Positions 1 to 64,000 of a DNA stretch of 64,000 nt are shown here, piece after piece (the first letter of the stretch is position 1; every line of letters begins with the position of its first letter). The position numbers and the translations under genes were made by a program. The stretch is from Candidatus Uhrbacteria bacterium (lineage in GTDB: Bacteria > Patescibacteriota > Patescibacteriia > JACQRZ01): positions 7,079-71,078 of the forward strand of contig JACQSB010000019.1 of assembly GCA_016206175.1 (NCBI GenBank). The letters run 5' to 3'. The notes beneath the pieces are model-generated. The model did not search any database. It saw nothing but the letters and a program-made list of their open reading frames with translations, and had not been told where the DNA came from.

Positions 1-531
1 CATGTTTTGCAATCCTGCTATGATGTCGTCGGAATGAAGACGGGAATAATCCGGAAGATCAATAACTCCGGAAACTCCGAGATGGCGAAGGAATTGGAAT
101 GAAAGCCGATATGATTTTTCATCGCTTTCTTTCATCTGTTCTTCGTCTACAAGGCCGCGAATCAAAAGATTCCGTAATGCCAAACTGCAATTTACGCCGC
201 GAATCTTTTCTATCTCGGACTTCGCAACGGGACCCCGATAGGCAACCACCGATAGTGTTTCAAGAGCCGGTCGCGTCAGTTCACCAATTGACTCTTCCTG
301 TAAATATGTTTGTACGACGTTGGCTGCTGACGGGTGCGATACTAACTGATATTCACCGTCATTATGGAGAAGAAGGATACCTCGATCGGCCGTCCGATAT
401 GACTCATACAACTCATCAAGGGCCTGACGCACCTCTTTGAGAGGTTTGCCGGATATTGCCACAAGTTTCTGCGCTGTTAAAGGTTTTTGCGATACAAACA
501 AAATACTTTCAAGCAATGCTTGGATGGTCAT
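1..531 (-). CDS. scpB: Segregation and condensation protein B (ScpB), C-terminal end cut by the window edge
   Basis: Not in the ORF track because it is open at the left edge. Reverse-strand ATG at 531..529, in frame to position 1 (177 codons). Translation MTIQALLESILFVSQKPLTAQKLVAISG...ELTRPALETLSVVAYRGPVAKSEIEKIRGVNCSLALRNLLIRGLV fits the ScpB winged-helix pattern. Confidence 0.8.
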   Translation of the reverse strand, partial: MTIQALLESILFVSQKPLTAQKLVAISGKPLKEVRQALDELYESYRTADRGILLLHNDGEYQLVSHPSAANVVQTYLQEESIGELTRPALETLSVVAYRGPVAKSEIEKIRGVNCSLALRNLLIRGLVDEEQMKESDEKSYRLSFQFLRHLGVSGVIDLPDYSRLHSDDIIAGLQNM

Positions 532-560
532 ATGAATCCATGCTAGCAAATATCTTCCCA

Positions 561-601
561 AATGAAAAGCCCCGTAGCAAACCGTAAGGTTCTGCTACGG
601 G
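561..601 (-). terminator. Intrinsic terminator downstream of ftsZ
   Basis: 9-bp stem cccgtagca (571-579) / tgctacggg (593-601), 13-nt loop. On the minus strand it is followed by GCTTTTCATTT. Confidence 0.6.
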
Positions 602-626
602 TGCACCTACCGCTCTTTTTCTGCGC

Positions 627-1799
627 TTAACTCATTTTCTTCCGAATGAAAGCCGGAACGTCGATCTCGTCTCCGTTTTGCTCTTCCGTATCTTCCTCAA
701 ATCCTCTGGCCTGGCCCGGCAGGTCCTTTGCGGGAGATTTCATGCCTACCGATCTCGTCACAGGCTGGCCAAAAATCGATGAACTGGAATTAAATGGTTG
801 GCGCTCGCCAAATGACTTTTCAAATGGGGCTTTCGAAACTATTTTTTCGCGTTCGGAGAAGCCGGTCGCGATAACAGTGATGCGAATCTCATCGCCGATA
901 TTTTCGTCGATAACGGCACCGAATATCACCTTTGCATCAGGATCAGTCGCAGAAGTAATGATCTTGGCCGCTTCGTTAATTTCAAGCATCGCAAGGTCCG
1001 GACCGCCGGTGATAGTGAAAAGCACGCCTTTCGCCCCTTCGATCGAAAGTTCAAGAAGTGGGCTCGAGATGGCGAGTTTTGCAGCCTCAACGGCACGATT
1101 ATCTCCGCTCGCAACTCCAATACCCATCAAGGCGGAACCGGCTCCCTTCATGATTGCTTTTACATCGGCGAAATCAACATTGACTAAGCCGGGTACGGTA
1201 ATCAACTCAGAAATGCCGCGCACACCCTGCTGGAGCACTTCATCAACAATTTCAAATGCCTCCATGATTGAAGTCTTTTTGTCTACAATCTGTAACACCT
1301 TATCGTTTGGAATGGTGATAATTGCATCAACTTTTGATGCAAGCTCATCCCATCCTTTTTCAGCGATCATGCGACGAGCAGAGCCCTCAAAGGAAAAAGG
1401 TTTTGTCACAACCGCTATGGTGAGAGCGCCAACATCTTTTGCCAAATCTGCAACAACAGGAGCTGCGCCGGTACCGGTTCCGCCTCCGAGCCCACAGGTG
1501 ATAAATACCATATCGCTATCTGCCAGTGAATCACGAATCTCATTTTGATTTTCTTCCGCTGATTTCTGCCCCATCTGCGGATCCATGCCGGCACCGAGTC
1601 CTTTTGTCACGCTTTTACCTATCTGTATCTTTGTTGCCGCTTGCGAATGATGCAGCGCCTGCACATCCGTATTCGCTGCCAGGAATTCAACGCCGCGAAT
1701 CTTTCCGGCAACCATGCGATTTACCGCTGAACCGCCGCTGCCGCCGACTCCAACAACTTTGATTTTTGCAAATGTTTCAATTGATGGTTTCACTTCCAT
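627..1799 (-). CDS. ftsZ: Cell division protein FtsZ
   Basis: 390 aa. GVGGSGGSAVNRM and the tubulin signature GLGGGTGTGAAPVVA, with an acidic/basic C-terminal tail ending DVPAFIRKK. Confidence 0.97.
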   Translation of the reverse strand: MEVKPSIETFAKIKVVGVGGSGGSAVNRMVAGKIRGVEFLAANTDVQALHHSQAATKIQIGKSVTKGLGAGMDPQMGQKSAEENQNEIRDSLADSDMVFITCGLGGGTGTGAAPVVADLAKDVGALTIAVVTKPFSFEGSARRMIAEKGWDELASKVDAIITIPNDKVLQIVDKKTSIMEAFEIVDEVLQQGVRGISELITVPGLVNVDFADVKAIMKGAGSALMGIGVASGDNRAVEAAKLAISSPLLELSIEGAKGVLFTITGGPDLAMLEINEAAKIITSATDPDAKVIFGAVIDENIGDEIRITVIATGFSEREKIVSKAPFEKSFGERQPFNSSSSIFGQPVTRSVGMKSPAKDLPGQARGFEEDTEEQNGDEIDVPAFIRKKMS

Positions 1800-1887
1800 A
1801 AATGACTATGGTTATGCTTTAGTCTAAAAAGAAACGCGATGAATCATCTCGTGACTCACCGCGCTCAATAGTATCACCGGAAAATGC

Positions 1888-3138
1888 CTAAGGCAAGAGT
1901 GACTTGAATAATTTTTTTACTCGGCTTCTAATATCAAAAGTTGTTTCCATGGAAAGAAAAGACCGATTACCATGATGACGCTGCTGATGCATGATAAGTC
2001 CCCAGTTTGCGATGCTCATTCCCGTAATAAACGTCTGATCCTGCACTCGGTCAATCACATTTATGACGTTCCGCAACGTTGCGTATGCAACAGGCAATTT
2101 GAGCCGTTTTTTCGCAATATCCACAATACCGCTTAATTTTGACCCGCCGCCCGTTAGTATTGCACCACCGGGCAAAATCCCGCTTCTCCCAATTCTTTTT
2201 AACTCATGTTCAATTTTATCAAATATCTCCTCAACTCGCGCTTCGATAATCTGATGGACGTATTTTGCTGAAACGCTCCCCTCCTCCATTGCATCAAATT
2301 CCGACAAATTGATATCGCCTTTTTTGGGAGTTTCTCGCGCCAATAATTCGCCATACTCGAGTTTGATCTTTTCGGCAAGCTCAATGGAGATCCGCAACCC
2401 GATTGCGATATCGGATGTGATATGGTCTGACCCCATGGGAATCACTGCGGTATGCAACACTTCCCCTTCTTCATAAACAATCATGCTAGTCGTCGCAGCC
2501 CCGATATTTATCAAAACAACGCCGAGCTCTTTTTGTTTATTCGTCAATACCGCCTCTCCGGTAGCAAGTATTGAAAAAACCAAATCTTCAATTTCAAGAT
2601 TCGTACGATAAATACATTTGGTAAAATTGCGTATTTCCGCCGCAAAACCTTGTATTACAAGCGCGTCAACTTCGAGCCTGCTCCCGGTCATTCCGATAGG
2701 ATCTTTCGTTGATATCTGTCCGTCAATAATCGAGCTGCGTGGGATGACATGCAAAATCTCATGGTTTGGCGGAGTTGCTATGGTCCGCGCCGAATCCAGA
2801 GCACGCTCAACATCAGACTTTGATATCTCTCCATTTACCTTGCCAACTGCAATAATACCTCGACATGCCTGAGATACGATATGGATTCCGGATATTCCGA
2901 TCCATGCCGACTCAATCGGAATGCCGCTCATCCGCTCCGCCTTTTCCAGACAGGCACTTATCGATGCTGCAGCATCATCAATACTCGTAATTGATCCTTT
3001 ATTTACACCTTCTGCGGGATGCTCTGCTGCGCCAATGACTTGCAATTTTTTTTCCGTTCCTTCCTCAAAAATCTGACATACAACGGCGCGTATCGCACTG
3101 GAGCCGACGTCAAGTCCCGTTATGGTAGTATCTTTCAT
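1888..3138 (-). CDS. ftsA: Cell division protein FtsA (actin-like ATPase)
   Basis: GLDVGSSAIRAVV phosphate-1 motif, INIGAATTSMIVY, LTGGGSKLSGI. Sits directly upstream of ftsZ. I prefer the internal ATG at 3138 (MKDTTITGLDVG) over the track start at 3180. Confidence 0.92.
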   Translation of the reverse strand: MKDTTITGLDVGSSAIRAVVCQIFEEGTEKKLQVIGAAEHPAEGVNKGSITSIDDAAASISACLEKAERMSGIPIESAWIGISGIHIVSQACRGIIAVGKVNGEISKSDVERALDSARTIATPPNHEILHVIPRSSIIDGQISTKDPIGMTGSRLEVDALVIQGFAAEIRNFTKCIYRTNLEIEDLVFSILATGEAVLTNKQKELGVVLINIGAATTSMIVYEEGEVLHTAVIPMGSDHITSDIAIGLRISIELAEKIKLEYGELLARETPKKGDINLSEFDAMEEGSVSAKYVHQIIEARVEEIFDKIEHELKRIGRSGILPGGAILTGGGSKLSGIVDIAKKRLKLPVAYATLRNVINVIDRVQDQTFITGMSIANWGLIMHQQRHHGNRSFLSMETTFDIRSRVKKLFKSLLP

Positions 3139-3176
3139 AAAATTACTTTTCCGTGTTATCAACAGTATACTAAATA

Positions 3177-3548
3177 TCAACCAAAAGCAAAAGAGAGCAA
3201 TCGTGGCAAAAAGAGAATCGATCCGATCGCAAGCGAGCAGAATGCCAAGATGAGAACTGCGGCGCTTGATAAGTCTTTCATGTGCCGCACCAGAGGGGAA
3301 ACACGAGGCTTCATGCCATCAATAATCCTCTCCAAAACGCTGTTAAATATCTCTGCTGTCAGAACAGCTCCGATCGTAAGAGATAACACAGCCCATTCAA
3401 CGGAAGTAATCTGAAAGGCAAATGCTAGTATCACTATGCCAATCCCTGCACCAACTTGGATACGAAAATTCTGCTCTTCGCGAAAAGCGATTGCCAATCC
3501 GCGAAATGCAGACTGGATGCTACGATAGAGGCGTAGTGCGGCGTGCAT
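3177..3548 (-). CDS. dgkA: Diacylglycerol kinase family membrane protein (DgkA-like)
   Basis: 123 aa, 3 TM segments. EQNFRIQ...TAEIFNSVLERIID resembles the prokaryotic DAGK E..N(S/T)A(I/L)E motif. Confidence 0.8.
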   Translation of the reverse strand: MHAALRLYRSIQSAFRGLAIAFREEQNFRIQVGAGIGIVILAFAFQITSVEWAVLSLTIGAVLTAEIFNSVLERIIDGMKPRVSPLVRHMKDLSSAAVLILAFCSLAIGSILFLPRLLSFAFG

Positions 3549-3552
3549 ATCA

Positions 3553-4005
3553 TTAGTGTGATCGAGTGTTTGAAAGAATCTTTGATGATAAAAGATTCAT
3601 GCGCCGGCGATCACTGGAAGTCATGTGGTCATACCCTTGCAGGTGCAATATGCCATGAACTATCACGCGAGCATATTCAGAAACTCGCGTTGACCCGTAA
3701 CGCGGAGCCTGCGCTCCGATTTGCTCGGGACAAAGGTAAAGCTCACCTTCTGAACGCTTGCCTGTCATATCAGCCGGATAGGTAAAAGAGAGCACATCCG
3801 TCATACGGTCTTGGCTGTGATAGATTCTGTTAATCTCGCGCATCCTTTTTCGATCAACAAATAGTACCGACACCTCCATTGGCACCCATGCTGGACAAAC
3901 GGCACGAGCACGACGCATTATGGTCTGATACCATCGCGATGTTTGGAACTGCCGCGGTATCAATGGTTTGCATGATAAACCGCACTCAATTCGTATTGTA
4001 ATCAT
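3553..4005 (-). CDS. ybeY: rRNA maturation endoribonuclease YbeY
   Basis: 150 aa with the zinc-binding motif HGILHLQGYDH. Confidence 0.9.
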   Translation of the reverse strand: MITIRIECGLSCKPLIPRQFQTSRWYQTIMRRARAVCPAWVPMEVSVLFVDRKRMREINRIYHSQDRMTDVLSFTYPADMTGKRSEGELYLCPEQIGAQAPRYGSTRVSEYARVIVHGILHLQGYDHMTSSDRRRMNLLSSKILSNTRSH

Positions 4006-5054
4006 CGCACAAAAGAGAGGTCGGTAAACACGAAACTTCGCAGCATCATACGGAATGTGGTCAAAAATTGCGGCTGCGCGCTCGTATCCTGATTATAGAG
4101 AAAGGAATAGACGTACGGAGCTATTACCACCCCTGTCTCGTCAGTTTTTACGAGATATGCTGATAGGCCATCAGGAGCCATCACCCCCGTCCAGTTATTA
4201 AAAGAAAGGGTCTGCAGCTGCGATGAATCTGCGCTTGGGTCAACAAGTGCGATATACCAATCAATGGCACCAAGGGATTGGGGATTGTCCTGAACTTTTA
4301 CCGAAATAAATTCACCAAGCGCCGAACTAATGACAACCTCCTTATCGGATTCATTGACAGCTCGTGATGACCATGACGACGGGTAATAGAGTGAATACGA
4401 AAATGTAGGATTTGTATACGGCGTTACCCTGCCGGAGATTTCAAGACGCGCACCATCAGGCCGTAGCGGATCAAATAGGTGTTCAACTTCTTCACCATCG
4501 GTAAAACCATCTCCGTCGGTGTCCTGGATCTGGCTATTCGTATTGTAAAGGCGCTCCTCCGTATCCGTAAGCCCGTCTTTATCGCTGTCAATGGCAGGAA
4601 TTGAAGGCAATTTTACACCGGTTTCCCCTTCCGCTGGTTGCTCCGCAATAGGCTCTTCAGGGGTTGGTTCTTGCGATCCCTGATCGGAAGCTACAGCTTC
4701 TGTTGTTGTGGCTGCCGTTGTTGTTGCAGTCGTTTCTTCTGATACCGTTTGTTCTTCAGCGGGCTTTTGCGGCTCCTCGCTGACAGGCTGCTGTTGTTCA
4801 ACTGGTTTCTGCTCTATGGAAGGCTCATTCTTTTGTGGAGTGGAAAAAACAAAAAACAATACCCCTCCGGTAGCTGCAAGGAGTAGAACGATGAGCGCAA
4901 CGATAATGATAGGCTTGGAATTGGATTTCGGCGCGCCGCGGCGGAATTTCTCCGGCATAGTATACACCACCGCATCGATCGTCGGAGGAGTCTTTGCCGG
5001 CTGGCGGGATGACTCTTCTTTTGTCGCCAATTCTTCTTCTATCAAATCAAACAT
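4002..5054 (-). CDS. Membrane-anchored protein with thrombospondin type-3-like Ca-binding repeats and an unknown C-terminal domain
   Basis: 350 aa. One TM segment (PIIIVALIVLLLAATGGVLFFVF), a Pro/Glu/Thr-rich linker, DSDKDGLTDTEE and DTDGDGFTDGEE (DxDxDGxxDxxE) repeats, then about 150 aa of unknown sequence. Confidence 0.75.
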   Translation of the reverse strand: MFDLIEEELATKEESSRQPAKTPPTIDAVVYTMPEKFRRGAPKSNSKPIIIVALIVLLLAATGGVLFFVFSTPQKNEPSIEQKPVEQQQPVSEEPQKPAEEQTVSEETTATTTAATTTEAVASDQGSQEPTPEEPIAEQPAEGETGVKLPSIPAIDSDKDGLTDTEERLYNTNSQIQDTDGDGFTDGEEVEHLFDPLRPDGARLEISGRVTPYTNPTFSYSLYYPSSWSSRAVNESDKEVVISSALGEFISVKVQDNPQSLGAIDWYIALVDPSADSSQLQTLSFNNWTGVMAPDGLSAYLVKTDETGVVIAPYVYSFLYNQDTSAQPQFLTTFRMMLRSFVFTDLSFVR

Positions 5055-5071
5055 AGCAAATGGGTCTAATA

Positions 5072-5791
5072 CTATGGAAGCGTTGCGGGCAGTTTACCGC
5101 TGCCATTCGGATCGTATCCGTTGCGCACCTCTTCGCCATCCAAAAAACCGTCTCCATCGCTATCTGCATTCGACGGATTGGTTGCATATACTTGCAATTC
5201 TTCCCTATCACTTAACCCGTCACCATCCGTATCAAATAGATTTGGGTCTGTTTTATATTTCGCTTCGTCTTCATCAGAAAGACCGTCCCCATCAGTATCT
5301 GCTGCGACTGGTGTTGTATCTTGTCTTTGTTCAGCTGCCGTTCCAGATGCATCTTCACCAGTTGGAAGGGCTGCCGGATTTTCAGACAGGGGCTGTTCTT
5401 CTGTTGGTTGAACTTCTTCTTTTGTGGGTTCTTCGCTAAATTTTGGTATCTCTTGCTTTTCTGAAGGCGCAGGAAATACGTTGCCTGTCGGCGCTGCTTC
5501 CTGCTTGGGCTTAAGCAAAAAAACCAAGCTTATACCGCCGCCGATTACGAGCACTAATACAATGATTCCAATCAAGGCAAGGATCATATGCTTCTTGCCA
5601 GCATGAGGAACAACATCTTCATATTCTTCCATTGTTTGCTCTCCTCCTGACTCTGCTGCAGGCATCTCCCCCATGGGAACCGATGTATCCGGCGTTGCTG
5701 CTTCAGTCCCCTCTTGTGCAAACATATCAACAGGCTCATTGGACGCCTGCTCTTCTGACGCCATTTCTTCTGGTTTTTTTTCTTCAAACAT
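5072..5791 (-). CDS. Membrane-anchored protein with three thrombospondin type-3-like Ca-binding repeats
   Basis: 239 aa. Acidic N-terminus, one TM segment (ILALIGIIVLVLVIGGGISLVFLL), then DTDGDGLSDEDE, DTDGDGLSDREE and DSDGDGFLDGEE. Confidence 0.75.
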   Translation of the reverse strand: MFEEKKPEEMASEEQASNEPVDMFAQEGTEAATPDTSVPMGEMPAAESGGEQTMEEYEDVVPHAGKKHMILALIGIIVLVLVIGGGISLVFLLKPKQEAAPTGNVFPAPSEKQEIPKFSEEPTKEEVQPTEEQPLSENPAALPTGEDASGTAAEQRQDTTPVAADTDGDGLSDEDEAKYKTDPNLFDTDGDGLSDREELQVYATNPSNADSDGDGFLDGEEVRNGYDPNGSGKLPATLP

Positions 5792-5880
5792 ATAAATACA
5801 AAATATGAGTGATGGGCCACTTTGTTATAGTATACCACATACATTGTTTCTTGTCTTGTGCGTAAAGCAAAATAAAAATG

Positions 5881-8800
5881 CTACTTATTAAAGTCATTAT
5901 CAGTGACAGTAGTGAGTGTTGATGTTGCTGATACTATCTGCACTGCAGCACACTGCCTTCGAAGCTTTGAGTCGGAGAAGAGCGGGTATTCATACACTCC
6001 GCAAAGTTCGTATTTCTCTTTTGCCGATGCCGTGGCGGGCACATTGATATACCCATAAGCAAATAATTTCTTCTCGACAAGCTTATCTTTTACATTATCA
6101 CCGAGTGCTATAACCGGAGGAGTTGTCGTACTCTGTTGCGGATCAAGCGGCATGGAAGCGCGGAGCTCTTTGCCGAGTTCCTGCGTCCACGAAGGCCAGC
6201 CGGAAACCGACTGGCTGCGAGTATAGCTCCCGGCCAAAAGCGCTGGATAACAGGTCGGATCACAGTGCGTGCGAACACGATACTGCTCCAGTTGATCGTG
6301 GATAAAGCTCATATGTGCCAATCGCTGGAAATCGCGCCGCAACGCTTTGGCGGCATCGGCATCAGTCTGGATTGTCGCCAACTGAATGGTACGCATCATC
6401 TCCGTAAATATGGTGCGTGTCTGTGCTTGCGGATTTGCGCTTGTTGTGAGATTTAAGATCCGATACGATGCAATTGATTTGTTTGATGCATGAAGGGTCG
6501 GCACGCTGATGTAGTATCCGGTCGAATCCTGCACTGCAGGAAAACCATTGATTACGGTGCTTGATGGCCGCTGTTTTGGATTAACTCTATTGTTCGCATA
6601 CCAGACATCCGGCGCAAGTTTGCTGGGATTATCATACACGCGCATGACGATAAGATCACTCGAAGTGCTAAACCGATAAAAATATTCTTCCAGCGGAGTT
6701 ACCGATCCCGTAGAAACCCGATCCTTGACAGATGTGGGGTCAGGCAGAAGAGCAGGCAGCGTGCCTGATTTTTTCGCCACACAGTAGGAAAGCCGGTATT
6801 GATATTTTCCTGAGGGATCGGTTGCTGTTCCTGAAGTTTGCCAGAGCTGAAAACAATCCTTCAAGGTGCACTGTTTGGCATCCCCTGGTGAAAAACATTG
6901 ATCCGAAGTCCATACTCCTGACGATATGTCGCACTGCTCCCCACCATCTACTTGACCATTGCCACAGTTGGTGGTTGGGGTGATTATCGGTTTTAATACA
7001 TCATTTACAAGCACAATCTTTGCTTGCTGGACCGTGCCGGCAAGCGGCAGTACGTATGCCGTAAGGGTGGCGCTGCCGGGTTGATTGGTATTTTCAATAA
7101 CGACAGTTGTCTCTTTGCCGGCACTGCCAACTTTTCTGACCTCACGAAATGCCGAACTATCGCTCAATTCCCAACGCACCTGCCGAATATCGCCATCCCC
7201 GAACAATGAATTATTTTGCGCGTGTATTCGGAGCGAATAACGATGCTGATTGCCTGCTCGGCTGCCAGCAGCCCCCTTGTCAGTATCATCTTCGCAACTA
7301 TCCGCTGTGCAGGAAAAACGATCAATGTCGATCGGCCGACCGTTGCTGTCGATGATAACTTTTTCGAAAATATTCGGATTGCCCTGCTTGTCCGGCGCAC
7401 CAACACACTGAATGGGATTACCGCCTGACGCGGTGCATGATTGATAGGGATGTTTATTCTCGATAGGAAGTGTAGCCGAACCTACGATGCCATCAGCCCA
7501 TGCGGTGACAATGCCAGTGCCGGTCGAGGTTGCTGATGCATCAAGCAAGGTTTGTATGGTAATGCGCTTCGCGCCAGAAGTTGCTGACAGGCGGTAGAGG
7601 TTATTCTTGTCCACTTTCCAATGCACGCGCGAGTCAGCAATCGTAAGAATATTTCCTTGGGAATCCTTCGCTTCGAACTCAAGCGCATGCTGATTGTCTT
7701 GGCCGCTTGAGATCGAATCATCAGTACATGCATTCCCTATGCAGCCAAAAGCATCCTGAGAAAGAAATTGCCCGTTTGATTTAATCCTCATGGAGCGAAT
7801 CTGTAATATCGATAATATATTCTCTACATTTATCTGCGCAGTAACTGTTTCTGCGGCTGCTCCGCCAACCGGTTTTAATGTTATACTTGCTGTCAACGTT
7901 GCGGGTGATGTTGTATTCACTTCGCTATTCGTCAAATATACCTCGGCATCTTTTGGCAAGAGCGTTCCTGCATTATCGGCTGTACGAGTAAGGGTGAAGG
8001 GTGAACCAGCGGAAAGCGCCCATTCAATCTTTTCAACGGCATTGAGGGAAATAAAACTGTTGTCTTTGCTGTGAAGGCGCAATGAGTATTTTCTCTGATT
8101 GCCGACAAATCGTGAGCTCTTATCGTTCGGGCAGGTATCACCAAAACAACCAAAGCGGTCAGTATCAACCGGCCTGCCATTCGCATCTATCACAGCAACT
8201 GATGAGGCTCCCGGCGATACGGATGGACCGCCTTCGCAATCAGAGCCGCTACCCAAACAAGTGGCACGAGGATGCTTGTTGTATATCGGAAGGTCAGCTG
8301 CCACTGTTCCGGTTGCGTTCGCAAGTGCGAGCCGTAGCTGCCCACTACCGGCAGAATCAGCATTCGTAAGCTGTATGGTTCTTCCTGCGCCTGATAGGCG
8401 CATTGCGGTTGTGGTAGCTGTAAGCTCCCATGTAATATCCCCGTCAGGGACAGTAACAGCTTTTCCGTCTGCATCGTAAAACTCTGCTGTGATGCGATGC
8501 TGGTTGCCGAACAAGGAGGTATTGAAATCATCCGCGCAAAAATTGCCGATACAGCCAAAAGCATCTGACGGCAGATAGTCGCCATTAGTTGATAGTTTGA
8601 TAGCAGAAATGGTGCGGATCGTGGCACCTGCACCGCAACTTGATGCGTTTGTGCCACATGTGTTCACGTCTTGGCATGATCCATTAACGAATTCTTTATG
8701 CGGCTTTGACTGTCCTGCTGAGCAACCGCCACCGCAACTTGATGCGTTTGTGCCACATGTGTTCACGTCTTGGCATGATCCATTAACGAATTCTTTATGC

Positions 8801-11800
8801 GGCTTTGACTGTCCTGCTGAGCAACCGCCACCTCCCGGATTCACTGTCACGATCACCTGCTGTCGTGCTGTTTCATTTTGCAATCCGGTTACTGTGACGA
8901 CAACCGTGGAGGTGCCGGCCTGATTTTTTGCCGTCACTTGGGTTGTAGCAGCGGACAATGAACTCACATCAACGACTGCTGTGGACGTTGCCGTCGGTCG
9001 GAGAGCAAGCCACTCTATCTTTGATGGCGATACTTCGATGTTATCCGCAGTATATGCCTTTAGGCGATAAAGATGCTGATTGCCGGTGCTCGACGCATTT
9101 TGATCATCGGCGCAACCGCTTGGAGTGACACAAGTGAATAAATCAGTAGTGGTGGCTACCGATGACGCGTTAATAAAAATCTCAACCCGTGTTATTCTGC
9201 CGACATCGGACGGTGGAGTTACGGGACCATCAGGCTTTTTGAGGCGAATTGATTTTTGACATTGCTCTCCAAACCATGCATTGCCTTCCTTCATTTGTAA
9301 CGTGAGATTGGCAGTGCCTTGTGAAGTAGGTGTATAAGGACGAACGCCAAATGTAATGCTGTCTCCCGGAGGAACCGTCCGCGACAGCGGTATCATATCA
9401 AGCTCAGGAAATTTGATTGAGCCGGATGAACGCAAAGCAAACATATGCGTAGCGGGATTCCATGTCTTTGTGCCGGCGTTTCTGAGAGAAAACTCTAGCA
9501 AGAAATCTTTATCTTCACTACTGATGAGCGGAAGCTCTTGCGCACGGCAGGCATTCGTACAAGCATTGATATTATCACGATCACCGTCATCGCATTGTTC
9601 CGACCCCTCTTTGATCCCGTTGCCGCATATGCCTTTATTGAACTTGCAATCCGTGCGACATTGATCAGCATTGGAGCGGTTGCCGTCATCGCATTGCTCT
9701 CCCGTTTCCACCGTACCGTTGCCGCAATAGGGTGCTGACGCATCGCGCAACATGCAATCATTCCGGCAGAGATTGGTATCAATCCGATCACCGTCGTCGC
9801 ATTGTTCCGATCCCTCTTTTGCTCCGTTGCCGCAATTTCCCGTATTCCATTTACAGTCATTCCGGCAGGTGTCTGTGGTAATAAAATTACCGTCGTCGCA
9901 TTGTTCGCCGATTGAAGATTCTACTGTTTTATTACCGCACCACGGAGTTTCTTGAGTTGCGTTGACGATGTTACATGTGTTTGTGCACGCATTGATATTC
10001 ACGTGATCACCGTCGTCGCATTGTTCGCCGGCTTCGATTACGCCATTGCCGCATGATCCTGGATTTGCGCGGCAAGAATTGGAGCAAGCATCATTATCGG
10101 TTGTATTTCCGTCGTCGCACTGCTCGCCGGTATCACGAATCCCATTGCCGCACAGAGAGGTTGGACGCGTACACGTCTTGCTGCATCCATCTCCGCTGAC
10201 ACGATTTCCGTCATCGCATTGTTCGCTGGTATCAAGCATGCCATTGCCGCAGTATCCTACGTCAATGGTGCAATCCGGACGACACCGCTCGCCCGAAAGC
10301 ATGTCAGATCCATCGCACTGCTCGCCTGTTTCTTTCACTCCATTGCCGCAATACGGCTGCGACGTATCGCGTAATGTACAATCATTCCGGCAGAAATTAG
10401 CATCAATTTTGTCGCCGTCGTCGCATTGTTCATCCCCTTCCCGTATCCCATCGCCACAAAATGGCTGTGAAGACGTAATTGTGCAAACTGCATCATTGAT
10501 AAATTGCGGCTGCAGGTCCACTGATGCCATACACATTTCACCGACAGGCATATCTCCCTCCATCAGCTGCCAGTTGAGCGCTTTTTTGCCGGTCACAGCA
10601 GGCGCAATAAGAGACACGTTCAGCTCGATAAACTCTCCCGGGGTAACTGTCTGCTTTGTTGAAGGAAATGTGATCGTGCTCTTTGACCAAAATGTGTTAT
10701 CGAGCGGGGATTGGGAGCGGACCGCAAAGGGCGGCGCGCTGGTGGCGTTCCATGATTTTGTTCCGGTATTTTCCAAACGGATGCGGGCAGTAAAAGGACT
10801 GCCTGTTGCCAGTTGAGCTCCAGATAATCGGATTGTTTGCGGAGCATTGATCGAACATCGCGCATTGTGCGCGGACACTACCCGCACGGTACAATTATTC
10901 ATACATTGATCCGAATCTATCCGATCTCCATCATCGCACTGCTCGCCTGCCTCTTGGATCCCATTGCCACAAAAGCTTTCGTTCGGCGCGCACGAATTTG
11001 TGCATGCGTTGGTATTGATTCTGTCACCGTCGTCGCACTGCTCCGATCCCTCTTTTGCTCCGTTGCCGCAGACGGGTGACTTTGAGCTTCCTGAACAATC
11101 GTTCTTGCAAGCGTCGTCGTTATTCTTATTCCCGTCGTCGCACTGCTCACCCTTCTCCACTTTGCCATTGCCGCAGACGGTCGGCGAAGTATTCAGCGTG
11201 CAATCGTTCTTGCATTCATTGGTTGTAATGCGATCACCGTCATCGCATTGTTCCGATCCCTCTTTTGCTCCGTTGCCGCAGAAGCCTGCGTTTGGCGTAC
11301 AATCGTTTTTACAAGCGTTGCTGTTATCGGGATCACCGTCATCGCATTGTTCCGATCCCTCTTTTGCTCCGTTGCCGCAGAAGCCGGGATTGCCGGCACA
11401 ATCGTTGCGGCAGGCATCGGTATTAACTGCATTACCGTCGTCGCATTGTTCCAAACCTTCTACAACAGAATTGCCGCAACGCGGACCAGTTCGATTGAAC
11501 GTACAATCATTCAAGCATACATTACTATTGACTCTGTCGCCGTCGTCGCACTGCTCTGTCCCTTCTTTCGTTCCGTTGCCGCAGAGTCCCGAACGAGGCG
11601 TACAGTTGTTGCGGCAGGCGTTCGCATCGTTTGTATCGCCGTCGTCGCACTGCTCTGTCCCTTCTTTTATGCCATTGCCGCAAAAACCGGAATTGTTGGT
11701 ACAATCGTTACGGCAAGCGTCGGTATGAACTGAATTACCGTCGTCGCATTGCTCAGGATCTTCACGTACATTATTTCGACAAACGGGTCCGCCTGGCGTG

Positions 11801-14800
11801 GCAAGGCTGCAATCATTGCGGCAGAGATTGGTGTCAATCGTGTCGCCGTCGTCGCACTGCTCGCCATCGTTTTTGATGCTATTCCCGCATCCAGTCGGAT
11901 TCGCAGTGCAATCGTTGCGGCAAGCGTCGGTATTGATCTGATTTTTGTCATCGCACTGCTCTGTCCCTTCTTTTATGCCATTGCCGCATTGGGGTGACGG
12001 GCCGCCTTTGATCGTGCAATCATTCCGACACGCATTCGCATCATCCTTATCGCCGTCGTCGCACTGCTCGCCGATATTGACGATCTTGTTTCCGCATCCC
12101 TCCGGGTTAGGAGCGCATGAATTAGTGCACGCGTTGGTATTGTTTTTATCTCCGTCGTCACATTGTTCGCCTGCCTCAAGCGCGCCATTGCCGCAAAAGC
12201 CCGCGTTGGGCACACAATCATTGCGGCACGCATTTGCATTGTCAGAATCGCCATCGTCGCATTGCTCGCCGAGCTCTCGAATGCCATCGGTGCAGATAGG
12301 ACGATTGGTATTGGTGATACAATTATTGCGACATTTATCGTAGTCAATGGTATTGCCATCGTCGCATTGCTCTGATCCTTCTTTCTTACCATTGCCGCAT
12401 TGATTCGCATTTGGCGAACAGGTGTTACTGCATGCATTGTTGTTATCTTTATCGCCGTCGTCGCATTGCTCTGCTCCTTCTTTTATGCCATTGCCGCAAA
12501 AACCGGATTTACCGGTACAGTTGTTACGGCAGGCATTTTCATTATCTTTATCGCCGTCGTCGCATTGCTCGCCATCATCAACTTTTCCATTGCCACAGTT
12601 CGGCGGATTCGGATTCACGATCTGGCATTCCGAACGAGTCGAGCAATCGCCGCACGAGCATGACTCATTTGTCTCGCATCGGCCGTTCGAATTGCAGGAA
12701 CCGCCGTTCCGAGGCGTGGTGACACGGACACTCTTTACGCATTGCTCGCCAAACCACGTGTCTTTATTCCGCAGCTGCCAGGCTAGTGCGTATGTGCCTG
12801 CTGCGGCAGGCGCCGTCACCTGTACAGAAACAGTGGACGCGCTTTTTGCTTGCACTGCCGAGGGCAACACTACGGATGTCCGACCCCAGAGATTCGTGTA
12901 CGGCGGCTGTTGACTGGAAAGCACATAGTCAGTGGTATTCCAGTTTGAAGTTCCGGTATTTTCGAATCGCATCTGCGCGGTAAATACTTGGCCGACCGTC
13001 ACTTCGGCAGGCGCGGTTATCGTACATCGCGCGTTGTCGGTCGGAAGCACAGCGATCGTTATTTTTCCTTGGCAGCTCTTCGTTTCAGCGCTACAGACAA
13101 AGCCAGTCTGGCATGAGCTTTGCTTGCCTGAACAATCGCCGCAGGAACAAGATTCGGTAGCATCACACACTCCATTTACGTTGCATGCAGTAGGCTTGCA
13201 TTGTTGATCCAACGGACTGCGGCATTGGCCGTCAGCGCATCGTGTAAGGCCTTCCGAACATGCACCGGTCGTCACGGTGTTTCCCTTGTTTTGACACGCA
13301 GCACCCGCTTGACAAGTAGAAGCAACACCGTTGCACGTAGTGCTTTCACCCGTACATTTTGATTTCGGACCACTGCATGACGAGCCGGCAGAACATAGTG
13401 AATTGCCGCCGGTACACTGCGTACCAATACCGGAACAGCTTGAATCGACGCCTGTGCATTTTGCGCCGTTTATGCAGCGCGATTCGGTACCCGTACACGT
13501 TGTGCCGGGATCAGAACATTGCGATTTGCTTCCAGTACAGGTTGATCCTTTTGTGCAGGAAGAGCCATTGCCTTCACATATGGTGCCAGCTCCGGAACAC
13601 GATGAATCTATGGCCTTACATTGTGAGCCATTGGAACATTGGGAACTAACGGTCAGGCATGTCTGTTTTGCTTTATCGCAAACAGCTGGTGTTGCAGTGT
13701 GCTGCGGCGGCCTACCAATGCATGCGGCGCCCGATTTGCATTCAGAGCCATCGCCGAGACAACGGGTCCCCAATCCGTCACAGCGGGAATTACTGCCGGA
13801 ACACTCGGCGCGATCGCGGCATTGTGATCCGCTATTGGTACATTGCGTATCAGTGCCGATGCATGTTGAACCGGCACCGGTGCATTTCGCGCCATCAAGA
13901 CATTTTGATCCGGCTCCGGTGCAAACAGTTCCCTTTCCGGAGCAAACTGCTGTCCCTCCGATGCATCGCGCTCCATTACTGCAAATTTCCCCTTCTTTTT
14001 TGCATACAGCACCCGGCGTACTGCACTTCTCTGAATCTTTCAGAGCACATGCGCCAAGCGTCCCGTTACCGGAAGCGGATTGGATTCCGTCCCCAAGCAC
14101 GACACGATAGGAGGTGCGGGCTGCCAGCGGTTGGCTGGGACGATAGGTAACCTCTGTCTTGGCAGAATCGCCGCTTCCTACTGTTGTTATCTCCATATCT
14201 CCGGAAGCTGCCGGCTCAATGCGGATATTAGGGCGGACTGAATCTTCACGAAGCATTTGATTAAAACGTACGCGGAACACGGAATTCCGATACACGCGAT
14301 CCGTTGGTTTTGGAGAAATTGATTCCACAGAAACGCAGCGTTTTGATTGGCCGCATACGCCGCCAACACAGTTGTTTGTGGAACACGCACGGTCATTGCT
14401 GCACTGCTCGCCGATCTTGCCTGATCCTGCTGCGCATACGCCGTTTTTACATGACCCAGACGCGCACTCACGATTCGCCGTACATGATTCGCCGATATCT
14501 TTGCCTGAAAGTGTGCAGGCACCTAATTCACATACGAGTCCCGATCGACATTGCGCATCAAACTCACATGCCGCATCAAGCTCGCCGCTGCCGCGAACGC
14601 AAACGCCGCCTTCACAGCGGCTCGATGAGCACTGGTCGTTTGCGCTGCACTGCTCTCCAATATCTTTCTTCTCGCCGGTAAAAAAATTCCACGTATACCG
14701 GCAAGCAACGACCTCTTGTCCGCATTGGCCGCTCGGCCGCAGAGAACCGTCCGAACAACACTGGATTCCTTGGCCGCCAGTGCCCGGCACACACCGCGAT

Positions 14801-15462
14801 GTAGAGCCAAGATTTACCGGATTGCTGATAGTACGAAATGAAGTGATGATCCGCAGCTTCGCAGGCGTTGCTTCAAGAGCCGGCATGAGTGCCGTAATCT
14901 TTGTGGCGGTCCATTCTGCGTCAGCTACGGGTATTTCTGTTGAGCCAGCAACGAGCCTCCCTTTATCATTTCCGAATCCAATTCCGTAAACCGTAAACGA
15001 GAGTCCCGGTGGCCCGTTATCCGGCTCCATGCCGCAAATGCCGGGATTTGGCGCAGCGCCGGTGACGACAAAAGGAACTGTATTGCTTGTTTTCCCATCG
15101 GCTGTTTTCAGCGATACGGTATAGCTGCCTTCTGAAATGCCGGCTGGGACCTTAACAATGACATAGGAATTGCGCCAATACAGCTTTTTACAATCGCCGA
15201 TAAAATCAATATCAGCAGGTACTGTTTGTCCATTTTTTGTAAAGGACACTTCTCCCGGCACGGAGCCAAGGTCGGAGCCATCAAGTGTAACGTACTGCCC
15301 TTTCCCTCCGGATGCTGGCCATGCTTTTGTAATTACGGTGGAAGCGCCGCCTTGCTGGGTATTCTGCTGGGCAGACACGAAGGAAAGCGCAAACAGTACT
15401 ACAAGCATGCTTGCGATGCCTGCAGTACTGCCGATAAAAAGTGATGCGATCTTGTATCTCAT
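5881..15462 (-). CDS. Giant (about 3193 aa) secreted multi-domain cysteine-rich repeat surface protein
   Basis: Single uninterrupted ORF. I prefer the ATG at 15462 (MRYKIASLFIGSTAGIASMLVVLFALSFVSAQQ, signal-peptide-like), which removes the overlap with the upstream gene. Contains IPT/TIG-like domains, Cys knots, a Cys ladder, 27 CGNGxxExGEQCDDG repeats, Ig-like domains, and about 480 aa of unknown C-terminal sequence. Confidence 0.9.
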   Translation of the reverse strand: MRYKIASLFIGSTAGIASMLVVLFALSFVSAQQNTQQGGASTVITKAWPASGGKGQYVTLDGSDLGSVPGEVSFTKNGQTVPADIDFIGDCKKLYWRNSYVIVKVPAGISEGSYTVSLKTADGKTSNTVPFVVTGAAPNPGICGMEPDNGPPGLSFTVYGIGFGNDKGRLVAGSTEIPVADAEWTATKITALMPALEATPAKLRIITSFRTISNPVNLGSTSRCVPGTGGQGIQCCSDGSLRPSGQCGQEVVACRYTWNFFTGEKKDIGEQCSANDQCSSSRCEGGVCVRGSGELDAACEFDAQCRSGLVCELGACTLSGKDIGESCTANRECASGSCKNGVCAAGSGKIGEQCSNDRACSTNNCVGGVCGQSKRCVSVESISPKPTDRVYRNSVFRVRFNQMLREDSVRPNIRIEPAASGDMEITTVGSGDSAKTEVTYRPSQPLAARTSYRVVLGDGIQSASGNGTLGACALKDSEKCSTPGAVCKKEGEICSNGARCIGGTAVCSGKGTVCTGAGSKCLDGAKCTGAGSTCIGTDTQCTNSGSQCRDRAECSGSNSRCDGLGTRCLGDGSECKSGAACIGRPPQHTATPAVCDKAKQTCLTVSSQCSNGSQCKAIDSSCSGAGTICEGNGSSCTKGSTCTGSKSQCSDPGTTCTGTESRCINGAKCTGVDSSCSGIGTQCTGGNSLCSAGSSCSGPKSKCTGESTTCNGVASTCQAGAACQNKGNTVTTGACSEGLTRCADGQCRSPLDQQCKPTACNVNGVCDATESCSCGDCSGKQSSCQTGFVCSAETKSCQGKITIAVLPTDNARCTITAPAEVTVGQVFTAQMRFENTGTSNWNTTDYVLSSQQPPYTNLWGRTSVVLPSAVQAKSASTVSVQVTAPAAAGTYALAWQLRNKDTWFGEQCVKSVRVTTPRNGGSCNSNGRCETNESCSCGDCSTRSECQIVNPNPPNCGNGKVDDGEQCDDGDKDNENACRNNCTGKSGFCGNGIKEGAEQCDDGDKDNNNACSNTCSPNANQCGNGKKEGSEQCDDGNTIDYDKCRNNCITNTNRPICTDGIRELGEQCDDGDSDNANACRNDCVPNAGFCGNGALEAGEQCDDGDKNNTNACTNSCAPNPEGCGNKIVNIGEQCDDGDKDDANACRNDCTIKGGPSPQCGNGIKEGTEQCDDKNQINTDACRNDCTANPTGCGNSIKNDGEQCDDGDTIDTNLCRNDCSLATPGGPVCRNNVREDPEQCDDGNSVHTDACRNDCTNNSGFCGNGIKEGTEQCDDGDTNDANACRNNCTPRSGLCGNGTKEGTEQCDDGDRVNSNVCLNDCTFNRTGPRCGNSVVEGLEQCDDGNAVNTDACRNDCAGNPGFCGNGAKEGSEQCDDGDPDNSNACKNDCTPNAGFCGNGAKEGSEQCDDGDRITTNECKNDCTLNTSPTVCGNGKVEKGEQCDDGNKNNDDACKNDCSGSSKSPVCGNGAKEGSEQCDDGDRINTNACTNSCAPNESFCGNGIQEAGEQCDDGDRIDSDQCMNNCTVRVVSAHNARCSINAPQTIRLSGAQLATGSPFTARIRLENTGTKSWNATSAPPFAVRSQSPLDNTFWSKSTITFPSTKQTVTPGEFIELNVSLIAPAVTGKKALNWQLMEGDMPVGEMCMASVDLQPQFINDAVCTITSSQPFCGDGIREGDEQCDDGDKIDANFCRNDCTLRDTSQPYCGNGVKETGEQCDGSDMLSGERCRPDCTIDVGYCGNGMLDTSEQCDDGNRVSGDGCSKTCTRPTSLCGNGIRDTGEQCDDGNTTDNDACSNSCRANPGSCGNGVIEAGEQCDDGDHVNINACTNTCNIVNATQETPWCGNKTVESSIGEQCDDGNFITTDTCRNDCKWNTGNCGNGAKEGSEQCDDGDRIDTNLCRNDCMLRDASAPYCGNGTVETGEQCDDGNRSNADQCRTDCKFNKGICGNGIKEGSEQCDDGDRDNINACTNACRAQELPLISSEDKDFLLEFSLRNAGTKTWNPATHMFALRSSGSIKFPELDMIPLSRTVPPGDSITFGVRPYTPTSQGTANLTLQMKEGNAWFGEQCQKSIRLKKPDGPVTPPSDVGRITRVEIFINASSVATTTDLFTCVTPSGCADDQNASSTGNQHLYRLKAYTADNIEVSPSKIEWLALRPTATSTAVVDVSSLSAATTQVTAKNQAGTSTVVVTVTGLQNETARQQVIVTVNPGGGGCSAGQSKPHKEFVNGSCQDVNTCGTNASSCGGGCSAGQSKPHKEFVNGSCQDVNTCGTNASSCGAGATIRTISAIKLSTNGDYLPSDAFGCIGNFCADDFNTSLFGNQHRITAEFYDADGKAVTVPDGDITWELTATTTAMRLSGAGRTIQLTNADSAGSGQLRLALANATGTVAADLPIYNKHPRATCLGSGSDCEGGPSVSPGASSVAVIDANGRPVDTDRFGCFGDTCPNDKSSRFVGNQRKYSLRLHSKDNSFISLNAVEKIEWALSAGSPFTLTRTADNAGTLLPKDAEVYLTNSEVNTTSPATLTASITLKPVGGAAAETVTAQINVENILSILQIRSMRIKSNGQFLSQDAFGCIGNACTDDSISSGQDNQHALEFEAKDSQGNILTIADSRVHWKVDKNNLYRLSATSGAKRITIQTLLDASATSTGTGIVTAWADGIVGSATLPIENKHPYQSCTASGGNPIQCVGAPDKQGNPNIFEKVIIDSNGRPIDIDRFSCTADSCEDDTDKGAAGSRAGNQHRYSLRIHAQNNSLFGDGDIRQVRWELSDSSAFREVRKVGSAGKETTVVIENTNQPGSATLTAYVLPLAGTVQQAKIVLVNDVLKPIITPTTNCGNGQVDGGEQCDISSGVWTSDQCFSPGDAKQCTLKDCFQLWQTSGTATDPSGKYQYRLSYCVAKKSGTLPALLPDPTSVKDRVSTGSVTPLEEYFYRFSTSSDLIVMRVYDNPSKLAPDVWYANNRVNPKQRPSSTVINGFPAVQDSTGYYISVPTLHASNKSIASYRILNLTTSANPQAQTRTIFTEMMRTIQLATIQTDADAAKALRRDFQRLAHMSFIHDQLEQYRVRTHCDPTCYPALLAGSYTRSQSVSGWPSWTQELGKELRASMPLDPQQSTTTPPVIALGDNVKDKLVEKKLFAYGYINVPATASAKEKYELCGVYEYPLFSDSKLRRQCAAVQIVSATSTLTTVTDNDFNK
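8631..8832 (-). repeat. Perfect 99-bp tandem duplication (2.04 copies) inside the giant gene
   Basis: 8631-8733 is identical to 8730-8832 at an offset of 99 bp. It encodes GGGCSAGQSKPHKEFVNGSCQDVNTCGTNASSC twice, in frame. Confidence 0.95.
9547..10458 (-). repeat. Array of 9 CGNGxxExGEQCDDG(D/N)xxxxDxCxxxC cysteine-rich repeats (second array)
   Basis: Units of about 33-38 aa read directly from the translation. The pattern matches what I recall as the Myxococcus cysteine-rich repeat family (TIGR02232 / DUF4215-like). Confidence 0.85.
10890..12597 (-). repeat. Array of 17 CGNGxxExGEQCDDG(D/N)xxxxDxCxxxC cysteine-rich repeats (first array)
   Basis: 17 consecutive units. Includes an exact 55-bp DNA repeat (11232-11286 = 11331-11385) between neighbouring units. 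Confidence 0.85.
13072..14024 (-). repeat. Cysteine-ladder region of the giant protein (about 48 Cys in about 318 aa, 27-residue super-period)
   Basis: Cys spacing reads 7,7,6 / 7,7,7,6 x3 / a 14-residue break / 7,7,6 / 7,7,7,6 x4. Example: CTGAGST CIGTDTQ CTNSGSQ CRDRAE. Confidence 0.9.
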
Positions 15463-15475
15463 ATGAAATGAGTGC

Positions 15476-17155
15476 TCAACGAACTTGGGGAGAAGGCCCC
15501 GTACACGGATTGTAGCAATTCTGATACACATCTCGCGCTGAAGCTCGAACTTCCGGCTGATAAAGCTGGTCCTTTTTCAAAGGATCATGTTGTATGCGAG
15601 CGTGCGTTCGTGTTGATGTCGCATCTTGTTCTGATTCAACCCAATAGCTCACGTCATTACTCAGATAGATGGAACTCTGATGCAATGAGTTCAAATCCAT
15701 GTATTTTGAAAACGTGATATCAATCGGCGCCGTTACATCGACTTTCGTACCATCACGCCGCGGATTGACGGATTCGATTGATGGCGGCGTCACTTCGAGA
15801 TTCTTTATTATGGTAAATGTCCAGACAAAATTATCCGCGGGCGGACCATCCGCTTTTCCATTGCGGTCAGCGCCGTTCTTTCCCCCACCGTCAAGAGAGT
15901 TGCCGGCTGCATCCACGATTCCATTATACGGATACGCAGCTCGATGCGGGCTTTCCTGTGTACGCTGCTGCGCTAACGTCGCAGCTTTGAGAGAAACTTG
16001 ATATCTCCCTCCTTTTTCCGGAAAGCAATATACCGGCTCTTTGCAGTTATTCGTACCGCACAGCTCGCGCGGCACGAATGTGACTGTCCGATATTGATTG
16101 CCGACAAGAATCGTTCCGGCGATCAACGCCCCAGTTTCAAGATCTTGCACTGATATTTTTTCGCCGCTTACCAGCGAAGGATCGAGCGCTTCAGAAAAAG
16201 TGATTTGAACTAACGCATTGCGCGCAACGCTTAATTCTTGATCCTGTAACGGAATAGTTGGGAATACATGAGTGATGCGCGGCGGCTCGTTATCAACAAG
16301 TCCGCTCACTTCGAATTGCCAGGAATACCCGCCCGTATTTCCAAAAAGCGATTCTCCGCCCGATGTCAGCACGGAGCTCATCAAAGTCACACCATATAAC
16401 GAAGTAGCATCAGGTATGCCAAGAAGATTTATGGGAGAAATCACCACTGTCTTGCTGTCATCGCTCACGGTAACGTTGGCAGGAACGCTGAGCCCATCGG
16501 GAGTTGGCGTTGGAGAAATTTGGTAGAGCCGTATGCTACTCGAAATCAAAGTCCCGTCTTCTGCGCGAATACTATTCGCACGGATCGCCTCCCGGAATGT
16601 AATAAGGATCTTTACATTCCGGGGTATATTTTTTTCATCGCGGGCAGGATAATGCGTTTCAATTCGCGACTGTTTGCTTTGATACTCTCCAAAATATATC
16701 GGCTGAGATATGTCGGCAGCCTTAAACGGAGGCGGCGTTTCTTTTGTATATGATTGCGCAATTCGTGAATAAATAATGGTGATAACCCCGAAAAGCACCA
16801 ATCCAATAACTGCTATCATCGCACCAAGAATAAGATTCCGTTTTGCCGATGCCTCTGCGCCAAGGTCTTCATCTTCTCGAGCAGAGCGCAGACGTACAAA
16901 TCCAAGAACAGCAACAGTGATACCGATAAGCGTTGTGATGATCCATACTCCTTGCAAGATGCGCAATACAATAAGGCGCGTGTCATTTACCGGCAATCCA
17001 AGCACGCGCGCAAACCCGCTCACCTCTTGGGCGTATGCCGGAAACACGAGCAACGTAAAAAATAAGACTGCAATACCCCCTATCGAAAGAAAGGGAATAA
17101 AGCGATATCTTTTTTTGTTGGCGCGCATCCGGAGCGCATGGGTATGCTCTGACAC
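15476..17155 (-). CDS. Polytopic N-terminal anchor plus extracellular Ig-like (SbsA_Ig/Big_5-like) domain protein
   Basis: 559 aa, GTG start at 17155. Three N-terminal TM segments, then repeated segments such as PPRITHVFPT...VQITFSEALDPSLVSGEKISV and PPSIESVNPRRDGTKVDVTAPIDITFSKYMD, typical of bacterial Ig-like domains. Confidence 0.7.
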   Translation of the reverse strand: MSEHTHALRMRANKKRYRFIPFLSIGGIAVLFFTLLVFPAYAQEVSGFARVLGLPVNDTRLIVLRILQGVWIITTLIGITVAVLGFVRLRSAREDEDLGAEASAKRNLILGAMIAVIGLVLFGVITIIYSRIAQSYTKETPPPFKAADISQPIYFGEYQSKQSRIETHYPARDEKNIPRNVKILITFREAIRANSIRAEDGTLISSSIRLYQISPTPTPDGLSVPANVTVSDDSKTVVISPINLLGIPDATSLYGVTLMSSVLTSGGESLFGNTGGYSWQFEVSGLVDNEPPRITHVFPTIPLQDQELSVARNALVQITFSEALDPSLVSGEKISVQDLETGALIAGTILVGNQYRTVTFVPRELCGTNNCKEPVYCFPEKGGRYQVSLKAATLAQQRTQESPHRAAYPYNGIVDAAGNSLDGGGKNGADRNGKADGPPADNFVWTFTIIKNLEVTPPSIESVNPRRDGTKVDVTAPIDITFSKYMDLNSLHQSSIYLSNDVSYWVESEQDATSTRTHARIQHDPLKKDQLYQPEVRASARDVYQNCYNPCTGPSPQVR

Positions 17156-17179
17156 GATTATTCCTCTTACAAGTAAAGC

Positions 17180-17431
17180 CTACAGCTTCATGAGAGCCTT
17201 TGTCCCCGGAAATTTATCTTTCAGCTTTCCGATTTTTTTAAGATAGTCTTTTTTCTCTTCAATCATCCTGCGGCGCAATGCAGTCGTCTGCTTTTTTGCA
17301 GCGCTTTTTTTCCGGGAAAAATAACGAATCTTTTTTACTTGCAATATCCGTCCGCTCTGCTGTATCTGGCGATTGAATCTTCGCAGCAGTGCTTCAAACG
17401 ATTCTTTTGGTTTTCTTCGTACTTCTGGCAT
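17180..17431 (-). CDS. rpsU: 30S ribosomal protein S21
   Basis: MPEVRRKPKESFEALLRRFNRQIQQSGRILQVKKIRYFSRK fits the S21 pattern. Preceded by AAAGGAGGGTGACGA-ATG, one of the few strong SDs on a core gene. Confidence 0.85.
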   Translation of the reverse strand: MPEVRRKPKESFEALLRRFNRQIQQSGRILQVKKIRYFSRKKSAAKKQTTALRRRMIEEKKDYLKKIGKLKDKFPGTKALMKL

Positions 17432-17434
17432 TCG

Positions 17435-18850
17435 TCACCCTCCTTTCTGTTGTTCACCGAGCGCTCCATTGAGTTTCCTGCGAAGCGTTGGTATCAATTT
17501 TTTGATATCGATAACCTCCTGCTCTCCGCCTTCCATATTCCGGATGATAATGCTTCCGTCAAGCAATTCTTTCTGGCCGAGAATAATGGTAATAGCAGCA
17601 TTGCATTTATTGGCGAGTTCCAGCTGCGCTTTCAGGCTGTCTTTTGCAAATTCCGCGGCTACCGTAAAACCCTCACGCAACAGATCTTCATAGAGCACCA
17701 TTGCCCGCCGTTTTGGCTGTTCGCCGAGCTGCGCTACAAAAATTTCCGGATTAACGCGTCGAGGGATTAATTTCGTGCCGCTCGCTCGTTCGAGTTCTTT
17801 TATCTTCATGATTACTCGCTCAATGCCGATGCCAAAACCGGCAGCCGGCGTACTCTGACCGCCAAACATCTCAATGAGATCGTCATAACGCCCGCCGCCG
17901 CCAAGAGCAGCCATACGTGCCGGCTGCGTATCAGACTCGTCCGTATTCATGAGTGCGTAAAACTCGAAAACGGTACGTGAGTAGTAATCCAATCCACGCA
18001 CTAAGTGAGGATTTGGCTGATAGGGAATTTCAAGTTCATCAATGCATTCCAGCACAGAGATAAAATGGTCGCGGCATGGTTCGCATAAAGAGTCAACGAT
18101 CGGCGGCGCTTTTGCAATCAAGCCTTGGCATGTCTCAACTTTACAATCAAGGAGTCGAAGCACGTTTTTGTTTAATCGGCGCTTGCAGTCTTCACATAAT
18201 GATGCCCGGCGCGCACGATAATATTCTACAAGTGATTCGCGGTATGCGGGACGGCACGACCGACAACCGATGCTATTCACTTGCACCAACGGTTTGATGT
18301 GCAGGGATGTCAATAATTTATAACCAAGCAATATCAATTGCCCGTCAATAACCGGCTTGCCTTCACCGATCACTTCACAGTTCCATTGCGTGTGCTGACG
18401 CAATCTTCCTTCCTGGGGTTTCTCGTGGCGAAAGAGAGGCCCGAATGCATAGAGCTTCACCGGCTGCGGCAGTGATACCATCCCGTGCTCGATATAGGCG
18501 CGAGCTATCCCAGCCGTAAACTCGGGACGCAAAGCAAGCGTATCTCCGCCTTGATCCGTGAAACTATACATTTCTTTTTCGACAATATCCGTTTGTTTCC
18601 CCAGACCGGCAGTATATAAATTCAAATGTTCCACGATCGGAGTATCAATGCGGGCAAAACGGTAATCGTCTCCAATCTTAGCAACGATTGACCGAATGTG
18701 GTCCCAATACAGTTGATCGTGAGGCAGCACGTCTTTCATGCCCTTCACAAGCTGCGGTTGCTTGCTTAACCGCGCTATCCCGCTACTGGGCTTCTCGATC
18801 TGTTTCGTTGCTTCTTCTGTTTTTTTTATTCGTGGCATGGATCGTGCCAA
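17435..18850 (-). CDS. hisS: Histidine--tRNA ligase
   Basis: Class II motifs: GMKDVLP, FRHEKPQEGRLRQHTQ (motif 2) and GGGRYDDL (motif 3). The track start at 18850 is TTG; ATG at 18838 is an alternative. Confidence 0.93.
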   Translation of the reverse strand: MARSMPRIKKTEEATKQIEKPSSGIARLSKQPQLVKGMKDVLPHDQLYWDHIRSIVAKIGDDYRFARIDTPIVEHLNLYTAGLGKQTDIVEKEMYSFTDQGGDTLALRPEFTAGIARAYIEHGMVSLPQPVKLYAFGPLFRHEKPQEGRLRQHTQWNCEVIGEGKPVIDGQLILLGYKLLTSLHIKPLVQVNSIGCRSCRPAYRESLVEYYRARRASLCEDCKRRLNKNVLRLLDCKVETCQGLIAKAPPIVDSLCEPCRDHFISVLECIDELEIPYQPNPHLVRGLDYYSRTVFEFYALMNTDESDTQPARMAALGGGGRYDDLIEMFGGQSTPAAGFGIGIERVIMKIKELERASGTKLIPRRVNPEIFVAQLGEQPKRRAMVLYEDLLREGFTVAAEFAKDSLKAQLELANKCNAAITIILGQKELLDGSIIIRNMEGGEQEVIDIKKLIPTLRRKLNGALGEQQKGG

Positions 18851-18857
18851 TTAGATA

Positions 18858-19457
18858 TTAATATGTCGGCGGATCAAACACCGCAAGTCGCTGAAATGGA
18901 AATCCCCTCACCCATACCCGTCCAACAATATTCTCTTTATGAATCGGTCCGAAATTTTCCGAGTCTTCGCTTACCGGCCGATTATCACCCAAAACATAAT
19001 ATTCATCTTCACTCAATACCCGATCATCGAAGAGGCCTGCCATGGAACGTGGCTGATAGAAATCTTCTTGCAATACAAAACCTTGTGGCTGCTCTTTTGT
19101 AAAGAGTGTGATAAATCCATTGCTAATCCGTATCCGCTCACCGGGCAGAGCGATGACGCGCTTGATGAGGTAGCGTGGTTTTTTTGACGCATCTGAAAAG
19201 CGGTATTGAAATACAATTACTTCACCTCGCTTGATCGGACGGAGTCGCAGTGAAATCTTATCGATGATCAGGTAATCAGTATCGTAAAAGGACGGCTCCA
19301 TGGATTGCCCGTGGACATAGAAGGGCTGGATAAGAAAAAGACGAATCGGTAGGATGAGAGCTACTGCTATAATAAAAACACGCAGGAACTCTATGCCTTG
19401 TTCTCTGAGTGCGCCTCGAATTTTTGGTTGCTTCTCTTGCAGCTCTCCTGATTCCAT
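18858..19457 (-). CDS. lepB: Signal peptidase I
   Basis: N-terminal TM segment, catalytic Ser box GQSMEPSF, Lys box KRVIALPGERI, and GDNRPVSEDSENFGPI. Confidence 0.9.
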   Translation of the reverse strand: MESGELQEKQPKIRGALREQGIEFLRVFIIAVALILPIRLFLIQPFYVHGQSMEPSFYDTDYLIIDKISLRLRPIKRGEVIVFQYRFSDASKKPRYLIKRVIALPGERIRISNGFITLFTKEQPQGFVLQEDFYQPRSMAGLFDDRVLSEDEYYVLGDNRPVSEDSENFGPIHKENIVGRVWVRGFPFQRLAVFDPPTY

Positions 19458-19543
19458 ACATTATCCACATCCACTGATAAAAAGTATATCGAAGTTTATA
19501 GATCTTGTCACGTGAAAATGCCCGTTTCCTGTGCCAACCTCCT

Positions 19544-19617
19544 TGGACAATGCAGGATTCGAACCTGCGACCTTACGGATGTGAACCGTACGCTCTAACC
19601 AACTGAGCTAATTGTCC
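19544..19617 (-). tRNA. tRNA-Val (anticodon CAC), no encoded CCA
   Basis: Reverse complement folds as a cloverleaf: GGACAAT-TA-GCTC-AGTTGGTTA-GAGC-G-TACGG-TTCACAT-CCGTA-AGGTC-GCAGG-TTCGAAT-CCTGC-ATTGTCC-A (74 nt). All stems are Watson-Crick paired. Confidence 0.93.
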
Positions 19618-19738
19618 CCGAAGATCGATACAGGACCGCTGTGTTGCGTTTCGTCTCATATATGAGGATTACTCATATTCTCACAGTTTTGTCTGTCTTG
19701 CAAGCGGTGAGTCAAACTGATATACTTTGGTAATTGTT

Positions 19739-21169
19739 ATGCACAAGATTCAAATCAATCTCCTGGCATGCCGAACAGGATTGCCAAAAAATCGCGATCT
19801 CCTCGATGCGTCTCCGCTTTTTGACGGAGTACGAGGAATTATTCTAGCTGGCGCCATTTTACTCACTACGCTTCTTGGTGCGACCGGCGTGTACTCGTAC
19901 TATTCCTCCCAGCAAGACGATTCTTATGTATCCCGCACCTGGAACTCTTTCATAAAATTTACCGGGCTCGATACACTCAATCATTTTACGGAGGGTTTTT
20001 CAAAAACTCTTCGCGGAGAATCTGACCGCATCAACATAGTACTCGTTGGTATTGGCGGAGAGGGTCATGAGGGTCCTGAACTGGCAGATACGATCATCCT
20101 TGCAAGCGTACAGCCGAAAAGTAAACGCGTCGCTCTGTTTTCATTGCCACGAGACCTTACCGTGCCAATGGAACGATACGGAATCAGAAAAATCAACAAC
20201 GCAAACGCATTTGGAGAACAAGAACAAGAGGGATGGGGTACCGAGTTTATGAGACTCGTTCTCGAAAAGACTTTTGATATCCCGATCCAATATTACATCC
20301 GCATCGACTTTCGTGGATTTGAACAATTGATTGATTCAATCGGCGGGGTGACTGTTACTGTCGAAAATGCATTTACCGACTATAAATATCCAACTCTCGA
20401 TAAAAAATACCAAACAATTTCTTTCGCCGCCGGCGAGCAAATAATGGATGGCGCGACTGCACTGAAATTTGCACGTTCACGACACAGCATGATGAATAAC
20501 GAAGGATCAGATTTTGCGCGGAGTAAACGGCAGCAAAAAATACTCCTCGCAATCAAAGAAAAGATAACGTCATCACAAGTGCTCCTCAATCCCGCCAAGA
20601 TATCCGAAATTATGGGAATCCTGAAGGATAATATCACAACAAATATCTCTTCCTGGGAGTTTGCGCGTTTCCTGTCGTTAGCAAAAAATCTTGATTATAA
20701 TTCGTTAAAAACAGTATCATTCGATGATTCTCCTGACGGCCTGCTGACTTCAGGAGTCGGCGTTGACGGAGCATATATCCTGCAACCCAGAGATGGAACA
20801 TTTCAAGAAATGCGCGCGCGCATCAACACGGTATTTGCAGATACGCCAGATGAAGCCGCACTCACGCATCTTTCAGAGCAGCCCGTCGCGAGCATTAAAA
20901 ACGGTACACTCATCGAAGGATTGGCTACCCGCACCGCGCAAGCGCTGCAGAATGCGGGATTCACTATTGATTTCATTGGTAATGCCGAAGATCGCTCTGT
21001 TGAAAAAACAGTATTGATTGACTTTACCGACGGCAAAAAGAAAGAATCCCTCCGCTATCTGCAAACAATATTCCCCACCGCTGTCATATCGTTTGCAGAG
21101 CAAGAGCAACGAGAAACGTTACAGGGAAGCGATTTTCTCATTGTGTTAGGAACTGACAGCAACCGATAA
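19739..21169 (+). CDS. LytR-CpsA-Psr (LCP) family cell-envelope phosphotransferase
   Basis: N-terminal TM segment, then RINIVLVGIGGEGHEGPELADTIILASV...SLPRDL, typical of LCP domains, plus a C-terminal LytR_C-like segment. ATG at 19739 is preferred over TTG at 19727. Confidence 0.85.
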   Translation: MHKIQINLLACRTGLPKNRDLLDASPLFDGVRGIILAGAILLTTLLGATGVYSYYSSQQDDSYVSRTWNSFIKFTGLDTLNHFTEGFSKTLRGESDRINIVLVGIGGEGHEGPELADTIILASVQPKSKRVALFSLPRDLTVPMERYGIRKINNANAFGEQEQEGWGTEFMRLVLEKTFDIPIQYYIRIDFRGFEQLIDSIGGVTVTVENAFTDYKYPTLDKKYQTISFAAGEQIMDGATALKFARSRHSMMNNEGSDFARSKRQQKILLAIKEKITSSQVLLNPAKISEIMGILKDNITTNISSWEFARFLSLAKNLDYNSLKTVSFDDSPDGLLTSGVGVDGAYILQPRDGTFQEMRARINTVFADTPDEAALTHLSEQPVASIKNGTLIEGLATRTAQALQNAGFTIDFIGNAEDRSVEKTVLIDFTDGKKKESLRYLQTIFPTAVISFAEQEQRETLQGSDFLIVLGTDSNR

Positions 21170-21173
21170 GCCC

Positions 21174-22538
21174 CTAGGGATTTTGGAGCATCTTTCTGAA
21201 TAGCGCCGTCGTGTCTTCTGTTTCAACAATATAATACAATATCCCATTGTCATCGAAGAAGAAATCCCTTACCCGCTGTTCGGGTGAGTTTATCACGTAT
21301 CGATTTTGATCTGGTCTGTTTGCAGTTTCCAAAGCCTCAAGAACGCTGTCGGAAAGCAACAGAGCGTAGGGAGCTGTTTTTGCCATTACAAGTTTCTGAA
21401 TCGGCACCGATAGACGTGCAAGCAGCCTGTTTTGCGCCGTTTTGTCGGAACTCTTCTCAAAAATCAAAGCTTCGAAATCAGACGTCACGGCCACGACTTG
21501 TGAAGTTTTTGAAAAAAATTCCTGAACATAAGCAAGCGGCGTTTGCGCTTTGATGGCGTCGGAAAGATCGATAGTCGTTATTACTCCCCTTATATCCTTT
21601 CCAATTACGAGCGGCAGCAGCACTGCCTCAAGAGTTGTGATATTTTCGCTTGGAAGAAGTTTTCGGGTTCCGACTTTTTTACCTGTGACAGAATCTATGA
21701 GGATGATCGCGCGCTTCTTTTCTGAATATTCTAGGAGGTAGAGAGTGCGTTGAGCGAGTGCGATATCTGCAAATACTCCTGTGAATATTGGGGTGGTCTG
21801 TGCGCCATCCGTTCGTATCCGAATAACTGTTGATCTTGTCAAAACAAATACTGATTTTTCATCATCAGACCAAACAGCATGGATGATCGGGCCAGTAAAG
21901 TCCTTGTCTGGCAGGGGAATCACTGCATTCTCCTCCACGACTGATAGACCACTTTTGGTGGCGATGAGCGCACGCCGATATGTAGGAGTTGGAAACGCAG
22001 TGATAGATTCATCTTTCTTTGCACGATACAGTTGCTCGAATGTACGAGTGTCAACCAGATACCGGATCACCTCTTCGGTTCCATGTAAAAAGATTACCGT
22101 ATTCGGCGTACGCACAAGTATTTGCCGAATGTCTGAATAAGAAAAAATCTTTTCCGGCTCACTGCGAGGAAGCAGTACCGGATCTGTCACCATAGTTACC
22201 GTACCGGATGTCACCGATATGTCCCTGCGATAGGGCTCATACCCGTCTTTTACAAAATCCAAATGATATGTACCGGGAAGGAGATATTTTTTATGAACTG
22301 GAGTACTCGCTCCTTGTGCTCCAGCAATAGTATCACGCAGTCGCCGGATCGGTTCTCCGTTTAATAGAACAGCAGCGCCACTCGGCATTGATTCAACAAT
22401 TAATTCGCCCGTCCGCTCAATGGTATTCTTTGAAGTATTATAACGGTACCCTGAACCGTAAAAAAGAATTGCCGCAGCCGTCATGAAAAATAACAGGACA
22501 AATGTGTAAAACAGAATCCCACGCGTAATTGCTTTCAT
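21174..22538 (-). CDS. PEGA domain-containing membrane-anchored protein
   Basis: 454 aa. N-terminal TM segment, then LIVESMPSGAAVLLNGEPI...PGTYHLDFVKDGYEPYRRDISV (PEGA pattern). The remaining roughly 330 aa are unknown. Confidence 0.65.
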   Translation of the reverse strand: MKAITRGILFYTFVLLFFMTAAAILFYGSGYRYNTSKNTIERTGELIVESMPSGAAVLLNGEPIRRLRDTIAGAQGASTPVHKKYLLPGTYHLDFVKDGYEPYRRDISVTSGTVTMVTDPVLLPRSEPEKIFSYSDIRQILVRTPNTVIFLHGTEEVIRYLVDTRTFEQLYRAKKDESITAFPTPTYRRALIATKSGLSVVEENAVIPLPDKDFTGPIIHAVWSDDEKSVFVLTRSTVIRIRTDGAQTTPIFTGVFADIALAQRTLYLLEYSEKKRAIILIDSVTGKKVGTRKLLPSENITTLEAVLLPLVIGKDIRGVITTIDLSDAIKAQTPLAYVQEFFSKTSQVVAVTSDFEALIFEKSSDKTAQNRLLARLSVPIQKLVMAKTAPYALLLSDSVLEALETANRPDQNRYVINSPEQRVRDFFFDDNGILYYIVETEDTTALFRKMLQNP

Positions 22539-23977
22539 AGAAGATTGTCACGAAGTTGTAATCGGATCTTTGTCCGCGCAAGCGGCGTTTTTGCAAACTC
22601 CAGCCATGCCGGGCTCGGACTCTTGCGATTCTTTTCGATCATAATTTCTACAACATCGCCGCTGTGTAATCGTGTACTCAATGGCTGTAGTTGATTGTTG
22701 ATCTTTGCTCCCGCGCATCGGCGCCCGATATCGCTATGAATCGCGTAGGCAAAATCAATCGACGTTGCATCTTCCGCCAAGTTGATAATATCTCCTTTTG
22801 GCGTGAATACAAAAATGCGGTTTTTAAACAAATCCAATGTCACGGCAGAAAACGATTCATCTGCTGTTGCATCTTTATCTTTCCATACACTCACGATCTC
22901 TTGCAACCAATCGAGATTTTTGGTGATCTGCCTTGACCGTTTGTGCGATTCGTCATAGTGCCAATGCGCCGCGATACCGAATTTTGCCTGCGCGTGCATT
23001 TCCGGCGTCTGGATCTGAAACTCGACAATCTCCCCTTTCTCGCAAAAGACTGTTGTATGAAGCGCGCGATAGTTGTTCGCCTTTGGCTGAGCAATATAGT
23101 CTTTTATCCGTTTTGGCAGCGGCCGCCAGTATTGGTGGATAATCCCAAGCACTGCATAGCAATCTGCAACTGTTGGGACAACAACCCGAAGCGCCGTGAT
23201 ATCATAAATGCCCTCGATGGAAGGCAAGCCTTTTTTCATCATTTTTTTGTGCACGCTATACAGAGATTTCACCCGCCGTTCAAAAAGGATTGGCTGTATT
23301 CCGTGTTCCCGTAATTTTTCTTCTACGCTATCTTTCAATCTCTCAATATATTCTTCCTTCCCCTTAAGAATAGGGCCTGATGATACATATAACAGATAAA
23401 ACTCATCGACGTACACATACGGGAACGCAAGATCTTCCAGTTTGCTCTTCATATACCAGATACCAAGGCGATCGGCAATGGGGCAGTAAATCTCAAGCAC
23501 TTCACGCGCAATGCGGTATTGCTTGTCGCGCGGCAATGCAGAAAGCGTTTCCAGATTATGGTAACGGTCCGCGAATTTAATAAGGATAATGCGGATATCC
23601 TGCGCAATACTCACAAACATCTTGCGCAGGTCTTCAGCGTAGCGTTCAATACCGCGGTATTTGAGGTTTCCAAGTTTGCTTACCCCAACCACCAGTTGCG
23701 TAACATCAGGGCCAAAATTTTTTTTCAATTCATCAACGCTTACACTCGTCTCGTCCAATATATCATGGAGCATTCCCGCGATTATCGTCGCTTCGTCCAT
23801 GTGTATTTTGGCAAGACGGTATGCGGTTGCCAAGCAATGCTGGATGTATTCTTCGCCATTCTTCCGCATCTGGCCCTTATGCGCTTCGGCAGCAAATTCA
23901 TACGCAAGCTCCAAAAGGCTCGTATCAGCCTCGGGCTTGTATTCTTTGATCAGGGTAAGTACGTCAGGAAGAGTCAT
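22535..23977 (-). CDS. RelA/SpoT homolog, bifunctional-type (p)ppGpp hydrolase/synthetase, short form ending after the TGS domain
   Basis: 480 aa. HD hydrolase region (HCLATA...GMLHDILDET), synthetase region (YIAQPKANNYRALHTTV), and TGS (VFTPKGDIINLAEDATSIDFAYAIHSDIG). No room for the ZFD/ACT C-terminal region. Confidence 0.9.
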   Translation of the reverse strand: MTLPDVLTLIKEYKPEADTSLLELAYEFAAEAHKGQMRKNGEEYIQHCLATAYRLAKIHMDEATIIAGMLHDILDETSVSVDELKKNFGPDVTQLVVGVSKLGNLKYRGIERYAEDLRKMFVSIAQDIRIILIKFADRYHNLETLSALPRDKQYRIAREVLEIYCPIADRLGIWYMKSKLEDLAFPYVYVDEFYLLYVSSGPILKGKEEYIERLKDSVEEKLREHGIQPILFERRVKSLYSVHKKMMKKGLPSIEGIYDITALRVVVPTVADCYAVLGIIHQYWRPLPKRIKDYIAQPKANNYRALHTTVFCEKGEIVEFQIQTPEMHAQAKFGIAAHWHYDESHKRSRQITKNLDWLQEIVSVWKDKDATADESFSAVTLDLFKNRIFVFTPKGDIINLAEDATSIDFAYAIHSDIGRRCAGAKINNQLQPLSTRLHSGDVVEIMIEKNRKSPSPAWLEFAKTPLARTKIRLQLRDNLL

Positions 23978-23985
23978 GGGGTGAT

Positions 23986-24243
23986 CTACTTATACACACC
24001 GTGGTCCCCTACCGCAAGAAGCGTAGCTTCCTCTGGGGAGGAAAAAATAAAGACAATCTGGTACCGATAATTTACGGAAAAACTCAAACGTCCTTCAAGC
24101 GGACCGTTGAGCTTGTGGGTTTTTAGAAATTGATGGTTGTGATCTGACTGAAAAAGCGCAATTCTCTCTTTTATCTCTTGCTGCAAATTTTGAGGAAGCT
24201 TCTTGTATGCCCTGACAAAAGCAGGAGCGAACTTCACGGTCAT
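23986..24243 (-). CDS. RelE/ParE-superfamily type II toxin
   Basis: 85 aa. FAPAFVRAYKKLPQNLQQEIKERIALFQSD...LKTHKLNGPLEGRLSFSVNYRYQIVF. ATGA overlap with the upstream antitoxin gene. Confidence 0.75.
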   Translation of the reverse strand: MTVKFAPAFVRAYKKLPQNLQQEIKERIALFQSDHNHQFLKTHKLNGPLEGRLSFSVNYRYQIVFIFSSPEEATLLAVGDHGVYK

Positions 24244-24458
24244 AGCTTTGCTGCCAACTCGTCAAGATCGCCGGAGAGAGCTTTTCCTTCACATACTTCA
24301 CGTTCTGCGTTCAGCACATCGGCAACCGCTTGATCTTCAATATACTTTTCAAGTGCGCGACGAGCAAGATCGGCTTTGTTTGCCGCCCGTCCATTTTTAA
24401 TCAATTCCTCAATTTTCTCTGATAGGTGCGTCGTGAGTGGTACGGTAAGAATGCCCAT
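24240..24458 (-). CDS. Antitoxin, ribbon-helix-helix (ParD/CopG-like)
   Basis: 72 aa. N-terminal beta-strand plus two helices (ILTVPLTTHLSEKIEELIKNGRAANKADLARRALEKYI). 4-bp ATGA overlap with the toxin gene. Confidence 0.6.
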   Translation of the reverse strand: MGILTVPLTTHLSEKIEELIKNGRAANKADLARRALEKYIEDQAVADVLNAEREVCEGKALSGDLDELAAKL

Positions 24459-24637
24459 AATAATAGGATAAATATGAGTAATAATTTATAATATGATTTT
24501 ATATTACTCCAATCTTTTTGTCAAGGTTTCAACTGTTGCGGATTTTCATCCAACAATCGTTCACCAAGAGGTCTAATTGACTGCTCTTTCATTCTCCACC
24601 ATAATAAAAACACTTAATAATTATCACATCTCGCTCC

Positions 24638-24805
24638 ATGAAAAAATATATTTGTCCGCCGTGCGGATATATCTATGATCCTGTACTTGGGGATCCAGAT
24701 GGTGGCATTGCTCCCGGAACAGCATTCGAAGACATCCCTGATGACTGGATTTGTCCAGTATGTGGGGTGAGTAAAGATGTTTTTGAGCCATACGATGAAA
24801 TGTAA
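24638..24805 (+). CDS. Rubredoxin
   Basis: 55 aa, below the ORF-track cutoff. [55 protein letters not shown] carries both CxxCG knuckles. Confidence 0.92.
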
Positions 24806-24832
24806 TCTCCATTTATACATAATTATTACGAT

Positions 24833-25420
24833 ATGACAGAACGCCAATGTCCAGCGCTGCCAACGATTGGTCAGCCAGTACCGAATATCACGATGAGTGT
24901 CTTTCACAATAATGAAGTCTCTCCGACAAACCTTCATGCATTCAAGGGTAAATGGCTCGTGCTCTTTTTTTACCCGGCAGATTTCACATTTATCTGCCCA
25001 ACAGAATTAGAAGAACTTGCTGATCAGTATGAATCATTCCAGGCATTGAATACCGAGATCGTGAGCGTCAGCACAGATACCGCATTCGTTCACAAAGCAT
25101 GGCATGATAATTCACCGGCAATTCAAAAAATAGCATACCCTATGGCAGCTGATCCTGCGCATACACTCTGTAGAGCATTTGGCGTCTACCTCGAACATGA
25201 AGGCGTCGCGTTGCGCGGCACATTCATTATTGATCCGGAAGGCGTGCTCAAAGCATTCGAAATACATGATAATAGCATCGGCAGAAGCGCAAGTGAGCTT
25301 TTACGCAAGATCAAGGCGGCACAGTATGTACAACAAAATCCCGGGCAGGTATGCCCTGCCTCATGGGAACCAGGAAAAGCAACGCTCAAGCCGGGACTTG
25401 ATCTTGTCGGAAAAATATAA
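24833..25420 (+). CDS. Typical 2-Cys peroxiredoxin (AhpC/Prx1 type)
   Basis: [14 protein letters not shown] peroxidatic Cys motif and C-terminal GQVCPASW resolving Cys motif. Confidence 0.92.
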
Positions 25421-25430
25421 TCGCATACGT

Positions 25431-25994
25431 ATGTACGAACCAAAAAACTTTGACCACCTTCTCGGTACGCCTGGTTTTTCCGATGCACTTCTGAAAAACC
25501 ACTTTGCCTTGTATGAAGGATATGTGAAAAACACAAACCTTCTCATTCAACTCTTGAGCTCCAAGGAAGCAAATACTCCTGAATATGCCGAACTCCAACG
25601 TCGATTTGGATGGGAGTTCAATGGAATGCGCTTGCACGAATTGTATTTCGGCAACATGACAAAAATACCCCAAATCCCTCACAGCGCAACGGAAGAAAAA
25701 CTCAATACTGTATACGGAAGTATTGAAAATTGGAAGAAAAATTTTGTTGCAGTGGGAGCGATGCGGGGCATTGGCTGGACGATGATCGTGCAGGACAATC
25801 AAAGTAATGAACTATTCAATATCTGGGTCAACGAACATGATGTCGGTCATTTAGTGGGGACGACCCCTCTCCTTGTCATGGATGTATTTGAGCATGCCTT
25901 TATGCTCGACTACGGACTCAAACGCGCCGATTATATTGAAGCGTTCTTCAAGGCGATTGATTGGGGAGCCGTCGAGAAAAGATTGACGGCGTGA
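25431..25994 (+). CDS. Fe/Mn-family superoxide dismutase
   Basis: 187 aa from the ATG at 25431. FNGMRLHELYFGNM and MDVFEHAFMLDY correspond to the D-x-(W/F)-E-H-A metal-ligand box. The track's 25179 start would overlap the peroxiredoxin gene. Confidence 0.8.
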   Translation: MYEPKNFDHLLGTPGFSDALLKNHFALYEGYVKNTNLLIQLLSSKEANTPEYAELQRRFGWEFNGMRLHELYFGNMTKIPQIPHSATEEKLNTVYGSIENWKKNFVAVGAMRGIGWTMIVQDNQSNELFNIWVNEHDVGHLVGTTPLLVMDVFEHAFMLDYGLKRADYIEAFFKAIDWGAVEKRLTA

Positions 25995-26003
25995 GATATA
26001 AGA

Positions 26004-26040
26004 GAAAGCCCTGGCGGTAGCCATGGCTTTCTTATTATTT
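26004..26040. terminator. Bidirectional intrinsic terminator between the convergent SOD and asparaginase-like genes
   Basis: gaaagccctgg (26004-26014) / ccatggctttc (26021-26031), 11 bp with one mismatch and a 6-nt loop. Followed by ttattattt on the plus strand. Confidence 0.6.
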
Positions 26041-26542
26041 ATGCGATTCCGTCGCGTTCTTCTTCTTCAAATTCACCGCGCTCTTTGTTTTTTTTCACAT
26101 TGTCCCATCGGAAAAATTTTCCATTCATCGAGATATATACGCCGTGCGGGAGTGTCTGGGCAAATGCGATAGCGCAGCCAAGATTAAATAATCCATCAGA
26201 GCTGCCAAACGTGTAGGGAATCATTGCGCCAGTCAACACGATGGTTTTGTCTTTGATTTTTTTCCCAAGCACCCATGCGGTTTCCGGCATAGTATCGGTG
26301 CCATGGGTGATGACAATCGTTTCCTCTTTCGCTTTGAGACAATTTTCCAAGATAATCTCCCGATCAGAGTCCGTCATAAACAGACTGTCGATCATCATAA
26401 GGGTACGAACATCAATATCAACTCGACAGCGCGCTAGCCGCAGCATCTCGGGGACATGGGTGTCCTTCAACACAAATTCACCGTTCAGCTCATTGTATTC
26501 CTTGTCAAACGTTCCCCCTGTCACAAAAATACGAAGTTTCAT
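26039..26542 (-). CDS. L-asparaginase N-terminal-domain-only protein (half-size)
   Basis: 167 aa. IFVTGGTFDKEY (TGGT active-site Thr motif) and VITHGTDTM (HGTDT motif). Lacks the C-terminal domain of type I/II asparaginases. Confidence 0.6.
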   Translation of the reverse strand: MKLRIFVTGGTFDKEYNELNGEFVLKDTHVPEMLRLARCRVDIDVRTLMMIDSLFMTDSDREIILENCLKAKEETIVITHGTDTMPETAWVLGKKIKDKTIVLTGAMIPYTFGSSDGLFNLGCAIAFAQTLPHGVYISMNGKFFRWDNVKKNKERGEFEEEERDGIA

Positions 26543-26573
26543 AGAAAAGTACCTTATGTATAAATCGTCTTTG

Positions 26574-28751
26574 CTATTCTTGATGCAACTCTATTTTGAC
26601 GAGATGCCGCGGGTCATTTCCTTCCGGCTTTGTCCATGCAATATACTTGCAATCGGGGTACCGGCTGCACGAATAAAACGACTTGCGGGTCTTTCTGCTG
26701 CGCTTTTGGATTACTTCGCCCTCTCGACATTCCGGACAGGTGATGCCAAGTTTTTTGTCGGTAAGGGAACGGATGTTTTTGCACTCTGGGTATTTGCTGC
26801 ACCCAAGAAATTTCCCAAACCTTCCTGCTTTCAATACCATCGATGATCCGCACTTCTCACAGGGCTCATAGGTTTGATCTTCAGCGCCCGACTCGCTGCC
26901 GGAGTCTGATGGGAGCGAACGGGAATTCCTGCATTCCGGAAATCCGCTGCATGCCAAAAATTTCCCGTAGCGGCTCATCTTCAGCACCATTGGTTTGCCG
27001 CATTTTTCGCATACTTCGTTTGTTGGCTCTGCTTGGGACACTACCTTTCCTAACTCTTGCTCCTTTGCATCAAGATTCTTTTTGAAAGGTGTATAAAACT
27101 CTCGCAGCAGCGGAGCGTACTCTTGCTGTCCTTCAGCTACTTTGTCCAATTCATCTTCCATCCGCGCGGTAAATTGGTAATCAACAATTACTGGAAAATG
27201 TTCCAGCAAAAGATCAGTGACGAGGATGCCAATTTCCGTTGGTTTGAGCCGCCGATCTTCCCGTTGGACGTAATTGCGTTCCACGAGCGTACCGATGGTC
27301 GGCGCATAGGTAGACGGCCGCCCAATGCCGTTTTCTTCAAGGACCTTTACTAAACCTGCTTCCGAATACCGTGCGGGCGGCTTGGTGAAATGCTGATGAG
27401 GCTGTAGTGAGTGAACTGCGACTTCGTCCCCTTTTTGCAACAGAGGAAGGATGGCTTCTTCTGAATCGATCGGATACACCTTCATAAAACCATCCCTGAT
27501 AGTGACGTGGCCGCTTGCGCGAAAGACGTGGTCAGGAATCTTGGCAGATGTTGCTGCGATATCCACTGTTGTCGCCTGAAATACAGCATCTGCCATCTGG
27601 CTTGCAACGGCACGCCGCCAAACCAAACCATACAAAGCATATTGCTGATCAGTAAGATATTCTTTTACGCTTTCGGGCGTACGCTCGACCGACGTCGGAC
27701 GGATCGCTTCGTGCGCCTCTTGCGCGAGCTTTGATTTTGTCGTGTAGCGTTTCGGCCCTATGGCGTATTGCGCTCCGTATTGAGAAGTAATAAAATCTCT
27801 CGCTTCGCCGAGAAACTTTTCTGAAAGATTGACAGAATCCGTGCGCATGTAGGTAATATATCCCCCGCTCTGTTTATCCGCTTCGATACCCTCATAGAGT
27901 TGCTGCGCGATCATCATGGTTTGCTTTGCACCGAAACGTAATCGACGGTTCGCATCCTGCTGCAATGTAGATGTGGTGTACGGCGGATAGGGAGTTTTCT
28001 TCACTTCCTTTGTCTGCTGGTCAGCGACTGACCATGATGCGCCAGTTAAAGCATGGACAACATCGTTTGCGTTTGATTCGTTGGTGAGGGCAAATTTGTC
28101 GAGTGCCGTATCTCCGATACGGAATAATTTCGCGCTGAATTGCGGCTGCTCAACGCCCTTTTGCGAAGCTTCAATATCGATCGTCCAATACTCTTGCGCG
28201 ACAAACGCAAGGATCTCGCGCTCCCGCTCGACGATCAGGCGCAATGCAACCGATTGCACGCGTCCTGCCGAAAGGCCTTTTGCCACCTTTTTCCAAAGCA
28301 ACGGAGATAAGCCATACCCAACAAGCCGGTCAAGGATGCGACGTGCCTGCTGCGCATCCACCATGTGCATATCGATTGATCGCGGATTTTCTAAAGCATG
28401 CCGAATCGCCTCCTCAGTGATTTCATGAAAAGCGATCCGCTTTGCACGCTCTTGCGGCGTGCCAAGCAGATGAAGCAGATGCCATGATATCGCTTCCCCT
28501 TCACGGTCTTCATCAGTTGCAAAATATACTTCATCAGCTTTTGAAGCCAGCTTCTTTAACGCCGTCACGCGTTTTTGGCTTGTACGCGGCACAATATAGT
28601 TCGGCGCAAAATCATGTTCAACATCCACCCCGAGTTTTGACTTTGGAAGATCGCGCACATGCCCAAATGAAGATTCCACGGTATACCCTTTGCCGAGGAA
28701 TCTGCTGATTGTTTTTGCTTTTGTCGGCGATTCAACAATTACTAATTTCAT
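26574..28751 (-). CDS. topA: DNA topoisomerase I
   Basis: Toprim VESPTKAKTI and DEDREGEAISWH, active-site YITYMRTDS, and three C-terminal CxxC...CxxC zinc-ribbon repeats. Confidence 0.96.
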   Translation of the reverse strand: MKLVIVESPTKAKTISRFLGKGYTVESSFGHVRDLPKSKLGVDVEHDFAPNYIVPRTSQKRVTALKKLASKADEVYFATDEDREGEAISWHLLHLLGTPQERAKRIAFHEITEEAIRHALENPRSIDMHMVDAQQARRILDRLVGYGLSPLLWKKVAKGLSAGRVQSVALRLIVEREREILAFVAQEYWTIDIEASQKGVEQPQFSAKLFRIGDTALDKFALTNESNANDVVHALTGASWSVADQQTKEVKKTPYPPYTTSTLQQDANRRLRFGAKQTMMIAQQLYEGIEADKQSGGYITYMRTDSVNLSEKFLGEARDFITSQYGAQYAIGPKRYTTKSKLAQEAHEAIRPTSVERTPESVKEYLTDQQYALYGLVWRRAVASQMADAVFQATTVDIAATSAKIPDHVFRASGHVTIRDGFMKVYPIDSEEAILPLLQKGDEVAVHSLQPHQHFTKPPARYSEAGLVKVLEENGIGRPSTYAPTIGTLVERNYVQREDRRLKPTEIGILVTDLLLEHFPVIVDYQFTARMEDELDKVAEGQQEYAPLLREFYTPFKKNLDAKEQELGKVVSQAEPTNEVCEKCGKPMVLKMSRYGKFLACSGFPECRNSRSLPSDSGSESGAEDQTYEPCEKCGSSMVLKAGRFGKFLGCSKYPECKNIRSLTDKKLGITCPECREGEVIQKRSRKTRKSFYSCSRYPDCKYIAWTKPEGNDPRHLVKIELHQE

Positions 28752-28763
28752 TTGAGCTTTGAG

Positions 28764-29906
28764 TTAGATCTTTCCATAATACATCCGATCGTACGAACGG
28801 ATAATGCCTTTCATTTCTAACATGAGTAGTGTACTGGCAACGGTTTGAGTGTCAAGTTTTGCAGTTCGTATAATATCATCGAGATGAGATGGTTCTGCGC
28901 CGATTGCCGCAAGAATCAGCGCTTCCGTGTCGTCGAAAGATACTTGCTTTATCGCATCGACGTTTGTGTGGGCTGCATCGTCGATGCCATATAATAATAG
29001 TATGTCGGCTGCATCGGTGATGACGTGCGCGCCTGATTTGAGAAGCTGGTTCGTGCCAGCAGAAAAAGGGCTCGACAGCGGTCCGGGCACGGCGCACAGT
29101 TCGCGCGATGACTCCAAAGCGCAGGTAGCAGTAATCAATGATCCCGACTTCGCTGCCGCCTCCACGACAAGCGTAGCGCGAGATAGTCCAGCGATGATCC
29201 GATTCCGCAGGGGGAAATGATTTTTTTGCGCACCGGTGCGTGGAGGGAATTCAGACAGCAGGCATCCGCCGGCATCAATGATGCGTTCGGCGAGGTTGCG
29301 GTGCCTCGCAGGATAGATACTCCCGTAGTCGATGCCGGTGCCGAGCACGGCAATGGTATAACCGTCATTTTTAAGAGCGCATTCATGAGCTGCGATATCA
29401 ATCCCGTATGCAAGGCCGCTTACGATGCCAATACCTCGCCGCGCGACGGGAGCAACGATGCGATGAGTGCACTGCAATCCGTATGGCGTGGCTCTACGCG
29501 CGCCGACAACCGTAAAAAGTTCGCGACTCGATCCGGGAAGCATACCGCGATAGTAGAGAAGAAAAGGCGGATCATAGATCGTCTCTAATGCTTCTGGGTA
29601 TTCCTCGTCGTCGCGCGTGACGACCATGATTTTCTCCTTTTCAATAAATGATAAAACAGTTTCGATGTCAAATGCTTTTCTTTGAACGTCAATGATATTT
29701 GCGATCGATGGTTCCTGTAATGCATTTCGCAGCTCGGCAACTGACGCGTGCCACGCCTCTTCAAGCGATGGAAAATATGATCGAAGGCGGGCCATGCGAA
29801 TAGCGCCAAGCCCATCGATATGCGATAACGCTATTGCGTATACTTTGTCGGAGTGCATTGTATAAGAGGTATTAATTTCATCATCTTGCACAAAATTGTT
29901 CTTCAA
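28764..29906 (-). CDS. dprA: DNA processing protein DprA (Smf)
   Basis: GLAYGIDIAAHECAL and Rossmann-like core SGSLITA. The track start at 29906 is TTG; an ATG alternative lies at 29858. Confidence 0.88.
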   Translation of the reverse strand: MKNNFVQDDEINTSYTMHSDKVYAIALSHIDGLGAIRMARLRSYFPSLEEAWHASVAELRNALQEPSIANIIDVQRKAFDIETVLSFIEKEKIMVVTRDDEEYPEALETIYDPPFLLYYRGMLPGSSRELFTVVGARRATPYGLQCTHRIVAPVARRGIGIVSGLAYGIDIAAHECALKNDGYTIAVLGTGIDYGSIYPARHRNLAERIIDAGGCLLSEFPPRTGAQKNHFPLRNRIIAGLSRATLVVEAAAKSGSLITATCALESSRELCAVPGPLSSPFSAGTNQLLKSGAHVITDAADILLLYGIDDAAHTNVDAIKQVSFDDTEALILAAIGAEPSHLDDIIRTAKLDTQTVASTLLMLEMKGIIRSYDRMYYGKI

Positions 29907-29913
29907 GATAGTA
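29885..29913 (+). promoter_or_regulatory. Candidate sigma70-type promoter for the 30083 ORF
   Basis: TTGCAC (29885-29890), 17-nt spacer, TAGTAT (29908-29913). It would give a leader of about 160 nt. Confidence 0.3.
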
Positions 29914-29970
29914 TGTAATCAGTGAAAGTACGTGGTCTTTATAACCTGATGAGTCTTATTATACCGTCCG

Positions 29971-30061
29971 TGACAGTAGATACAAGCATACGGATTGCTT
30001 CCTATACTTGTATCTACTGTCAATGGATCGTGGCACAACGGAATAGCAATGTCGCTATTCC
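29971..30061 (+). promoter_or_regulatory. Two hairpins in the leader of the 30083 ORF
   Basis: Perfect 16-bp inverted repeat tgacagtagatacaag (29971-29986) / cttgtatctactgtca (30007-30022) with a 20-nt loop. Second hairpin ggaatagc (30040-30047) / gctattcc (30054-30061) with a 6-nt loop. This is followed by the SD GAGGAGG and ATG at 30083. Confidence 0.5.
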
Positions 30062-30082
30062 TTCATAGAGGAGGACCCCGAT

Positions 30083-30637
30083 ATGTCCCGCACTGCAAAG
30101 CGGGAGAGGGAGGAACTTCAGATGACAGCACTGCGGTACATCCGACGGATGCTGCCGTATCTGCTCGTCGAGGTTTCCGAAACGGCCGAGTTTAAGGACC
30201 AGAAGGCGTATCAGAGCTTTCTGCAAATCTTGCAGGTTATCAACGAACCTGCAAAGCTCGCAGAAATCGGGTACTATCGGCATCTCGTACGGAATCATCC
30301 TGTTCCGTGCGTGACACTGAACAAGACCCGGCAACGCCTAACAGCGACATTCCGCCTTCAGCTCGAGCTTGAGCTGACAGCGAAATGCGGACTCGTAACA
30401 CGGCTGTACCCGGTACGGCTCCAGGTATCAATGGAAGGAAATTTCGCCACAAAGGAGTGGCGGCAAGCGCGCGTCAGCGTGCGGCTTCCTTCCCGTAAGG
30501 TGCCTGCGAAAACACCGGGGAAATCCCGCGAGGAATGGCCGAGGCTTCTCGAGTTTACTTGTACGCTCGTAAGGGTGTATGACGAGGAATTCCTCGTCAA
30601 AGAAGTGAACAAGGAACGCCTTGAAGAAGCGCTGTAA
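30083..30637 (+). CDS. Hypothetical protein, no recognisable motif (orphan cassette 1)
   Basis: 184-aa ORF. Canonical SD (aGAGGAGGaccccgatATG) and a strong intrinsic terminator downstream. It is a lone plus-strand gene between minus-strand dprA and pitA. Confidence 0.6.
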   Translation: MSRTAKREREELQMTALRYIRRMLPYLLVEVSETAEFKDQKAYQSFLQILQVINEPAKLAEIGYYRHLVRNHPVPCVTLNKTRQRLTATFRLQLELELTAKCGLVTRLYPVRLQVSMEGNFATKEWRQARVSVRLPSRKVPAKTPGKSREEWPRLLEFTCTLVRVYDEEFLVKEVNKERLEEAL

Positions 30638-30700
30638 AAGGCGCTACGTCCCAACTGGAAGATAGGGGGTGACATGCCACCAGACTCATCAATGTGACTT

Positions 30701-30736
30701 ACGGCCGCCAATGCCTTCCGGCGGCCGTCCTTTTTT
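30701..30736 (+). terminator. Intrinsic terminator of orphan cassette 1
   Basis: GC-rich 9-bp stem acggccgcc (30701-30709) / ggcggccgt (30720-30728), then cc + TTTTTT (30731-30736). Confidence 0.75.
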
Positions 30737-31742
30737 ATATCCCAAACGAGAAAGTCCGTGCAACAAGATATGCAGCCCAGCCGATGAGAGCGGCGCACGG
30801 GATGGTAAAAATCCATGCCCATACGATATTGAGCGTGACACCCCAGCGTACTGCTGAAAGGCGTTTGATTGCTCCAGCGCCCGAGACAGCCCCGGTAATC
30901 ACATGCGTGGTGCTGACTGGAATGCCAAGATACGTTGCAAGAAAAAGGCTCCCCGCACTCGCGGTCTCTGCACAGAAACCGTCAATAGGCCGCAATTTTG
31001 TTATTTTCTGCCCCATGGTTTTTACGATTCTCCATCCTCCGCTAAGCGTGCCAAGCGCAATGGCGGTATATGAGCTCAATACAACCCATAACGGAATGTC
31101 AAATGTTTGCAGCATGCCGCCTGCGACGAGAAGGCCCGTAATGATCCCCATTGTTTTTTGAGCATCGTTGCCTCCGTGTCCAAGACTGTAGAGCGCAGCT
31201 GAAAAGAGTTGCAGACGCCGAGACCATACATTGATGGATGCAAGCGCGCGTTTATGCACCACCCATGCCGCGATAATTTCTAAAACAAAGGCAAACACAA
31301 ATCCGAGCGCTGGTGCAAGGACGATGAAAACCAAAGTTTTATACCACCCCGCAACAAGGATGACACTCCACCCGCCCTTGGCAATCGCCGCGCCGGCATA
31401 CCCGCCGATCAACGCATGAGATGAGCTTGACGGCAATCCGCGGTGCCAGGTAATGAGGTCCCACGCGATAGCGCCTATGAGCCCGCAGAGGATGACAAGG
31501 GGCGTCACGGCCGAAAGGTCAATCATGCTTTTGCCAATGGTTTTTGCAACCGCCGTACCAAAAGCAAAGAAAGCAAGAAAATTAAAACAGGCAGCCCATA
31601 TGACAGCTTGGCGCGGCGTGAGCACTTTTGTCGAAACTATCGTTGCAATCGAGTTTGCGGAATCATGCATTCCGTTCACGTAATCAAAGACGAATGCAAC
31701 CGTGATGATGAAGATAATAAAAAGGATGTCAGGAGTCGGCAT
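30735..31742 (-). CDS. pitA: Inorganic phosphate transporter, PiT (PHO4) family
   Basis: 335 aa, polytopic. GMHDSANSIAT and GHGGNDAQKTMG signature motifs. Confidence 0.92.
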   Translation of the reverse strand: MPTPDILFIIFIITVAFVFDYVNGMHDSANSIATIVSTKVLTPRQAVIWAACFNFLAFFAFGTAVAKTIGKSMIDLSAVTPLVILCGLIGAIAWDLITWHRGLPSSSSHALIGGYAGAAIAKGGWSVILVAGWYKTLVFIVLAPALGFVFAFVLEIIAAWVVHKRALASINVWSRRLQLFSAALYSLGHGGNDAQKTMGIITGLLVAGGMLQTFDIPLWVVLSSYTAIALGTLSGGWRIVKTMGQKITKLRPIDGFCAETASAGSLFLATYLGIPVSTTHVITGAVSGAGAIKRLSAVRWGVTLNIVWAWIFTIPCAALIGWAAYLVARTFSFGI

Positions 31743-31763
31743 AAGACCTCTTGTGCAGTACTG

Positions 31764-32387
31764 TTAGCTTGTTTTGACAACAATACTTTCGATAATGTCG
31801 CTTACTTTCTGGTACTTATCCATCACGTTTTCCAAATCTTCAAGAATATCCTTCCATTGGATGAGCGTTCTGGCATCCTTTTCATTTGTAAAGAGTGTAT
31901 GGAGCCCCTTACAAAAAATTTCATCTCCCTTATCCTCAAGTTCATGGATATAGATTTTTGATTTTGTAAGAAGGTCTGTTTTTTTTAATTCTTGGAAATG
32001 GTCAAGAAGTTTTCCAAGCGCTTGCGACGCTTCGATGATAAGGTCTGCAAACTGGTCAAACTCCTCTCGTTTGCTGATAACTGCATACACCCCCACGTTG
32101 TGAATGACATTTTCTATGAGGTCAACAATGTCATCAAGTTCGTTTGTAAGGAGGTAAATATCTTCCCGATCAAACGGGGTGATAAACGTACGATTGAGAG
32201 TATCAATGATCTCATGGGCAACGGCATCGGCTTGCCGCTCTATGTCTTTTGCTTTTTTCTCGTATTCATCTCCATCAGGAAAGTGACTAGCAAAATCCTT
32301 GAGAAGCTGGGCTATTTCTTTTTGGGCGTCATTGATCTTTTTAAAGAGAGTAAAGAATCCGTTTTCTTTCGGAAGAAAGAAGCGCAT
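31764..32387 (-). CDS. DUF47 / PhoU-like Pit accessory protein
   Basis: 207 aa, all-helical. FFTLFKK...ADAVAHEIIDTLNRTFITPFDREDIYLLTNELDDIVD fits the TIGR00153/DUF47 pattern. Directly upstream of pitA, the usual pairing. Confidence 0.85.
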   Translation of the reverse strand: MRFFLPKENGFFTLFKKINDAQKEIAQLLKDFASHFPDGDEYEKKAKDIERQADAVAHEIIDTLNRTFITPFDREDIYLLTNELDDIVDLIENVIHNVGVYAVISKREEFDQFADLIIEASQALGKLLDHFQELKKTDLLTKSKIYIHELEDKGDEIFCKGLHTLFTNEKDARTLIQWKDILEDLENVMDKYQKVSDIIESIVVKTS

Positions 32388-32410
32388 AGGATGATATATG
32401 TATTAAGAAT

Positions 32411-32440
32411 ATTGTAGTAGTATGGCACATCTCAAAGCAA
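32411..32440 (-). promoter_or_regulatory. Candidate promoter of the DUF47-pitA operon
   Basis: On the minus strand: TTGCTT (32440-32435), 18-nt spacer, TACAAT (32416-32411), about 25 nt upstream of the ATG at 32387. Confidence 0.4.
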
Positions 32441-32468
32441 CAGGGAAGATGTATTGGCGGTGCAAAAC

Positions 32469-32497
32469 TTGACAGAGAGACATTTTCTTGATAGACC
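32469..32497 (+). promoter_or_regulatory. Candidate promoter of the structured sRNA
   Basis: Consensus -35 TTGACA (32469-32474), 17-nt spacer ending in TGa (extended -10), then TAGACC (32492-32497). Confidence 0.35.
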
Positions 32498-32502
32498 TGA
32501 CA

Positions 32503-32645
32503 GGAGCCAAACTCCCAAAATCCTCTTTGTCAGTGACGAAAGCGGAAATATTCCTCCTTATTCCCGCTCCTAGTCAAAAGTGAAGGGAATGCCGTTATCG
32601 GCGTCCCCTTCCGCTGGCAAAGAGTACTTTGGGAGTTTTTCTTTA
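32503..32645 (+). ncRNA. Candidate structured small RNA of about 140 nt with an anti-SD-like CCUCCUUA loop (class unknown)
   Basis: Closing helix 32509-32519 / 32628-32638 (11 bp) plus 32523-32529 / 32618-32624 (7 bp). Hairpin 32542-32567 with loop UUCCUCCU. Hairpin 32582-32611 (12 bp, 1 mismatch). T-rich tail 32636-32644. Lies in a 265-bp non-coding gap. Strand is assigned from the promoter and U-tail and remains uncertain. Confidence 0.45.
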
Positions 32646-32652
32646 CTCACGA

Positions 32653-33279
32653 TCAGCGACGGCTATTAACCATATTCTGCGCGCGTATGACACCTTGCTG
32701 GAACGCCAATTCTGTTGCATCACGTATGGCAGAAAATATAGAAGCATGTAATGTTGCAAGCTCTGTCTTTGCAAACTTTTTCAAAACAAACTCATCGGCA
32801 GGACCTTTCTTTCCGTGCGGCGGTTGAATGCCGATGCGAAAACGAACAAAATCCTTGGTGCCTAATTGATCAATGATGTTTTGTACGCCTTTATGCCCAC
32901 CCGAAGACACATTGCGATCTATTTTCAAAGAGCCAAACGGCAGATCAATATCATCGTGATAGACCCATACGCTGCCTATGGCATCCTCGCCTTCAAAATA
33001 AGTATGTAAAAAACTCTTTATCGCATTGCCAGACAGATTCATATACGTATTCGGCAGCACGACAACGATATCAATTGATGCGTCATCCCGCATCCAATAG
33101 CGGTATTCCCGCGTTTCATACAAGCGGCTCTTTTTCCTGCCGCTTTGCTCATAGTGCGCGTCCCTATTCCACTGCTCCATACAGTACTCCAGCGCGCTGG
33201 CACCCACATTATGGCGCGTTGATTCATACTCATCGCCGGGATTTCGCAATCCAATTAAAATGTAAGCACTGGTATTCAT
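32653..33279 (-). CDS. pth: Peptidyl-tRNA hydrolase
   Basis: LIGLRNPGDEYESTRHNVG (GLGNPG..Y..TRHN.G pattern) and HDDIDLPFGSLKI. Confidence 0.92.
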   Translation of the reverse strand: MNTSAYILIGLRNPGDEYESTRHNVGASALEYCMEQWNRDAHYEQSGRKKSRLYETREYRYWMRDDASIDIVVVLPNTYMNLSGNAIKSFLHTYFEGEDAIGSVWVYHDDIDLPFGSLKIDRNVSSGGHKGVQNIIDQLGTKDFVRFRIGIQPPHGKKGPADEFVLKKFAKTELATLHASIFSAIRDATELAFQQGVIRAQNMVNSRR

Positions 33280-34643
33280 TGTTTGGCAAATAATTTGCTT
33301 CGTGGCTGCGCTGTGACGATCCGTATCGGCGTCCCTGCAAATCCAAACACTTCCCGCAACCGCCGCTCAAGATAGCGGAGGTAGTTCGTATGAATGCTAA
33401 AGCGTTCCTTGACTTCGAGACGAAATGTCGGCGGGCAAGAATCGACTTGCTTCATACCATAAAGCACTGGCTTCTTTTGTCCGCGTATCCATTGCGGAGG
33501 CTGCCGTTTTTTCGCCTTTGCGAAAAAATCATTCACCAATTCTTGCGATAGAACGCGCGTACGCTGCTCTTGGACAAGCATCACGCGATCAAGGACGGTG
33601 TGGATCCGTTGCCCTGTCAAAGCAGATAAAAAAATCATCGGCGACCAATCGACAAATGAAAAATAATCACGAAACTGCTTTTCATACGCTAAGATTGATT
33701 TTGATGTCTTGTCGGGCACCTGGTCCCACTTGTTCACGATGATGATGATCCCGGAACCAGCTTCGTCAGCAATGCTCGCAAGCCGCTTCTCCTGTTTTGA
33801 AGGAGTCACCGCACTTTCCACTACCAATAGAACGATGTCAGCCTTCCTGATATTTTTAATGCTGCGCTTCACGCCTTCGCGCTCAATGTGAGATGATACC
33901 GCGCTCTTGCGCCGGATCCCAACGGTATCAATAAGCAAAAGGGGTGTCGTGCCGTACTGAATCAACGTATCATGCGGCTCACGAGTCGTATGAGCCGTTG
34001 CCGATACGATCACACGCTCCTCGCCCAGGACCCGATTCACCAACGATGATTTGCCGACGTTAGTTCTTCCGATGACTGCCACTTTGATCGGAGCGACATC
34101 TGATTCATTTTCTTGATGCTTCGGTAGCACGTTGCAGATAACGTCGAGAAGATCGCCGCTTCCCATTCCGCTCTGCGCGGATACCGCATGCGGCGCGCCG
34201 AGCCCCAATGAATACCATTCTTTTGCAAAGAGATCGCCAGGGCTTGCGAGAGAGTCGGCTTTGTTGCCAACCAAAAGAATAGGGGCTTTCGTCATCTTGG
34301 ATACGAGCTGCACGTACCGTTTATCATCCGGATGAAGGCCGGCAGACAAATCAACCAAAAAAAGCACGAGCGTGCTCCGGCGTATCGCCGAGCCCGCGTG
34401 CTGCTGGATCGCTTTATCAATCTCTGTCTGGGGTTGCAGTACCAGCCCGCCGGTATCAGCTAATAACATCTGGCAGTCGCGCCAGTGGCATACTCCGTAG
34501 TTCACATCGCGTGTCGTCCCGGGCACCGGGCTTGCAAGCGCTTTTTTTTCTCCTAACAAACGGTTGAACAAGGAAGACTTTCCCACATTCACTCTTCCGA
34601 CGAGAGAAACGAAAGGAATGCCAAGTTGTTGTTTATTTTTCAT
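33276..34643 (-). CDS. der: Ribosome-associated GTPase Der (EngA)
   Basis: Two tandem G domains (GRVNVGKSSLFN/DTGG and GRTNVGKSSLVN/DTVG, NKWD) plus a KH-like C-terminus. Confidence 0.93.
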   Translation of the reverse strand: MKNKQQLGIPFVSLVGRVNVGKSSLFNRLLGEKKALASPVPGTTRDVNYGVCHWRDCQMLLADTGGLVLQPQTEIDKAIQQHAGSAIRRSTLVLFLVDLSAGLHPDDKRYVQLVSKMTKAPILLVGNKADSLASPGDLFAKEWYSLGLGAPHAVSAQSGMGSGDLLDVICNVLPKHQENESDVAPIKVAVIGRTNVGKSSLVNRVLGEERVIVSATAHTTREPHDTLIQYGTTPLLLIDTVGIRRKSAVSSHIEREGVKRSIKNIRKADIVLLVVESAVTPSKQEKRLASIADEAGSGIIIIVNKWDQVPDKTSKSILAYEKQFRDYFSFVDWSPMIFLSALTGQRIHTVLDRVMLVQEQRTRVLSQELVNDFFAKAKKRQPPQWIRGQKKPVLYGMKQVDSCPPTFRLEVKERFSIHTNYLRYLERRLREVFGFAGTPIRIVTAQPRSKLFAKQ

Positions 34644-35973
34644 AAGGTGGCGGGGTGAATGGTTCTATTGATTTGCTTTGAGGATTATACACATACCATA
34701 TGCCGGCAGGCTGATTTTCTACGATATAGGCAACGCCGCGATGCTGTAGCAATGACTCGAGCGCCCAGCCAAGTTTTGTTTGATTGAAATTATCTCCTTC
34801 ATGTCCCCATGCTGACAAGTGAAAACTTCTGTCCGCCCCCCCCTCTTGGGGCTTGAAAGGATATTTCCTTGTATGGAATTTATTTTCCATCTCATCTGAT
34901 AATCTCTTATGAGAAAGACTGGCATGGCCCTCGTGATCCCAACGATCAATATCCCTGTTGCGCGCGTGAATCGCAGTCTTGCGTACTGTTCCTTGAAAAG
35001 CTCCCGCGCGGTCGGTATGCCGCATCATCTCTCGACCAAAATCATAGCTGGAGCCATTCCAACCGAATCCTTGTTCAAGTCTGGTAAAATCGTCTTCACT
35101 CAAATGGGGAGCATAAATCCGCAGAAAGGTATTGAATCCGACATGTCTTTGCAGCATGCTATCGTAAATCGCTTTGCTTTCGGGCGCAACAAATAAAGGG
35201 CTCTCCTCATGCGAACCCCGAGCGCGAAGCGCTTCAAGGTTTGAGAAAACACGATCAATCGTATTGTAGATTTTACCATCATTTGCATAACGGCTTATTC
35301 CCTCTCTCACGGAATCAGGAATCGTGACACTGTAATAATCTCCAAAAGGGATTTTTTTTTCTTCTTCCTCTCTATGCGACAAGGTAAGACTTCGAAGAAA
35401 ACCTGATGCCATGAGCCGCGCATCTTCAACATCGATGTCTTCTGTTGTCAAACGCTGTGCAAGAAGCGGGACTCCGAGAGAATACCGGACGATTTCATCC
35501 AAAGAAAGTTTTGGATTGCGCTTATTGCCAAGAGATTTGATATATTCTCGAATCTCGGCATCATTCATTGCTTTGAGAATTATTGAAACCCTTTTGCGAT
35601 CAGGAAATTTATCAGCGGAAAGAGAGTATTCTTTTCCAGATGCAACATCAGAAGGCGTGCCGATTGCCAAGATATGACCATGAGATTTTTTAAGCTCCTC
35701 AATGGAAGGGCGGTAGCGATCCTCTAAGTGCAAAACTTCGATGCTTTTCTTTTTTCCTATTGCTTTTTGTATTTCCGGCGCGATCATGCTCTTGCCTATG
35801 CCGCTGACTCCTTCCAGAAAAATAAGAAGTTTTTTATCGTCGGCTTGTTCGATCGCTTGTACGATAGAAGCAATTGTCTCCCGTTGGGAAGAAGACAATG
35901 CGATTTTGCTTTCCCTCTGACGCTGATCTCCGCGTGCCGGTTCTCCAGTGCCGTGTCTTCTTGATTCAGACAT
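34633..35973 (-). CDS. P-loop NTPase of unknown family with an unknown C-terminal half
   Basis: 446 aa from the ATG at 35973; the track's 36144 start would overlap rfbB. Walker A is LEGVSGIGKSM. SLGVPLLAQRL is reminiscent of the GxP motif of STAND/NB-ARC NTPases. The C-terminal roughly 200 aa has no motif I recognise. Confidence 0.6.
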   Translation of the reverse strand: MSESRRHGTGEPARGDQRQRESKIALSSSQRETIASIVQAIEQADDKKLLIFLEGVSGIGKSMIAPEIQKAIGKKKSIEVLHLEDRYRPSIEELKKSHGHILAIGTPSDVASGKEYSLSADKFPDRKRVSIILKAMNDAEIREYIKSLGNKRNPKLSLDEIVRYSLGVPLLAQRLTTEDIDVEDARLMASGFLRSLTLSHREEEEKKIPFGDYYSVTIPDSVREGISRYANDGKIYNTIDRVFSNLEALRARGSHEESPLFVAPESKAIYDSMLQRHVGFNTFLRIYAPHLSEDDFTRLEQGFGWNGSSYDFGREMMRHTDRAGAFQGTVRKTAIHARNRDIDRWDHEGHASLSHKRLSDEMENKFHTRKYPFKPQEGGADRSFHLSAWGHEGDNFNQTKLGWALESLLQHRGVAYIVENQPAGIWYVYNPQSKSIEPFTPPPYEK

Positions 35974-35974
35974 A

Positions 35975-36997
35975 TTATTCCCTCGTAAGGTACTGTTGGG
36001 TGTAATACTCAAGATATTCTCCTGACTTGAGAGGTTTCCACCATGCTTCATTCTTTGTATACCAGTCAACCATGCGCTCAAGGCTCTCGTCCAAGCTGTA
36101 GCGCGGATGCCAGCCGAGCTCGCGTGTAATTTTCGAATGGTCAAGCGCGTATTTTTGGTCGTGTCCGGGACGGTCTTTCACAAACTCAATCATATCCTCT
36201 CCCCTTTCCATAATCGCGAGAAGTTTCTTTATCACCTCGAGATTGGAAAGCTGCGGATTGTCTGGTCCGACAAAATACGTCTCGCCAGGAATACCTTTCG
36301 ACACGATACTATCAATCGCGCTGCAGTGGTCTTCTACATACAGCCATTCTCGTACTTGGTTGCCGGGCGGGTACATCGGAACCTTCTTTCCCTCGAGGAT
36401 ATTCGTAATAGCAAGGGGAAGGAGTTTTTCCGGGTACATGTACGGGCCGATATTGTTCGCGCAATTGCTGATCGTAATCGGGAGGCCGTAGGTGTGGTAG
36501 TACGCGCGGACAAAGTGATCTGATGCCGCCTTGCTCGCTGAATACGGGCTTCGCGGACCATACGGACTCTCCTCGGTCCATCGCTCATCGGAATCAAGAG
36601 CGATGTGGCCGTACACCTCATCGGTCGACACATGATGAAATCGAGTGACATTGTGCGCCTTCGCAGCTTTCAGGAGCTCGTGGGTGCCGATGGTGTTTGA
36701 TCGGATAAATACATCGGGATCGGCAATGGAGCGATCGACATGGGTCTCTGCAGCGAAATGAATCACGACGTCCGGCTGGAATTCGGCAAACGTCTTCTCC
36801 ACAATAGCGGCATCGGCGATGTCGCCCTTTACAAACGAGTACCGAGGATCATTCTCTATATCCGAAAGATTCGCGGGATTGCCCGCATACGTCATCTTGT
36901 CGAGATTGCAGATGCTGATGTCAGGATATTTCTTCAACAGATAATGGATCATGTTTGATCCAATAAATCCTAACCCGCCAGTGATAAGAAATCGCAT
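35975..36997 (-). CDS. rfbB: dTDP-glucose 4,6-dehydratase
   Basis: 340 aa from the ATG at 36997. ITGGLGFIGSN NAD-binding motif, catalytic YSASKAASDH, and C-terminal DRPGHDQKYALD. Confidence 0.92.
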   Translation of the reverse strand: MRFLITGGLGFIGSNMIHYLLKKYPDISICNLDKMTYAGNPANLSDIENDPRYSFVKGDIADAAIVEKTFAEFQPDVVIHFAAETHVDRSIADPDVFIRSNTIGTHELLKAAKAHNVTRFHHVSTDEVYGHIALDSDERWTEESPYGPRSPYSASKAASDHFVRAYYHTYGLPITISNCANNIGPYMYPEKLLPLAITNILEGKKVPMYPPGNQVREWLYVEDHCSAIDSIVSKGIPGETYFVGPDNPQLSNLEVIKKLLAIMERGEDMIEFVKDRPGHDQKYALDHSKITRELGWHPRYSLDESLERMVDWYTKNEAWWKPLKSGEYLEYYTQQYLTRE

Positions 36998-37005
36998 AAA
37001 AGGGT

Positions 37006-37419
37006 TTAGGGTAGAAAAGACGTTCGTATGTTTTCCGCTATTTTTTCGGCTTCTCCCTGCGCATACGGCGCTTGGGACCACATCGCAAGGCCGTCTCCTT
37101 CAAAACGAGGAATAATATGCCAATGAAGGTGAAACACAGATTGGCCGGCAGCCGCGCCATTATTGGTTGTGATGTTGCATCCTTCAGCTCCGGTTGCAGA
37201 CAGGACCGCACGAGCGACTTGCTGTGTTGTTTTTAGTACCGATTGCAGGCATGCATCGTCTGCGCCAACAAAATCTGCGCAATGCGCTTTCGGAACAACG
37301 ATCGTATGTCCCGCCTTCACGGGACGAATATCCAAAAAAGCGATTGTATGCTCGTCTTCATACACCTTGTAGCTGGGAAGCTCTTTGGAAACGATTTTAC
37401 AAAATAGACAATCACTCAT
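37006..37419 (-). CDS. HIT-family (histidine triad) nucleotide hydrolase
   Basis: CLFCKI zinc-like N-terminus and the HxHxHxx triad VFHLHWHIIPR. Confidence 0.9.
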   Translation of the reverse strand: MSDCLFCKIVSKELPSYKVYEDEHTIAFLDIRPVKAGHTIVVPKAHCADFVGADDACLQSVLKTTQQVARAVLSATGAEGCNITTNNGAAAGQSVFHLHWHIIPRFEGDGLAMWSQAPYAQGEAEKIAENIRTSFLP

Positions 37420-37801
37420 GTTCTGTGCTTTGAACGGCTATAATACCGCTCATTAAAAGAATAATCAAGCTCACACCTGCGGCGGCGATAAATGCCCAGA
37501 TGCCAAGCGACAATGACATGCGCCAGACGATCCATCCGGCAGCAATGCTGATGGCAGAAGAGCCGATCCAGTAGCCATACGAAGGGCGTGAAGGTGTCGG
37601 CTCCTGTTCTTTCGCAGTGAGAAGCGCGACAAAACCCGCGAGAAAAGAAATGATCAGGATCATGTTGATATTTATCCACCGTGCCACAACACCGCTCCAT
37701 TGCGATTCCAGCAGAAAAGAGATAACAAACACGCAGAAGGACACCAGAAAAACATCGTACGCGATGCGAGAGATGATGTATTGCAGCTGTTCGAACTTCA
37801 T
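37412..37801 (-). CDS. Hypothetical 4-TM membrane protein
   Basis: 129 aa, four hydrophobic segments. Start and stop overlap neighbouring genes in the same operon. Confidence 0.6.
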   Translation of the reverse strand: MKFEQLQYIISRIAYDVFLVSFCVFVISFLLESQWSGVVARWININMILIISFLAGFVALLTAKEQEPTPSRPSYGYWIGSSAISIAAGWIVWRMSLSLGIWAFIAAAGVSLIILLMSGIIAVQSTEHE

Positions 37802-38364
37802 CTTGGAAACAATGGTTTACGTGTTAGGTGAATATCTGCCCGAGAGATAGTGAGCGACTCATTCCCGTTCGGATCATACCGCAATCCGGGCGCCGAAAGT
37901 AAAAATGTATACTTGTTCTGAAACCGAGCTACATCGCGAAGGTCAAACTGCGCGCTGATGGTATCCCACTCGCCCGATGTGCCGCGACTCTGATCTGAAG
38001 GTATCACAGTCTTCCATGTATCGCCAAATACTCTCATTCCGAGCTGGACGGACCTTACTGATTCGTTGTGAAAATACAGTACGATATCTGCTGTCTCGTA
38101 ATCAATGCGAGAGTGGACATCGAAATACAATGGATCTTCAACCATGCTGATCGGACGATCTTTCTGGAGTCCTGCCGACTCTCGCGCTATCCGATCACGA
38201 GGATACGGCTCACTCACCGGTCCTCCTACTTCGCTAAAAGTATAGGTGATATTTTTTACTCCTGCAACCGGAATATTTTGATCAAAAAGCCAGGCAAAAA
38301 ATGTAGCGGCAATAAGTATGAGAACCGCTCGAATACCAAACTGTACTGCAAAAATGCGAGCCAT
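37798..38364 (-). CDS. Hypothetical membrane-anchored protein
   Basis: 188 aa. N-terminal TM segment (AVLILIAATFFAWLF), then a soluble beta-rich domain. Immediately downstream of the GT-C gene. Confidence 0.6.
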   Translation of the reverse strand: MARIFAVQFGIRAVLILIAATFFAWLFDQNIPVAGVKNITYTFSEVGGPVSEPYPRDRIARESAGLQKDRPISMVEDPLYFDVHSRIDYETADIVLYFHNESVRSVQLGMRVFGDTWKTVIPSDQSRGTSGEWDTISAQFDLRDVARFQNKYTFLLSAPGLRYDPNGNESLTISRADIHLTRKPLFPR

Positions 38365-38367
38365 GTA

Positions 38368-40113
38368 TTACGAATCAGGAATCAACGCGGGAATCACGCG
38401 ATACAGATACTCATTCCCCGCAACGGAAGCTCGGAACTCAAGGCCGAAACCGTACGGAGAAAAATACCGTTTGCTGATATACGCGGCATCATCCTGCTCC
38501 CAGAGTCCGTAGTAATACACCGGCACACCCTTATCAAGCATCGCCCTCACCAGCGGAGTTTCGCCGAAATCTTCCACTGATTCCATCACGCGGCGTTCGG
38601 GAAAAAAATTCTTATCTGATCGCTGCGAAACAATCACCGCATCCTCCTCCGTCAAAGCGCGTACGGTGATGAATTTCTGTTGGGAGTCGCGAATACTTGC
38701 GGCAATCGCCACCAAACTATCGTTGGAGCGCAAAAAGGTAGCGTCAAATGAATAAATAGTTACGGCTGCAAGAGCTCCAACCAGCGCGAGTCTCTGCAGT
38801 CCGAACCATCGCGCACGGTCATACGCCCATACAAACAGCGTAGCAACTCCGGGAAGCGCGAGTGCATACAAAAGCAGCCAATACCGTACGTAGGAGTTTC
38901 CGATCGTCGGAATGTTCGTGATGTTATCCTGCACCACCCAGCTGCCGTAATACGCGGTCATCCAAAAAAAGATGAGCGATGAACAGATTACATATACCAC
39001 CAACCGATGGTCTTTCACTGTTACTATATGAAATAGCCCTTTACGTATGAGAAGCAACGTGCCCAAAGCAATCGGCAATACGAGCCACTGAAACAATTTT
39101 GCGAAATACTCCGTAAAATGCGCGCTGAATATTTCCGGGTCATAGCCAAACGGCAGCAAGTATTTCCAGAGCGGGGCAAAGCCATAATATAATTCATCGA
39201 CCGCATTCCCGAGCGAAGAGTAATCTTCTGCCCGCACCGCAGCGCTTGCCGCATCGATCGCATCAAGTGTGGGTGTAAACGAGAACACCTCATACCCATG
39301 ATACCCGAATGACGCCGGATTCCCGTAAAGACGGGCATTGGATATGAATGCAAGCGTGAGCGGCGCCGCAAAACCGAAGATAAAAATGAAAACAGCCCAC
39401 CACGGATTTTTCCTCCAAAAAAATAATGCAATAAGAAGCAGCAGTGGTATCACCCATACGATTTCAGAAACGCGTACGGTAAGGCTTGCGCCGAGCAAGG
39501 ATGCGCCAACGAACACCAATGCAACCCTTTTGCCAACGATGCGCCCTGCGGTATACAGAGGACCGCGGATTCGCGTAAGGGCTGCAAAGGCGGCGGCAAG
39601 GAGACCAAAAAAAAGAACATTATGCATCATGGCGCGGTTCGCAAAATACCAATATGCGGGGTGTATTGCCAGCAGCAGAGCGGCAATGCCAGCAACGCGC
39701 AAAGAAAACATCGAGCGGAGAAAGAGATAAAAAAGGAATGGTATGAAGATCGCAAGCAACGGCGTGATAAAAAGCAGAACATTCACGCCAAACAGTTTTG
39801 CGACGGAACCATACAGGTACGGCATACCGACAAAACTTACCGGCACAACATATCCATTCACGCCAAGCATGCTTCTTGGGTGCAAAAATTGGTCCGTTGC
39901 GGACAGGAGCTCTTCGGGATAACGGACATCACCGGTAGTAGCGAAGAGCCGCGAGAAAAAATAGTTTGCCGTCTCGTCCGGCGAATTAAGCCGGATGCTC
40001 GGCTCATTCGACGAAGTAAACGAAAGGAAGCTGTACAAAAAGAAAAAAACGACCATGCTGATCGCTATGCCTCCTGCAAGCAGCCACTTGCACCCCCCTG
40101 TCTTATATCCCAT
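38368..40113 (-). CDS. GT-C fold glycosyltransferase (ArnT/PMT-like, family 39/83-like)
   Basis: About 581 aa from the ATG at 40113. At least 11 TM segments, a first-loop acidic motif SPDETANYFF (DE..Y pattern of PMT_2/ArnT-like enzymes), and a soluble C-terminal domain. Confidence 0.55.
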   Translation of the reverse strand: MGYKTGGCKWLLAGGIAISMVVFFFLYSFLSFTSSNEPSIRLNSPDETANYFFSRLFATTGDVRYPEELLSATDQFLHPRSMLGVNGYVVPVSFVGMPYLYGSVAKLFGVNVLLFITPLLAIFIPFLFYLFLRSMFSLRVAGIAALLLAIHPAYWYFANRAMMHNVLFFGLLAAAFAALTRIRGPLYTAGRIVGKRVALVFVGASLLGASLTVRVSEIVWVIPLLLLIALFFWRKNPWWAVFIFIFGFAAPLTLAFISNARLYGNPASFGYHGYEVFSFTPTLDAIDAASAAVRAEDYSSLGNAVDELYYGFAPLWKYLLPFGYDPEIFSAHFTEYFAKLFQWLVLPIALGTLLLIRKGLFHIVTVKDHRLVVYVICSSLIFFWMTAYYGSWVVQDNITNIPTIGNSYVRYWLLLYALALPGVATLFVWAYDRARWFGLQRLALVGALAAVTIYSFDATFLRSNDSLVAIAASIRDSQQKFITVRALTEEDAVIVSQRSDKNFFPERRVMESVEDFGETPLVRAMLDKGVPVYYYGLWEQDDAAYISKRYFSPYGFGLEFRASVAGNEYLYRVIPALIPDS

Positions 40114-40702
40114 ATCGAAGCATACTAATCGAGGCAAAGACGATACTCGATAACAGTAACGTGGCAGCTGCCGCTTCCAGTGGAACTGATAGCCATGCGG
40201 AGAGCAGCAACATGAATGCTCCCGCAACCTGAAGGATCATCTTAACTTTCCCCCATACATTTGCCTTCACGTCACGACCGCTGGAACGCCATGCTAATGC
40301 CAAAACGATAATAAGCAGTTCGATTGCAATCACTACGGCACCCACCCAGAGGGGAAGTGCGTGAAAGATTAAAAAAAGCACGGTTGGTATGATGAGTAAT
40401 TTGTCAGCAAGAGGGTCAAACATTTTCCCCCACTCGGTGATCATACCGCGCGTGCGCGCCAATGCGCCATCAAGGGCATCGGTGGAGGCAACGGCAAGAA
40501 ATAATGGCACACCGAAAGAGTATTGTTCCAATATCAATAATGCCAACACGGCAGGTGTTGCAATCATGCGAAATAGAGTAATCTGATTCGGGGTTATAAA
40601 AATAGGAATAAAACGCCCACCCAACGCCATAACAATCCGGTCAGTGGCATATACTTTTTCCGGAGCGCTATATTGGGTAGAATGAAGTGAAGGAAATACC
40701 AT
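40103..40702 (-). CDS. CDP-alcohol phosphatidyltransferase family protein
   Basis: Signature D(x)2DG(x)2AR...G(x)3D(x)3D, read as STDALDGALARTRGMITEWGKMFDPLADKL. Confidence 0.88.
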   Translation of the reverse strand: MVFPSLHSTQYSAPEKVYATDRIVMALGGRFIPIFITPNQITLFRMIATPAVLALLILEQYSFGVPLFLAVASTDALDGALARTRGMITEWGKMFDPLADKLLIIPTVLFLIFHALPLWVGAVVIAIELLIIVLALAWRSSGRDVKANVWGKVKMILQVAGAFMLLLSAWLSVPLEAAAATLLLSSIVFASISMLRYGI

Positions 40703-40705
40703 ACT

Positions 40706-42757
40706 ATGCAGCTAATCGCAATCTTCTATCTCGGCATTGTGGGATACTGTATCGCGTGGATTGTTTTTGGTTATCGAAAAATCGAAGCGATCTTTCTTGC
40801 GCCACTCGCCGTGAGCCTCGTGATAACCATCGTGAGCGCTGTCATATTTTTGTTTGGCAGCTTTACTTCCATAACGATCGGCATCATCCTTGCATCTCCC
40901 CTTGCCGTGATAGGTGCGGCACTTTTAGCTAAAAAATCACGCGGCGCAGTTCGACCAGAAAACTCGGTGCCAGTTGTAACACCCAAAATGTTCAGCCTCC
41001 CATTTTATGGCTGCGGCGTTTCACTGCTGCTCTCTGCAATAAGCATCGTATTGCTTTTTGCTGCTCGTACTACAGCGACAACGCTTGGTCCGTGGGATAT
41101 TGTCGAACCTCTTTTTTTTGCTCTCGTCGCTGTCAATACCGGAATGCTCCTCATCGTTGCAAAAGATGAACGCACTCCGATCGTAGCACTATATGCGGCA
41201 ATGTCAGCGTACATCGCTTCGATTACTGCGGTAGTAGCAATCGCCTATCCGCTCGGCTTCGGCTTTGATCCGATTCTTCATAGAGCGGCAGAAGGTATGA
41301 TAGCACAACAAGGCTTTATCAATCCGCGGACTCTCTACTACGGAGGACATTACGGACTTATCACGACCCTTGCGCAAACACTGTCGCTTGCAAGTGCAAC
41401 TGTTGACCGATTCATCGTGCCTATTCTTGCTGCATTGTCGCTTCCAGTCCTAGCCTACCGTTCCTTTCTCTTTGGCGCTGACGAACAAAAGGCTCGGATC
41501 GGCACAGCGCTTTTCGCTATCGGTCTGCCGATAGCGTCACTGGGTTCCGGTACGCCATGGGGGTATGCAATCTTGTTAACGATCGTAGTGATATTGTCAA
41601 GTATACAGCTCCAATTCGAGAAAAACAAGGCGGGAACGCTTATGATAGGAGGGATATGTGTTCTCGCGCTTTTGGCAGTGCATCCGCTCGCCGGTCTGCC
41701 GGTCACATTCATCGCAGTCGGGTCTGTGCTCGCATCGTACGGTAAACTATCAGTATGGAAAGGAATCAGCTGTGTCATCGCGGCTGCACTATCTCTGCCT
41801 CTTGCATTCTTTGCCAACTCACTCATATCGAGGCAGCTGCCGATTGTATTTACAAGTCCGGATATCGCTGCTATCGCTTCGGTGCTTTGGGCACAACTTG
41901 CGCCGCAGTGGGAATATCGATTTCACGCAGCTCTTGATCTAGCCTATTTCTTTATTCAAAACTCAAATTTCTTTTTGCTCGGTGTCGGACTTATCGGCGC
42001 TGCAACACTTATGTTATCTCGCAGCGTGGTCTATCAACGCATAGGGGCCGTGCTTGGCATGGGTTCTGCAGCAATGCTTGCCACTTTCATTGTGATGCGT
42101 ATTTCTCTCTCGTTCCCCTCTTTGCCACAATACGAACAAATGATCTATGCCGACCGCATACTAGAAATCATGTTGCTGTTTTTATTGACAGTAAGTATCT
42201 ATCCTCTCCAACGGGCTCTGCAAAAACTCAACTTATTCTATGGCAGACTGCTTCTGTTTATTCTCTTTATTTTTATTGGGATAACGGCGGTTGCGCATGT
42301 CTATGCATCCTATCCGCACAACGATGCATATATCCCGTACCACGGGTACACGATAGCGCAAACTGATATTGATGCTGTCCGCTGGATCAATTCTCATGCG
42401 GGAAAAGAAAATTATATTGTACTGGCAAACCAAGTTGTTTCAGCTGCAAGCGTACGAGAGTTTGGATTTGCTCGATACTATCCTATTCAAACCGCGGCTG
42501 GCGGTGTTGACCAATTCTACTATCCGATCCCGAATGGATCCCCGCTTTCTTTGCTCTATCAAGCAATGCTGGCGCATCCCTCTCGAGATGTAGTAGAGCG
42601 CACCGCGCAGCTTGTCGGAGTATCGCAAGCATATTTTGTCGTCAACCGATATGAGCCGCGATTTCGCACCATCATTGATACGGCAAAAAAAGAAGCGAAT
42701 GATGTATATGTGATTGGAGAAGATGCTGTCACAGTGCTTTATTATAAATTTCCATAA
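40706..42757 (+). CDS. Large polytopic membrane protein (about 14+ TM) with a C-terminal soluble domain, function unknown
   Basis: 683 aa. A continuous series of hydrophobic segments for about 520 aa, then about 160 aa soluble. Located in the glycosylation cluster. No motif recognised. Confidence 0.65.
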   Translation: MQLIAIFYLGIVGYCIAWIVFGYRKIEAIFLAPLAVSLVITIVSAVIFLFGSFTSITIGIILASPLAVIGAALLAKKSRGAVRPENSVPVVTPKMFSLPFYGCGVSLLLSAISIVLLFAARTTATTLGPWDIVEPLFFALVAVNTGMLLIVAKDERTPIVALYAAMSAYIASITAVVAIAYPLGFGFDPILHRAAEGMIAQQGFINPRTLYYGGHYGLITTLAQTLSLASATVDRFIVPILAALSLPVLAYRSFLFGADEQKARIGTALFAIGLPIASLGSGTPWGYAILLTIVVILSSIQLQFEKNKAGTLMIGGICVLALLAVHPLAGLPVTFIAVGSVLASYGKLSVWKGISCVIAAALSLPLAFFANSLISRQLPIVFTSPDIAAIASVLWAQLAPQWEYRFHAALDLAYFFIQNSNFFLLGVGLIGAATLMLSRSVVYQRIGAVLGMGSAAMLATFIVMRISLSFPSLPQYEQMIYADRILEIMLLFLLTVSIYPLQRALQKLNLFYGRLLLFILFIFIGITAVAHVYASYPHNDAYIPYHGYTIAQTDIDAVRWINSHAGKENYIVLANQVVSAASVREFGFARYYPIQTAAGGVDQFYYPIPNGSPLSLLYQAMLAHPSRDVVERTAQLVGVSQAYFVVNRYEPRFRTIIDTAKKEANDVYVIGEDAVTVLYYKFP

Positions 42758-42758
42758 A

Positions 42759-44033
42759 TCACTTTCTTGCTTGCCGACGGTCTTCGCCGAGAGGGAGATT
42801 CTCCGAGGGGCTGACGAAATTGAGCAGTCTTTCGCAATACTGTTCTGATGAATCTTCCTGCACTGTTTGGTATGCACGTGCGCTCATTGTTTCATATTGC
42901 TTGTTCGTAAGTTTGCACGAACGGTCGAGCGCATGCGCAAGGAGCACACTATCTCCCGGAGCGTAGGCAAATCCGTTTTCACCTTCGCGGATGCGCTCGG
43001 CAGCGCCACCGCTGCGTGCGGCGATAACCGGAATACCGGCAGCAAAGCTTTCCTGAATCACCATAGGGGAGTTTTCACAAAGAAGAGATGGCACGACGGT
43101 GATATGGCTCCGAATATAAAGCTGCCGCACTTCATTATGTGTCATATGCCCTGCAAAGGTGATACGAGTGTCTTGAAGCGCCGCCTTTTCAAGCGCGGCT
43201 TGGAGAGGACCGGTGCCGGCGATGATGAGCCGTGCATTCGCATCCTTGAGCCGCGAAAACGCCGTGAGCAAATCAAACAAGCCTTTCTGGACTTTCAATA
43301 AACCTACATACAAAAATACTGTCCCCTCACTTGAGCGCGACGAAAGCCGAGCATGAAGGGCATCTTCATATTCCTCATACCTAAATCGCACACTCTCGGG
43401 AGTAGGATTTGGCAAGAGGATTTTTTTTGATTTTGAAAAAAATCCACGCCGTTCGTAAAAATCCAATAAGAATCGTGAGGAAAACACCACCACGGCTGGA
43501 GCAGCCATACACGCGCGCGTCACGGCGCTATAGACCCACTCGACGATCCCGGGACGAGACGACTTCTTGCCTGCCATAAGCACGCCGCTTGGCACAGCAA
43601 GATGCACATCATGCACCGTGTGGATCCAAGGAACTCGCGCGTGCCGCACAGCTGCCGGAACCATAAAACCGATACCGGTCAGATTATGTGTATAGATACG
43701 ATCCGGTTTTTCCGTTGCTATTACAGATCGGACAACGGCATAACTGTGAAGATTCAATAACGCAAACAGATGCCATACGAGACGGATCAAAAAGGGTTTG
43801 CCGTCTTCAATAGATGCAAAGGAAAAAATATTGCACGGATAGAAGCGGTATACTATCAGCCCGTCTTCATTCCATTTGGACGGAAGCAACGAGCGGAAAC
43901 CATTCCATGCCTGCGTAGTCAAAACGAGGACTTCGTGATTTTTTTTAAGCTGATCTGCTACGGTTTGAACAACGATCTCCGCGCCGCCGCGCGAATAGGG
44001 ACGGAATAAACTTGCGATGATCAATATGCGCAT
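42759..44033 (-). CDS. Glycosyltransferase family 4 (GT-B, group 1)
   Basis: N-terminal RGGAEIVV and C-terminal LCENSPMVIQESFAAGIPVIAARSGGAAE (E-x7-E-like GT1 motif). Confidence 0.85.
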   Translation of the reverse strand: MRILIIASLFRPYSRGGAEIVVQTVADQLKKNHEVLVLTTQAWNGFRSLLPSKWNEDGLIVYRFYPCNIFSFASIEDGKPFLIRLVWHLFALLNLHSYAVVRSVIATEKPDRIYTHNLTGIGFMVPAAVRHARVPWIHTVHDVHLAVPSGVLMAGKKSSRPGIVEWVYSAVTRACMAAPAVVVFSSRFLLDFYERRGFFSKSKKILLPNPTPESVRFRYEEYEDALHARLSSRSSEGTVFLYVGLLKVQKGLFDLLTAFSRLKDANARLIIAGTGPLQAALEKAALQDTRITFAGHMTHNEVRQLYIRSHITVVPSLLCENSPMVIQESFAAGIPVIAARSGGAAERIREGENGFAYAPGDSVLLAHALDRSCKLTNKQYETMSARAYQTVQEDSSEQYCERLLNFVSPSENLPLGEDRRQARK

Positions 44034-44048
44034 AGTGTCTCCGTTCCA

Positions 44049-45239
44049 CTACTCTATTGTTTTCAAAAATGCTTGCTTGACCGCTTGATACGAATACTCT
44101 TCCTCGACGATGCGCCGGCCGTTTTTCCCCAACTCATGCGCGCGTGACGGATCGTTTAATAATTCAAACATTCGTTCAGCAAGACGCTCAATATTGCGCG
44201 GTGGCACCAAATAACCGTTTACGGAATCGCGTATCACACTTCGAATACCGGCAAGATCAGAGGCAATGACCGCTGTGCTGCATGCCATTGATTCGATCAG
44301 CACGAGACCAAATGACTCGGATGAGTCAACCGAAGGCAAGACAGTGGCTGCCGCAAGGGAGTAATACGCCGCGAGGTCTTTTTCCTCTGCTATCCTGCCG
44401 GCAAAAATCACTTTGTCGGCAATGCCGAGCTGGCCGGCTAGATTTTGATAATGATTGATGAGGTTGCCATAGCCAACAAGTATGAGCGCTGGCAGCGGAT
44501 AGTGCCGCGCTTGTTCCAGCATGCGCGTCAAAGCCTCAAAGGCTTCGAGGAGATACTCGACACCTTTGAAATAATGCGCATCATCAAGTCCGCCAACAAA
44601 GAGGATGACAGGCTGATTGGAACTCAAGGAATGCTTCTCCCGGATTGTTTCAAGTGCTGCCTCATCTGCTTTCGTATACACATCAGTGTCTACCGAATGG
44701 GGCAGCACCGTCATCTTGGCGCGATATTTTGCAAAGAAAAGTGCGAGTTTTGACTGGCGCGCGTAATCAAGAGAAGAGATAAAGATATGGTCAGCATATT
44801 TCAGGATCAAGGGCAAGAAAAAAAACGTATACACGCGAAAGATGATTTTCTCGTACGACTTCTTCCCGACAAGGTCCATGTGGTAGGTGACAGAGTATCG
44901 TGTTCCCCACACAAGACGCGCAAGCACTATAGCAAGCACAGCGTCCAAAAATGGATAATGGAAGTGGGCTCGCCGATATTTCCGTAACGACCAGAATAAC
45001 TGGGGAAGAACGGCGGCATTTCCAAGGGAAAATAAAGGGCGGAGGCGTCGAATGATTATTGTTCCGTCTTTTTCTTGAGATGGGGTTTTGCGCTTCCGCA
45101 TCCAGCCGTACCACGGGCTCAACACTGTGGTTTCATATCCTCCTTCAGATGCCATCCGGGCATTTGCATGTGCGACAACGCCGATACCACCGCGGTAAGG
45201 AGAATAGACAGGAGTAAGAACAGCAAGTTTTTTTGGCAT
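44049..45239 (-). CDS. Glycosyltransferase family 4 (GT-B, group 1)
   Basis: From the ATG at 45239: MPKKLAVLTPVYSPYRGGIG. C-terminal SESFGLVLIESMACSTAVIASDLAGIRS. Confidence 0.85.
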   Translation of the reverse strand: MPKKLAVLTPVYSPYRGGIGVVAHANARMASEGGYETTVLSPWYGWMRKRKTPSQEKDGTIIIRRLRPLFSLGNAAVLPQLFWSLRKYRRAHFHYPFLDAVLAIVLARLVWGTRYSVTYHMDLVGKKSYEKIIFRVYTFFFLPLILKYADHIFISSLDYARQSKLALFFAKYRAKMTVLPHSVDTDVYTKADEAALETIREKHSLSSNQPVILFVGGLDDAHYFKGVEYLLEAFEALTRMLEQARHYPLPALILVGYGNLINHYQNLAGQLGIADKVIFAGRIAEEKDLAAYYSLAAATVLPSVDSSESFGLVLIESMACSTAVIASDLAGIRSVIRDSVNGYLVPPRNIERLAERMFELLNDPSRAHELGKNGRRIVEEEYSYQAVKQAFLKTIE

Positions 45240-45241
45240 AT

Positions 45242-46372
45242 TTAGAACATTCGCAGGATTTGCCGTGCAAGGAAAAAATAGCATCTTGTAATCGGATTCG
45301 CAATGAGCTGTAGAAGCGGGTTATCAACATCTTGAAATTCTATCGCTGGATCAAACAGGCGTACAATCACGCTATCGGGCACGATCCGAGATTTCTGCAC
45401 TGCGGCTCGTTTTGCAAGGAGGGACCGCCATACGCGTTCTGAAAAAAAATATCGATAGGCGCGCACTTTTTCTTTCCATGTCAATGTTCCTTTTCCGCTC
45501 ATCGACATCAGTGCGCTATACAGGAGCATTCCCGCTTCCCAGAACAGAACAAGAGGAATAAAAACCATAAAGGCAGTGAAGCTGTAATTTTTCAACATCA
45601 TGGCTAATCGATTGCGCTCCATGTAATAAAACTTCTTGATACTGCGCGAAAACTCATAGTGGTGGTATACGACAGCGGCTGGATCAACAACGCAGCGATA
45701 GCCGGCAATACGCAGCCTCCAGCAAAGATCAGTATCCTCGTGATACATGAAATATTCTTCATCAAACAACCCCACCCGCTTTAGAGCTGATATACGAAAA
45801 AGCACTGCCGCGCCACTGCAATAGGCGACATCTGATTTTTCGCATGAGAAGATCTTTTTTGGGGCATTACCCAAAGCGCTCCGAGAGACGCTAGGGTAAA
45901 GCCGATACCCCCGCGTATAGCCAAATCCGGCAGGATGCAGCGCATTGCCGCAGGAATTAATGAGCTCGCGCTCGGGATCAAGCATGATAAGCGGCTGCAG
46001 TGCAGCGATGGAAAGATCAGATTCCATTTCTCTCACCAACGGCGTAAAAAAATCTTTTTCAAAAAGCAAATCCTGATTCGCGACAAATACATATTTCGCG
46101 CCATGATCAATCGCATACTGTATTCCTTGATTCGCTGCCGCGGCATACCCTTTATTGTCCGTATTGCGTATGATATGCGCATGCGGCGCTAGACGCAGTA
46201 TCGCGGCAGTAGTGCCATCATCTGAATGATTATCCACAGCGACGAAAGAATATGCGATCTCCGCCGACACTTCGTTAAGCGACTCGAGAAAAGCTATAAT
46301 ATCCTTTTCACCGTTATAGGTGATGACAATCAAACATACTTCTGCGTTTTTTTTGCCGGTCGTATGCTTCAT
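45242..46372 (-). CDS. Glycosyltransferase family 2 (rhamnosyltransferase-like)
   Basis: VCLIVITYNGEKDIIAFLESL...VAVDNHSDDGT (GT-A DxD region), then YCSGAAVLFR and MYHEDTDLCWR. Confidence 0.85.
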   Translation of the reverse strand: MKHTTGKKNAEVCLIVITYNGEKDIIAFLESLNEVSAEIAYSFVAVDNHSDDGTTAAILRLAPHAHIIRNTDNKGYAAAANQGIQYAIDHGAKYVFVANQDLLFEKDFFTPLVREMESDLSIAALQPLIMLDPERELINSCGNALHPAGFGYTRGYRLYPSVSRSALGNAPKKIFSCEKSDVAYCSGAAVLFRISALKRVGLFDEEYFMYHEDTDLCWRLRIAGYRCVVDPAAVVYHHYEFSRSIKKFYYMERNRLAMMLKNYSFTAFMVFIPLVLFWEAGMLLYSALMSMSGKGTLTWKEKVRAYRYFFSERVWRSLLAKRAAVQKSRIVPDSVIVRLFDPAIEFQDVDNPLLQLIANPITRCYFFLARQILRMF

Positions 46373-46375
46373 GTA

Positions 46376-46945
46376 CTAATATTCCACATCAACCCTGCCG
46401 GTAATTCTATTAAAAGTGACTGTGCGTGTGTGTCCGCTCTTCGTGTCTTTTATGGTAACCACCACAACCGACACATCTGATCTTCCGTTTACCAATCCCG
46501 ATGCCTGCGGAGCTCGAAAGGCGAGATTCGCTTCGTCAACCGACACGCCATCAAAGGAAAGACCACCTTCTGCCATCAACTCGATGTTTTTATGCGATCC
46601 AACATCGAAAGAGAGTGGCTCCCCTATTAAGTCATCCTTCCCTTGCTCCCATGTGCCGATAGCAACCCCTTTCTTATTGTCGGCAAATACGATGGCGATG
46701 TCCGGTTTTTTGAGATATACCCCAAAACTTTCAGCAGTTGGGTATTCCGCGTGAGTGCCTGTCTGCGCGAGGTTTTGTACTTTCCGGAGCCCCTCCCCGA
46801 TTCTCATGGCGACAATCCGCAGCGCCTCGTCTTGCTGCCCTTTTTGAAAACTTACGACAGAAGTTGTTGCGATGATTCCGACAATGGCAACAATAATGAG
46901 GATTTCGACAAGAGTAAAGCCGCGAGAAAATCTGTCAAACCGCAT
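46376..46945 (-). CDS. Type IV pilin-like protein (minor pilin/pseudopilin candidate)
   Basis: From the ATG at 46945: MRFDRFSRGFTLVEILIIVAIVGIIATTSVVSF, the class III signal G/FTLVE plus a hydrophobic helix. Confidence 0.8.
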   Translation of the reverse strand: MRFDRFSRGFTLVEILIIVAIVGIIATTSVVSFQKGQQDEALRIVAMRIGEGLRKVQNLAQTGTHAEYPTAESFGVYLKKPDIAIVFADNKKGVAIGTWEQGKDDLIGEPLSFDVGSHKNIELMAEGGLSFDGVSVDEANLAFRAPQASGLVNGRSDVSVVVVTIKDTKSGHTRTVTFNRITGRVDVEY

Positions 46946-47759
46946 AAAAATAGTATTGGATAAATGACAGCAAAGAGTCGTGGTACAATGCAACAAGCGC
47001 GGTCGCCGCGGCAAGAAAAGGTCCAAACGGCACAGCGCTTTTGCGCGTATATCCGAAAAAGATCATGAGCACCACGCTTACTAAGCTGCCGATCATGTAG
47101 GAAAGAAAAAGCACAATCAGTATTCCCGGGTATCCCGTCATCATGCCGAATAGCAAACCGAGATAGATATCCCCGCTTCCCACCCACCTCCCGCGCGACA
47201 CTGCGTACTGGGCAAAGAAAAATAAGGCGCCGATACTGCCTGCAAACAGGTACTGCGCCCATCCTACCTGTAATGTACAGGAAAAAAACGATGAACACGG
47301 TTCCGTACTAACCAAAAAGGGGCTGTTGAGAAAATAGGCAGTCGTCGCAAACAAAAGTGTCGGGATAACAGGCACTACCATCCAGCGCCAGTCATAAACA
47401 AATAATATAATGATCACTGCCAAGAAAAACCAAAGCCTAATCAGCTCCGCAATATCCCCTATTCCCGCATTGATAAAACCATACGGAAAGATGCGGGTGT
47501 AAGCAAGTACAAACAAAATGCCTGCCGCGAATTCAACAAGCGGATATTGGATCGTGAGCGGTACGCTACATGTGCGGCACTTGCCGCGCACAAGGAGATA
47601 GCTGAAGATCGGTATGAGATCAGCTATTCCAAGCTTTCTCTCACACGCATCGCATTGTGACCGCCCGCGAAACGGCGAACGGCCTTCATACGAACGCATG
47701 ATATATACATTGAGAAAACTGCCAACCGTAATGCCGATAACAAATGAAAGAATCATCAT
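46935..47759 (-). CDS. pilD: Prepilin peptidase (A24 family, PilD-like)
   Basis: N-terminal Cys motif GRSQCDACERKL...RGKCRTC, and catalytic Asp regions YDWRWMVVP and GSGDIYLG. Confidence 0.9.
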   Translation of the reverse strand: MMILSFVIGITVGSFLNVYIMRSYEGRSPFRGRSQCDACERKLGIADLIPIFSYLLVRGKCRTCSVPLTIQYPLVEFAAGILFVLAYTRIFPYGFINAGIGDIAELIRLWFFLAVIIILFVYDWRWMVVPVIPTLLFATTAYFLNSPFLVSTEPCSSFFSCTLQVGWAQYLFAGSIGALFFFAQYAVSRGRWVGSGDIYLGLLFGMMTGYPGILIVLFLSYMIGSLVSVVLMIFFGYTRKSAVPFGPFLAAATALVALYHDSLLSFIQYYFYAV

Positions 47760-47790
47760 TTCCTCATCATATCAATTCCATTGGATAACG

Positions 47791-47834
47791 AAAAGAGCCC
47801 CTCTACGCCATAGGCTACGAAGGGCTCTTTTTTC
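47791..47834 (-). terminator. Intrinsic terminator downstream of the pilin gene
   Basis: Stem agagccc (47794-47800) / gggctct (47822-47828) with T-runs on both strands. Confidence 0.6.
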
Positions 47835-47849
47835 GATATCAAAACCAAA

Positions 47850-48326
47850 CTAGGCGCCTGGCTGGATACCGGTTTGTGTTGCTTTGTGTGTTTTCTTTGG
47901 CTCGAGATTTCCTGTCTTTGTTTCGAGCTGGAATTTTATTTCATATCCAGTACAAGCATCGGTACAATCAGCAGGTGTAGCGGTGTAGACATATTTGAGA
48001 TCAGCTTTGCTGGTTGGATCAGCAGGAACTGGATTTAAGTAAACAGTTCCGCAGCCAGTGGTATCTGCTTGGGCGCCCTTGTCACAAACGACAACATAAT
48101 TACCAGCGCCAAGCGTAGCATCCTTACCAGAAGGATAATATCCTCCCGTATCGCTGCTATAGAGTTCCAGTGCTGACTGGACCTGCTTAATATCCGAAAC
48201 GCGCTTTGAGTCGCGTGCCTTGGCGCGGGCATTGCCGACTGACACTACCGTGACGGTCGCAAGAATGCCGATGATACCGATGGTCACGAGAAGCTCAACG
48301 AGCGTAAAACCACTTGCTTTTCGCAT
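47850..48326 (-). CDS. Type IV pilin (major pilin candidate)
   Basis: MRKASGFTLVELLVTIGIIGILATVTVVS prepilin leader plus N-terminal helix, with C-terminal Cys pairs. Has its own promoter and terminator. Confidence 0.88.
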   Translation of the reverse strand: MRKASGFTLVELLVTIGIIGILATVTVVSVGNARAKARDSKRVSDIKQVQSALELYSSDTGGYYPSGKDATLGAGNYVVVCDKGAQADTTGCGTVYLNPVPADPTSKADLKYVYTATPADCTDACTGYEIKFQLETKTGNLEPKKTHKATQTGIQPGA

Positions 48327-48423
48327 ACACATTGAATTTATGCATTAAATTAAGAAACCGCGATATCGCCAACCAAACGATATCATCAATGGAATAATAT
48401 ACTTATCCACAATGGATAATAGT

Positions 48424-48432
48424 ATTATAGCA
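48424..48432 (-). promoter_or_regulatory. Extended -10 promoter element upstream of the pilin gene
   Basis: The minus strand reads TGcTATAAT (perfect -10 with a TGn extension), about 95 nt upstream of the pilin ATG. Confidence 0.45.
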
Positions 48433-48475
48433 CATTTTTTGTCATGTGGGGATACCTTACCATTCCGCCCGAATT

Positions 48476-49693
48476 CTAAAATTGCGAAGTCAACGTATAC
48501 ATCGGCAAAAGGATCCCGGCAACCATCACGCCCACGCCAAGACCTAACAGCACCATGATTGCCGGCTCGATAAGAGAAATCACATTTTCAATCATCGCGT
48601 TGATCTCGCGCACATAAAACGACGTCACCTTGTTCAGCACATCATCGAGTCGCCCCGTCTGTTCGCCTACCGAAAGCATCTGTGAAACAAGTGACGGCAC
48701 ATATTTCGATTTTGAAAATACCGATGAGACGGGATTGCCATCTTCCACAGCTTTTACGGTCTGATCAATCAGGTCTTCATAGACAGCGTTTCCGATCACA
48801 TCTCGTACCACGCGTAAACCCTGCGGCACGGTGATGCCTCCGACCAAAATCGTTGAAAAACTCCGCGTGAAGCGCACCAAGTAGACATACTTAAATAAAG
48901 CTCCGAATATCGGAATTTTCAGTTTTACGGTGTCAAACATGCGCTTCCCCTCCGGCGTACGACCATAGTAACTGGCGCCGACACCAAGACCGATCGCTCC
49001 CGCCAATATCAGCCACCAAAATGCCTGAAAAAAGCCGGTCGTTGAGATAAGGATACGGGTTGTTAGCGGCAATACAACATCCGGCCCCAACTCGGAAAAC
49101 ATCGTGAGCATCTTCGGCAATACAAATGTCATCATCACAAACGCGGCAATAATCAGCAAGGACACAATAAAGATCGGGTACGTCATGGCGCCGATGATCT
49201 TAGATTGCAATTCGTAATCTTTTTCCTGCTGGTCTGCCAAGTAATTGAGTGTATCGTCAAGTTTGCCGGATGTCTCTCCAGATTTGATCATGTTGATAAA
49301 AAACGTGCCAAATACCTTTGGATATCTCTCGAGCGCTAAAGAAAGTTTCGTGCCTCCTTCTACCTCATCGACAATTTCCCGCAATGCCACTTGCAACACC
49401 TTATTTTCAACTTGATTGGAAAGCATCCGTAATGCCTGAACAAGCGGAATAGCCGCAGCAATCAATATAGATAGCTGCCGCAAAAAAATCGCAAGGTCTT
49501 TTTTTGAGACCTTATTGAAAAACTTATTAATAGCTTCAACGAAATCCGATTGCTTGCCAACCTCCTCAAGACTGGTGACGACCAACTCGCGATCCATCAA
49601 GAGACTCGCTGCCTTATCTTTTGAGTCAGCATCAATGGCACCCTCAACAACGGCGTCCGATTGATTACGAGCTTTGTACTTATATTGGGGCAT
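48476..49693 (-). CDS. pilC: Type IV pilus assembly platform protein PilC (GspF family)
   Basis: 405 aa. Two T2SSF repeats (GETSGKLDDTLNYLAD and GEQTGRLDDVLNKV) and 3 TM segments. Confidence 0.92.
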   Translation of the reverse strand: MPQYKYKARNQSDAVVEGAIDADSKDKAASLLMDRELVVTSLEEVGKQSDFVEAINKFFNKVSKKDLAIFLRQLSILIAAAIPLVQALRMLSNQVENKVLQVALREIVDEVEGGTKLSLALERYPKVFGTFFINMIKSGETSGKLDDTLNYLADQQEKDYELQSKIIGAMTYPIFIVSLLIIAAFVMMTFVLPKMLTMFSELGPDVVLPLTTRILISTTGFFQAFWWLILAGAIGLGVGASYYGRTPEGKRMFDTVKLKIPIFGALFKYVYLVRFTRSFSTILVGGITVPQGLRVVRDVIGNAVYEDLIDQTVKAVEDGNPVSSVFSKSKYVPSLVSQMLSVGEQTGRLDDVLNKVTSFYVREINAMIENVISLIEPAIMVLLGLGVGVMVAGILLPMYTLTSQF

Positions 49694-49728
49694 GAAAAAG
49701 CTAGGGTAGAGGGTTTAGGGTAGAGGCA

Positions 49729-50775
49729 CTAGAATTGTTCTAAGAAACGAATGTCATTGCTGTACAAGAGACGCAAATCGCCGATATTGAGATTATTTTT
49801 CATCATATATGATCGCTCGACACCAAAACCAAATGCAAAACCAGTATACTGTTTTGGATCGTATCCGCCCGCTTTCAGCACGTTGGGATGCACCATACCT
49901 GCACCGCCGATCTCTGACCAGCCGTCTTTGCAATAGGCACAGGATCGCCCCAGGCAGATGCCGCATGTGACATCAATCTCAAAACTCGGCTCCGTAAATC
50001 GGAAATGATACGGACGAAGACGCGCTTTGCGTCCTTCGCCAAAAAAATGCGTGACAAAATGCTGGATCGTGCCGATCAACTGCCGCATGGTGACAGTGGT
50101 ATCGACAGCAAGACCTTCAAACTGATGAAACATCGGGAGGTGGGAAATATCAATCTGGCGCCGATAACACTTTGCGATATTGACCATACGGACACCTTCG
50201 CCACGTTTTTTTCGTTTTTCCATTTCCCGTACCTGTCCTGACGAAGTGTGCGGCGTCAACAGCACCCTGCCGTATTTTCCTACTTCCTTTTCACTGATAA
50301 AAAAGGTTTCCCATTCATCGCGGGCAGGATGATCCTTCGGCATATTCAGCGATTCAAACGCGTAATGATCCCACTCAATCTCCCTGTAACTCATGCGGGA
50401 AAATCCGAGCGGCAAAAAAATCTTTTCGATCTCTTCGATCGCGCGTGTCACCAAGTGAAGATGGCCTTGCGCTGAATGTACGCCAGGCAAAGTAACATCA
50501 AGGGATGGTTCAAGATCAGCTGTACTACGTGCGGCAAACGATTCTTTCACGGTTTGGAATACCTGCTCTAGCTCCTGCTTCGTTGTGTTGATCAACTGCC
50601 CCAATGCAGGACGTTCTGATGCGGGAGCTGCACTGATTTTTCGCGCCAGATTAGTAAACCTCCCTTTTCGGCCGAGAATATCAAATTCATACTGTCGCAA
50701 CTGATCTGCGTCGGTTATCTCTGCCAGATGTTCCTTTACGCTTGTAAGTAATGATTGCAATTCGTCTTTCAACAT
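49729..50775 (-). CDS. pheS: Phenylalanine--tRNA ligase alpha subunit
   Basis: HPARDEWETFF, FRFTEPSFEID (motif 2), and GAGMVHPNVL...GFAFGFGVERSYM (motif 3). Confidence 0.94.
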   Translation of the reverse strand: MLKDELQSLLTSVKEHLAEITDADQLRQYEFDILGRKGRFTNLARKISAAPASERPALGQLINTTKQELEQVFQTVKESFAARSTADLEPSLDVTLPGVHSAQGHLHLVTRAIEEIEKIFLPLGFSRMSYREIEWDHYAFESLNMPKDHPARDEWETFFISEKEVGKYGRVLLTPHTSSGQVREMEKRKKRGEGVRMVNIAKCYRRQIDISHLPMFHQFEGLAVDTTVTMRQLIGTIQHFVTHFFGEGRKARLRPYHFRFTEPSFEIDVTCGICLGRSCAYCKDGWSEIGGAGMVHPNVLKAGGYDPKQYTGFAFGFGVERSYMMKNNLNIGDLRLLYSNDIRFLEQF

Positions 50776-50785
50776 ATCAAATTAT

Positions 50786-51184
50786 CTACCGCTGCCGTGC
50801 CGGCTTGCGGGAGATGAGGAATAATTCAGCAACAGTAAGCCCGATGATCAATAATAAAAGATTGTACCATGTTAGTAACCGCTGTCCTTGCAATAGTAAG
50901 ATGCCATCGAGCAGCATCGCGAAGAAAATCCCCTGCCGAAACGAAATCGCAACCTTCTGAAAGAGAAGTTCGTCGCGCATCATGGTAAGCCGCATAAGGA
51001 ATCCGAGGAGAGAAAAGGTGCCGATCAAAGCACATGTGAGGCTGCCGTAGAATAATAAAAAACCGACCGGACCTGTCTGAAATGGGTTCACATTCACAAG
51101 TACAGTATACCACGCTCCCCAAGAAATGAGAGTGCCGCTCGCGAGTATGATGAGATAGTGGATTAAGGACATACGATAACGCAA
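50786..51184 (-). CDS. Hypothetical 4-TM membrane protein
   Basis: 132 aa, four hydrophobic segments, no motif recognised. Confidence 0.55.
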   Translation of the reverse strand: MRYRMSLIHYLIILASGTLISWGAWYTVLVNVNPFQTGPVGFLLFYGSLTCALIGTFSLLGFLMRLTMMRDELLFQKVAISFRQGIFFAMLLDGILLLQGQRLLTWYNLLLLIIGLTVAELFLISRKPARQR

Positions 51185-51194
51185 ATGTCAGAAC

Positions 51195-51683
51195 TCAAAA
51201 CGCAAATCCTTCGGGTGTTACGATATGGACTCCCTTCGACGCAACCGCGTTTGTTTCAAACTCAAATTGTATTGTATACCATTGGCAGCCATTCTGCGAG
51301 GCGCAGATCGATTTCCGATCGGCGCCAAACGTTGCATACGCCATAAAAGCGTTCTCTCCATCGCTTCCAAGAGGGCTCAGATACCCGATAAACCCCTCTT
51401 TGCAGCCATCGGCAGAACGATCGGTGATCCCTGCTTTACTCATGCAATCGGCTCCGGTTACACCCAAAAGCATAGACCCTTCTACCGCTGGTGGAAAGAT
51501 GGCATAACGTGAGGCATACGCACCGAACATCGACTGTGTCTCAAGCACACGGCTCATGCGTTGGATATCTCTGCTCCTTGCTTGCTCATATTGGTTCAAA
51601 AACCATGCGCCAACAGCAAATGCGACGACGAGCAGCCCTGCCCCGATCCGTTCAAGTAGTATTTGTCTCTGTTCGGAATCCAT
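51195..51683 (-). CDS. Hypothetical membrane-anchored protein
   Basis: 162 aa. One N-terminal TM segment (GAGLLVVAFAVGAWFL), then a Cys-containing soluble domain. Confidence 0.55.
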   Translation of the reverse strand: MDSEQRQILLERIGAGLLVVAFAVGAWFLNQYEQARSRDIQRMSRVLETQSMFGAYASRYAIFPPAVEGSMLLGVTGADCMSKAGITDRSADGCKEGFIGYLSPLGSDGENAFMAYATFGADRKSICASQNGCQWYTIQFEFETNAVASKGVHIVTPEGFAF

Positions 51684-51692
51684 ATAGTAGCG

Positions 51693-52007
51693 CTAGCCTT
51701 CTTGTTTCGGAATTTCTAAAATGACTTGGATACGCTCGGCGAGAGGTTTGACGCATCCTTGATTAAGCGTATCCAAAATTTCTTTCTCGTGCGAACCAAG
51801 CATGGCCGCGATGGATGCATCTGATACGGATATCGTGAGCGTGCGATACTTGATGTAGGCAGCGCGCGCTCGTGCCTTTCGCATCTGGCCAAGAGCACGC
51901 GCAAGCGTGCTATTCACCCGCTCTAACGCCAGAGAAACAGTAACTCCCTGCGTGACATTGGCGCGGTGCGTAGCATTCTGGAGGAGTGAAGAAAGAGGAA
52001 GAAACAT
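51693..52007 (-). CDS. DUF721 (DciA-like) domain protein
   Basis: 104 aa. AAYIKYRTLTISVSDASIAAMLGSHEKEILDTLNQ resembles the DUF721 core (L.V.V.SS.WA.EL...K.EIL.KLN). Confidence 0.5.
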   Translation of the reverse strand: MFLPLSSLLQNATHRANVTQGVTVSLALERVNSTLARALGQMRKARARAAYIKYRTLTISVSDASIAAMLGSHEKEILDTLNQGCVKPLAERIQVILEIPKQEG

Positions 52008-52075
52008 ATCATTCGAGATCTATGGAATGTTCGTTACGTTCAGTGAGCTCATGGATAATTTCTCTACCGCCTTAG

Positions 52076-55000
52076 TTATAGCTGCCGATATTCACAAATG
52101 TCTCGAAAGTCGCAAGACTTGCAATGCCAACCCGGCGTTGGGGCAAAATCGCTGTTCTTCAATGCCGCGACCGTCTTTGCGATGCGCTGTGTTAAGGCAT
52201 GTTTCTCTTTTTCAGTGCCAAGGAATGAAATCTTTCTGCCGCTGCCAAGATAGTAATATGTCAACGAGAGCGGCTTTTCATGCATGACTTCTTCTACGGC
52301 AAGCTGGTAGAGCACGAGCTGTTCTTTATCTTGTGATGATAACGCATCCCCCTTTTTGCCCTCGCCAGTCTTATAGTCAATGATCGCTATACCGCCTTCT
52401 ACACGGTCAATTCTGTCAATCCGTCCTTTGATAGTAATAGCAGAATCCCCGACGCTGATCTTCATAGTAAACTCTTGCTCTACCGCATACGGACGCGGCT
52501 GCTCGCGGATCAGCTCATCATAAAACGTTTTCAACAGCGCGCGGCCTTTCGCGCGGTACTCTTCTTTTTGCCGAGCGTTTACAAACCAGTCATCATGCCA
52601 AGACCGTTCGTAATGAGCAAGTAAATCCTCAAAAGGCGGATAGGAAGCCGCCTCGCTGTCAGTATACTCCTTTTTCTCTGCGCCGAAAAGATCCGCTTGA
52701 GCGCGTGATCCGCGTTCAATGATCTGCTCCACATAGCGCTGTAGCGCAAGGTGGATCGTTTTGCCAAAGCTAAATTGGGCTTTTCCGAATACCGGTATCT
52801 TGAGCAAAAATGAAAATTTATACTGGAGCGGGCACGTGGTGAATGCGGTCAATTGGGTAAAACTGTATACAGTTGGAAGTACAAAAGGATGTTGTCCATT
52901 TGTTTGAACTTGCGACGGAGCAACAGCAGCAACCTCATCGAGCGTTTTTTCTTTTCCCATTTTCAGGGCGTCCAATCCTTTTTCCAAAACACCGACTTCG
53001 TACAAAAATACCGAGGGTTTCTTTGCGCGCGCCATACCATAATCTTGCGACGATGATAGGTATATGCTCTCCCGCGCTCGGGTCAGCGCGACATAAAAGA
53101 GTCGCCGCTCTTCTTGCAGGTGGACATCTCCTTCCGGCACGATCTCTCTGATGAGATCGTCAGGCAGCGCAATTGCATCTTCTCGTTCAACAGTAGGAAA
53201 ACGACGGTCCACCATGTTGACAATGAACACATGGGGAAATTCAAGACCCTTTGACGCATGGATCGTCATAATCTTTACCGCATCAGGTCCGCTGTCAGAC
53301 CCGATACGAAGCTTGCCGGAATCTCCCGCTTCTTGTTCATAGGAAAGAAGCTCAAGAAAATCTTTGAGCCGTGCATCGGGATACTCTGTCTGAAACGCGC
53401 TCATTTTTTTATACAGCTGATTCAAATAATCCAGAGCGTCTCGTTTTTCAAGCGTGTCTGCGTCTTTGAGAAATGAAAGATATCCGGTATCACGCAGGAT
53501 GTGCACGAGCAACTCAACACAATGCCTGCTCCTTGCAAGACCCGCGTGCTTTTGCACGAAACCGGTGATCTGCGAAATTGTCTCACGATCTTTCTTTTCA
53601 ATGCGGTTGAGCGTTTCGGTCTTATTGCATGCTTCCCACAATGACGTACCTTTCTGCTGGGCGGCGTGACCAAGTTCGATGAGCGAGGCAGTATTGATAT
53701 GGAAGCAGGGCCAAGAGAGTACGCGATACAGCGATGGCCCTTCGTAATAATTGACCACGATGCGGCAGTATGCAAGCACATCAATGATCACGGGTTTTGC
53801 ATACAGTCCGCGTAATGACAAAAATTGGTACGGGATTTCCAGCTCGCTCAACCGCGCGATAAACGGTTGCGCGGTAGTATTTGCGCGCACCAGGATCGCG
53901 TTGTCAGACCACAACGAATCCGGCTTGCTGTTTTTCATCTCTATAATCTTTTCTATGACGCGCTCCACTTCTTCTTCAAGAGTCGCACAATGGATGTGGG
54001 AAATAACGCCGACAGAATCGTGATGTGCCGTGAGCCGCTTAGATAATTCCCTGCTCTGCTCTCCCCTTTCACTGCCTCGCGCAGTGCTGCCGTATTCCGC
54101 CAGTTGACATTCGAGACGATGTGGATCATTGCGCTTGATGAACTGATAAGAGCAATCAAGGATATTTTGGCATGAGCGATAGTTTTGTGTCAGCGCGATC
54201 TCGCGACTGGTCGGATAATCTTTTTTGAATTGCAGAATATTATGGTACGAGGCTCCGCGGAATCGGAAGATTGCCTGATCATCATCGCCCACAACGGTAA
54301 GATTGTTGCGGGGAGACGCAAGCATCTTAATCAGTTGGTATTGAGCATGGTTAGTATCCTGAAATTCATCAACAAGGACGGTATGAAACTGCTTTTGATA
54401 CCGCTCCAAGAGCGCGGGGCGTTTTTGGAATAGGCGGAGCGTGTAGGTGATGAGATCTCCAAAATCAAGCGCGTTTTTCTCCAAGAGGAGCTGTTGATAT
54501 ATATGGTACGCTTCAGCGATCTCGCGTATGCGTTTCAACTCATCTCCCGCAGCGTCTGCCGTCTCTTGATCAGTATCGAGTGTTTTATTCTGTGCGTATT
54601 CTATGTAAGTTTCCGGCGAGATGTCTTCATCTTTTGCGCGCGAAAAATGATTGAGCAACGCGTGGATGAATTTCGATGGGTTACCCAAAGGACGGTAATA
54701 GTCGAGTTTGAAACGATCAAGATGTTGCCGCACGAGAAGCCATGCGGATGTCTGATCGAGTAATTTGAAATCATTAGGCAAACCGATATCAAGACCGTGC
54801 CTCTGGAGTATGCGCTCACAAAACGCGTGGAATGTCATAATCCAAAGATTGACGTATCCGTACGGCAATAGACGATCTACGCGCTCTTCCATTTCGCCGG
54901 CAGCTTTATCGGTAAATGTAACGGCAAGGATTTCATCCGGCTTGCATGTGCCAGAAAGGATGAGCCAGGCGATTTTGCGAGTGATGACAGTCGTTTTTCC

Positions 55001-55102
55001 CGTACCTGCGCCGGCAACAATAAGCAGCGGACCGGCGGGAGCCATTACCGCTGCCCGCTGTTCCTCATTAAGATCGCTGAGAAGAAAATCAAGAGATGAC
55101 AT
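52076..55102 (-). CDS. UvrD/PcrA-type superfamily 1 helicase fused to a C-terminal Cas4/AddB-like PD-(D/E)XK nuclease
   Basis: About 1008 aa from the ATG at 55102. AGAGTGKT (Walker A), VDEFQDTN, TIHASKGLEF, VALTRAR. The C-terminal module has C-x(n)-CxxCxxxxxC (TTCPLQYKF ... CKSCDFRDICEY) and IDRIDR...IIDYKTG. Confidence 0.9.
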   Translation of the reverse strand: MSSLDFLLSDLNEEQRAAVMAPAGPLLIVAGAGTGKTTVITRKIAWLILSGTCKPDEILAVTFTDKAAGEMEERVDRLLPYGYVNLWIMTFHAFCERILQRHGLDIGLPNDFKLLDQTSAWLLVRQHLDRFKLDYYRPLGNPSKFIHALLNHFSRAKDEDISPETYIEYAQNKTLDTDQETADAAGDELKRIREIAEAYHIYQQLLLEKNALDFGDLITYTLRLFQKRPALLERYQKQFHTVLVDEFQDTNHAQYQLIKMLASPRNNLTVVGDDDQAIFRFRGASYHNILQFKKDYPTSREIALTQNYRSCQNILDCSYQFIKRNDPHRLECQLAEYGSTARGSERGEQSRELSKRLTAHHDSVGVISHIHCATLEEEVERVIEKIIEMKNSKPDSLWSDNAILVRANTTAQPFIARLSELEIPYQFLSLRGLYAKPVIIDVLAYCRIVVNYYEGPSLYRVLSWPCFHINTASLIELGHAAQQKGTSLWEACNKTETLNRIEKKDRETISQITGFVQKHAGLARSRHCVELLVHILRDTGYLSFLKDADTLEKRDALDYLNQLYKKMSAFQTEYPDARLKDFLELLSYEQEAGDSGKLRIGSDSGPDAVKIMTIHASKGLEFPHVFIVNMVDRRFPTVEREDAIALPDDLIREIVPEGDVHLQEERRLFYVALTRARESIYLSSSQDYGMARAKKPSVFLYEVGVLEKGLDALKMGKEKTLDEVAAVAPSQVQTNGQHPFVLPTVYSFTQLTAFTTCPLQYKFSFLLKIPVFGKAQFSFGKTIHLALQRYVEQIIERGSRAQADLFGAEKKEYTDSEAASYPPFEDLLAHYERSWHDDWFVNARQKEEYRAKGRALLKTFYDELIREQPRPYAVEQEFTMKISVGDSAITIKGRIDRIDRVEGGIAIIDYKTGEGKKGDALSSQDKEQLVLYQLAVEEVMHEKPLSLTYYYLGSGRKISFLGTEKEKHALTQRIAKTVAALKNSDFAPTPGWHCKSCDFRDICEYRQL

Positions 55103-55198
55103 AGTGCCTAAAAGTATACCGACCGCATTGCCCTTTACGCAAGATGTTGCCTGCGGTATCTTTATCATTATACAAATATCGTGCAGAGGAGGTAACAA

Positions 55199-55387
55199 AT
55201 GAGCACGGTGCTCTGGGCTGTCGTGTGGGCAGCAACCTGTTATTTTTCTTTTCAATGTGGCATCGCTGTAGCCTGCCAAGCATTGGCAAAGGTTTCAAAG
55301 ACGCCAATCAAGATCCTTTTCCCTGTACGTATTCTGTTCGTTCTTTTTTGTTTTATTGGAGCAATCATACTGCTAAAAGTTCTCTAG
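55199..55387 (+). CDS. Small 2-TM membrane protein (orphan cassette 2, gene 1)
   Basis: 62 aa. SD gcaGAGGAGGtaacaaATG. Two hydrophobic helices (VLWAVVWAATCYFSFQCGIAVAC and ILFVLFCFIGAIILL). Confidence 0.55.
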   Translation: MSTVLWAVVWAATCYFSFQCGIAVACQALAKVSKTPIKILFPVRILFVLFCFIGAIILLKVL

Positions 55388-55411
55388 GATCATGTGAAAG
55401 GAGGCTCGCTC

Positions 55412-56074
55412 GTGCCAACCGGAGAAATGACGGATCCTGTATCCGTCGAAAAACGGCTCGCGGAAGGGCGCGAGCTGACCAAGCCGTTCGCTCCCCCTCC
55501 GCCACCCCGGCCGCCGATTACAAACAAGCTTTCCGGACCTGAAGAAGGGCCGGATAAGCGCCGGATGAGGTATCTCGTCCGACGGGCGCTGTTCGCTTTC
55601 GAGGAAGCCAATGGCCTTTGTCCTACGTTGCAAAATCTCCTCCCGGATTTTGCAAAGACGTGTCGCCTAGTCAACCTTCCCAACGTTCACGAGAGCATCA
55701 TTGTGGCACTTCGCGACAAGCTCGCTGAACTTCACGACCAAGACGCTCCACTGGCAGATATTCCTGAAGATGACAGCGAGCAGCTTGCCATGCAGTATCT
55801 TGGCGAGATCCCGGGGCCTTCTTCCGTAAGTAAAGAAGCGGCTCTTCTGTCCGCCGGAGACATCGGATCGCTTGCGCGGCGTCTTGATCTGGTGTCTGGG
55901 AGGAATGATTACGCGGAAACGATCCTGAAGACCCTGCAAGGATCGGCGTTCCCGCACCAAGACACGGTCGGGGAAATCCCTGCCACGAACCCTGATCGCA
56001 ACGCCGGCGGACTCGACTGGCTTACCAAAGCGCTTCGCACCCTCTTCGGTGGAAGAAAGCAGCGAGAAGCTTAA
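55412..56074 (+). CDS. Hypothetical protein with a proline-rich N-terminus (orphan cassette 2, gene 2)
   Basis: ORF open from 55394. I prefer GTG at 55412, preceded by AAAGGAGG with a 7-nt spacer; ATG at 55427 is the alternative. Contains PFAPPPPPRPP. No recognisable domain. Confidence 0.6.
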   Translation: MPTGEMTDPVSVEKRLAEGRELTKPFAPPPPPRPPITNKLSGPEEGPDKRRMRYLVRRALFAFEEANGLCPTLQNLLPDFAKTCRLVNLPNVHESIIVALRDKLAELHDQDAPLADIPEDDSEQLAMQYLGEIPGPSSVSKEAALLSAGDIGSLARRLDLVSGRNDYAETILKTLQGSAFPHQDTVGEIPATNPDRNAGGLDWLTKALRTLFGGRKQREA

Positions 56075-56099
56075 GGGTAGAACTCTTCAGGAGGTCCAC

Positions 56100-56288
56100 A
56101 TGCAACTCGAACACGTTCGGAGGAATACGCGAAATCTTCCGGACAATGAAATAAGCAGACTCGTCGATACCATCTTGGATAACCCTGAAAGGGCCCCACA
56201 GCAGGAGCAGGCAAAGGATGTTCCTCAATCGAGGAGGCTGCGCGGGGGGAGACTGCTAGCGGTTCTCAGGATATTGCGGCGGCCATGA
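56100..56288 (+). CDS. Small basic protein with an Arg/Leu amphipathic C-terminus (orphan cassette 2, gene 3)
   Basis: 62 aa from the ATG at 56100, preceded by cAGGAGGtccacATG. C-terminus is RRLRGGRLLAVLRILRRP. Followed by a terminator. Confidence 0.5.
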   Translation: MQLEHVRRNTRNLPDNEISRLVDTILDNPERAPQQEQAKDVPQSRRLRGGRLLAVLRILRRP

Positions 56289-56321
56289 AACGCCCCATTC
56301 GTTCTTCGCACCACACACTAC

Positions 56322-56358
56322 GCGCGCCGTGCTCTTCCGGTGCGCTTCTTTATTTCTC
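56322..56358 (+). terminator. Intrinsic terminator of orphan cassette 2
   Basis: gcgcgccg (56322-56329) / cggtgcgc (56338-56345), 8 bp with 1 mismatch, then ttctttatttctctt. Confidence 0.55.
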
Positions 56359-58225
<1,867 letters not shown>

Positions 58226-58269
58226 TCATTTCGACCGACCATGTAGATCCCTCGACTTCATTTCATTAA

Positions 58270-59178
58270 TTACTCAAGCGCCGCCCTGCCGGCGGAAAGT
58301 TCTGCGATTTCTTGAGTGATCGCCGATTGCCGCACGCGATTATAGGTTAACTCCAGATCGCCGACCATTTCCGATGCCGCCTCGGTCGCATTATGCATCG
58401 CCATCATGCGCGCGCTGTGTTCTGACGCTTCTGTTTCGAGCACGGCTTGAAAAATCTGTGTTTCAAGAAGGCGAGGAATGATATGTCCAAGCACCTGCTG
58501 TTCTGACGGTTCAAAAACGAATTGCGAAAAATCTGAATCTTTCTTTGCAGTCTCTTTTGTCGCACTTTCCGTAATGCCGGTACGGACAAACCCTTCCGTG
58601 ACGAGTGGCAACAGTTGCCATGCTTCGATATTCTGCTTTATGCTTGAGACAAACGAAGATGACACGATATCAACACGATCCAATGAGCCGTCTGAAAATC
58701 CCTGCGTGATCACATGAATGATGCCCGCGATATCCATAATAGAAGTTGTGATATCTGCTTTTGGAAAATCAGCGTGAATCGTATATCCGTGCCGTGCGAC
58801 CGTGTCGCGCGCGCGGCGTCCGAAAGTAATAATATCAACCTGCTGCGCTCCAGCTTCTTGCGCGCGCCGTATCGCTCCGATACCCTTCATTGCCAACTGC
58901 GCATTAAAACTGCCACAGAGGCCCCGATTGCTGCTAATGATGATAACCGCGCTCCGACGGACAGGCCGCACCGCAAGAAGCGGGTGCAGCGCGCGATCCA
59001 CGCGCGTTGCAAGATGCTGCAAAAGATCCCATGCGCAATGAGCATATGAACGCGTCGCCAAAGCACTGGCAACTGCTTTGCGCATCTTTGCGCCTGACAC
59101 CAATTCCATCGCTTTTGTTATTTTCTTGGTGTTGCGCACGGAACGAATTTGTCGGCGGATTGCAAGGGTGGATGGCAT
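58270..59178 (-). CDS. atpG: F1 ATP synthase gamma subunit
   Basis: IRRQIRSVRNTKKITKAMELVSGAKMRKA N-terminal helix and C-terminal LTYNRVRQSAITQEI. Confidence 0.93.
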   Translation of the reverse strand: MPSTLAIRRQIRSVRNTKKITKAMELVSGAKMRKAVASALATRSYAHCAWDLLQHLATRVDRALHPLLAVRPVRRSAVIIISSNRGLCGSFNAQLAMKGIGAIRRAQEAGAQQVDIITFGRRARDTVARHGYTIHADFPKADITTSIMDIAGIIHVITQGFSDGSLDRVDIVSSSFVSSIKQNIEAWQLLPLVTEGFVRTGITESATKETAKKDSDFSQFVFEPSEQQVLGHIIPRLLETQIFQAVLETEASEHSARMMAMHNATEAASEMVGDLELTYNRVRQSAITQEIAELSAGRAALE

Positions 59179-59191
59179 CTCTCAACAGGGA

Positions 59192-60715
59192 TTAACGTAT
59201 AAGGAATTCCTCGATCGCTTTTTTCAATGCTTCCTCGTTTTCTGCCGCGAGCTCACCGGTATCGCGGATCGCAGATGCCAGATCAGATTTGCTGGATTCC
59301 AAAAACGAAAGGAATCCTGCTTCAAACTCGCGAATCTTTTCTACCGGCACTTCATCGAGGTAACCATTCACAGCGGCATACAGGACTGCAACCTGTTGCT
59401 CGACGCCGAGCGGCTGGTATTGATTTTGCTTGAGCAATTCAGTAAGGCGCGCTCCCCGCTTGAGTTGTTTTTGCGTTGCCTCATCCAAGTCAGAACCGAA
59501 TTGTGCAAAAGCGGCAAGCTCGCGATATTGCGCAAGGTCAAGGCGCAACTTGCCGGCAACCTTCTTCATTGCTTTTGTCTGTGCCGCAGACCCCACGCGC
59601 GATACGGATAACCCAACATTCAACGCCGGACGAATGCCTTGGTAAAACAAATCAGTTTCCAAATAGATTTGACCATCGGTGATAGAGATAACATTGGTGG
59701 GTATATAGGCGGAAACATCGCCTGCCTGCGTCTCAATAACCGGCAGCGCGGTCAATGATCCGCCGCCATAGTCCGCATTTAATTTTGCGGAACGCTCAAG
59801 TAAGCGCGAGTGGAGGTAAAAAATATCGCCGGGATACGCTTCGCGTCCCGGTGGGCGGCGAAGGAGCAATGAAAGCTGGCGATACGCAACGGCATGTTTT
59901 GACAAATCGTCATACACCACCAAGACGTCTTTCCCTTTGTCCATGAAATACTCACCCATTGCGCATCCGGCAAATGGCGCAAGGAAAACCAGCGATGCAG
60001 GGTCGGATGCTCCAGCGAGCACAACAGTTGTGTACTCCATCGCGCCTTCCTCCTGGAGGCGGGCAACGATGCGGGCTACTTTTGATTCTTTCTGTCCGAT
60101 GGCAACATATATGCAATGGACCGCTTTATCCGTTTTCCAAAACTTCTTCTGGTTGATGATTGCATCGATCGCCACGGCAGTCTTGCCGGTCTGGCGGTCG
60201 CCGATGATGAGCTCGCGCTGCCCGCGACCGATCGGGATAATTGCATCAATCGCTTTAACGCCGGTCTGCAGCGGCTGATGCACTCCTTTACGCGTGATCA
60301 CGCCCGGCGCGATCTTTTCGATCGGATACTGCGCTGCCGGCTCAATCGCTCCGCGTCCATCGAGTGGCTCGCCCAACGGATTCACAACGCGGCCGATCAA
60401 GGCATCGCCAACCGGTACCTCCAAGATACGTCCGGTACTTTTGACAACAGCGCCTTCGTTCAGTGATGTATAGTCCCCTAAAATCATGGCGCCGACGGTA
60501 TCCTCTTCAAGATTGAGCACAACAGCGTTAACGGGTTTGCCGGCTGCCGATTCGCAGGTAAGGATTTCCGATTGTTTTGCCTCGCGCAAACCAACTATGC
60601 GGGCAATGCCGTCGCCGACTTCCGCGATGCGGCCAATATGCGAAACGGTCGCTTCCGATTTCACATCTGCGATATGTTTTTCAAGAACTTCAAGAAGATA
60701 ATTTGTATCGGCCAT
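59192..60715 (-). CDS. atpA: F1 ATP synthase alpha subunit
   Basis: [14 protein letters not shown]-loop, [32 protein letters not shown], and the SITDGQI motif. Confidence 0.97.
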
Positions 60716-60741
60716 ACACTAGGGTCTAGAAAGTAGGGGGT

Positions 60742-61146
60742 TTAGGAATTAGGGATTAGTACGTTTTTCAGTTGATTGATCCGAGAAGAAAGGCTTGCGT
60801 CTATCATCATATCGCCGACGGTGATGACTGTGCCCGCAATCAAAGCTGGATCGACTGTTACGGTAATTTCGGGCTGTCCTTTTCGGAACCGCGAGAGTAG
60901 CTCTTCCATCTCGCGGCGATCGATATCTTGCAGCGGGTGCGCTGACTGAATATCAACCGGATACATACCATCACGCGCTTTGAGGGATGCAACCAATTCT
61001 TTTCCAATCAAATCAAGTATCCGCAGTTTTCCGCGCCGGCTGTAATAGGATACGAGGTTGGCAACAACCTTTTCTACGTCTTCTCGCTTTGCATCTGCAG
61101 TATACGCAAGAAGACTTTCAGCATACATGCGGGGGGTGACTTTCAT
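60742..61146 (-). CDS. atpH: F1 ATP synthase delta (OSCP) subunit, short form
   Basis: 134 aa, positioned between atpF and atpA. C-terminal DPALIAGTVITVGDMMIDASLSSRINQL is the OSCP pattern. Confidence 0.8.
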   Translation of the reverse strand: MKVTPRMYAESLLAYTADAKREDVEKVVANLVSYYSRRGKLRILDLIGKELVASLKARDGMYPVDIQSAHPLQDIDRREMEELLSRFRKGQPEITVTVDPALIAGTVITVGDMMIDASLSSRINQLKNVLIPNS

Positions 61147-61183
61147 AAGGATTGCAGTAGGAAGGGTTATTGCGCAAGAGGTC

Positions 61184-61678
61184 TTATGCCACCTTACTCA
61201 ACGCTTTCTCGCGCAACTTGTCGGAAAGTTCCTTGTCGCTCACATCCTTTAGCACTTGCTCGCTTGCCAAAAGCACCAACGCGCTAAATTCTTGCTTTGC
61301 TGACGTAAGCATCTGCTCTTTTTCCATGCGGATTTTTTCGCGAGCGTTTTGTACGACACCGTGTACTTCATTCTTTGCTTTTTCAATGAGGGCGACGGAT
61401 TTTTCTTCCGCGTGTTTTGTCGCCTGCTCAACGATGGCAGCTGCTTGCTCTTTTGCTTTTTGCAGCTCGTCGAAGCGCATCTGCTCGACAGATGCCAGCT
61501 TTTCTTGGATAGCTTTTGCTTCTTCGAGGCTTTTCTCGATCAAGACGCGTCGCTTTTCAAGCATCCCGAGGAGCGGCTTATACAAAAACCGATGCAGCAA
61601 AAAAAGCAAAATCCCAAAGTTGAGAATCTGCGCGATGAGAAGACGGCCGTCAATGCCAAGCTTTCCTAACGCTTCCAT
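61184..61678 (-). CDS. atpF: Fo ATP synthase b subunit
   Basis: N-terminal TM segment (LLIAQILNFGILLFLLHRFLYKPL), then a long charged helix. Confidence 0.88.
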   Translation of the reverse strand: MEALGKLGIDGRLLIAQILNFGILLFLLHRFLYKPLLGMLEKRRVLIEKSLEEAKAIQEKLASVEQMRFDELQKAKEQAAAIVEQATKHAEEKSVALIEKAKNEVHGVVQNAREKIRMEKEQMLTSAKQEFSALVLLASEQVLKDVSDKELSDKLREKALSKVA

Positions 61679-61681
61679 GTG

Positions 61682-61942
<261 letters not shown>

Positions 61943-61952
61943 CTAGTTATTA

Positions 61953-62005
61953 GGGGTTAGGGTATAGGGTATAGTATCTTTAACTACACCCGATACCCTA
62001 CACCC
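61953..62005 (-). promoter_or_regulatory. Intercistronic hairpin between atpB and atpE
   Basis: 22-nt arms (61953-61974 / 61984-62005) with a 9-nt loop. On the mRNA, 18 Watson-Crick pairs, 1 G-U and 3 mismatches. The arms are built of GGGT(A/T) / ACCC units. Confidence 0.6.
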
Positions 62006-62009
62006 TATC

Positions 62010-62750
62010 TCAATGATGCGCTTCCATGGTCGCCATCTTGAGAAACACGAGTGTCAGCATGGAAAAGACCATTGCCTGGATAAAGCCAACAAACACCTCG
62101 AAAAGCATAAATGGCAGCGGCACGAGATACGGCACTAAAAAAAACATGACTGTCAACAGCACTTCTCCGGCGAAAATATTGCCAAAAAGCCTGAAAGAAA
62201 AAGAAATCAGCTTCGCGATTTCAGAAATCAATTCAAGCACACCTACGAAAAAATTCAAGGGGCTCGAAAAGTTGATAAACTTTGCCATGTACTTGAAAAA
62301 TCCGATGCTCATAATGCCGACCACCTGTACAACAAGAACACTGATGATCGATAATGCGAGGGTAAAATTGAGGTCCGCCGCGGTTGAACGTAAGAACGGC
62401 ACAAGGACTTCTCTCCCCTCGTGCTCTTCCATAATACCCACCGATCCGACGCCGGGCAGCAATCCCAGCCAGTTGCCGATGAGCACAAAAATGAAGATTG
62501 TAGCGACAAGAGGGAAAAATTGCAGGGATTGCTTGCGATCGCCGGTGACGCTGTCGACAAGTTTTAAGATCGCATCGAAGATGCTTTCAAAAAAATTCTG
62601 AAGGCCATGGGGCACGAACGATACCTTGCGCGTCGCGATAGCAGCAAGGACAACGACAAGCGCCATCACGATCCATGCAACGAGCATGCTGTTTGTCACC
62701 GGAAATCCGGCAATTGAAAATATTTTTTCTGCCGCGACTGATATGTTCAT
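62010..62750 (-). CDS. atpB: Fo ATP synthase a subunit
   Basis: From the ATG at 62750. 5-6 TM segments, with conserved Arg region FSFRLFGNIFAGEVLL. Confidence 0.93.
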   Translation of the reverse strand: MNISVAAEKIFSIAGFPVTNSMLVAWIVMALVVVLAAIATRKVSFVPHGLQNFFESIFDAILKLVDSVTGDRKQSLQFFPLVATIFIFVLIGNWLGLLPGVGSVGIMEEHEGREVLVPFLRSTAADLNFTLALSIISVLVVQVVGIMSIGFFKYMAKFINFSSPLNFFVGVLELISEIAKLISFSFRLFGNIFAGEVLLTVMFFLVPYLVPLPFMLFEVFVGFIQAMVFSMLTLVFLKMATMEAHH

Positions 62751-62760
62751 AAAGAATGTG

Positions 62761-63009
62761 TCATTCCTGTCTTTTCTCCGCCTCATGCATCAACTGCATG
62801 GTTTTACGGAAAATCAGGATACTCGAAACAATAATGGAAACAACTACGCCGCTTAAAAAAAAGAGTGGCGAGCTATTGAATGCCTTGTCTGCGTACCGGC
62901 CCAGCAGTGCAAACCCAACGAGCGGGACGGCGACCATAAAACCAATCGTCCATACGATGCCAAGCATCGCTAACACACTTCCGCTTGATTGGTTTGGTGG
63001 CTTATCCAT
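62761..63009 (-). CDS. AtpZ/AtpI-like small membrane protein preceding the atp operon
   Basis: 82 aa from the ATG at 63009. Two TM segments with LGIVWTIGFMVAVPLVGFALLGRYADKAFNSSPLFFL, resembling the AtpZ family. Sits in the position typical for atpI/atpZ. Confidence 0.65.
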   Translation of the reverse strand: MDKPPNQSSGSVLAMLGIVWTIGFMVAVPLVGFALLGRYADKAFNSSPLFFLSGVVVSIIVSSILIFRKTMQLMHEAEKRQE

Positions 63010-63044
63010 GATGCGAATAGTATAGAGCACAACAGCAGAAACGG

Positions 63045-63860
63045 TCAACACCAAAGCCCAAACAATCTCTGGGCGTTTTCGGTGGTCTGCGTTGCAACAC
63101 GTTCGACTGTCATTCCTTTGAGTTCGGCAATCTTTTCCGCCACGTATTTCACGTATGCCGGCGAGTTGCGTTTGCCCCGGTAGGGAGCCGGCGTCAGAAA
63201 GGGCGAATCCGTTTCAATAAGAATCTTTTCAAGCGGCACTGATCTCACAACCTCATCGTATTGTTTTGCAAAAGTAATAATCCCCGTAAACGAAATGAGA
63301 AAACCAAGATCAAGATAGCTTCGCGCTTGCTGGACAGTACCGATAAAGCAGTGCATCACGCCGTGCTCGCGTTGTTGCATAAGTGAATGAATCCCCCCGC
63401 TGGTGAAATGCGCCAAAAGCATCTCAAGCATATCATCATGCGCGTCGCGGCAATGGATGATAAGCGGCTTGAAAAGATCAGACGAAAGCTCAAGATGAGC
63501 GGCAAACAGCTCTTTTTGCCGCGCTTTTTGCGCCTCGGCAGACGCGTCATGCGGCAGATGGTAATAATCAAGCCCGCACTCGCCTACTCCGACAACGCGG
63601 TTTGATTTTTTTGCCAGATCGGCAAAGTCCTTTGGTTGAAAGGGAAGTTCGGTGTCTGTCGGATGTTGGCCCACCGCAGCCCAGACCGCACGATTGCGGT
63701 ACTGCTCCGCAAGCTCTACCGCTTTTACGCTGCTGTCGTAGTCGCAGCCAACAAGGATCATGCCTACCCCTTCGCTCAAGCATTGCTCGATCAGTTTCTC
63801 TCTGTCTTCCTGATACTGCTCAAATTGTACATGGGCATGGGTATCGATCAGAATTGTCAT
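63045..63860 (-). CDS. tatD: TatD-family metal-dependent hydrolase (DNase)
   Basis: IDTHAHV, GECGLDYY, IIHCRDAHDD and ETDSPFLTP motifs. Confidence 0.92.
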   Translation of the reverse strand: MTILIDTHAHVQFEQYQEDREKLIEQCLSEGVGMILVGCDYDSSVKAVELAEQYRNRAVWAAVGQHPTDTELPFQPKDFADLAKKSNRVVGVGECGLDYYHLPHDASAEAQKARQKELFAAHLELSSDLFKPLIIHCRDAHDDMLEMLLAHFTSGGIHSLMQQREHGVMHCFIGTVQQARSYLDLGFLISFTGIITFAKQYDEVVRSVPLEKILIETDSPFLTPAPYRGKRNSPAYVKYVAEKIAELKGMTVERVATQTTENAQRLFGLWC

Positions 63861-64000
63861 TTTTTGTTTTTTTGTTCCTGTTTTTTTTCTTTCGGCGCAA
63901 ACTTCTGCTGTGTAACATCCAAGATATTCTTTGTCTCGGTGACTGCATCATTAAAAATCTGCGGGGCAAGCGTTGGTATCTTTTCTAACCCTTTCGTTTC
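63857..64000 (-). CDS. C-terminal 47 codons of an upstream gene (identity not determinable), overlapping the tatD start by ATGA
   Basis: Not in the ORF track because it is open at the right edge. The frame reads ETKGLEKIPTLAPQIFNDAVTETKNILDVTQQKFAPKEKKQEQKNKK*. Its TGA (63859-63857) overlaps the tatD ATG. Confidence 0.5.
   Translation of the reverse strand, partial: ETKGLEKIPTLAPQIFNDAVTETKNILDVTQQKFAPKEKKQEQKNKK

Follow-up and report, generated by a model that had tools for sequence, protein, structure and literature searches.

The window analysed here is a 64-kb stretch of DNA from Candidatus Uhrbacteria bacterium, a member of the CPR/Patescibacteria, and all positions given below without the name of a related locus refer to it. 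Uhrbacteria are uncultured groundwater bacteria. The genes surrounding the element under study all lie on the minus strand, namely pitA (30735-31742), a gene of the DUF47/PhoU_div type (31764-32387), pth, encoding peptidyl-tRNA hydrolase (32653-33279), and der (33276-34643). Inside the 265-nt gap that extends from pth to DUF47 sits a candidate sRNA gene of about 140 nt on the plus strand (32504-32647). It is convergent with pth, whose stop codon abuts the 3' end of the sRNA. Eleven distinct sequences of the element were compared, and all of them are convergent with the 3' end of pth.

Promoter, terminator and extent of the candidate gene

The candidate gene is preceded by the -35 hexamer TTGACA (32469-32474, plus strand), which is invariant in 11/11 copies (alignment A1, columns T5-A10), and, across a 17-nt spacer ending in TGa, by the extended -10 element TGaTAGACC (32489-32497), in which the hexamer itself, TAGACC, occupies positions 32492-32497. 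Within the extended -10 the TG, the TA and the A at the fourth position are invariant columns, and the promoter consensus TTGACA-17-TGnTAnAnn is found in every copy. The -10 hexamer is a perfect TATAAT in L017, L019 and L027, TATACT in L016, L020 and L028, TATATG in L022, TAGAGA in L011 and L013, and TAGACC in the window and L008. Note that the usually critical final T is missing in the window and its three closest relatives (TAGACC/TAGAGA), and because of this deviation a simple promoter scan of the window left the plus-strand promoter unlisted. The predicted promoter, which the original prediction had read as TTGACA-17-(TGa)TAGACC, is nevertheless validated by its conservation in all 11 copies. 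For the minus-strand promoter that had been proposed close to DUF47, TTGCTT-18-TACAAT, the comparison of 32408-32440 (minus strand) with L008 4845-4870 gave a mixed result, as both hexamers are present in the window, but L008 lacks TACAAT. An alternative extended -10 for DUF47-pitA is offered by a conserved TGnCATACT in the same region (about 32416-32424, minus strand).

At the other end of the gene, the U-rich tail UUUUUCUUU... (32636-32647, plus strand) follows directly 3' of the closing helix P1 in the manner of an intrinsic terminator, and 5-8 U directly after P1 are present in 11/11 copies, on the sRNA strand only. The covariance model of the element, R1, matches 32500-32647 on the plus strand with 148.8 bits, and the predicted transcript (32504-32647) would start about 7 nt past the -10 and end within the U-tract. 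Comparison of the homologs yielded no conserved ORF on either strand of the element. As judged from these sequence signals, the sRNA gene is predicted to be an independent, non-coding transcription unit with its own promoter and terminator.

The element is unique within the 64-kb window, where R1 matches it once. A repeat, MITE or mobile palindrome was rejected for lack of dispersed copies, as the window and each related locus have a single one, always at the same syntenic site. A 14-nt identity, ATAGACCTGACAGG with the palindromic core CCTGNCAGG, links 32491-32504 (plus strand), where it overlaps the -10/start region of the sRNA gene, to positions 244-262 of L001, a 75%-identical DUF47 locus and in both the match lies upstream of DUF47, but in opposite orientation. 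Since this match is lost in L008, the closest relative, it is treated as probably a product of chance.

Fold, strand and exposed loop of the RNA

The predicted fold is a three-way junction formed by the closing helix P1, a P2 arm that carries hairpin A, and P3, which is hairpin B; the same junction is obtained from each homolog folded singly. For the plus strand of 32495-32652 the minimum free energy is -68 kcal/mol, compared to -36 +/- 3.6 kcal/mol for dinucleotide shuffles (z = -8.8), and 0/200 shuffles are as stable as the native sequence. The two arms of P1 (32509-32534 and 32613-32638) form 25 pairs in the consensus fold, with 98% of the cells paired and compensatory changes in 13 pairs, and a repeat finder likewise returned 25-nt arms (32509-32533 and 32614-32638) that are 88% complementary. 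Its inner 12 bp are nearly invariant among the homologs. The P2 arm (32535-32575) consists of a nearly invariant 3-bp base, GAC/GUC, an internal loop, GAA / CCUA, and the 10-bp hairpin A (32541-32568), where 7/10 pairs show compensatory changes. It is followed by the junction strand J2/3, AAAAGU (32576-32581), which is largely conserved and unpaired (alignment A2, columns 79-84), the three junction strands of the consensus measuring 0, 6 and 1 nt. Hairpin B (32582-32611), with the loop UUAU and apical CG/CG pairs, is again supported by covariation: its basal pair varies between U-A, G-C, A-U and C-G, and its apical part reads CGUUAUCG in 8/11 copies, CGUAAUCG in L011 and CGGACUCG in L020 and L028. 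The original prediction had described a closing helix of 18 bp, two hairpins and a U-rich tail. The hairpins and the tail are found as described, at 32541-32568, 32582-32611 and 32636-32647, and the helix is borne out by covariation, but with 25 pairs it is longer than proposed. By eye, neither a hammerhead core (CUGANGA/GAAA order around the junction) nor a K-turn (GA/AG beside a 3-nt bulge) fits the structure.

Covariation was computed on alignment A2, which comprises 11 sequences and 47 pairs, or 515 cells. Standard pairs occupy 94% of these cells, and compensatory double changes are seen in 24 of the 47 pairs (71 cells), with all five helices adding to the support. The resulting score of 0.48 compares to 0.23 +/- 0.02 in shuffles, 0/500 of which reach the observed value, and when the 3' partners are slid by 1-3 columns, only 38-46% of the cells still pair and the score falls to 0.09-0.17. 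Conservation and covariation among relatives are therefore strong. The near-invariance of the junction strands and of the inner part of P1 suggests that a protein partner or a defined three-dimensional fold may be involved.

A lone sequence cannot decide which strand is transcribed, since the minus strand of the window copy folds about equally well, at -72.2 kcal/mol (z = -6.9) against -68 kcal/mol for the plus strand. In the RNAalifold consensus the plus strand reaches -60.4 kcal/mol, the reverse complements only -35.9 kcal/mol, and the consensus structure contains 47 G-U cells as opposed to 17 A.C cells, the kind that turn into G-U when the complementary strand is read. Read in the sense of pth, the structure has an A-tract before it and no U-tract after it. 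Transcription of the sRNA from the plus strand is supported by these comparisons, because promoter, U-tract, consensus energy and G-U cells all favour it, and the element would hence be more than a 3' UTR of pth on the minus strand.

The loop of hairpin A, UUCCUCCU (32551-32558, plus strand), reads CCUCCUUA together with the bases that follow and resembles the anti-Shine-Dalgarno (anti-SD) segment of 16S rRNA. The core of this segment, CCUCCU, is the sequence by which ribosomes recognise mRNAs. The loop core UCCUCCU is identical in 11/11 copies, within a loop consensus of A/C-A/U-U/C-UCCUCCU-U/C-A/G, and its mean probability of being unpaired is 0.99-1.00 in every homolog folded singly. The RNA accordingly presents a conserved, predicted single-stranded C/U-rich seed complementary to GGAGG. 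With promoter, junction, loop and U-tract all kept in the 11 homologs, the central claim of the original prediction, a structured plus-strand sRNA that displays an anti-SD motif in a hairpin loop, holds. A second CUCCU that had been pointed out in the linker (32567-32571) is present in the window but not conserved, the corresponding positions (A2 columns 72-76) reading CUUCU, CUGUU, CUACU, CUCUU or CGUAU elsewhere.

Gene neighbourhood, occurrence and relation to known RNAs

In every pth relative that was fetched the element is located directly after pth, with pth identities of 86, 69, 65, 52, 49, 47 and 42%, and two further loci from a pattern scan of metagenomes join the 11-sequence set. On its far side the element is flanked by DUF47 in the window and L008, by a 184-aa orphan gene in L011 and L013, by an MFS gene in L017, and by dprA in L016, L019, L020, L022 and L028; 9/11 homologs do not adjoin DUF47. 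The closest DUF47-pitA operons (71-75% amino acid identity) have other upstream neighbours, and in the 105-130-nt gaps upstream of them the sRNA element is absent and an ordinary terminator hairpin is found. These operons lie near methyltransferase, PBP or ammonium transporter genes, in unrelated contexts. As the far-side gene varies while pth is constant, the element belongs with the 3' end of pth and not with DUF47-pitA. The original prediction had described the sRNA as divergent from the DUF47-pitA promoter, and this pairing does not extend beyond the lineage of the window and L008. In that lineage, DUF47-pitA seems to have been inserted between the sRNA and either the 184-aa gene or dprA (28767-29858 in the window), and the putative ancestral order is der-pth> <RNA (<184-aa gene) dprA>.

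The distance between the two convergent genes differs among lineages. In L011 (4640-4678) and L013 (4622-4660) pth is 11-17 codons longer, and its 3' end is encoded antisense of the sRNA terminator and the 3' arm of P1. As pth runs antisense into the sRNA here, one and the same DNA encodes both a protein C-terminus and an RNA helix. Overlap with pth is therefore not obligatory in view of L022, where pth and the RNA are about 80 nt apart, probably with a terminator for pth in between.

R1 recovered exactly one copy from each locus, with scores of 110-155 bits, and gave no other match in 162 kb. A strict-core pattern, too strict to reach variants of the L016-L022 type, produced a single match in 185,579 species genomes, in the L013 genome, a MAG of Uhrbacteria. 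The metagenome pattern scan returned three true loci, L027, L028 and L029, while L024-L026 were rejected as chance matches by eye and by R1, and a pattern scan of viral contigs gave 0 matches. So far, the element has been seen only in Uhrbacteria-type contigs.

A search of the whole window against Rfam 15 (4227 models, among them hammerhead, riboswitch, SRP, RsaE and alpha-r14 models) at gathering thresholds detected only a tRNA at 19544-19617, and at E <= 10 the region 32300-32760 produced only a chance snoRNA match outside the element, with 17 bits against a threshold of 60; a known class that would explain the fold was thus not found. 6S RNA forms a rod-like helix whose large central bubble imitates an open promoter, and it was rejected for the three-way junction found here and for the lack of a match to RF00013 at E <= 10. 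The other common three-way-junction RNA is 5S rRNA, which has about 120 nt and the loop E and loop C motifs; it was rejected as well, as RF00001 gave no match at E <= 10 and P1 has 25 bp in the present case.

In its design the RNA is of a known kind, with an anti-SD seed in a loop. RsaE/RoxS, the hairpins of S. aureus RNAIII, LhrC and the streptococcal csRNAs are Hfq-independent and pair with SD sequences through UCCC or CCUCC loops. The folds, motifs and lineage of these Gram-positive sRNAs differ from those of the Uhrbacteria RNA, and none of them was matched in the Rfam scans. Closer analogues are the alpha-r14/NfeR1 sRNAs, with AbcR1/2, of alpha-rhizobia, which share with the present RNA their own promoter and terminator, variable stems and a conserved anti-SD motif exposed in loops (PMC10746234). 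In alpha-r14/NfeR1 the ultraconserved motif CCUCCUCCC is found in hairpin loops and mRNAs are silenced at the ribosome-binding site (PMC10746234). However, alpha-r14 has three tandem hairpins, each with CCUCCUCCC, whereas the Uhrbacteria RNA has one anti-SD loop in a three-way junction with a 25-bp terminal helix. The two are unrelated in sequence and by Rfam, and the Uhrbacteria RNA, whose targets are predicted only, resides in a CPR bacterium in which few genes are SD-led. Membership in alpha-r14/NfeR1 was consequently rejected on the single loop, the different fold, the CPR host and the lack of an Rfam match. A literature search did not find a described regulatory RNA of this kind in CPR/Patescibacteria. 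That the sRNA represents a new RNA family, absent from Rfam 15, is well supported by the comparative sequence data.

Candidate targets and possible function

The screen for targets covered the 64 kb of the window. A ranking of duplexes over all window ORFs with automatically assigned starts was too noisy and was replaced by a check for well-placed GGAGG, situated 6-8 nt before the true start, which is found at about 4 of about 53 long ORFs. This agrees with the earlier statement that strong GGAGG sequences are rare and concentrated on rpsU and orphan genes. The SD-led starts are those of rpsU (17180-17431, minus strand; AGAAAGGAGGgtgacgaATG, with the extended SD AGAAAGGAGG), of the 184-aa orphan ORF at 30083, and of the ORFs at 55199 and 55412, the latter two located within 55187-56074 (plus strand). 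In the window and eight related loci, an SD is absent from the starts of der, pth, DUF47, pitA, dprA, topA and the epimerase gene. For these four SD-led starts the predicted duplexes with the loop comprise 7-8 bp and -11 to -13.5 kcal/mol, which amounts to generic SD complementarity, and for non-SD starts the predicted values are about 0 and at most -5 kcal/mol. A genome with few SDs and a strongly SD-led rpsU resembles the pattern in Bacteroidia, where rpsU stands alone in being strongly SD-led. Among the dprA genes some appear to be leaderless, and in L017 (5255-5281) and L019 (1040-1063) a TATTAT box precedes the start of dprA by 6-7 nt and an SD is absent, an arrangement that suggests leaderless dprA mRNAs in these two loci. 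Where the orphan gene is missing, the dprA promoter is back-to-back with that of the sRNA (e.g. L016 3340-3376, and L019).

The 184-aa orphan gene of the window is located at 30083-30637 (plus strand), and the stretch that holds it together with its SD is 30069-30637. Its relatives are found on the minus strand of L011 (4934-5501), L013 (about 4934-5491) and L017 (4618-5175), the L017 copy being related by pairwise comparison with 32% identity (E 4e-21). In 4/11 loci the gene lies just upstream of the sRNA and shares its orientation, and in 3 of these 4 it has the strong SD AGAGGAGGA. The protein has only 3 database homologs, no Pfam family was found for it, and its AlphaFold model is poor (pLDDT 45).

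We consider it most probable, with a probability of roughly one half, that the element is a stand-alone sRNA gene whose loop occludes the SDs of a small SD-led regulon. A sigma-70-type promoter would drive a transcript of about 140 nt, the 5' and 3' ends of which form the 25-bp helix ahead of the U-tract, and one arm of the three-way junction would display the invariant single-stranded UCCUCCU, the anti-SD core. The loop could then base-pair with the SD regions of a few SD-led mRNAs, which in the window would be those of rpsU, encoding bS21, and of the three orphan genes, and the pairing would block access of the ribosome as with known sRNAs that carry an anti-SD seed. Both the targets and repression as the outcome we infer, in line with the original idea that the RNA sequesters SDs, which is consistent with the SD-poor gene starts. 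Occlusion is favoured because the window is poor in SDs, with a well-placed GGAGG only at rpsU and the three orphan genes, and because the closest analogues, alpha-r14/NfeR1 and AbcR, occlude ribosome-binding sites. Three observations speak against it: a pairing of 7-8 bp with a generic SD affords little target specificity, the extended SD of rpsU, AGAAAGGAGG, fits the canonical 16S tail better than the loop, and a simple carrier of an antisense seed has no need for near-invariant junction strands and a near-invariant inner P1.

This conservation is what would be expected of a scaffold for protein binding, and it raises the question whether the RNA acts as a mimic or decoy of the 16S 3' tail, with the CCUCCUU of its loop titrating bS21 or another platform or maturation factor and so tuning the number of ribosomes able to use SDs. 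Such a decoy would account for an invariant loop that equals the anti-SD core, and the SD-poor window, with rpsU among the very few strongly SD-led genes, recalls Bacteroidia, whose bS21 keeps the anti-SD sequestered and whose rpsU is under autoregulation via its SD (PMC9976891, PMC13000453). In those bacteria, too, few SDs are used while rpsU keeps a strong or extended one, but their system is intrinsic to the ribosome, residing in the bS21/bS18/bS6 pocket, and works without an sRNA. A precedent for a non-coding anti-SD mimic is OLE RNA, whose P6 contains an exact CCUCCU copy of the 16S anti-SD that is functionally recognised by bS21 (PMC12054373). OLE RNA is, however, a membrane-associated RNA of about 600 nt from Bacillota in which the mimic is paired with an SD-like strand, whereas the Uhrbacteria RNA, with 140 nt and no homology to it, presents the motif in a free, single-stranded loop. 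Nor is the sRNA similar to helix 45 or to any other part of the 16S 3' end. In view of the junction conservation, the OLE precedent and the Bacteroidia-like SD pattern we regard the decoy as a serious alternative, albeit an unlikely one.

Highly conserved unpaired junction nucleotides would be equally compatible with a housekeeping or RNP RNA of unknown class, which would be expressed constitutively and in which the CU-rich loop would be a docking site for protein or RNA unrelated to SDs. The consensus or near-consensus promoter in most copies and the single copy per locus would fit such a role. On the other hand, 6S, SRP, 5S, RNase P and Y RNA gave no Rfam match even at E <= 10, and the distribution is narrow, the strict-core scan of 185,579 species genomes having led to one Uhrbacteria MAG, so that we hold this explanation to be improbable as well.

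The constant position next to pth could also reflect a function as a cis-antisense or convergent-transcription partner of that gene, acting on 3'-end formation or stability of the der-pth mRNA by way of an RNase III duplex or of colliding polymerases, or being itself sponged by that mRNA. The RNA and the pth 3' UTR are fully complementary, and the complementarity reaches into the last pth codons in some lineages such as L011 and L013, where the pth ORF enters the antisense of the P1 3' arm; the two genes are convergent at 11/11 loci in spite of the rearranged other flank, and a terminator scan detected no intrinsic terminator for pth in the pth sense. Inheritance alone can give such synteny, though, the gap of about 80 nt in L022 sets the two genes apart, and a purely antisense role would leave both the covarying three-way junction and the invariant exposed loop unexplained. 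We therefore assign this role a low probability.

Still less probable, in our estimate, is that the RNA serves as a trans-acting copy of the anti-SD that governs a tiny SD-dependent regulon, rpsU/bS21 included, in a bacterium with otherwise SD-independent initiation. It might do so by competing with, or substituting for, the 16S 3' tail on SD-led mRNAs, or else by acting as a decoy for bS21, and either route would, if true, constitute an RNA-based switch of ribosome specialisation. Only 48% of the 16S genes of Parcubacteria were found to carry an anti-SD motif (PMC9297842), and because of this figure the extreme version, an anti-SD supplied from outside the 16S rRNA, retains a low probability.

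Finally, an element of the minus strand, either a 3' UTR or terminator of pth or a leader or riboswitch of DUF47-pitA with the SD-like loop AAGGAGGAA, is very improbable, since its slightly better folding in the window copy and the minus-strand orientation of all flanking genes are outweighed by the far weaker consensus fold, the G-U cells, the missing U-tract in the pth sense, the lack of the element at the closest DUF47-pitA operons and the location of most copies away from DUF47. The terminator scan was empty for a pth terminator, and association with the operon across genomes fails for a leader. Note that AAGGAGGAA was also discarded as the SD of a small minus-strand ORF, because most copies have an AUG or GUG only 1-2 nt past GGAGG and the window has none there, the ORF is unconserved and the strand evidence opposes it, and as a GGA hairpin of the CsrA type, again on strand evidence.

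CPR/Patescibacteria have tiny genomes with few recognisable regulators. As the family described here has the full set of gene signals, with promoter, terminator, covariation and an invariant loop combined, it offers a concrete entry point into post-transcriptional control in these bacteria, and it merits submission to an RNA database. Moreover, since its invariant element is the anti-SD core and its host uses SDs at a handful of genes that include rpsU, the RNA makes the role of the SD in SD-poor bacteria directly testable.

Follow-up and report, generated by a model that had tools for sequence, protein, structure and literature searches.

The window examined here, a 64,000-nucleotide stretch of DNA from a groundwater Candidatus Uhrbacteria (CPR), carries between a helicase gene and the atp operon three plus-strand genes that probably form a genuine, vertically inherited and taxonomically restricted operon of a small Uhrbacteria clade, and not a mobile or defence cassette. 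What is new here concerns the translation signals: in a sample of about 106 genes, ordinary genes lack a Shine-Dalgarno (SD) site, while rpsU and a few orphan genes carry long, conserved ones. We see an about even chance that the cassette is translated via SD/anti-SD pairing and, for that reason, is part of a small translation class under separate control. The sequence-only reading that had pointed to the locus is confirmed in its observations and partly supported in its interpretation.

Locus organization and contig integrity

The cassette is flanked by two minus-strand genes, a helicase gene (Pfam domains UvrD-helicase, UvrD_C and PDDEXK_1) with its ATG at 55102 and atpC with its stop at 56359. 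Between them, three plus-strand frames were confirmed at 55199-55387 (ORF1), 55412-56074 (ORF2) and 56100-56288 (ORF3), ORFs and flanks alike lying where the sequence-only reading had placed them. Two independent contigs, L001 (run SRR12113385) and L010 (run SRR12113390), are 100% identical to the window over 55024-57037 and 55572-56777, respectively. As they jointly cover both junctions, which are thus reproduced in two independent assemblies, the contig is sound, and the chimerism that the earlier reading had raised as a possibility is dispelled. A search for non-coding RNA over the region gave zero Rfam matches at E<=1.

The picture of a compact plus-strand transcription unit, running from a promoter-like site through three SD-led ORFs to a terminator, also holds. 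The putative promoter, read from the sequence at 55147-55174 (plus strand), consists of TTGCCT (55147-55152), a 16-nt spacer and TATACA (55169-55174), the same elements as proposed earlier; a consensus promoter scan did not report it, the final T being absent from its -10 hexamer. Its -35 hexamer and spacing are kept in the closest relatives (TTGCCT-16-CATACA in the orthologous locus L002, TTGCCT-17-TATAGT in L004), while the spacer sequence differs. At the other end, the terminator suspected from 56322 onward was recovered by a terminator scan (56322-56355, plus strand) as a hairpin, GCGCGCCG/CGGTGCGC (56322-56345), of 8 pairs, 7 of them G-C, followed by a T-run; hairpin and T-run recur at the equivalent position in every orthologous locus. 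Less can be retained of the leader element said to be common to this cassette and to another orphan locus of the window, cassette 1: ATTATAC-N4-6-CGTG does have exactly two occurrences in the window, at 29958 and at 55167, with 0.06 expected, but the count is circular because the pattern was taken from those very sites, and in the orthologous loci only the -10 box of the element is conserved.

Conservation, synteny and the variable slot

ORF2 is the conserved core gene of the cassette. In each of the seven lineages where it was found it lies between atpC and the UvrD/PD-(D/E)XK helicase gene, with orthologues in equal place and orientation in loci L002/L003/L007, L004, L005, L006/L008, L009 and L018, the last being a distant orthologue (hhalign probability 94%, E 1.2e-7). 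Identity to the window amounts to 93-98% for AtpD, 87-90% for AtpC, 77-82% for the helicase and 43-54% for ORF2; by this comparison ORF2 evolves several times faster than its neighbours, yet it remains under purifying selection. The coding character of the frames, on which the sequence-only reading had made its claim depend, is borne out by pN/pS values below 1 at saturated pS for ORF1 (0.23-0.55) and for the N-terminal half of ORF2 (0.15-0.46, against 0.36-0.91 in the C-terminal half), which places both under purifying selection. The genes are less tightly bound to one another than the idea of a co-occurring trio had implied: ORF2 is present in all seven lineages, but ORF1 is missing from two of them and ORF3 from five. 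A single position kept in seven lineages with saturated synonymous sites speaks for vertical inheritance and against patchy mobile spread.

Relatives of ORF2 number 5 among 5.8 billion clusters and 3 representatives in a profile search of 1.84 billion proteins, which returned family members only; viral contigs, phages and plasmids contained none. The ORF2 family is represented in one species-representative genome, and the orthologues HYV71_03455 and HYV71_03460 of GCA_016188385.1 are annotated by NCBI as hypothetical protein.

In more distant Uhrbacteria the interval between atpC and the helicase gene is occupied by quite different genes, including those for a Ser-hydrolase, a LexA-like S24 protein, DinB and HigB/HTH, along with others, in L012/L014, and by other small ORFs in L016 and L019. 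The 204- and 205-aa proteins adjoining atpC in L012 and L014 were tested as possible relatives of ORF2 and proved unrelated. The cassette had been described as inserted, which is apt in so far as the content of the slot has varied over deep time, but flanking repeats, an integrase and a neighbouring tRNA gene are missing from the window. As regards the marks of an integrated mobile element or genomic island, repeats in the window are of chance size only, the single tRNA gene lies 35 kb from the cassette, and GC3 is mildly raised. A palindromic, MITE-like repeat stands in inverted copies on either side of the L009 cassette; flanking inverted repeats of this kind occur in L009 and L006 only, and the L009 repeat was not found in the window.

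In being small and fast-evolving, having no homology outside a narrow clade and lying in a variable interval with conserved housekeeping operons on both sides, the cassette genes resemble other restricted "hypothetical protein" genes of CPR/Patescibacteria. They differ from these in that their coding character, synteny, selection and operon signals are documented, and in their unusual translation signals.

Shine-Dalgarno sites and translation

All three genes are preceded by strong SDs, whose pairing energies are given here for the canonical 16S rRNA tail CCUCCUUUC, which may not be the host's 16S rRNA 3' end; a search for rRNA genes in the window found none. On the canonical tail, the site of ORF1, GAGGAGG (55186-55192, plus strand, 6 nt to the ATG), reaches -13.6 kcal/mol, that of ORF2, GAAAGGAGG (AAAGGAGG; 55396-55404, plus strand, 7 nt to the GTG), -15.6 kcal/mol, and that of ORF3, AGGAGG (56089-56094, plus strand, 5 nt to the ATG), -11.5 kcal/mol. 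The sequence-only reading thus had the three sites and the spacing of ORF2 and ORF3 right, but allowed ORF1 a spacer of 7 nt. Equivalents of the ORF1 site in L002, L005, L006 and L009 range from -12.2 to -13.5 kcal/mol, and those of the ORF2 site in its orthologues from -12.5 to -17.8 kcal/mol, again on the canonical tail. Among the non-coding blocks of the locus the ORF2 SD is conserved best: it is retained in 7 of 7 orthologous loci including distant L018. Its conserved GAAAGGAGG lengthens the core SD in exactly the way to be expected from the canonical tail CCUCCUUUC, the only indirect hint that the 16S rRNA of this organism may retain the anti-SD.

These SDs had been called textbook sites. 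Strong they are, but it had been missed that in this genome they are exceptional and not routine. In a survey comprising one 64-kb window and about 60 genes in relatives (~106 genes), an SD-like motif, and then only a weak one, precedes 3 of 46 window genes and 0 of the 60 non-cassette genes in relatives whose starts had been called independently. Pairing energies of ordinary genes equal random background (medians of -3.8 and -3.2 against -4.2 kcal/mol), as against -11.5 to -18.2 kcal/mol for SD-led genes, and ordinary gene starts are G-poor, with an A/T-rich context and T at -1. When the window was scanned for GGAGG plus a start codon, only five non-internal ORFs emerged: rpsU, the cassette 1 ORF and ORF1-ORF3. 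The product of rpsU (17180-17451, minus strand) is bS21 of 83 aa, which matches Pfam Ribosomal_S21 at 27.7 bits (cutoff 27) and 25 bS21/S21 sequences in PDB at E<=0.05 (26 at E<=1); its gene carries the extended SD AGAAAGGAGGGTGA, at -18.2 kcal/mol on the canonical tail. The orphan ORF of cassette 1 (30066-30637, plus strand, 184 aa) has the SD GAGGAGG, at -12.1 kcal/mol on the same tail. Paralogy between its product and ORF2 was considered and rejected: the two proteins are unrelated, and a local tblastn match between ORF2 and the antisense strand of cassette 1 (no composition correction, E 0.001) was not borne out by hhalign (probability 2.5%).

In Bacteroidia, ribosomes are SD-blind and rpsU is an SD-led gene autoregulated by bS21 (Jha 2021, PMC7797042; McNutt 2023, PMC9976891; Naeem 2026, PMC13000453); in Parcubacteria the anti-SD motif often goes undetected (PMC9297842). 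The Bacteroidia-type circuit is further marked by a 16S rRNA that keeps the anti-SD (CCUCC), with its 3' tail sequestered by bS21, bS18 and bS6, and by SD-led mRNAs for which bS21-deficient ribosomes are preferred. The Uhrbacteria genome examined here resembles Bacteroidia in that its ordinary genes lack an SD and have A-rich, G-poor start regions, and in that its rpsU has an unusually long SD (AGAAAGGAGG..., -18 kcal/mol on the canonical tail). The extended rpsU SD of Bacteroidia, defined by 10 or more base pairs and an energy below -13 kcal/mol, finds its counterpart in AGAAAGGAGGGTGA, and the genome-wide absence of SDs before ordinary genes finds its counterpart in the ~106-gene sample. The systems differ in phylum, the cassette host belonging to Patescibacteria, and in reach: in F. 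johnsoniae rpsU is essentially the sole SD-led gene, whereas here at least four further ones occur in 64 kb, all of them orphans.

By analogy, the SD-led class may be translated preferentially by ribosomes whose anti-SD lies exposed, such as those without bS21, a suggestion that we make tentatively. In a stricter form, translation in this clade would be Bacteroidia-like and largely SD-independent, with the anti-SD normally unavailable, and a small regulon comprising rpsU and a few fast-evolving orphans, ORF1-ORF2-ORF3 and the cassette 1 ORF among them, would be translated only by specialised ribosomes whose anti-SD is exposed, such as those lacking bS21; this stricter form seems doubtful to us. 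An identical pattern would be explained by an exposed anti-SD of which a minority of genes makes ordinary, unregulated use.

The three predicted proteins

No motif had been recognised in the three proteins by eye, and no family could be assigned to them by search. Pfam, NCBIfam, PHROG and PADLOC (PADLOC-DB 2.0) gave zero matches at E<=1 for all three, Pfam gave none at E<=10 for any member of the ORF2 alignment, and PDB searched by sequence, with single sequences and with profiles, gave none either. Comparison of the AF2 model with PDB and BFVD in Foldseek returned nothing below E 0.1, and matches to ESCRT-III, Mediator and coiled-coil proteins were rejected as generic helical similarity. An assignment of ORF2 to the membrane-remodelling proteins PspA/ESCRT-III, which share a long alpha1-alpha2 hairpin and match PspA_IM30 or Snf7 profiles, was likewise discarded, with zero Pfam matches and ESCRT-III chains appearing only among Foldseek matches that lack significance (probability below 0.1, E above 1), and a sigma-70 region 1.2-like or HTH-like character, seen by eye in YLGEI...LSGED..ELSRRLG, had zero profile support.

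ORF2 (55412-56074, plus strand, GTG start) encodes a 220-aa cytoplasmic protein that is mostly helical and partly disordered. Its start is set by orthologues beginning M-[PT]-T-G-E-M-T-D, and because its AF2 model, built on a 5-sequence alignment, is poor overall (mean pLDDT 56.8), the domain picture follows mostly from conservation. The N-terminal peptide, MPTGEMTDxxSVxKRLxEGREL in the alignment (residues 1-22, 55412-55477), is the most widely conserved protein segment, recognisable even in L018, and AF2 predicts at low confidence a short helix at residues 9-17. It is followed by a predicted non-helical proline linker, PFAPPPPPRPP (residues 25-35, 55484-55516), in which P29-P32 are invariant; this tract had already been noted from the sequence, as had RRLRGGRLLAVLRILRRP at the C-terminus of ORF3, and both were found. 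The sole confidently modelled part (AF2 pLDDT about 77-84 over residues 51-100) is a three-helix core at residues 47-107 (55550-55732), with predicted helices at 47-76, 78-87 and 89-107, which holds the invariant block RYLxRRALFAFEEA. Beyond it the alignment shows an acidic motif, P-x-x-D-x-P-x-D-D-x-E-Q-x-A-M-x-Y-L-G-E-I (residues 113-133, 55748-55810), whose invariant columns are P113, D116, P118, D120, D121, E123, Q124, A126, M127, Y129, L130, G131, E132 and I133 and which is partially retained in L018.

Residues 134-200 (55811-56011) evolve fast (pN/pS 0.6-0.9 against the window sequence), vary in length and have pLDDT below 50 over most of their extent, so that on the model they are probably disordered; in L009 this region contains a 105-nt tandem duplication. 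The protein ends in an amphipathic helix, LDWLTKALRTLFG (residues 201-213, 56012-56050), with invariant W203, and then a basic tail. With its short amphipathic helix, invariant Trp and basic tail, this end recalls the membrane-targeting helices of MinD and FtsA, and its hydrophobic moment (0.61-0.80 in six orthologues) is comparable to the 0.78 calculated identically for E. coli FtsA, but the likeness is one of resemblance only, ORF2 being non-homologous and the helix not being found in the L018 orthologue. A part in membrane binding is conceivable for it.

ORF1 (55199-55387, plus strand) encodes a small membrane protein of 62 aa with two hydrophobic segments, a basic loop AKVSKTPIK and a C-terminus, ...LLKVL, that has no charged tail. 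Of the two transmembrane segments proposed earlier, the second clearly qualifies as a transmembrane helix (Kyte-Doolittle mean over 19 residues 2.7), but the first is only moderately hydrophobic (1.2-1.8). Orthologues with 40-74% identity occur in L002/L003, L005, L006 and L009, and the gene is absent from L004 and L018. ORF1 might be a membrane anchor or partner for ORF2 at the cytoplasmic face, where ORF2 would act as an adaptor composed of a docking peptide at the N-terminus, the proline linker, the three-helix core, the acidic motif and the C-terminal amphipathic helix; we regard this arrangement as unlikely. A membrane-anchored ORF1-ORF2 complex cannot be essential to the role of ORF2, because L018 has neither the helix nor ORF1 and L004 has no ORF1.

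ORF3 (56100-56288, plus strand), an accessory gene of patchy presence, encodes a 62-aa basic protein with a net charge of +5. It is found in two of the seven lineages, its sole homologue being a 65-aa ORF at the equivalent position in L005 (tblastn against the local set with E 1e-5 and 37% identity across 57 aa, indels all in frame, pN/pS 0.52); it is absent from L002, L004, L009 and L018, and its place in L006 is taken by an unrelated ORF of 74 aa. Given this distribution, ORF3, and conceivably ORF1, could be taken for chance open frames in the untranslated 3' and 5' ends of a transcript with ORF2 as its only gene, the more so as ORF3 was left uncalled as a gene on an identical Logan contig and its pN/pS comes from one saturated pair. 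A profile search with ORF1 and ORF3 was empty, but says nothing either way because the known members P0007-P0009, present in the collection, were not returned either. We nonetheless consider chance frames improbable: ORF1 is conserved in five lineages at low pN/pS with its SD kept in each, and ORF3 has an open frame, in-frame indels and an SD in two lineages that fall into different sub-clades of the ORF1/ORF2 tree.

Origin and function of the cassette

Strong SDs in an otherwise SD-less genome would also be expected of a cassette acquired horizontally from a phage or an SD-using bacterium, which would have brought its own SD signals and a slightly higher G+C and would merely be tolerated. The varying content of the slot among Uhrbacteria clades and the position of the L009 cassette between inverted MITE-like palindromic repeats fit such an origin. 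Base composition points both ways: ORF2 lies slightly above the housekeeping range of GC3 (0.588, z 1.9), which leaves some room for an old foreign origin, and ORF3 near the top of that range (z 1.6), whereas ORF1, at 0.444, is under the genome mean. Against it, no donor came to light in the searches of 5.8 billion clusters and 1.84 billion proteins or among viral contigs, phages and plasmids, and the window is without integrase, att-like repeats or nearby tRNA. Moreover, rpsU, a core gene, is SD-led as well, and across lineages saturated at synonymous sites no non-coding bases are better conserved than the SD blocks, which are thus under selection in these hosts. Taken together, foreign acquisition appears quite improbable.

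The sequence-only reading had speculated about lysis, toxin or abortive infection, that is, a module in which a holin- or pore-like protein, a regulator or effector and a cationic amphipathic peptide would kill or arrest the cell on phage attack or act as an addiction system. The cassette is indeed similar to holin, type II toxin-antitoxin and abortive-infection modules in being a compact operon of small genes, one for a membrane protein and one for a basic protein among them, in gene sizes and physico-chemistry and in the fast evolution of ORF2, as in many conflict genes; moreover, accessory and defence-type genes do land in this slot, since it holds a HigB/HTH toxin-antitoxin pair in L014. 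Holins are small, have 1-4 transmembrane segments, carry a highly charged tail at the C-terminus and are encoded in a phage or prophage context; ORF1 has no such tail and no PHROG match, and no phage genes lie nearby. Neither ORF2 nor ORF3 shows the muralytic enzyme, with its lysozyme, amidase or peptidase domain, that accompanies the holin in a phage lysis cassette (Pfam, NCBIfam and PHROG at E<=1; structure), no known toxin family or fold and no antitoxin with a DNA-binding domain was detected (Pfam, NCBIfam, PADLOC, PDB by sequence and fold), and PADLOC-DB 2.0 gave 0 defence families for the three proteins at E<=1. Toxin-antitoxin pairs are patchy and inherited as a unit, whereas this cassette keeps strict synteny among lineages whose synonymous divergence is saturated and its gene set is unfixed, the partners of ORF2 being lost independently of it. 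With no nuclease or other toxin fold and no relative on viral contigs, phages or plasmids besides, a module of this kind is very improbable.

Significance

As a vertically inherited operon of a small clade, the reading that we consider probable, the cassette adds another taxonomically restricted operon to those of a phylum in whose genomes hypothetical proteins abound; unsurprising in itself, it has its use as an orphan family that is documented and has been tested for selection. The contrast between SD-less ordinary genes and SD-led rpsU and orphans would reach further. If this dichotomy holds genome-wide, CPR bacteria would provide a second, independent case of SD-restricted or ribosome-state-dependent translation, and SD strength would offer a simple marker for co-regulated, otherwise uninterpretable orphan genes. 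If the SD-led genes do form a regulon read by specialised ribosomes, the cassette would represent, in a CPR bacterium, an accessory module dependent on ribosome state, and the bS21 circuit would extend past pure autoregulation and past Bacteroidota.

A clade-restricted orphan operon

The cassette is a genuine orphan operon, conserved and restricted to one clade, that is built around ORF2. It occupies the plus strand between two minus-strand genes, the UvrD/PD-(D/E)XK helicase gene on its left (ATG at 55102) and atpC on its right (stop at 56359), and comprises ORF1 (55199-55387, 62 aa), ORF2 (55412-56074, 220 aa, GTG start) and ORF3 (56100-56288, 62 aa), separated by gaps of 24 and 25 nt. The respective Shine-Dalgarno (SD) sites are GAGGAGG 6 nt before ATG, AAAGGAGG 7 nt before GTG and AGGAGG 5 nt before ATG. 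A terminator scan placed a plus-strand G+C-rich hairpin followed by a T-run at 56322-56355 and found no plus-strand terminator-like site in either gap, so that, with small corrections, the arrangement is the one described in the earlier sequence-only reading. The promoter-like site proposed there, a plus-strand TTGCCT-16-TATACA at 55147-55174, is present, and its -35 hexamer and spacing are retained in the two closest relatives with different spacer bases, but it is absent from the output of a consensus promoter scan.

Two independent assemblies from other sequencing runs, L001 (SRR12113385; 100% identity to window 55024-57037) and L010 (SRR12113390; 100% identity to 55572-56777), reproduce both cassette junctions, which excludes a chimeric contig; the cassette is not an assembly artefact. 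Homologues and a 100%-identical AtpC record (P0012) carry the annotation Candidatus Uhrbacteria, which belongs to the CPR/Patescibacteria.

ORF2 relatives are confined to five among 5.8 billion protein clusters, and a family profile run without a word filter against 1.84 billion representatives returned three family members and nothing else. Its carriers are one species-representative genome and two metagenome contigs, and none was found in viral contigs, phages or plasmids. The layout of helicase (minus), cassette (plus), conserved terminator and atpC (minus) is shared by L002/L003/L007, L004, L005 and L009, and the slot and orientation of ORF2 are constant wherever flanks exist. A seventh lineage, L018, was reached by walking out through AtpC homologues: its AtpC is 72% identical, and a 204-aa gene, equally placed and oriented, has the same GAAAGGAGGCT block and is followed by a terminator. 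This orthologue is too diverged for HMMER detection, but hhalign matches it to 125 columns of the ORF2 profile (probability 94%, E 1.2e-7).

Co-occurrence of the trio holds only in part, since ORF2 is the constant member of the unit, present in all seven lineages, but ORF1 is found in five and ORF3 in two. ORF1 (window, L002, L005, L006, L009; identity 40-74%) is missing from L018 and from L004, where an 86-bp gap stands instead. The only ORF3 homologue is a 65-aa ORF at the same position in L005, 37% identical over 57 aa with all indels in frame; nothing occupies that position in L002, L004, L009 or L018. As the window and L005 belong to different sub-clades by ORF1 and ORF2 similarity, ORF3 is probably old and frequently lost, and it is the weakest gene call of the three. 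At the ORF3 position L006 carries an unrelated 74-aa hydrophobic ORF (1096-1320), which has a 4-nt overlap (ATGA) with the ORF2 stop and lacks an SD; genes evidently turn over at the operon tail.

Selection and protein features

Nei-Gojobori counts gave pN/pS of 0.23-0.55 for ORF1, 0.15-0.46 for the N-terminal half of ORF2 and 0.36-0.91 for its C-terminal half, with synonymous sites at or near saturation, so that the real ratios are lower than those counted. These values point to purifying selection and show that ORF1, like the N-terminal half of ORF2, is protein-coding and constrained; the C-terminal half of ORF2 is loosely constrained and variable in length. Across one set of genomes, AtpD matches its window counterpart at 93-98% identity, AtpC at 87-90%, the helicase at 77-82% and ORF2 at 43-54%; ORF2 evolves fast among slowly changing neighbours. 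In L009, ORF2 contains a 105-nt in-frame tandem duplication of LSGKDxQELxRRLGAVPESERIQQIRD (L009 1190-1387), the two copies being 88% identical. Between L006 and L009 divergence is mosaic (synonymous difference 0.76 in the N-terminal and 0.31 in the C-terminal half), which suggests recombination inside ORF2 between lineages.

As the sequence-only reading had noted, the three proteins carry no recognisable motif: searches against Pfam, NCBIfam, PHROGs, PADLOC and PDB sequences or profiles were empty. Overall, AF2 modelled ORF2 poorly (pLDDT 56.8), with fair confidence for three helices at residues 47-107, and Foldseek gave nothing significant. By conservation ORF2 divides into six parts: an N-terminal peptide, MPTGEMTDxxSVxKRLxEGREL, retained even in L018; a proline tract; a helical core that includes the invariant RYLxRRALFAFEEA; the acidic motif DIPEDDxEQLAMQYLGEI; a stretch that varies and is probably disordered; and, in six of the seven lineages, an amphipathic helix near the C-terminus that has an invariant Trp and is followed by a basic tail. 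The hydrophobic moment of this helix (0.61-0.80) is similar to that of the FtsA membrane-targeting helix in the same calculation, and neither a signal peptide nor a transmembrane segment is present in ORF2. In ORF1 a basic loop separates two hydrophobic segments, one of them strong and the other moderate. Our weak inference is that the two proteins form a membrane-associated pair with ORF2 as its adaptor, an idea limited by the dispensability of ORF1 and of the ORF2 C-terminal helix in some lineages. ORF3 is basic (net charge +5); its Arg/Leu-rich C-terminal stretch RRLRGGRLLAVLRILRRP had been read as an amphipathic helix, and in a hydrophobic-moment scan the maximum does lie at the C-terminus in the L005 homologue but at residues 16-28 in the window protein. 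The speculative likeness of the trio to lysis, toxin or abortive-infection modules found no support: the cassette is not a recognisable lysis, toxin or defence module, and there was no library, viral, phage or plasmid match.

A variable slot

Whether the cassette was inserted, as had been proposed, has a divided answer. The window holds no integrase and only chance-size repeats, its sole tRNA lies 35 kb away, and composition is only mildly off (GC3 0.588 for ORF2 and 0.444 for ORF1; other genes 0.49 +/- 0.05). The contents of the slot nevertheless vary. The atpC-helicase interval of the more distant L012 and L014 holds a serine hydrolase, unknown proteins, a methyltransferase, a LexA-like S24 peptidase, a HigB/HTH pair and DinB, that of L016 and L019 holds other small ORFs, and no relatives of ORF1, ORF2 or ORF3 occur among these genes. 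Different genes between atpC and the same helicase gene make the slot a long-term variable region. The cassette is its occupant in one clade, vertically inherited within that clade, and is not a mobile element.

The same-strand set in L012 (6497-12384) and L014 (6471-10896) resembles an SOS/mutagenesis-type cluster with the helicase as its last gene. Its members include the LexA-like S24 peptidase, DinB (IMS family) and an ORF of ~100 aa that overlaps the start of the helicase gene; the HigB(Gp49)/HTH toxin-antitoxin pair is additional in L014. A palindromic, MITE-like repeat of ~80 nt (GTCATCCCCGA...TCGGGGATCCAAATCC; 32-nt arms, 91% complementary) is present as inverted copies in the L009/L006 lineage, at L009 338-416 and 1600-1670 and at both ends of L006, where it occupies both intergenic regions around ORF1-ORF2; the repeat is not in the window.

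A putative class of SD-led genes

The SDs described earlier as textbook are present on all three ORFs, yet they are exceptional here. Among 46 confident window genes, no in-frame start within the first 41 codons is preceded by a strong SD, and weak SD-like motifs occur in only three genes. With starts called independently in L002, L004, L012 and L014, an SD precedes 0 of 60 non-cassette genes and every cassette gene. Against a canonical 16S tail, ordinary genes in two sets pair with medians of -3.8 and -3.2 kcal/mol (random 25-mers, -4.2), and predicted pairing reaches -13.6 for ORF1, -15.6 for ORF2 (orthologues -12.5 to -17.8) and -11.5 kcal/mol for ORF3. The sequence around ordinary starts is poor in G and rich in A/T, and in 67% of 86 genes from the window and these four contigs the base at -1 is T. 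A TAnACT-like -10 box stands ~0-10 nt before several starts (e.g., 19727, 40706 and the helicase at 55102), which suggests leaderless or very short-leader mRNAs.

A whole-window scan for GGAGG 4-10 nt before a start codon, after removal of sites inside longer genes and of 29-94-codon ORFs that overlap confident genes in antisense or in another frame, leaves five ORFs: the cassette trio, an orphan in cassette 1 and rpsU. The latter (minus strand; gene 17180-17431, region 17180-17451; 83 aa) encodes bS21 (PF01165 above threshold; 25 PDB bS21/S21 sequences at E<=0.05) and is the only SD-bearing housekeeping gene in the window. It starts 4 nt past the hisS stop, and its SD, AGAAAGGAGGGTGA, located inside the hisS end, pairs at -18.2 kcal/mol with the canonical 16S tail. 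The cassette 1 orphan (plus strand, start 30083, region 29958-30637, 184 aa) carries GAGGAGG 8 nt ahead of its ATG, and its GC3 (0.627, z 2.6) is the highest of the window. It contains no Pfam domain and bears no relationship to ORF2; of the leader element said to link the two cassettes, they have in common only a -10-like ATTATAC...CGTG stretch. Elsewhere in the window, a single 3216-aa ORF spans 9.6 kb (5881-15531, minus), of the giant-protein kind common in CPR genomes.

In Bacteroidia the anti-SD is present on the ribosome and sequestered by bS21, bS18 and bS6, genes lack SD sites, and rpsU has an extraordinarily strong SD and is autoregulated via ribosomes without bS21 (PMC7797042, PMC9976891, PMC13000453). 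The Uhrbacteria window is alike, as judged here from sequence alone, in its SD-less ordinary genes and extended rpsU SD, the same signature as in rpsU of Flavobacteriales. The window holds no rRNA gene. Within CPR, the single pertinent paper found reports an anti-SD motif in no more than 48% of the 16S genes of Parcubacteria (PMC9297842). The conserved extension GAAAGGAGG is complementary to CCUCCUUUC, a hint that a canonical 16S tail may exist and be used. Neither an SD-led minority class nor an SD on rpsU was found described for CPR, in a literature coverage that is incomplete and so no proof of novelty.

By itself the cassette is nothing unusual in a CPR genome. With rpsU and the cassette 1 orphan, however, it appears to form a small SD-led class in a genome otherwise predicted to be SD-less, and it is this class that is the lead most worth following.
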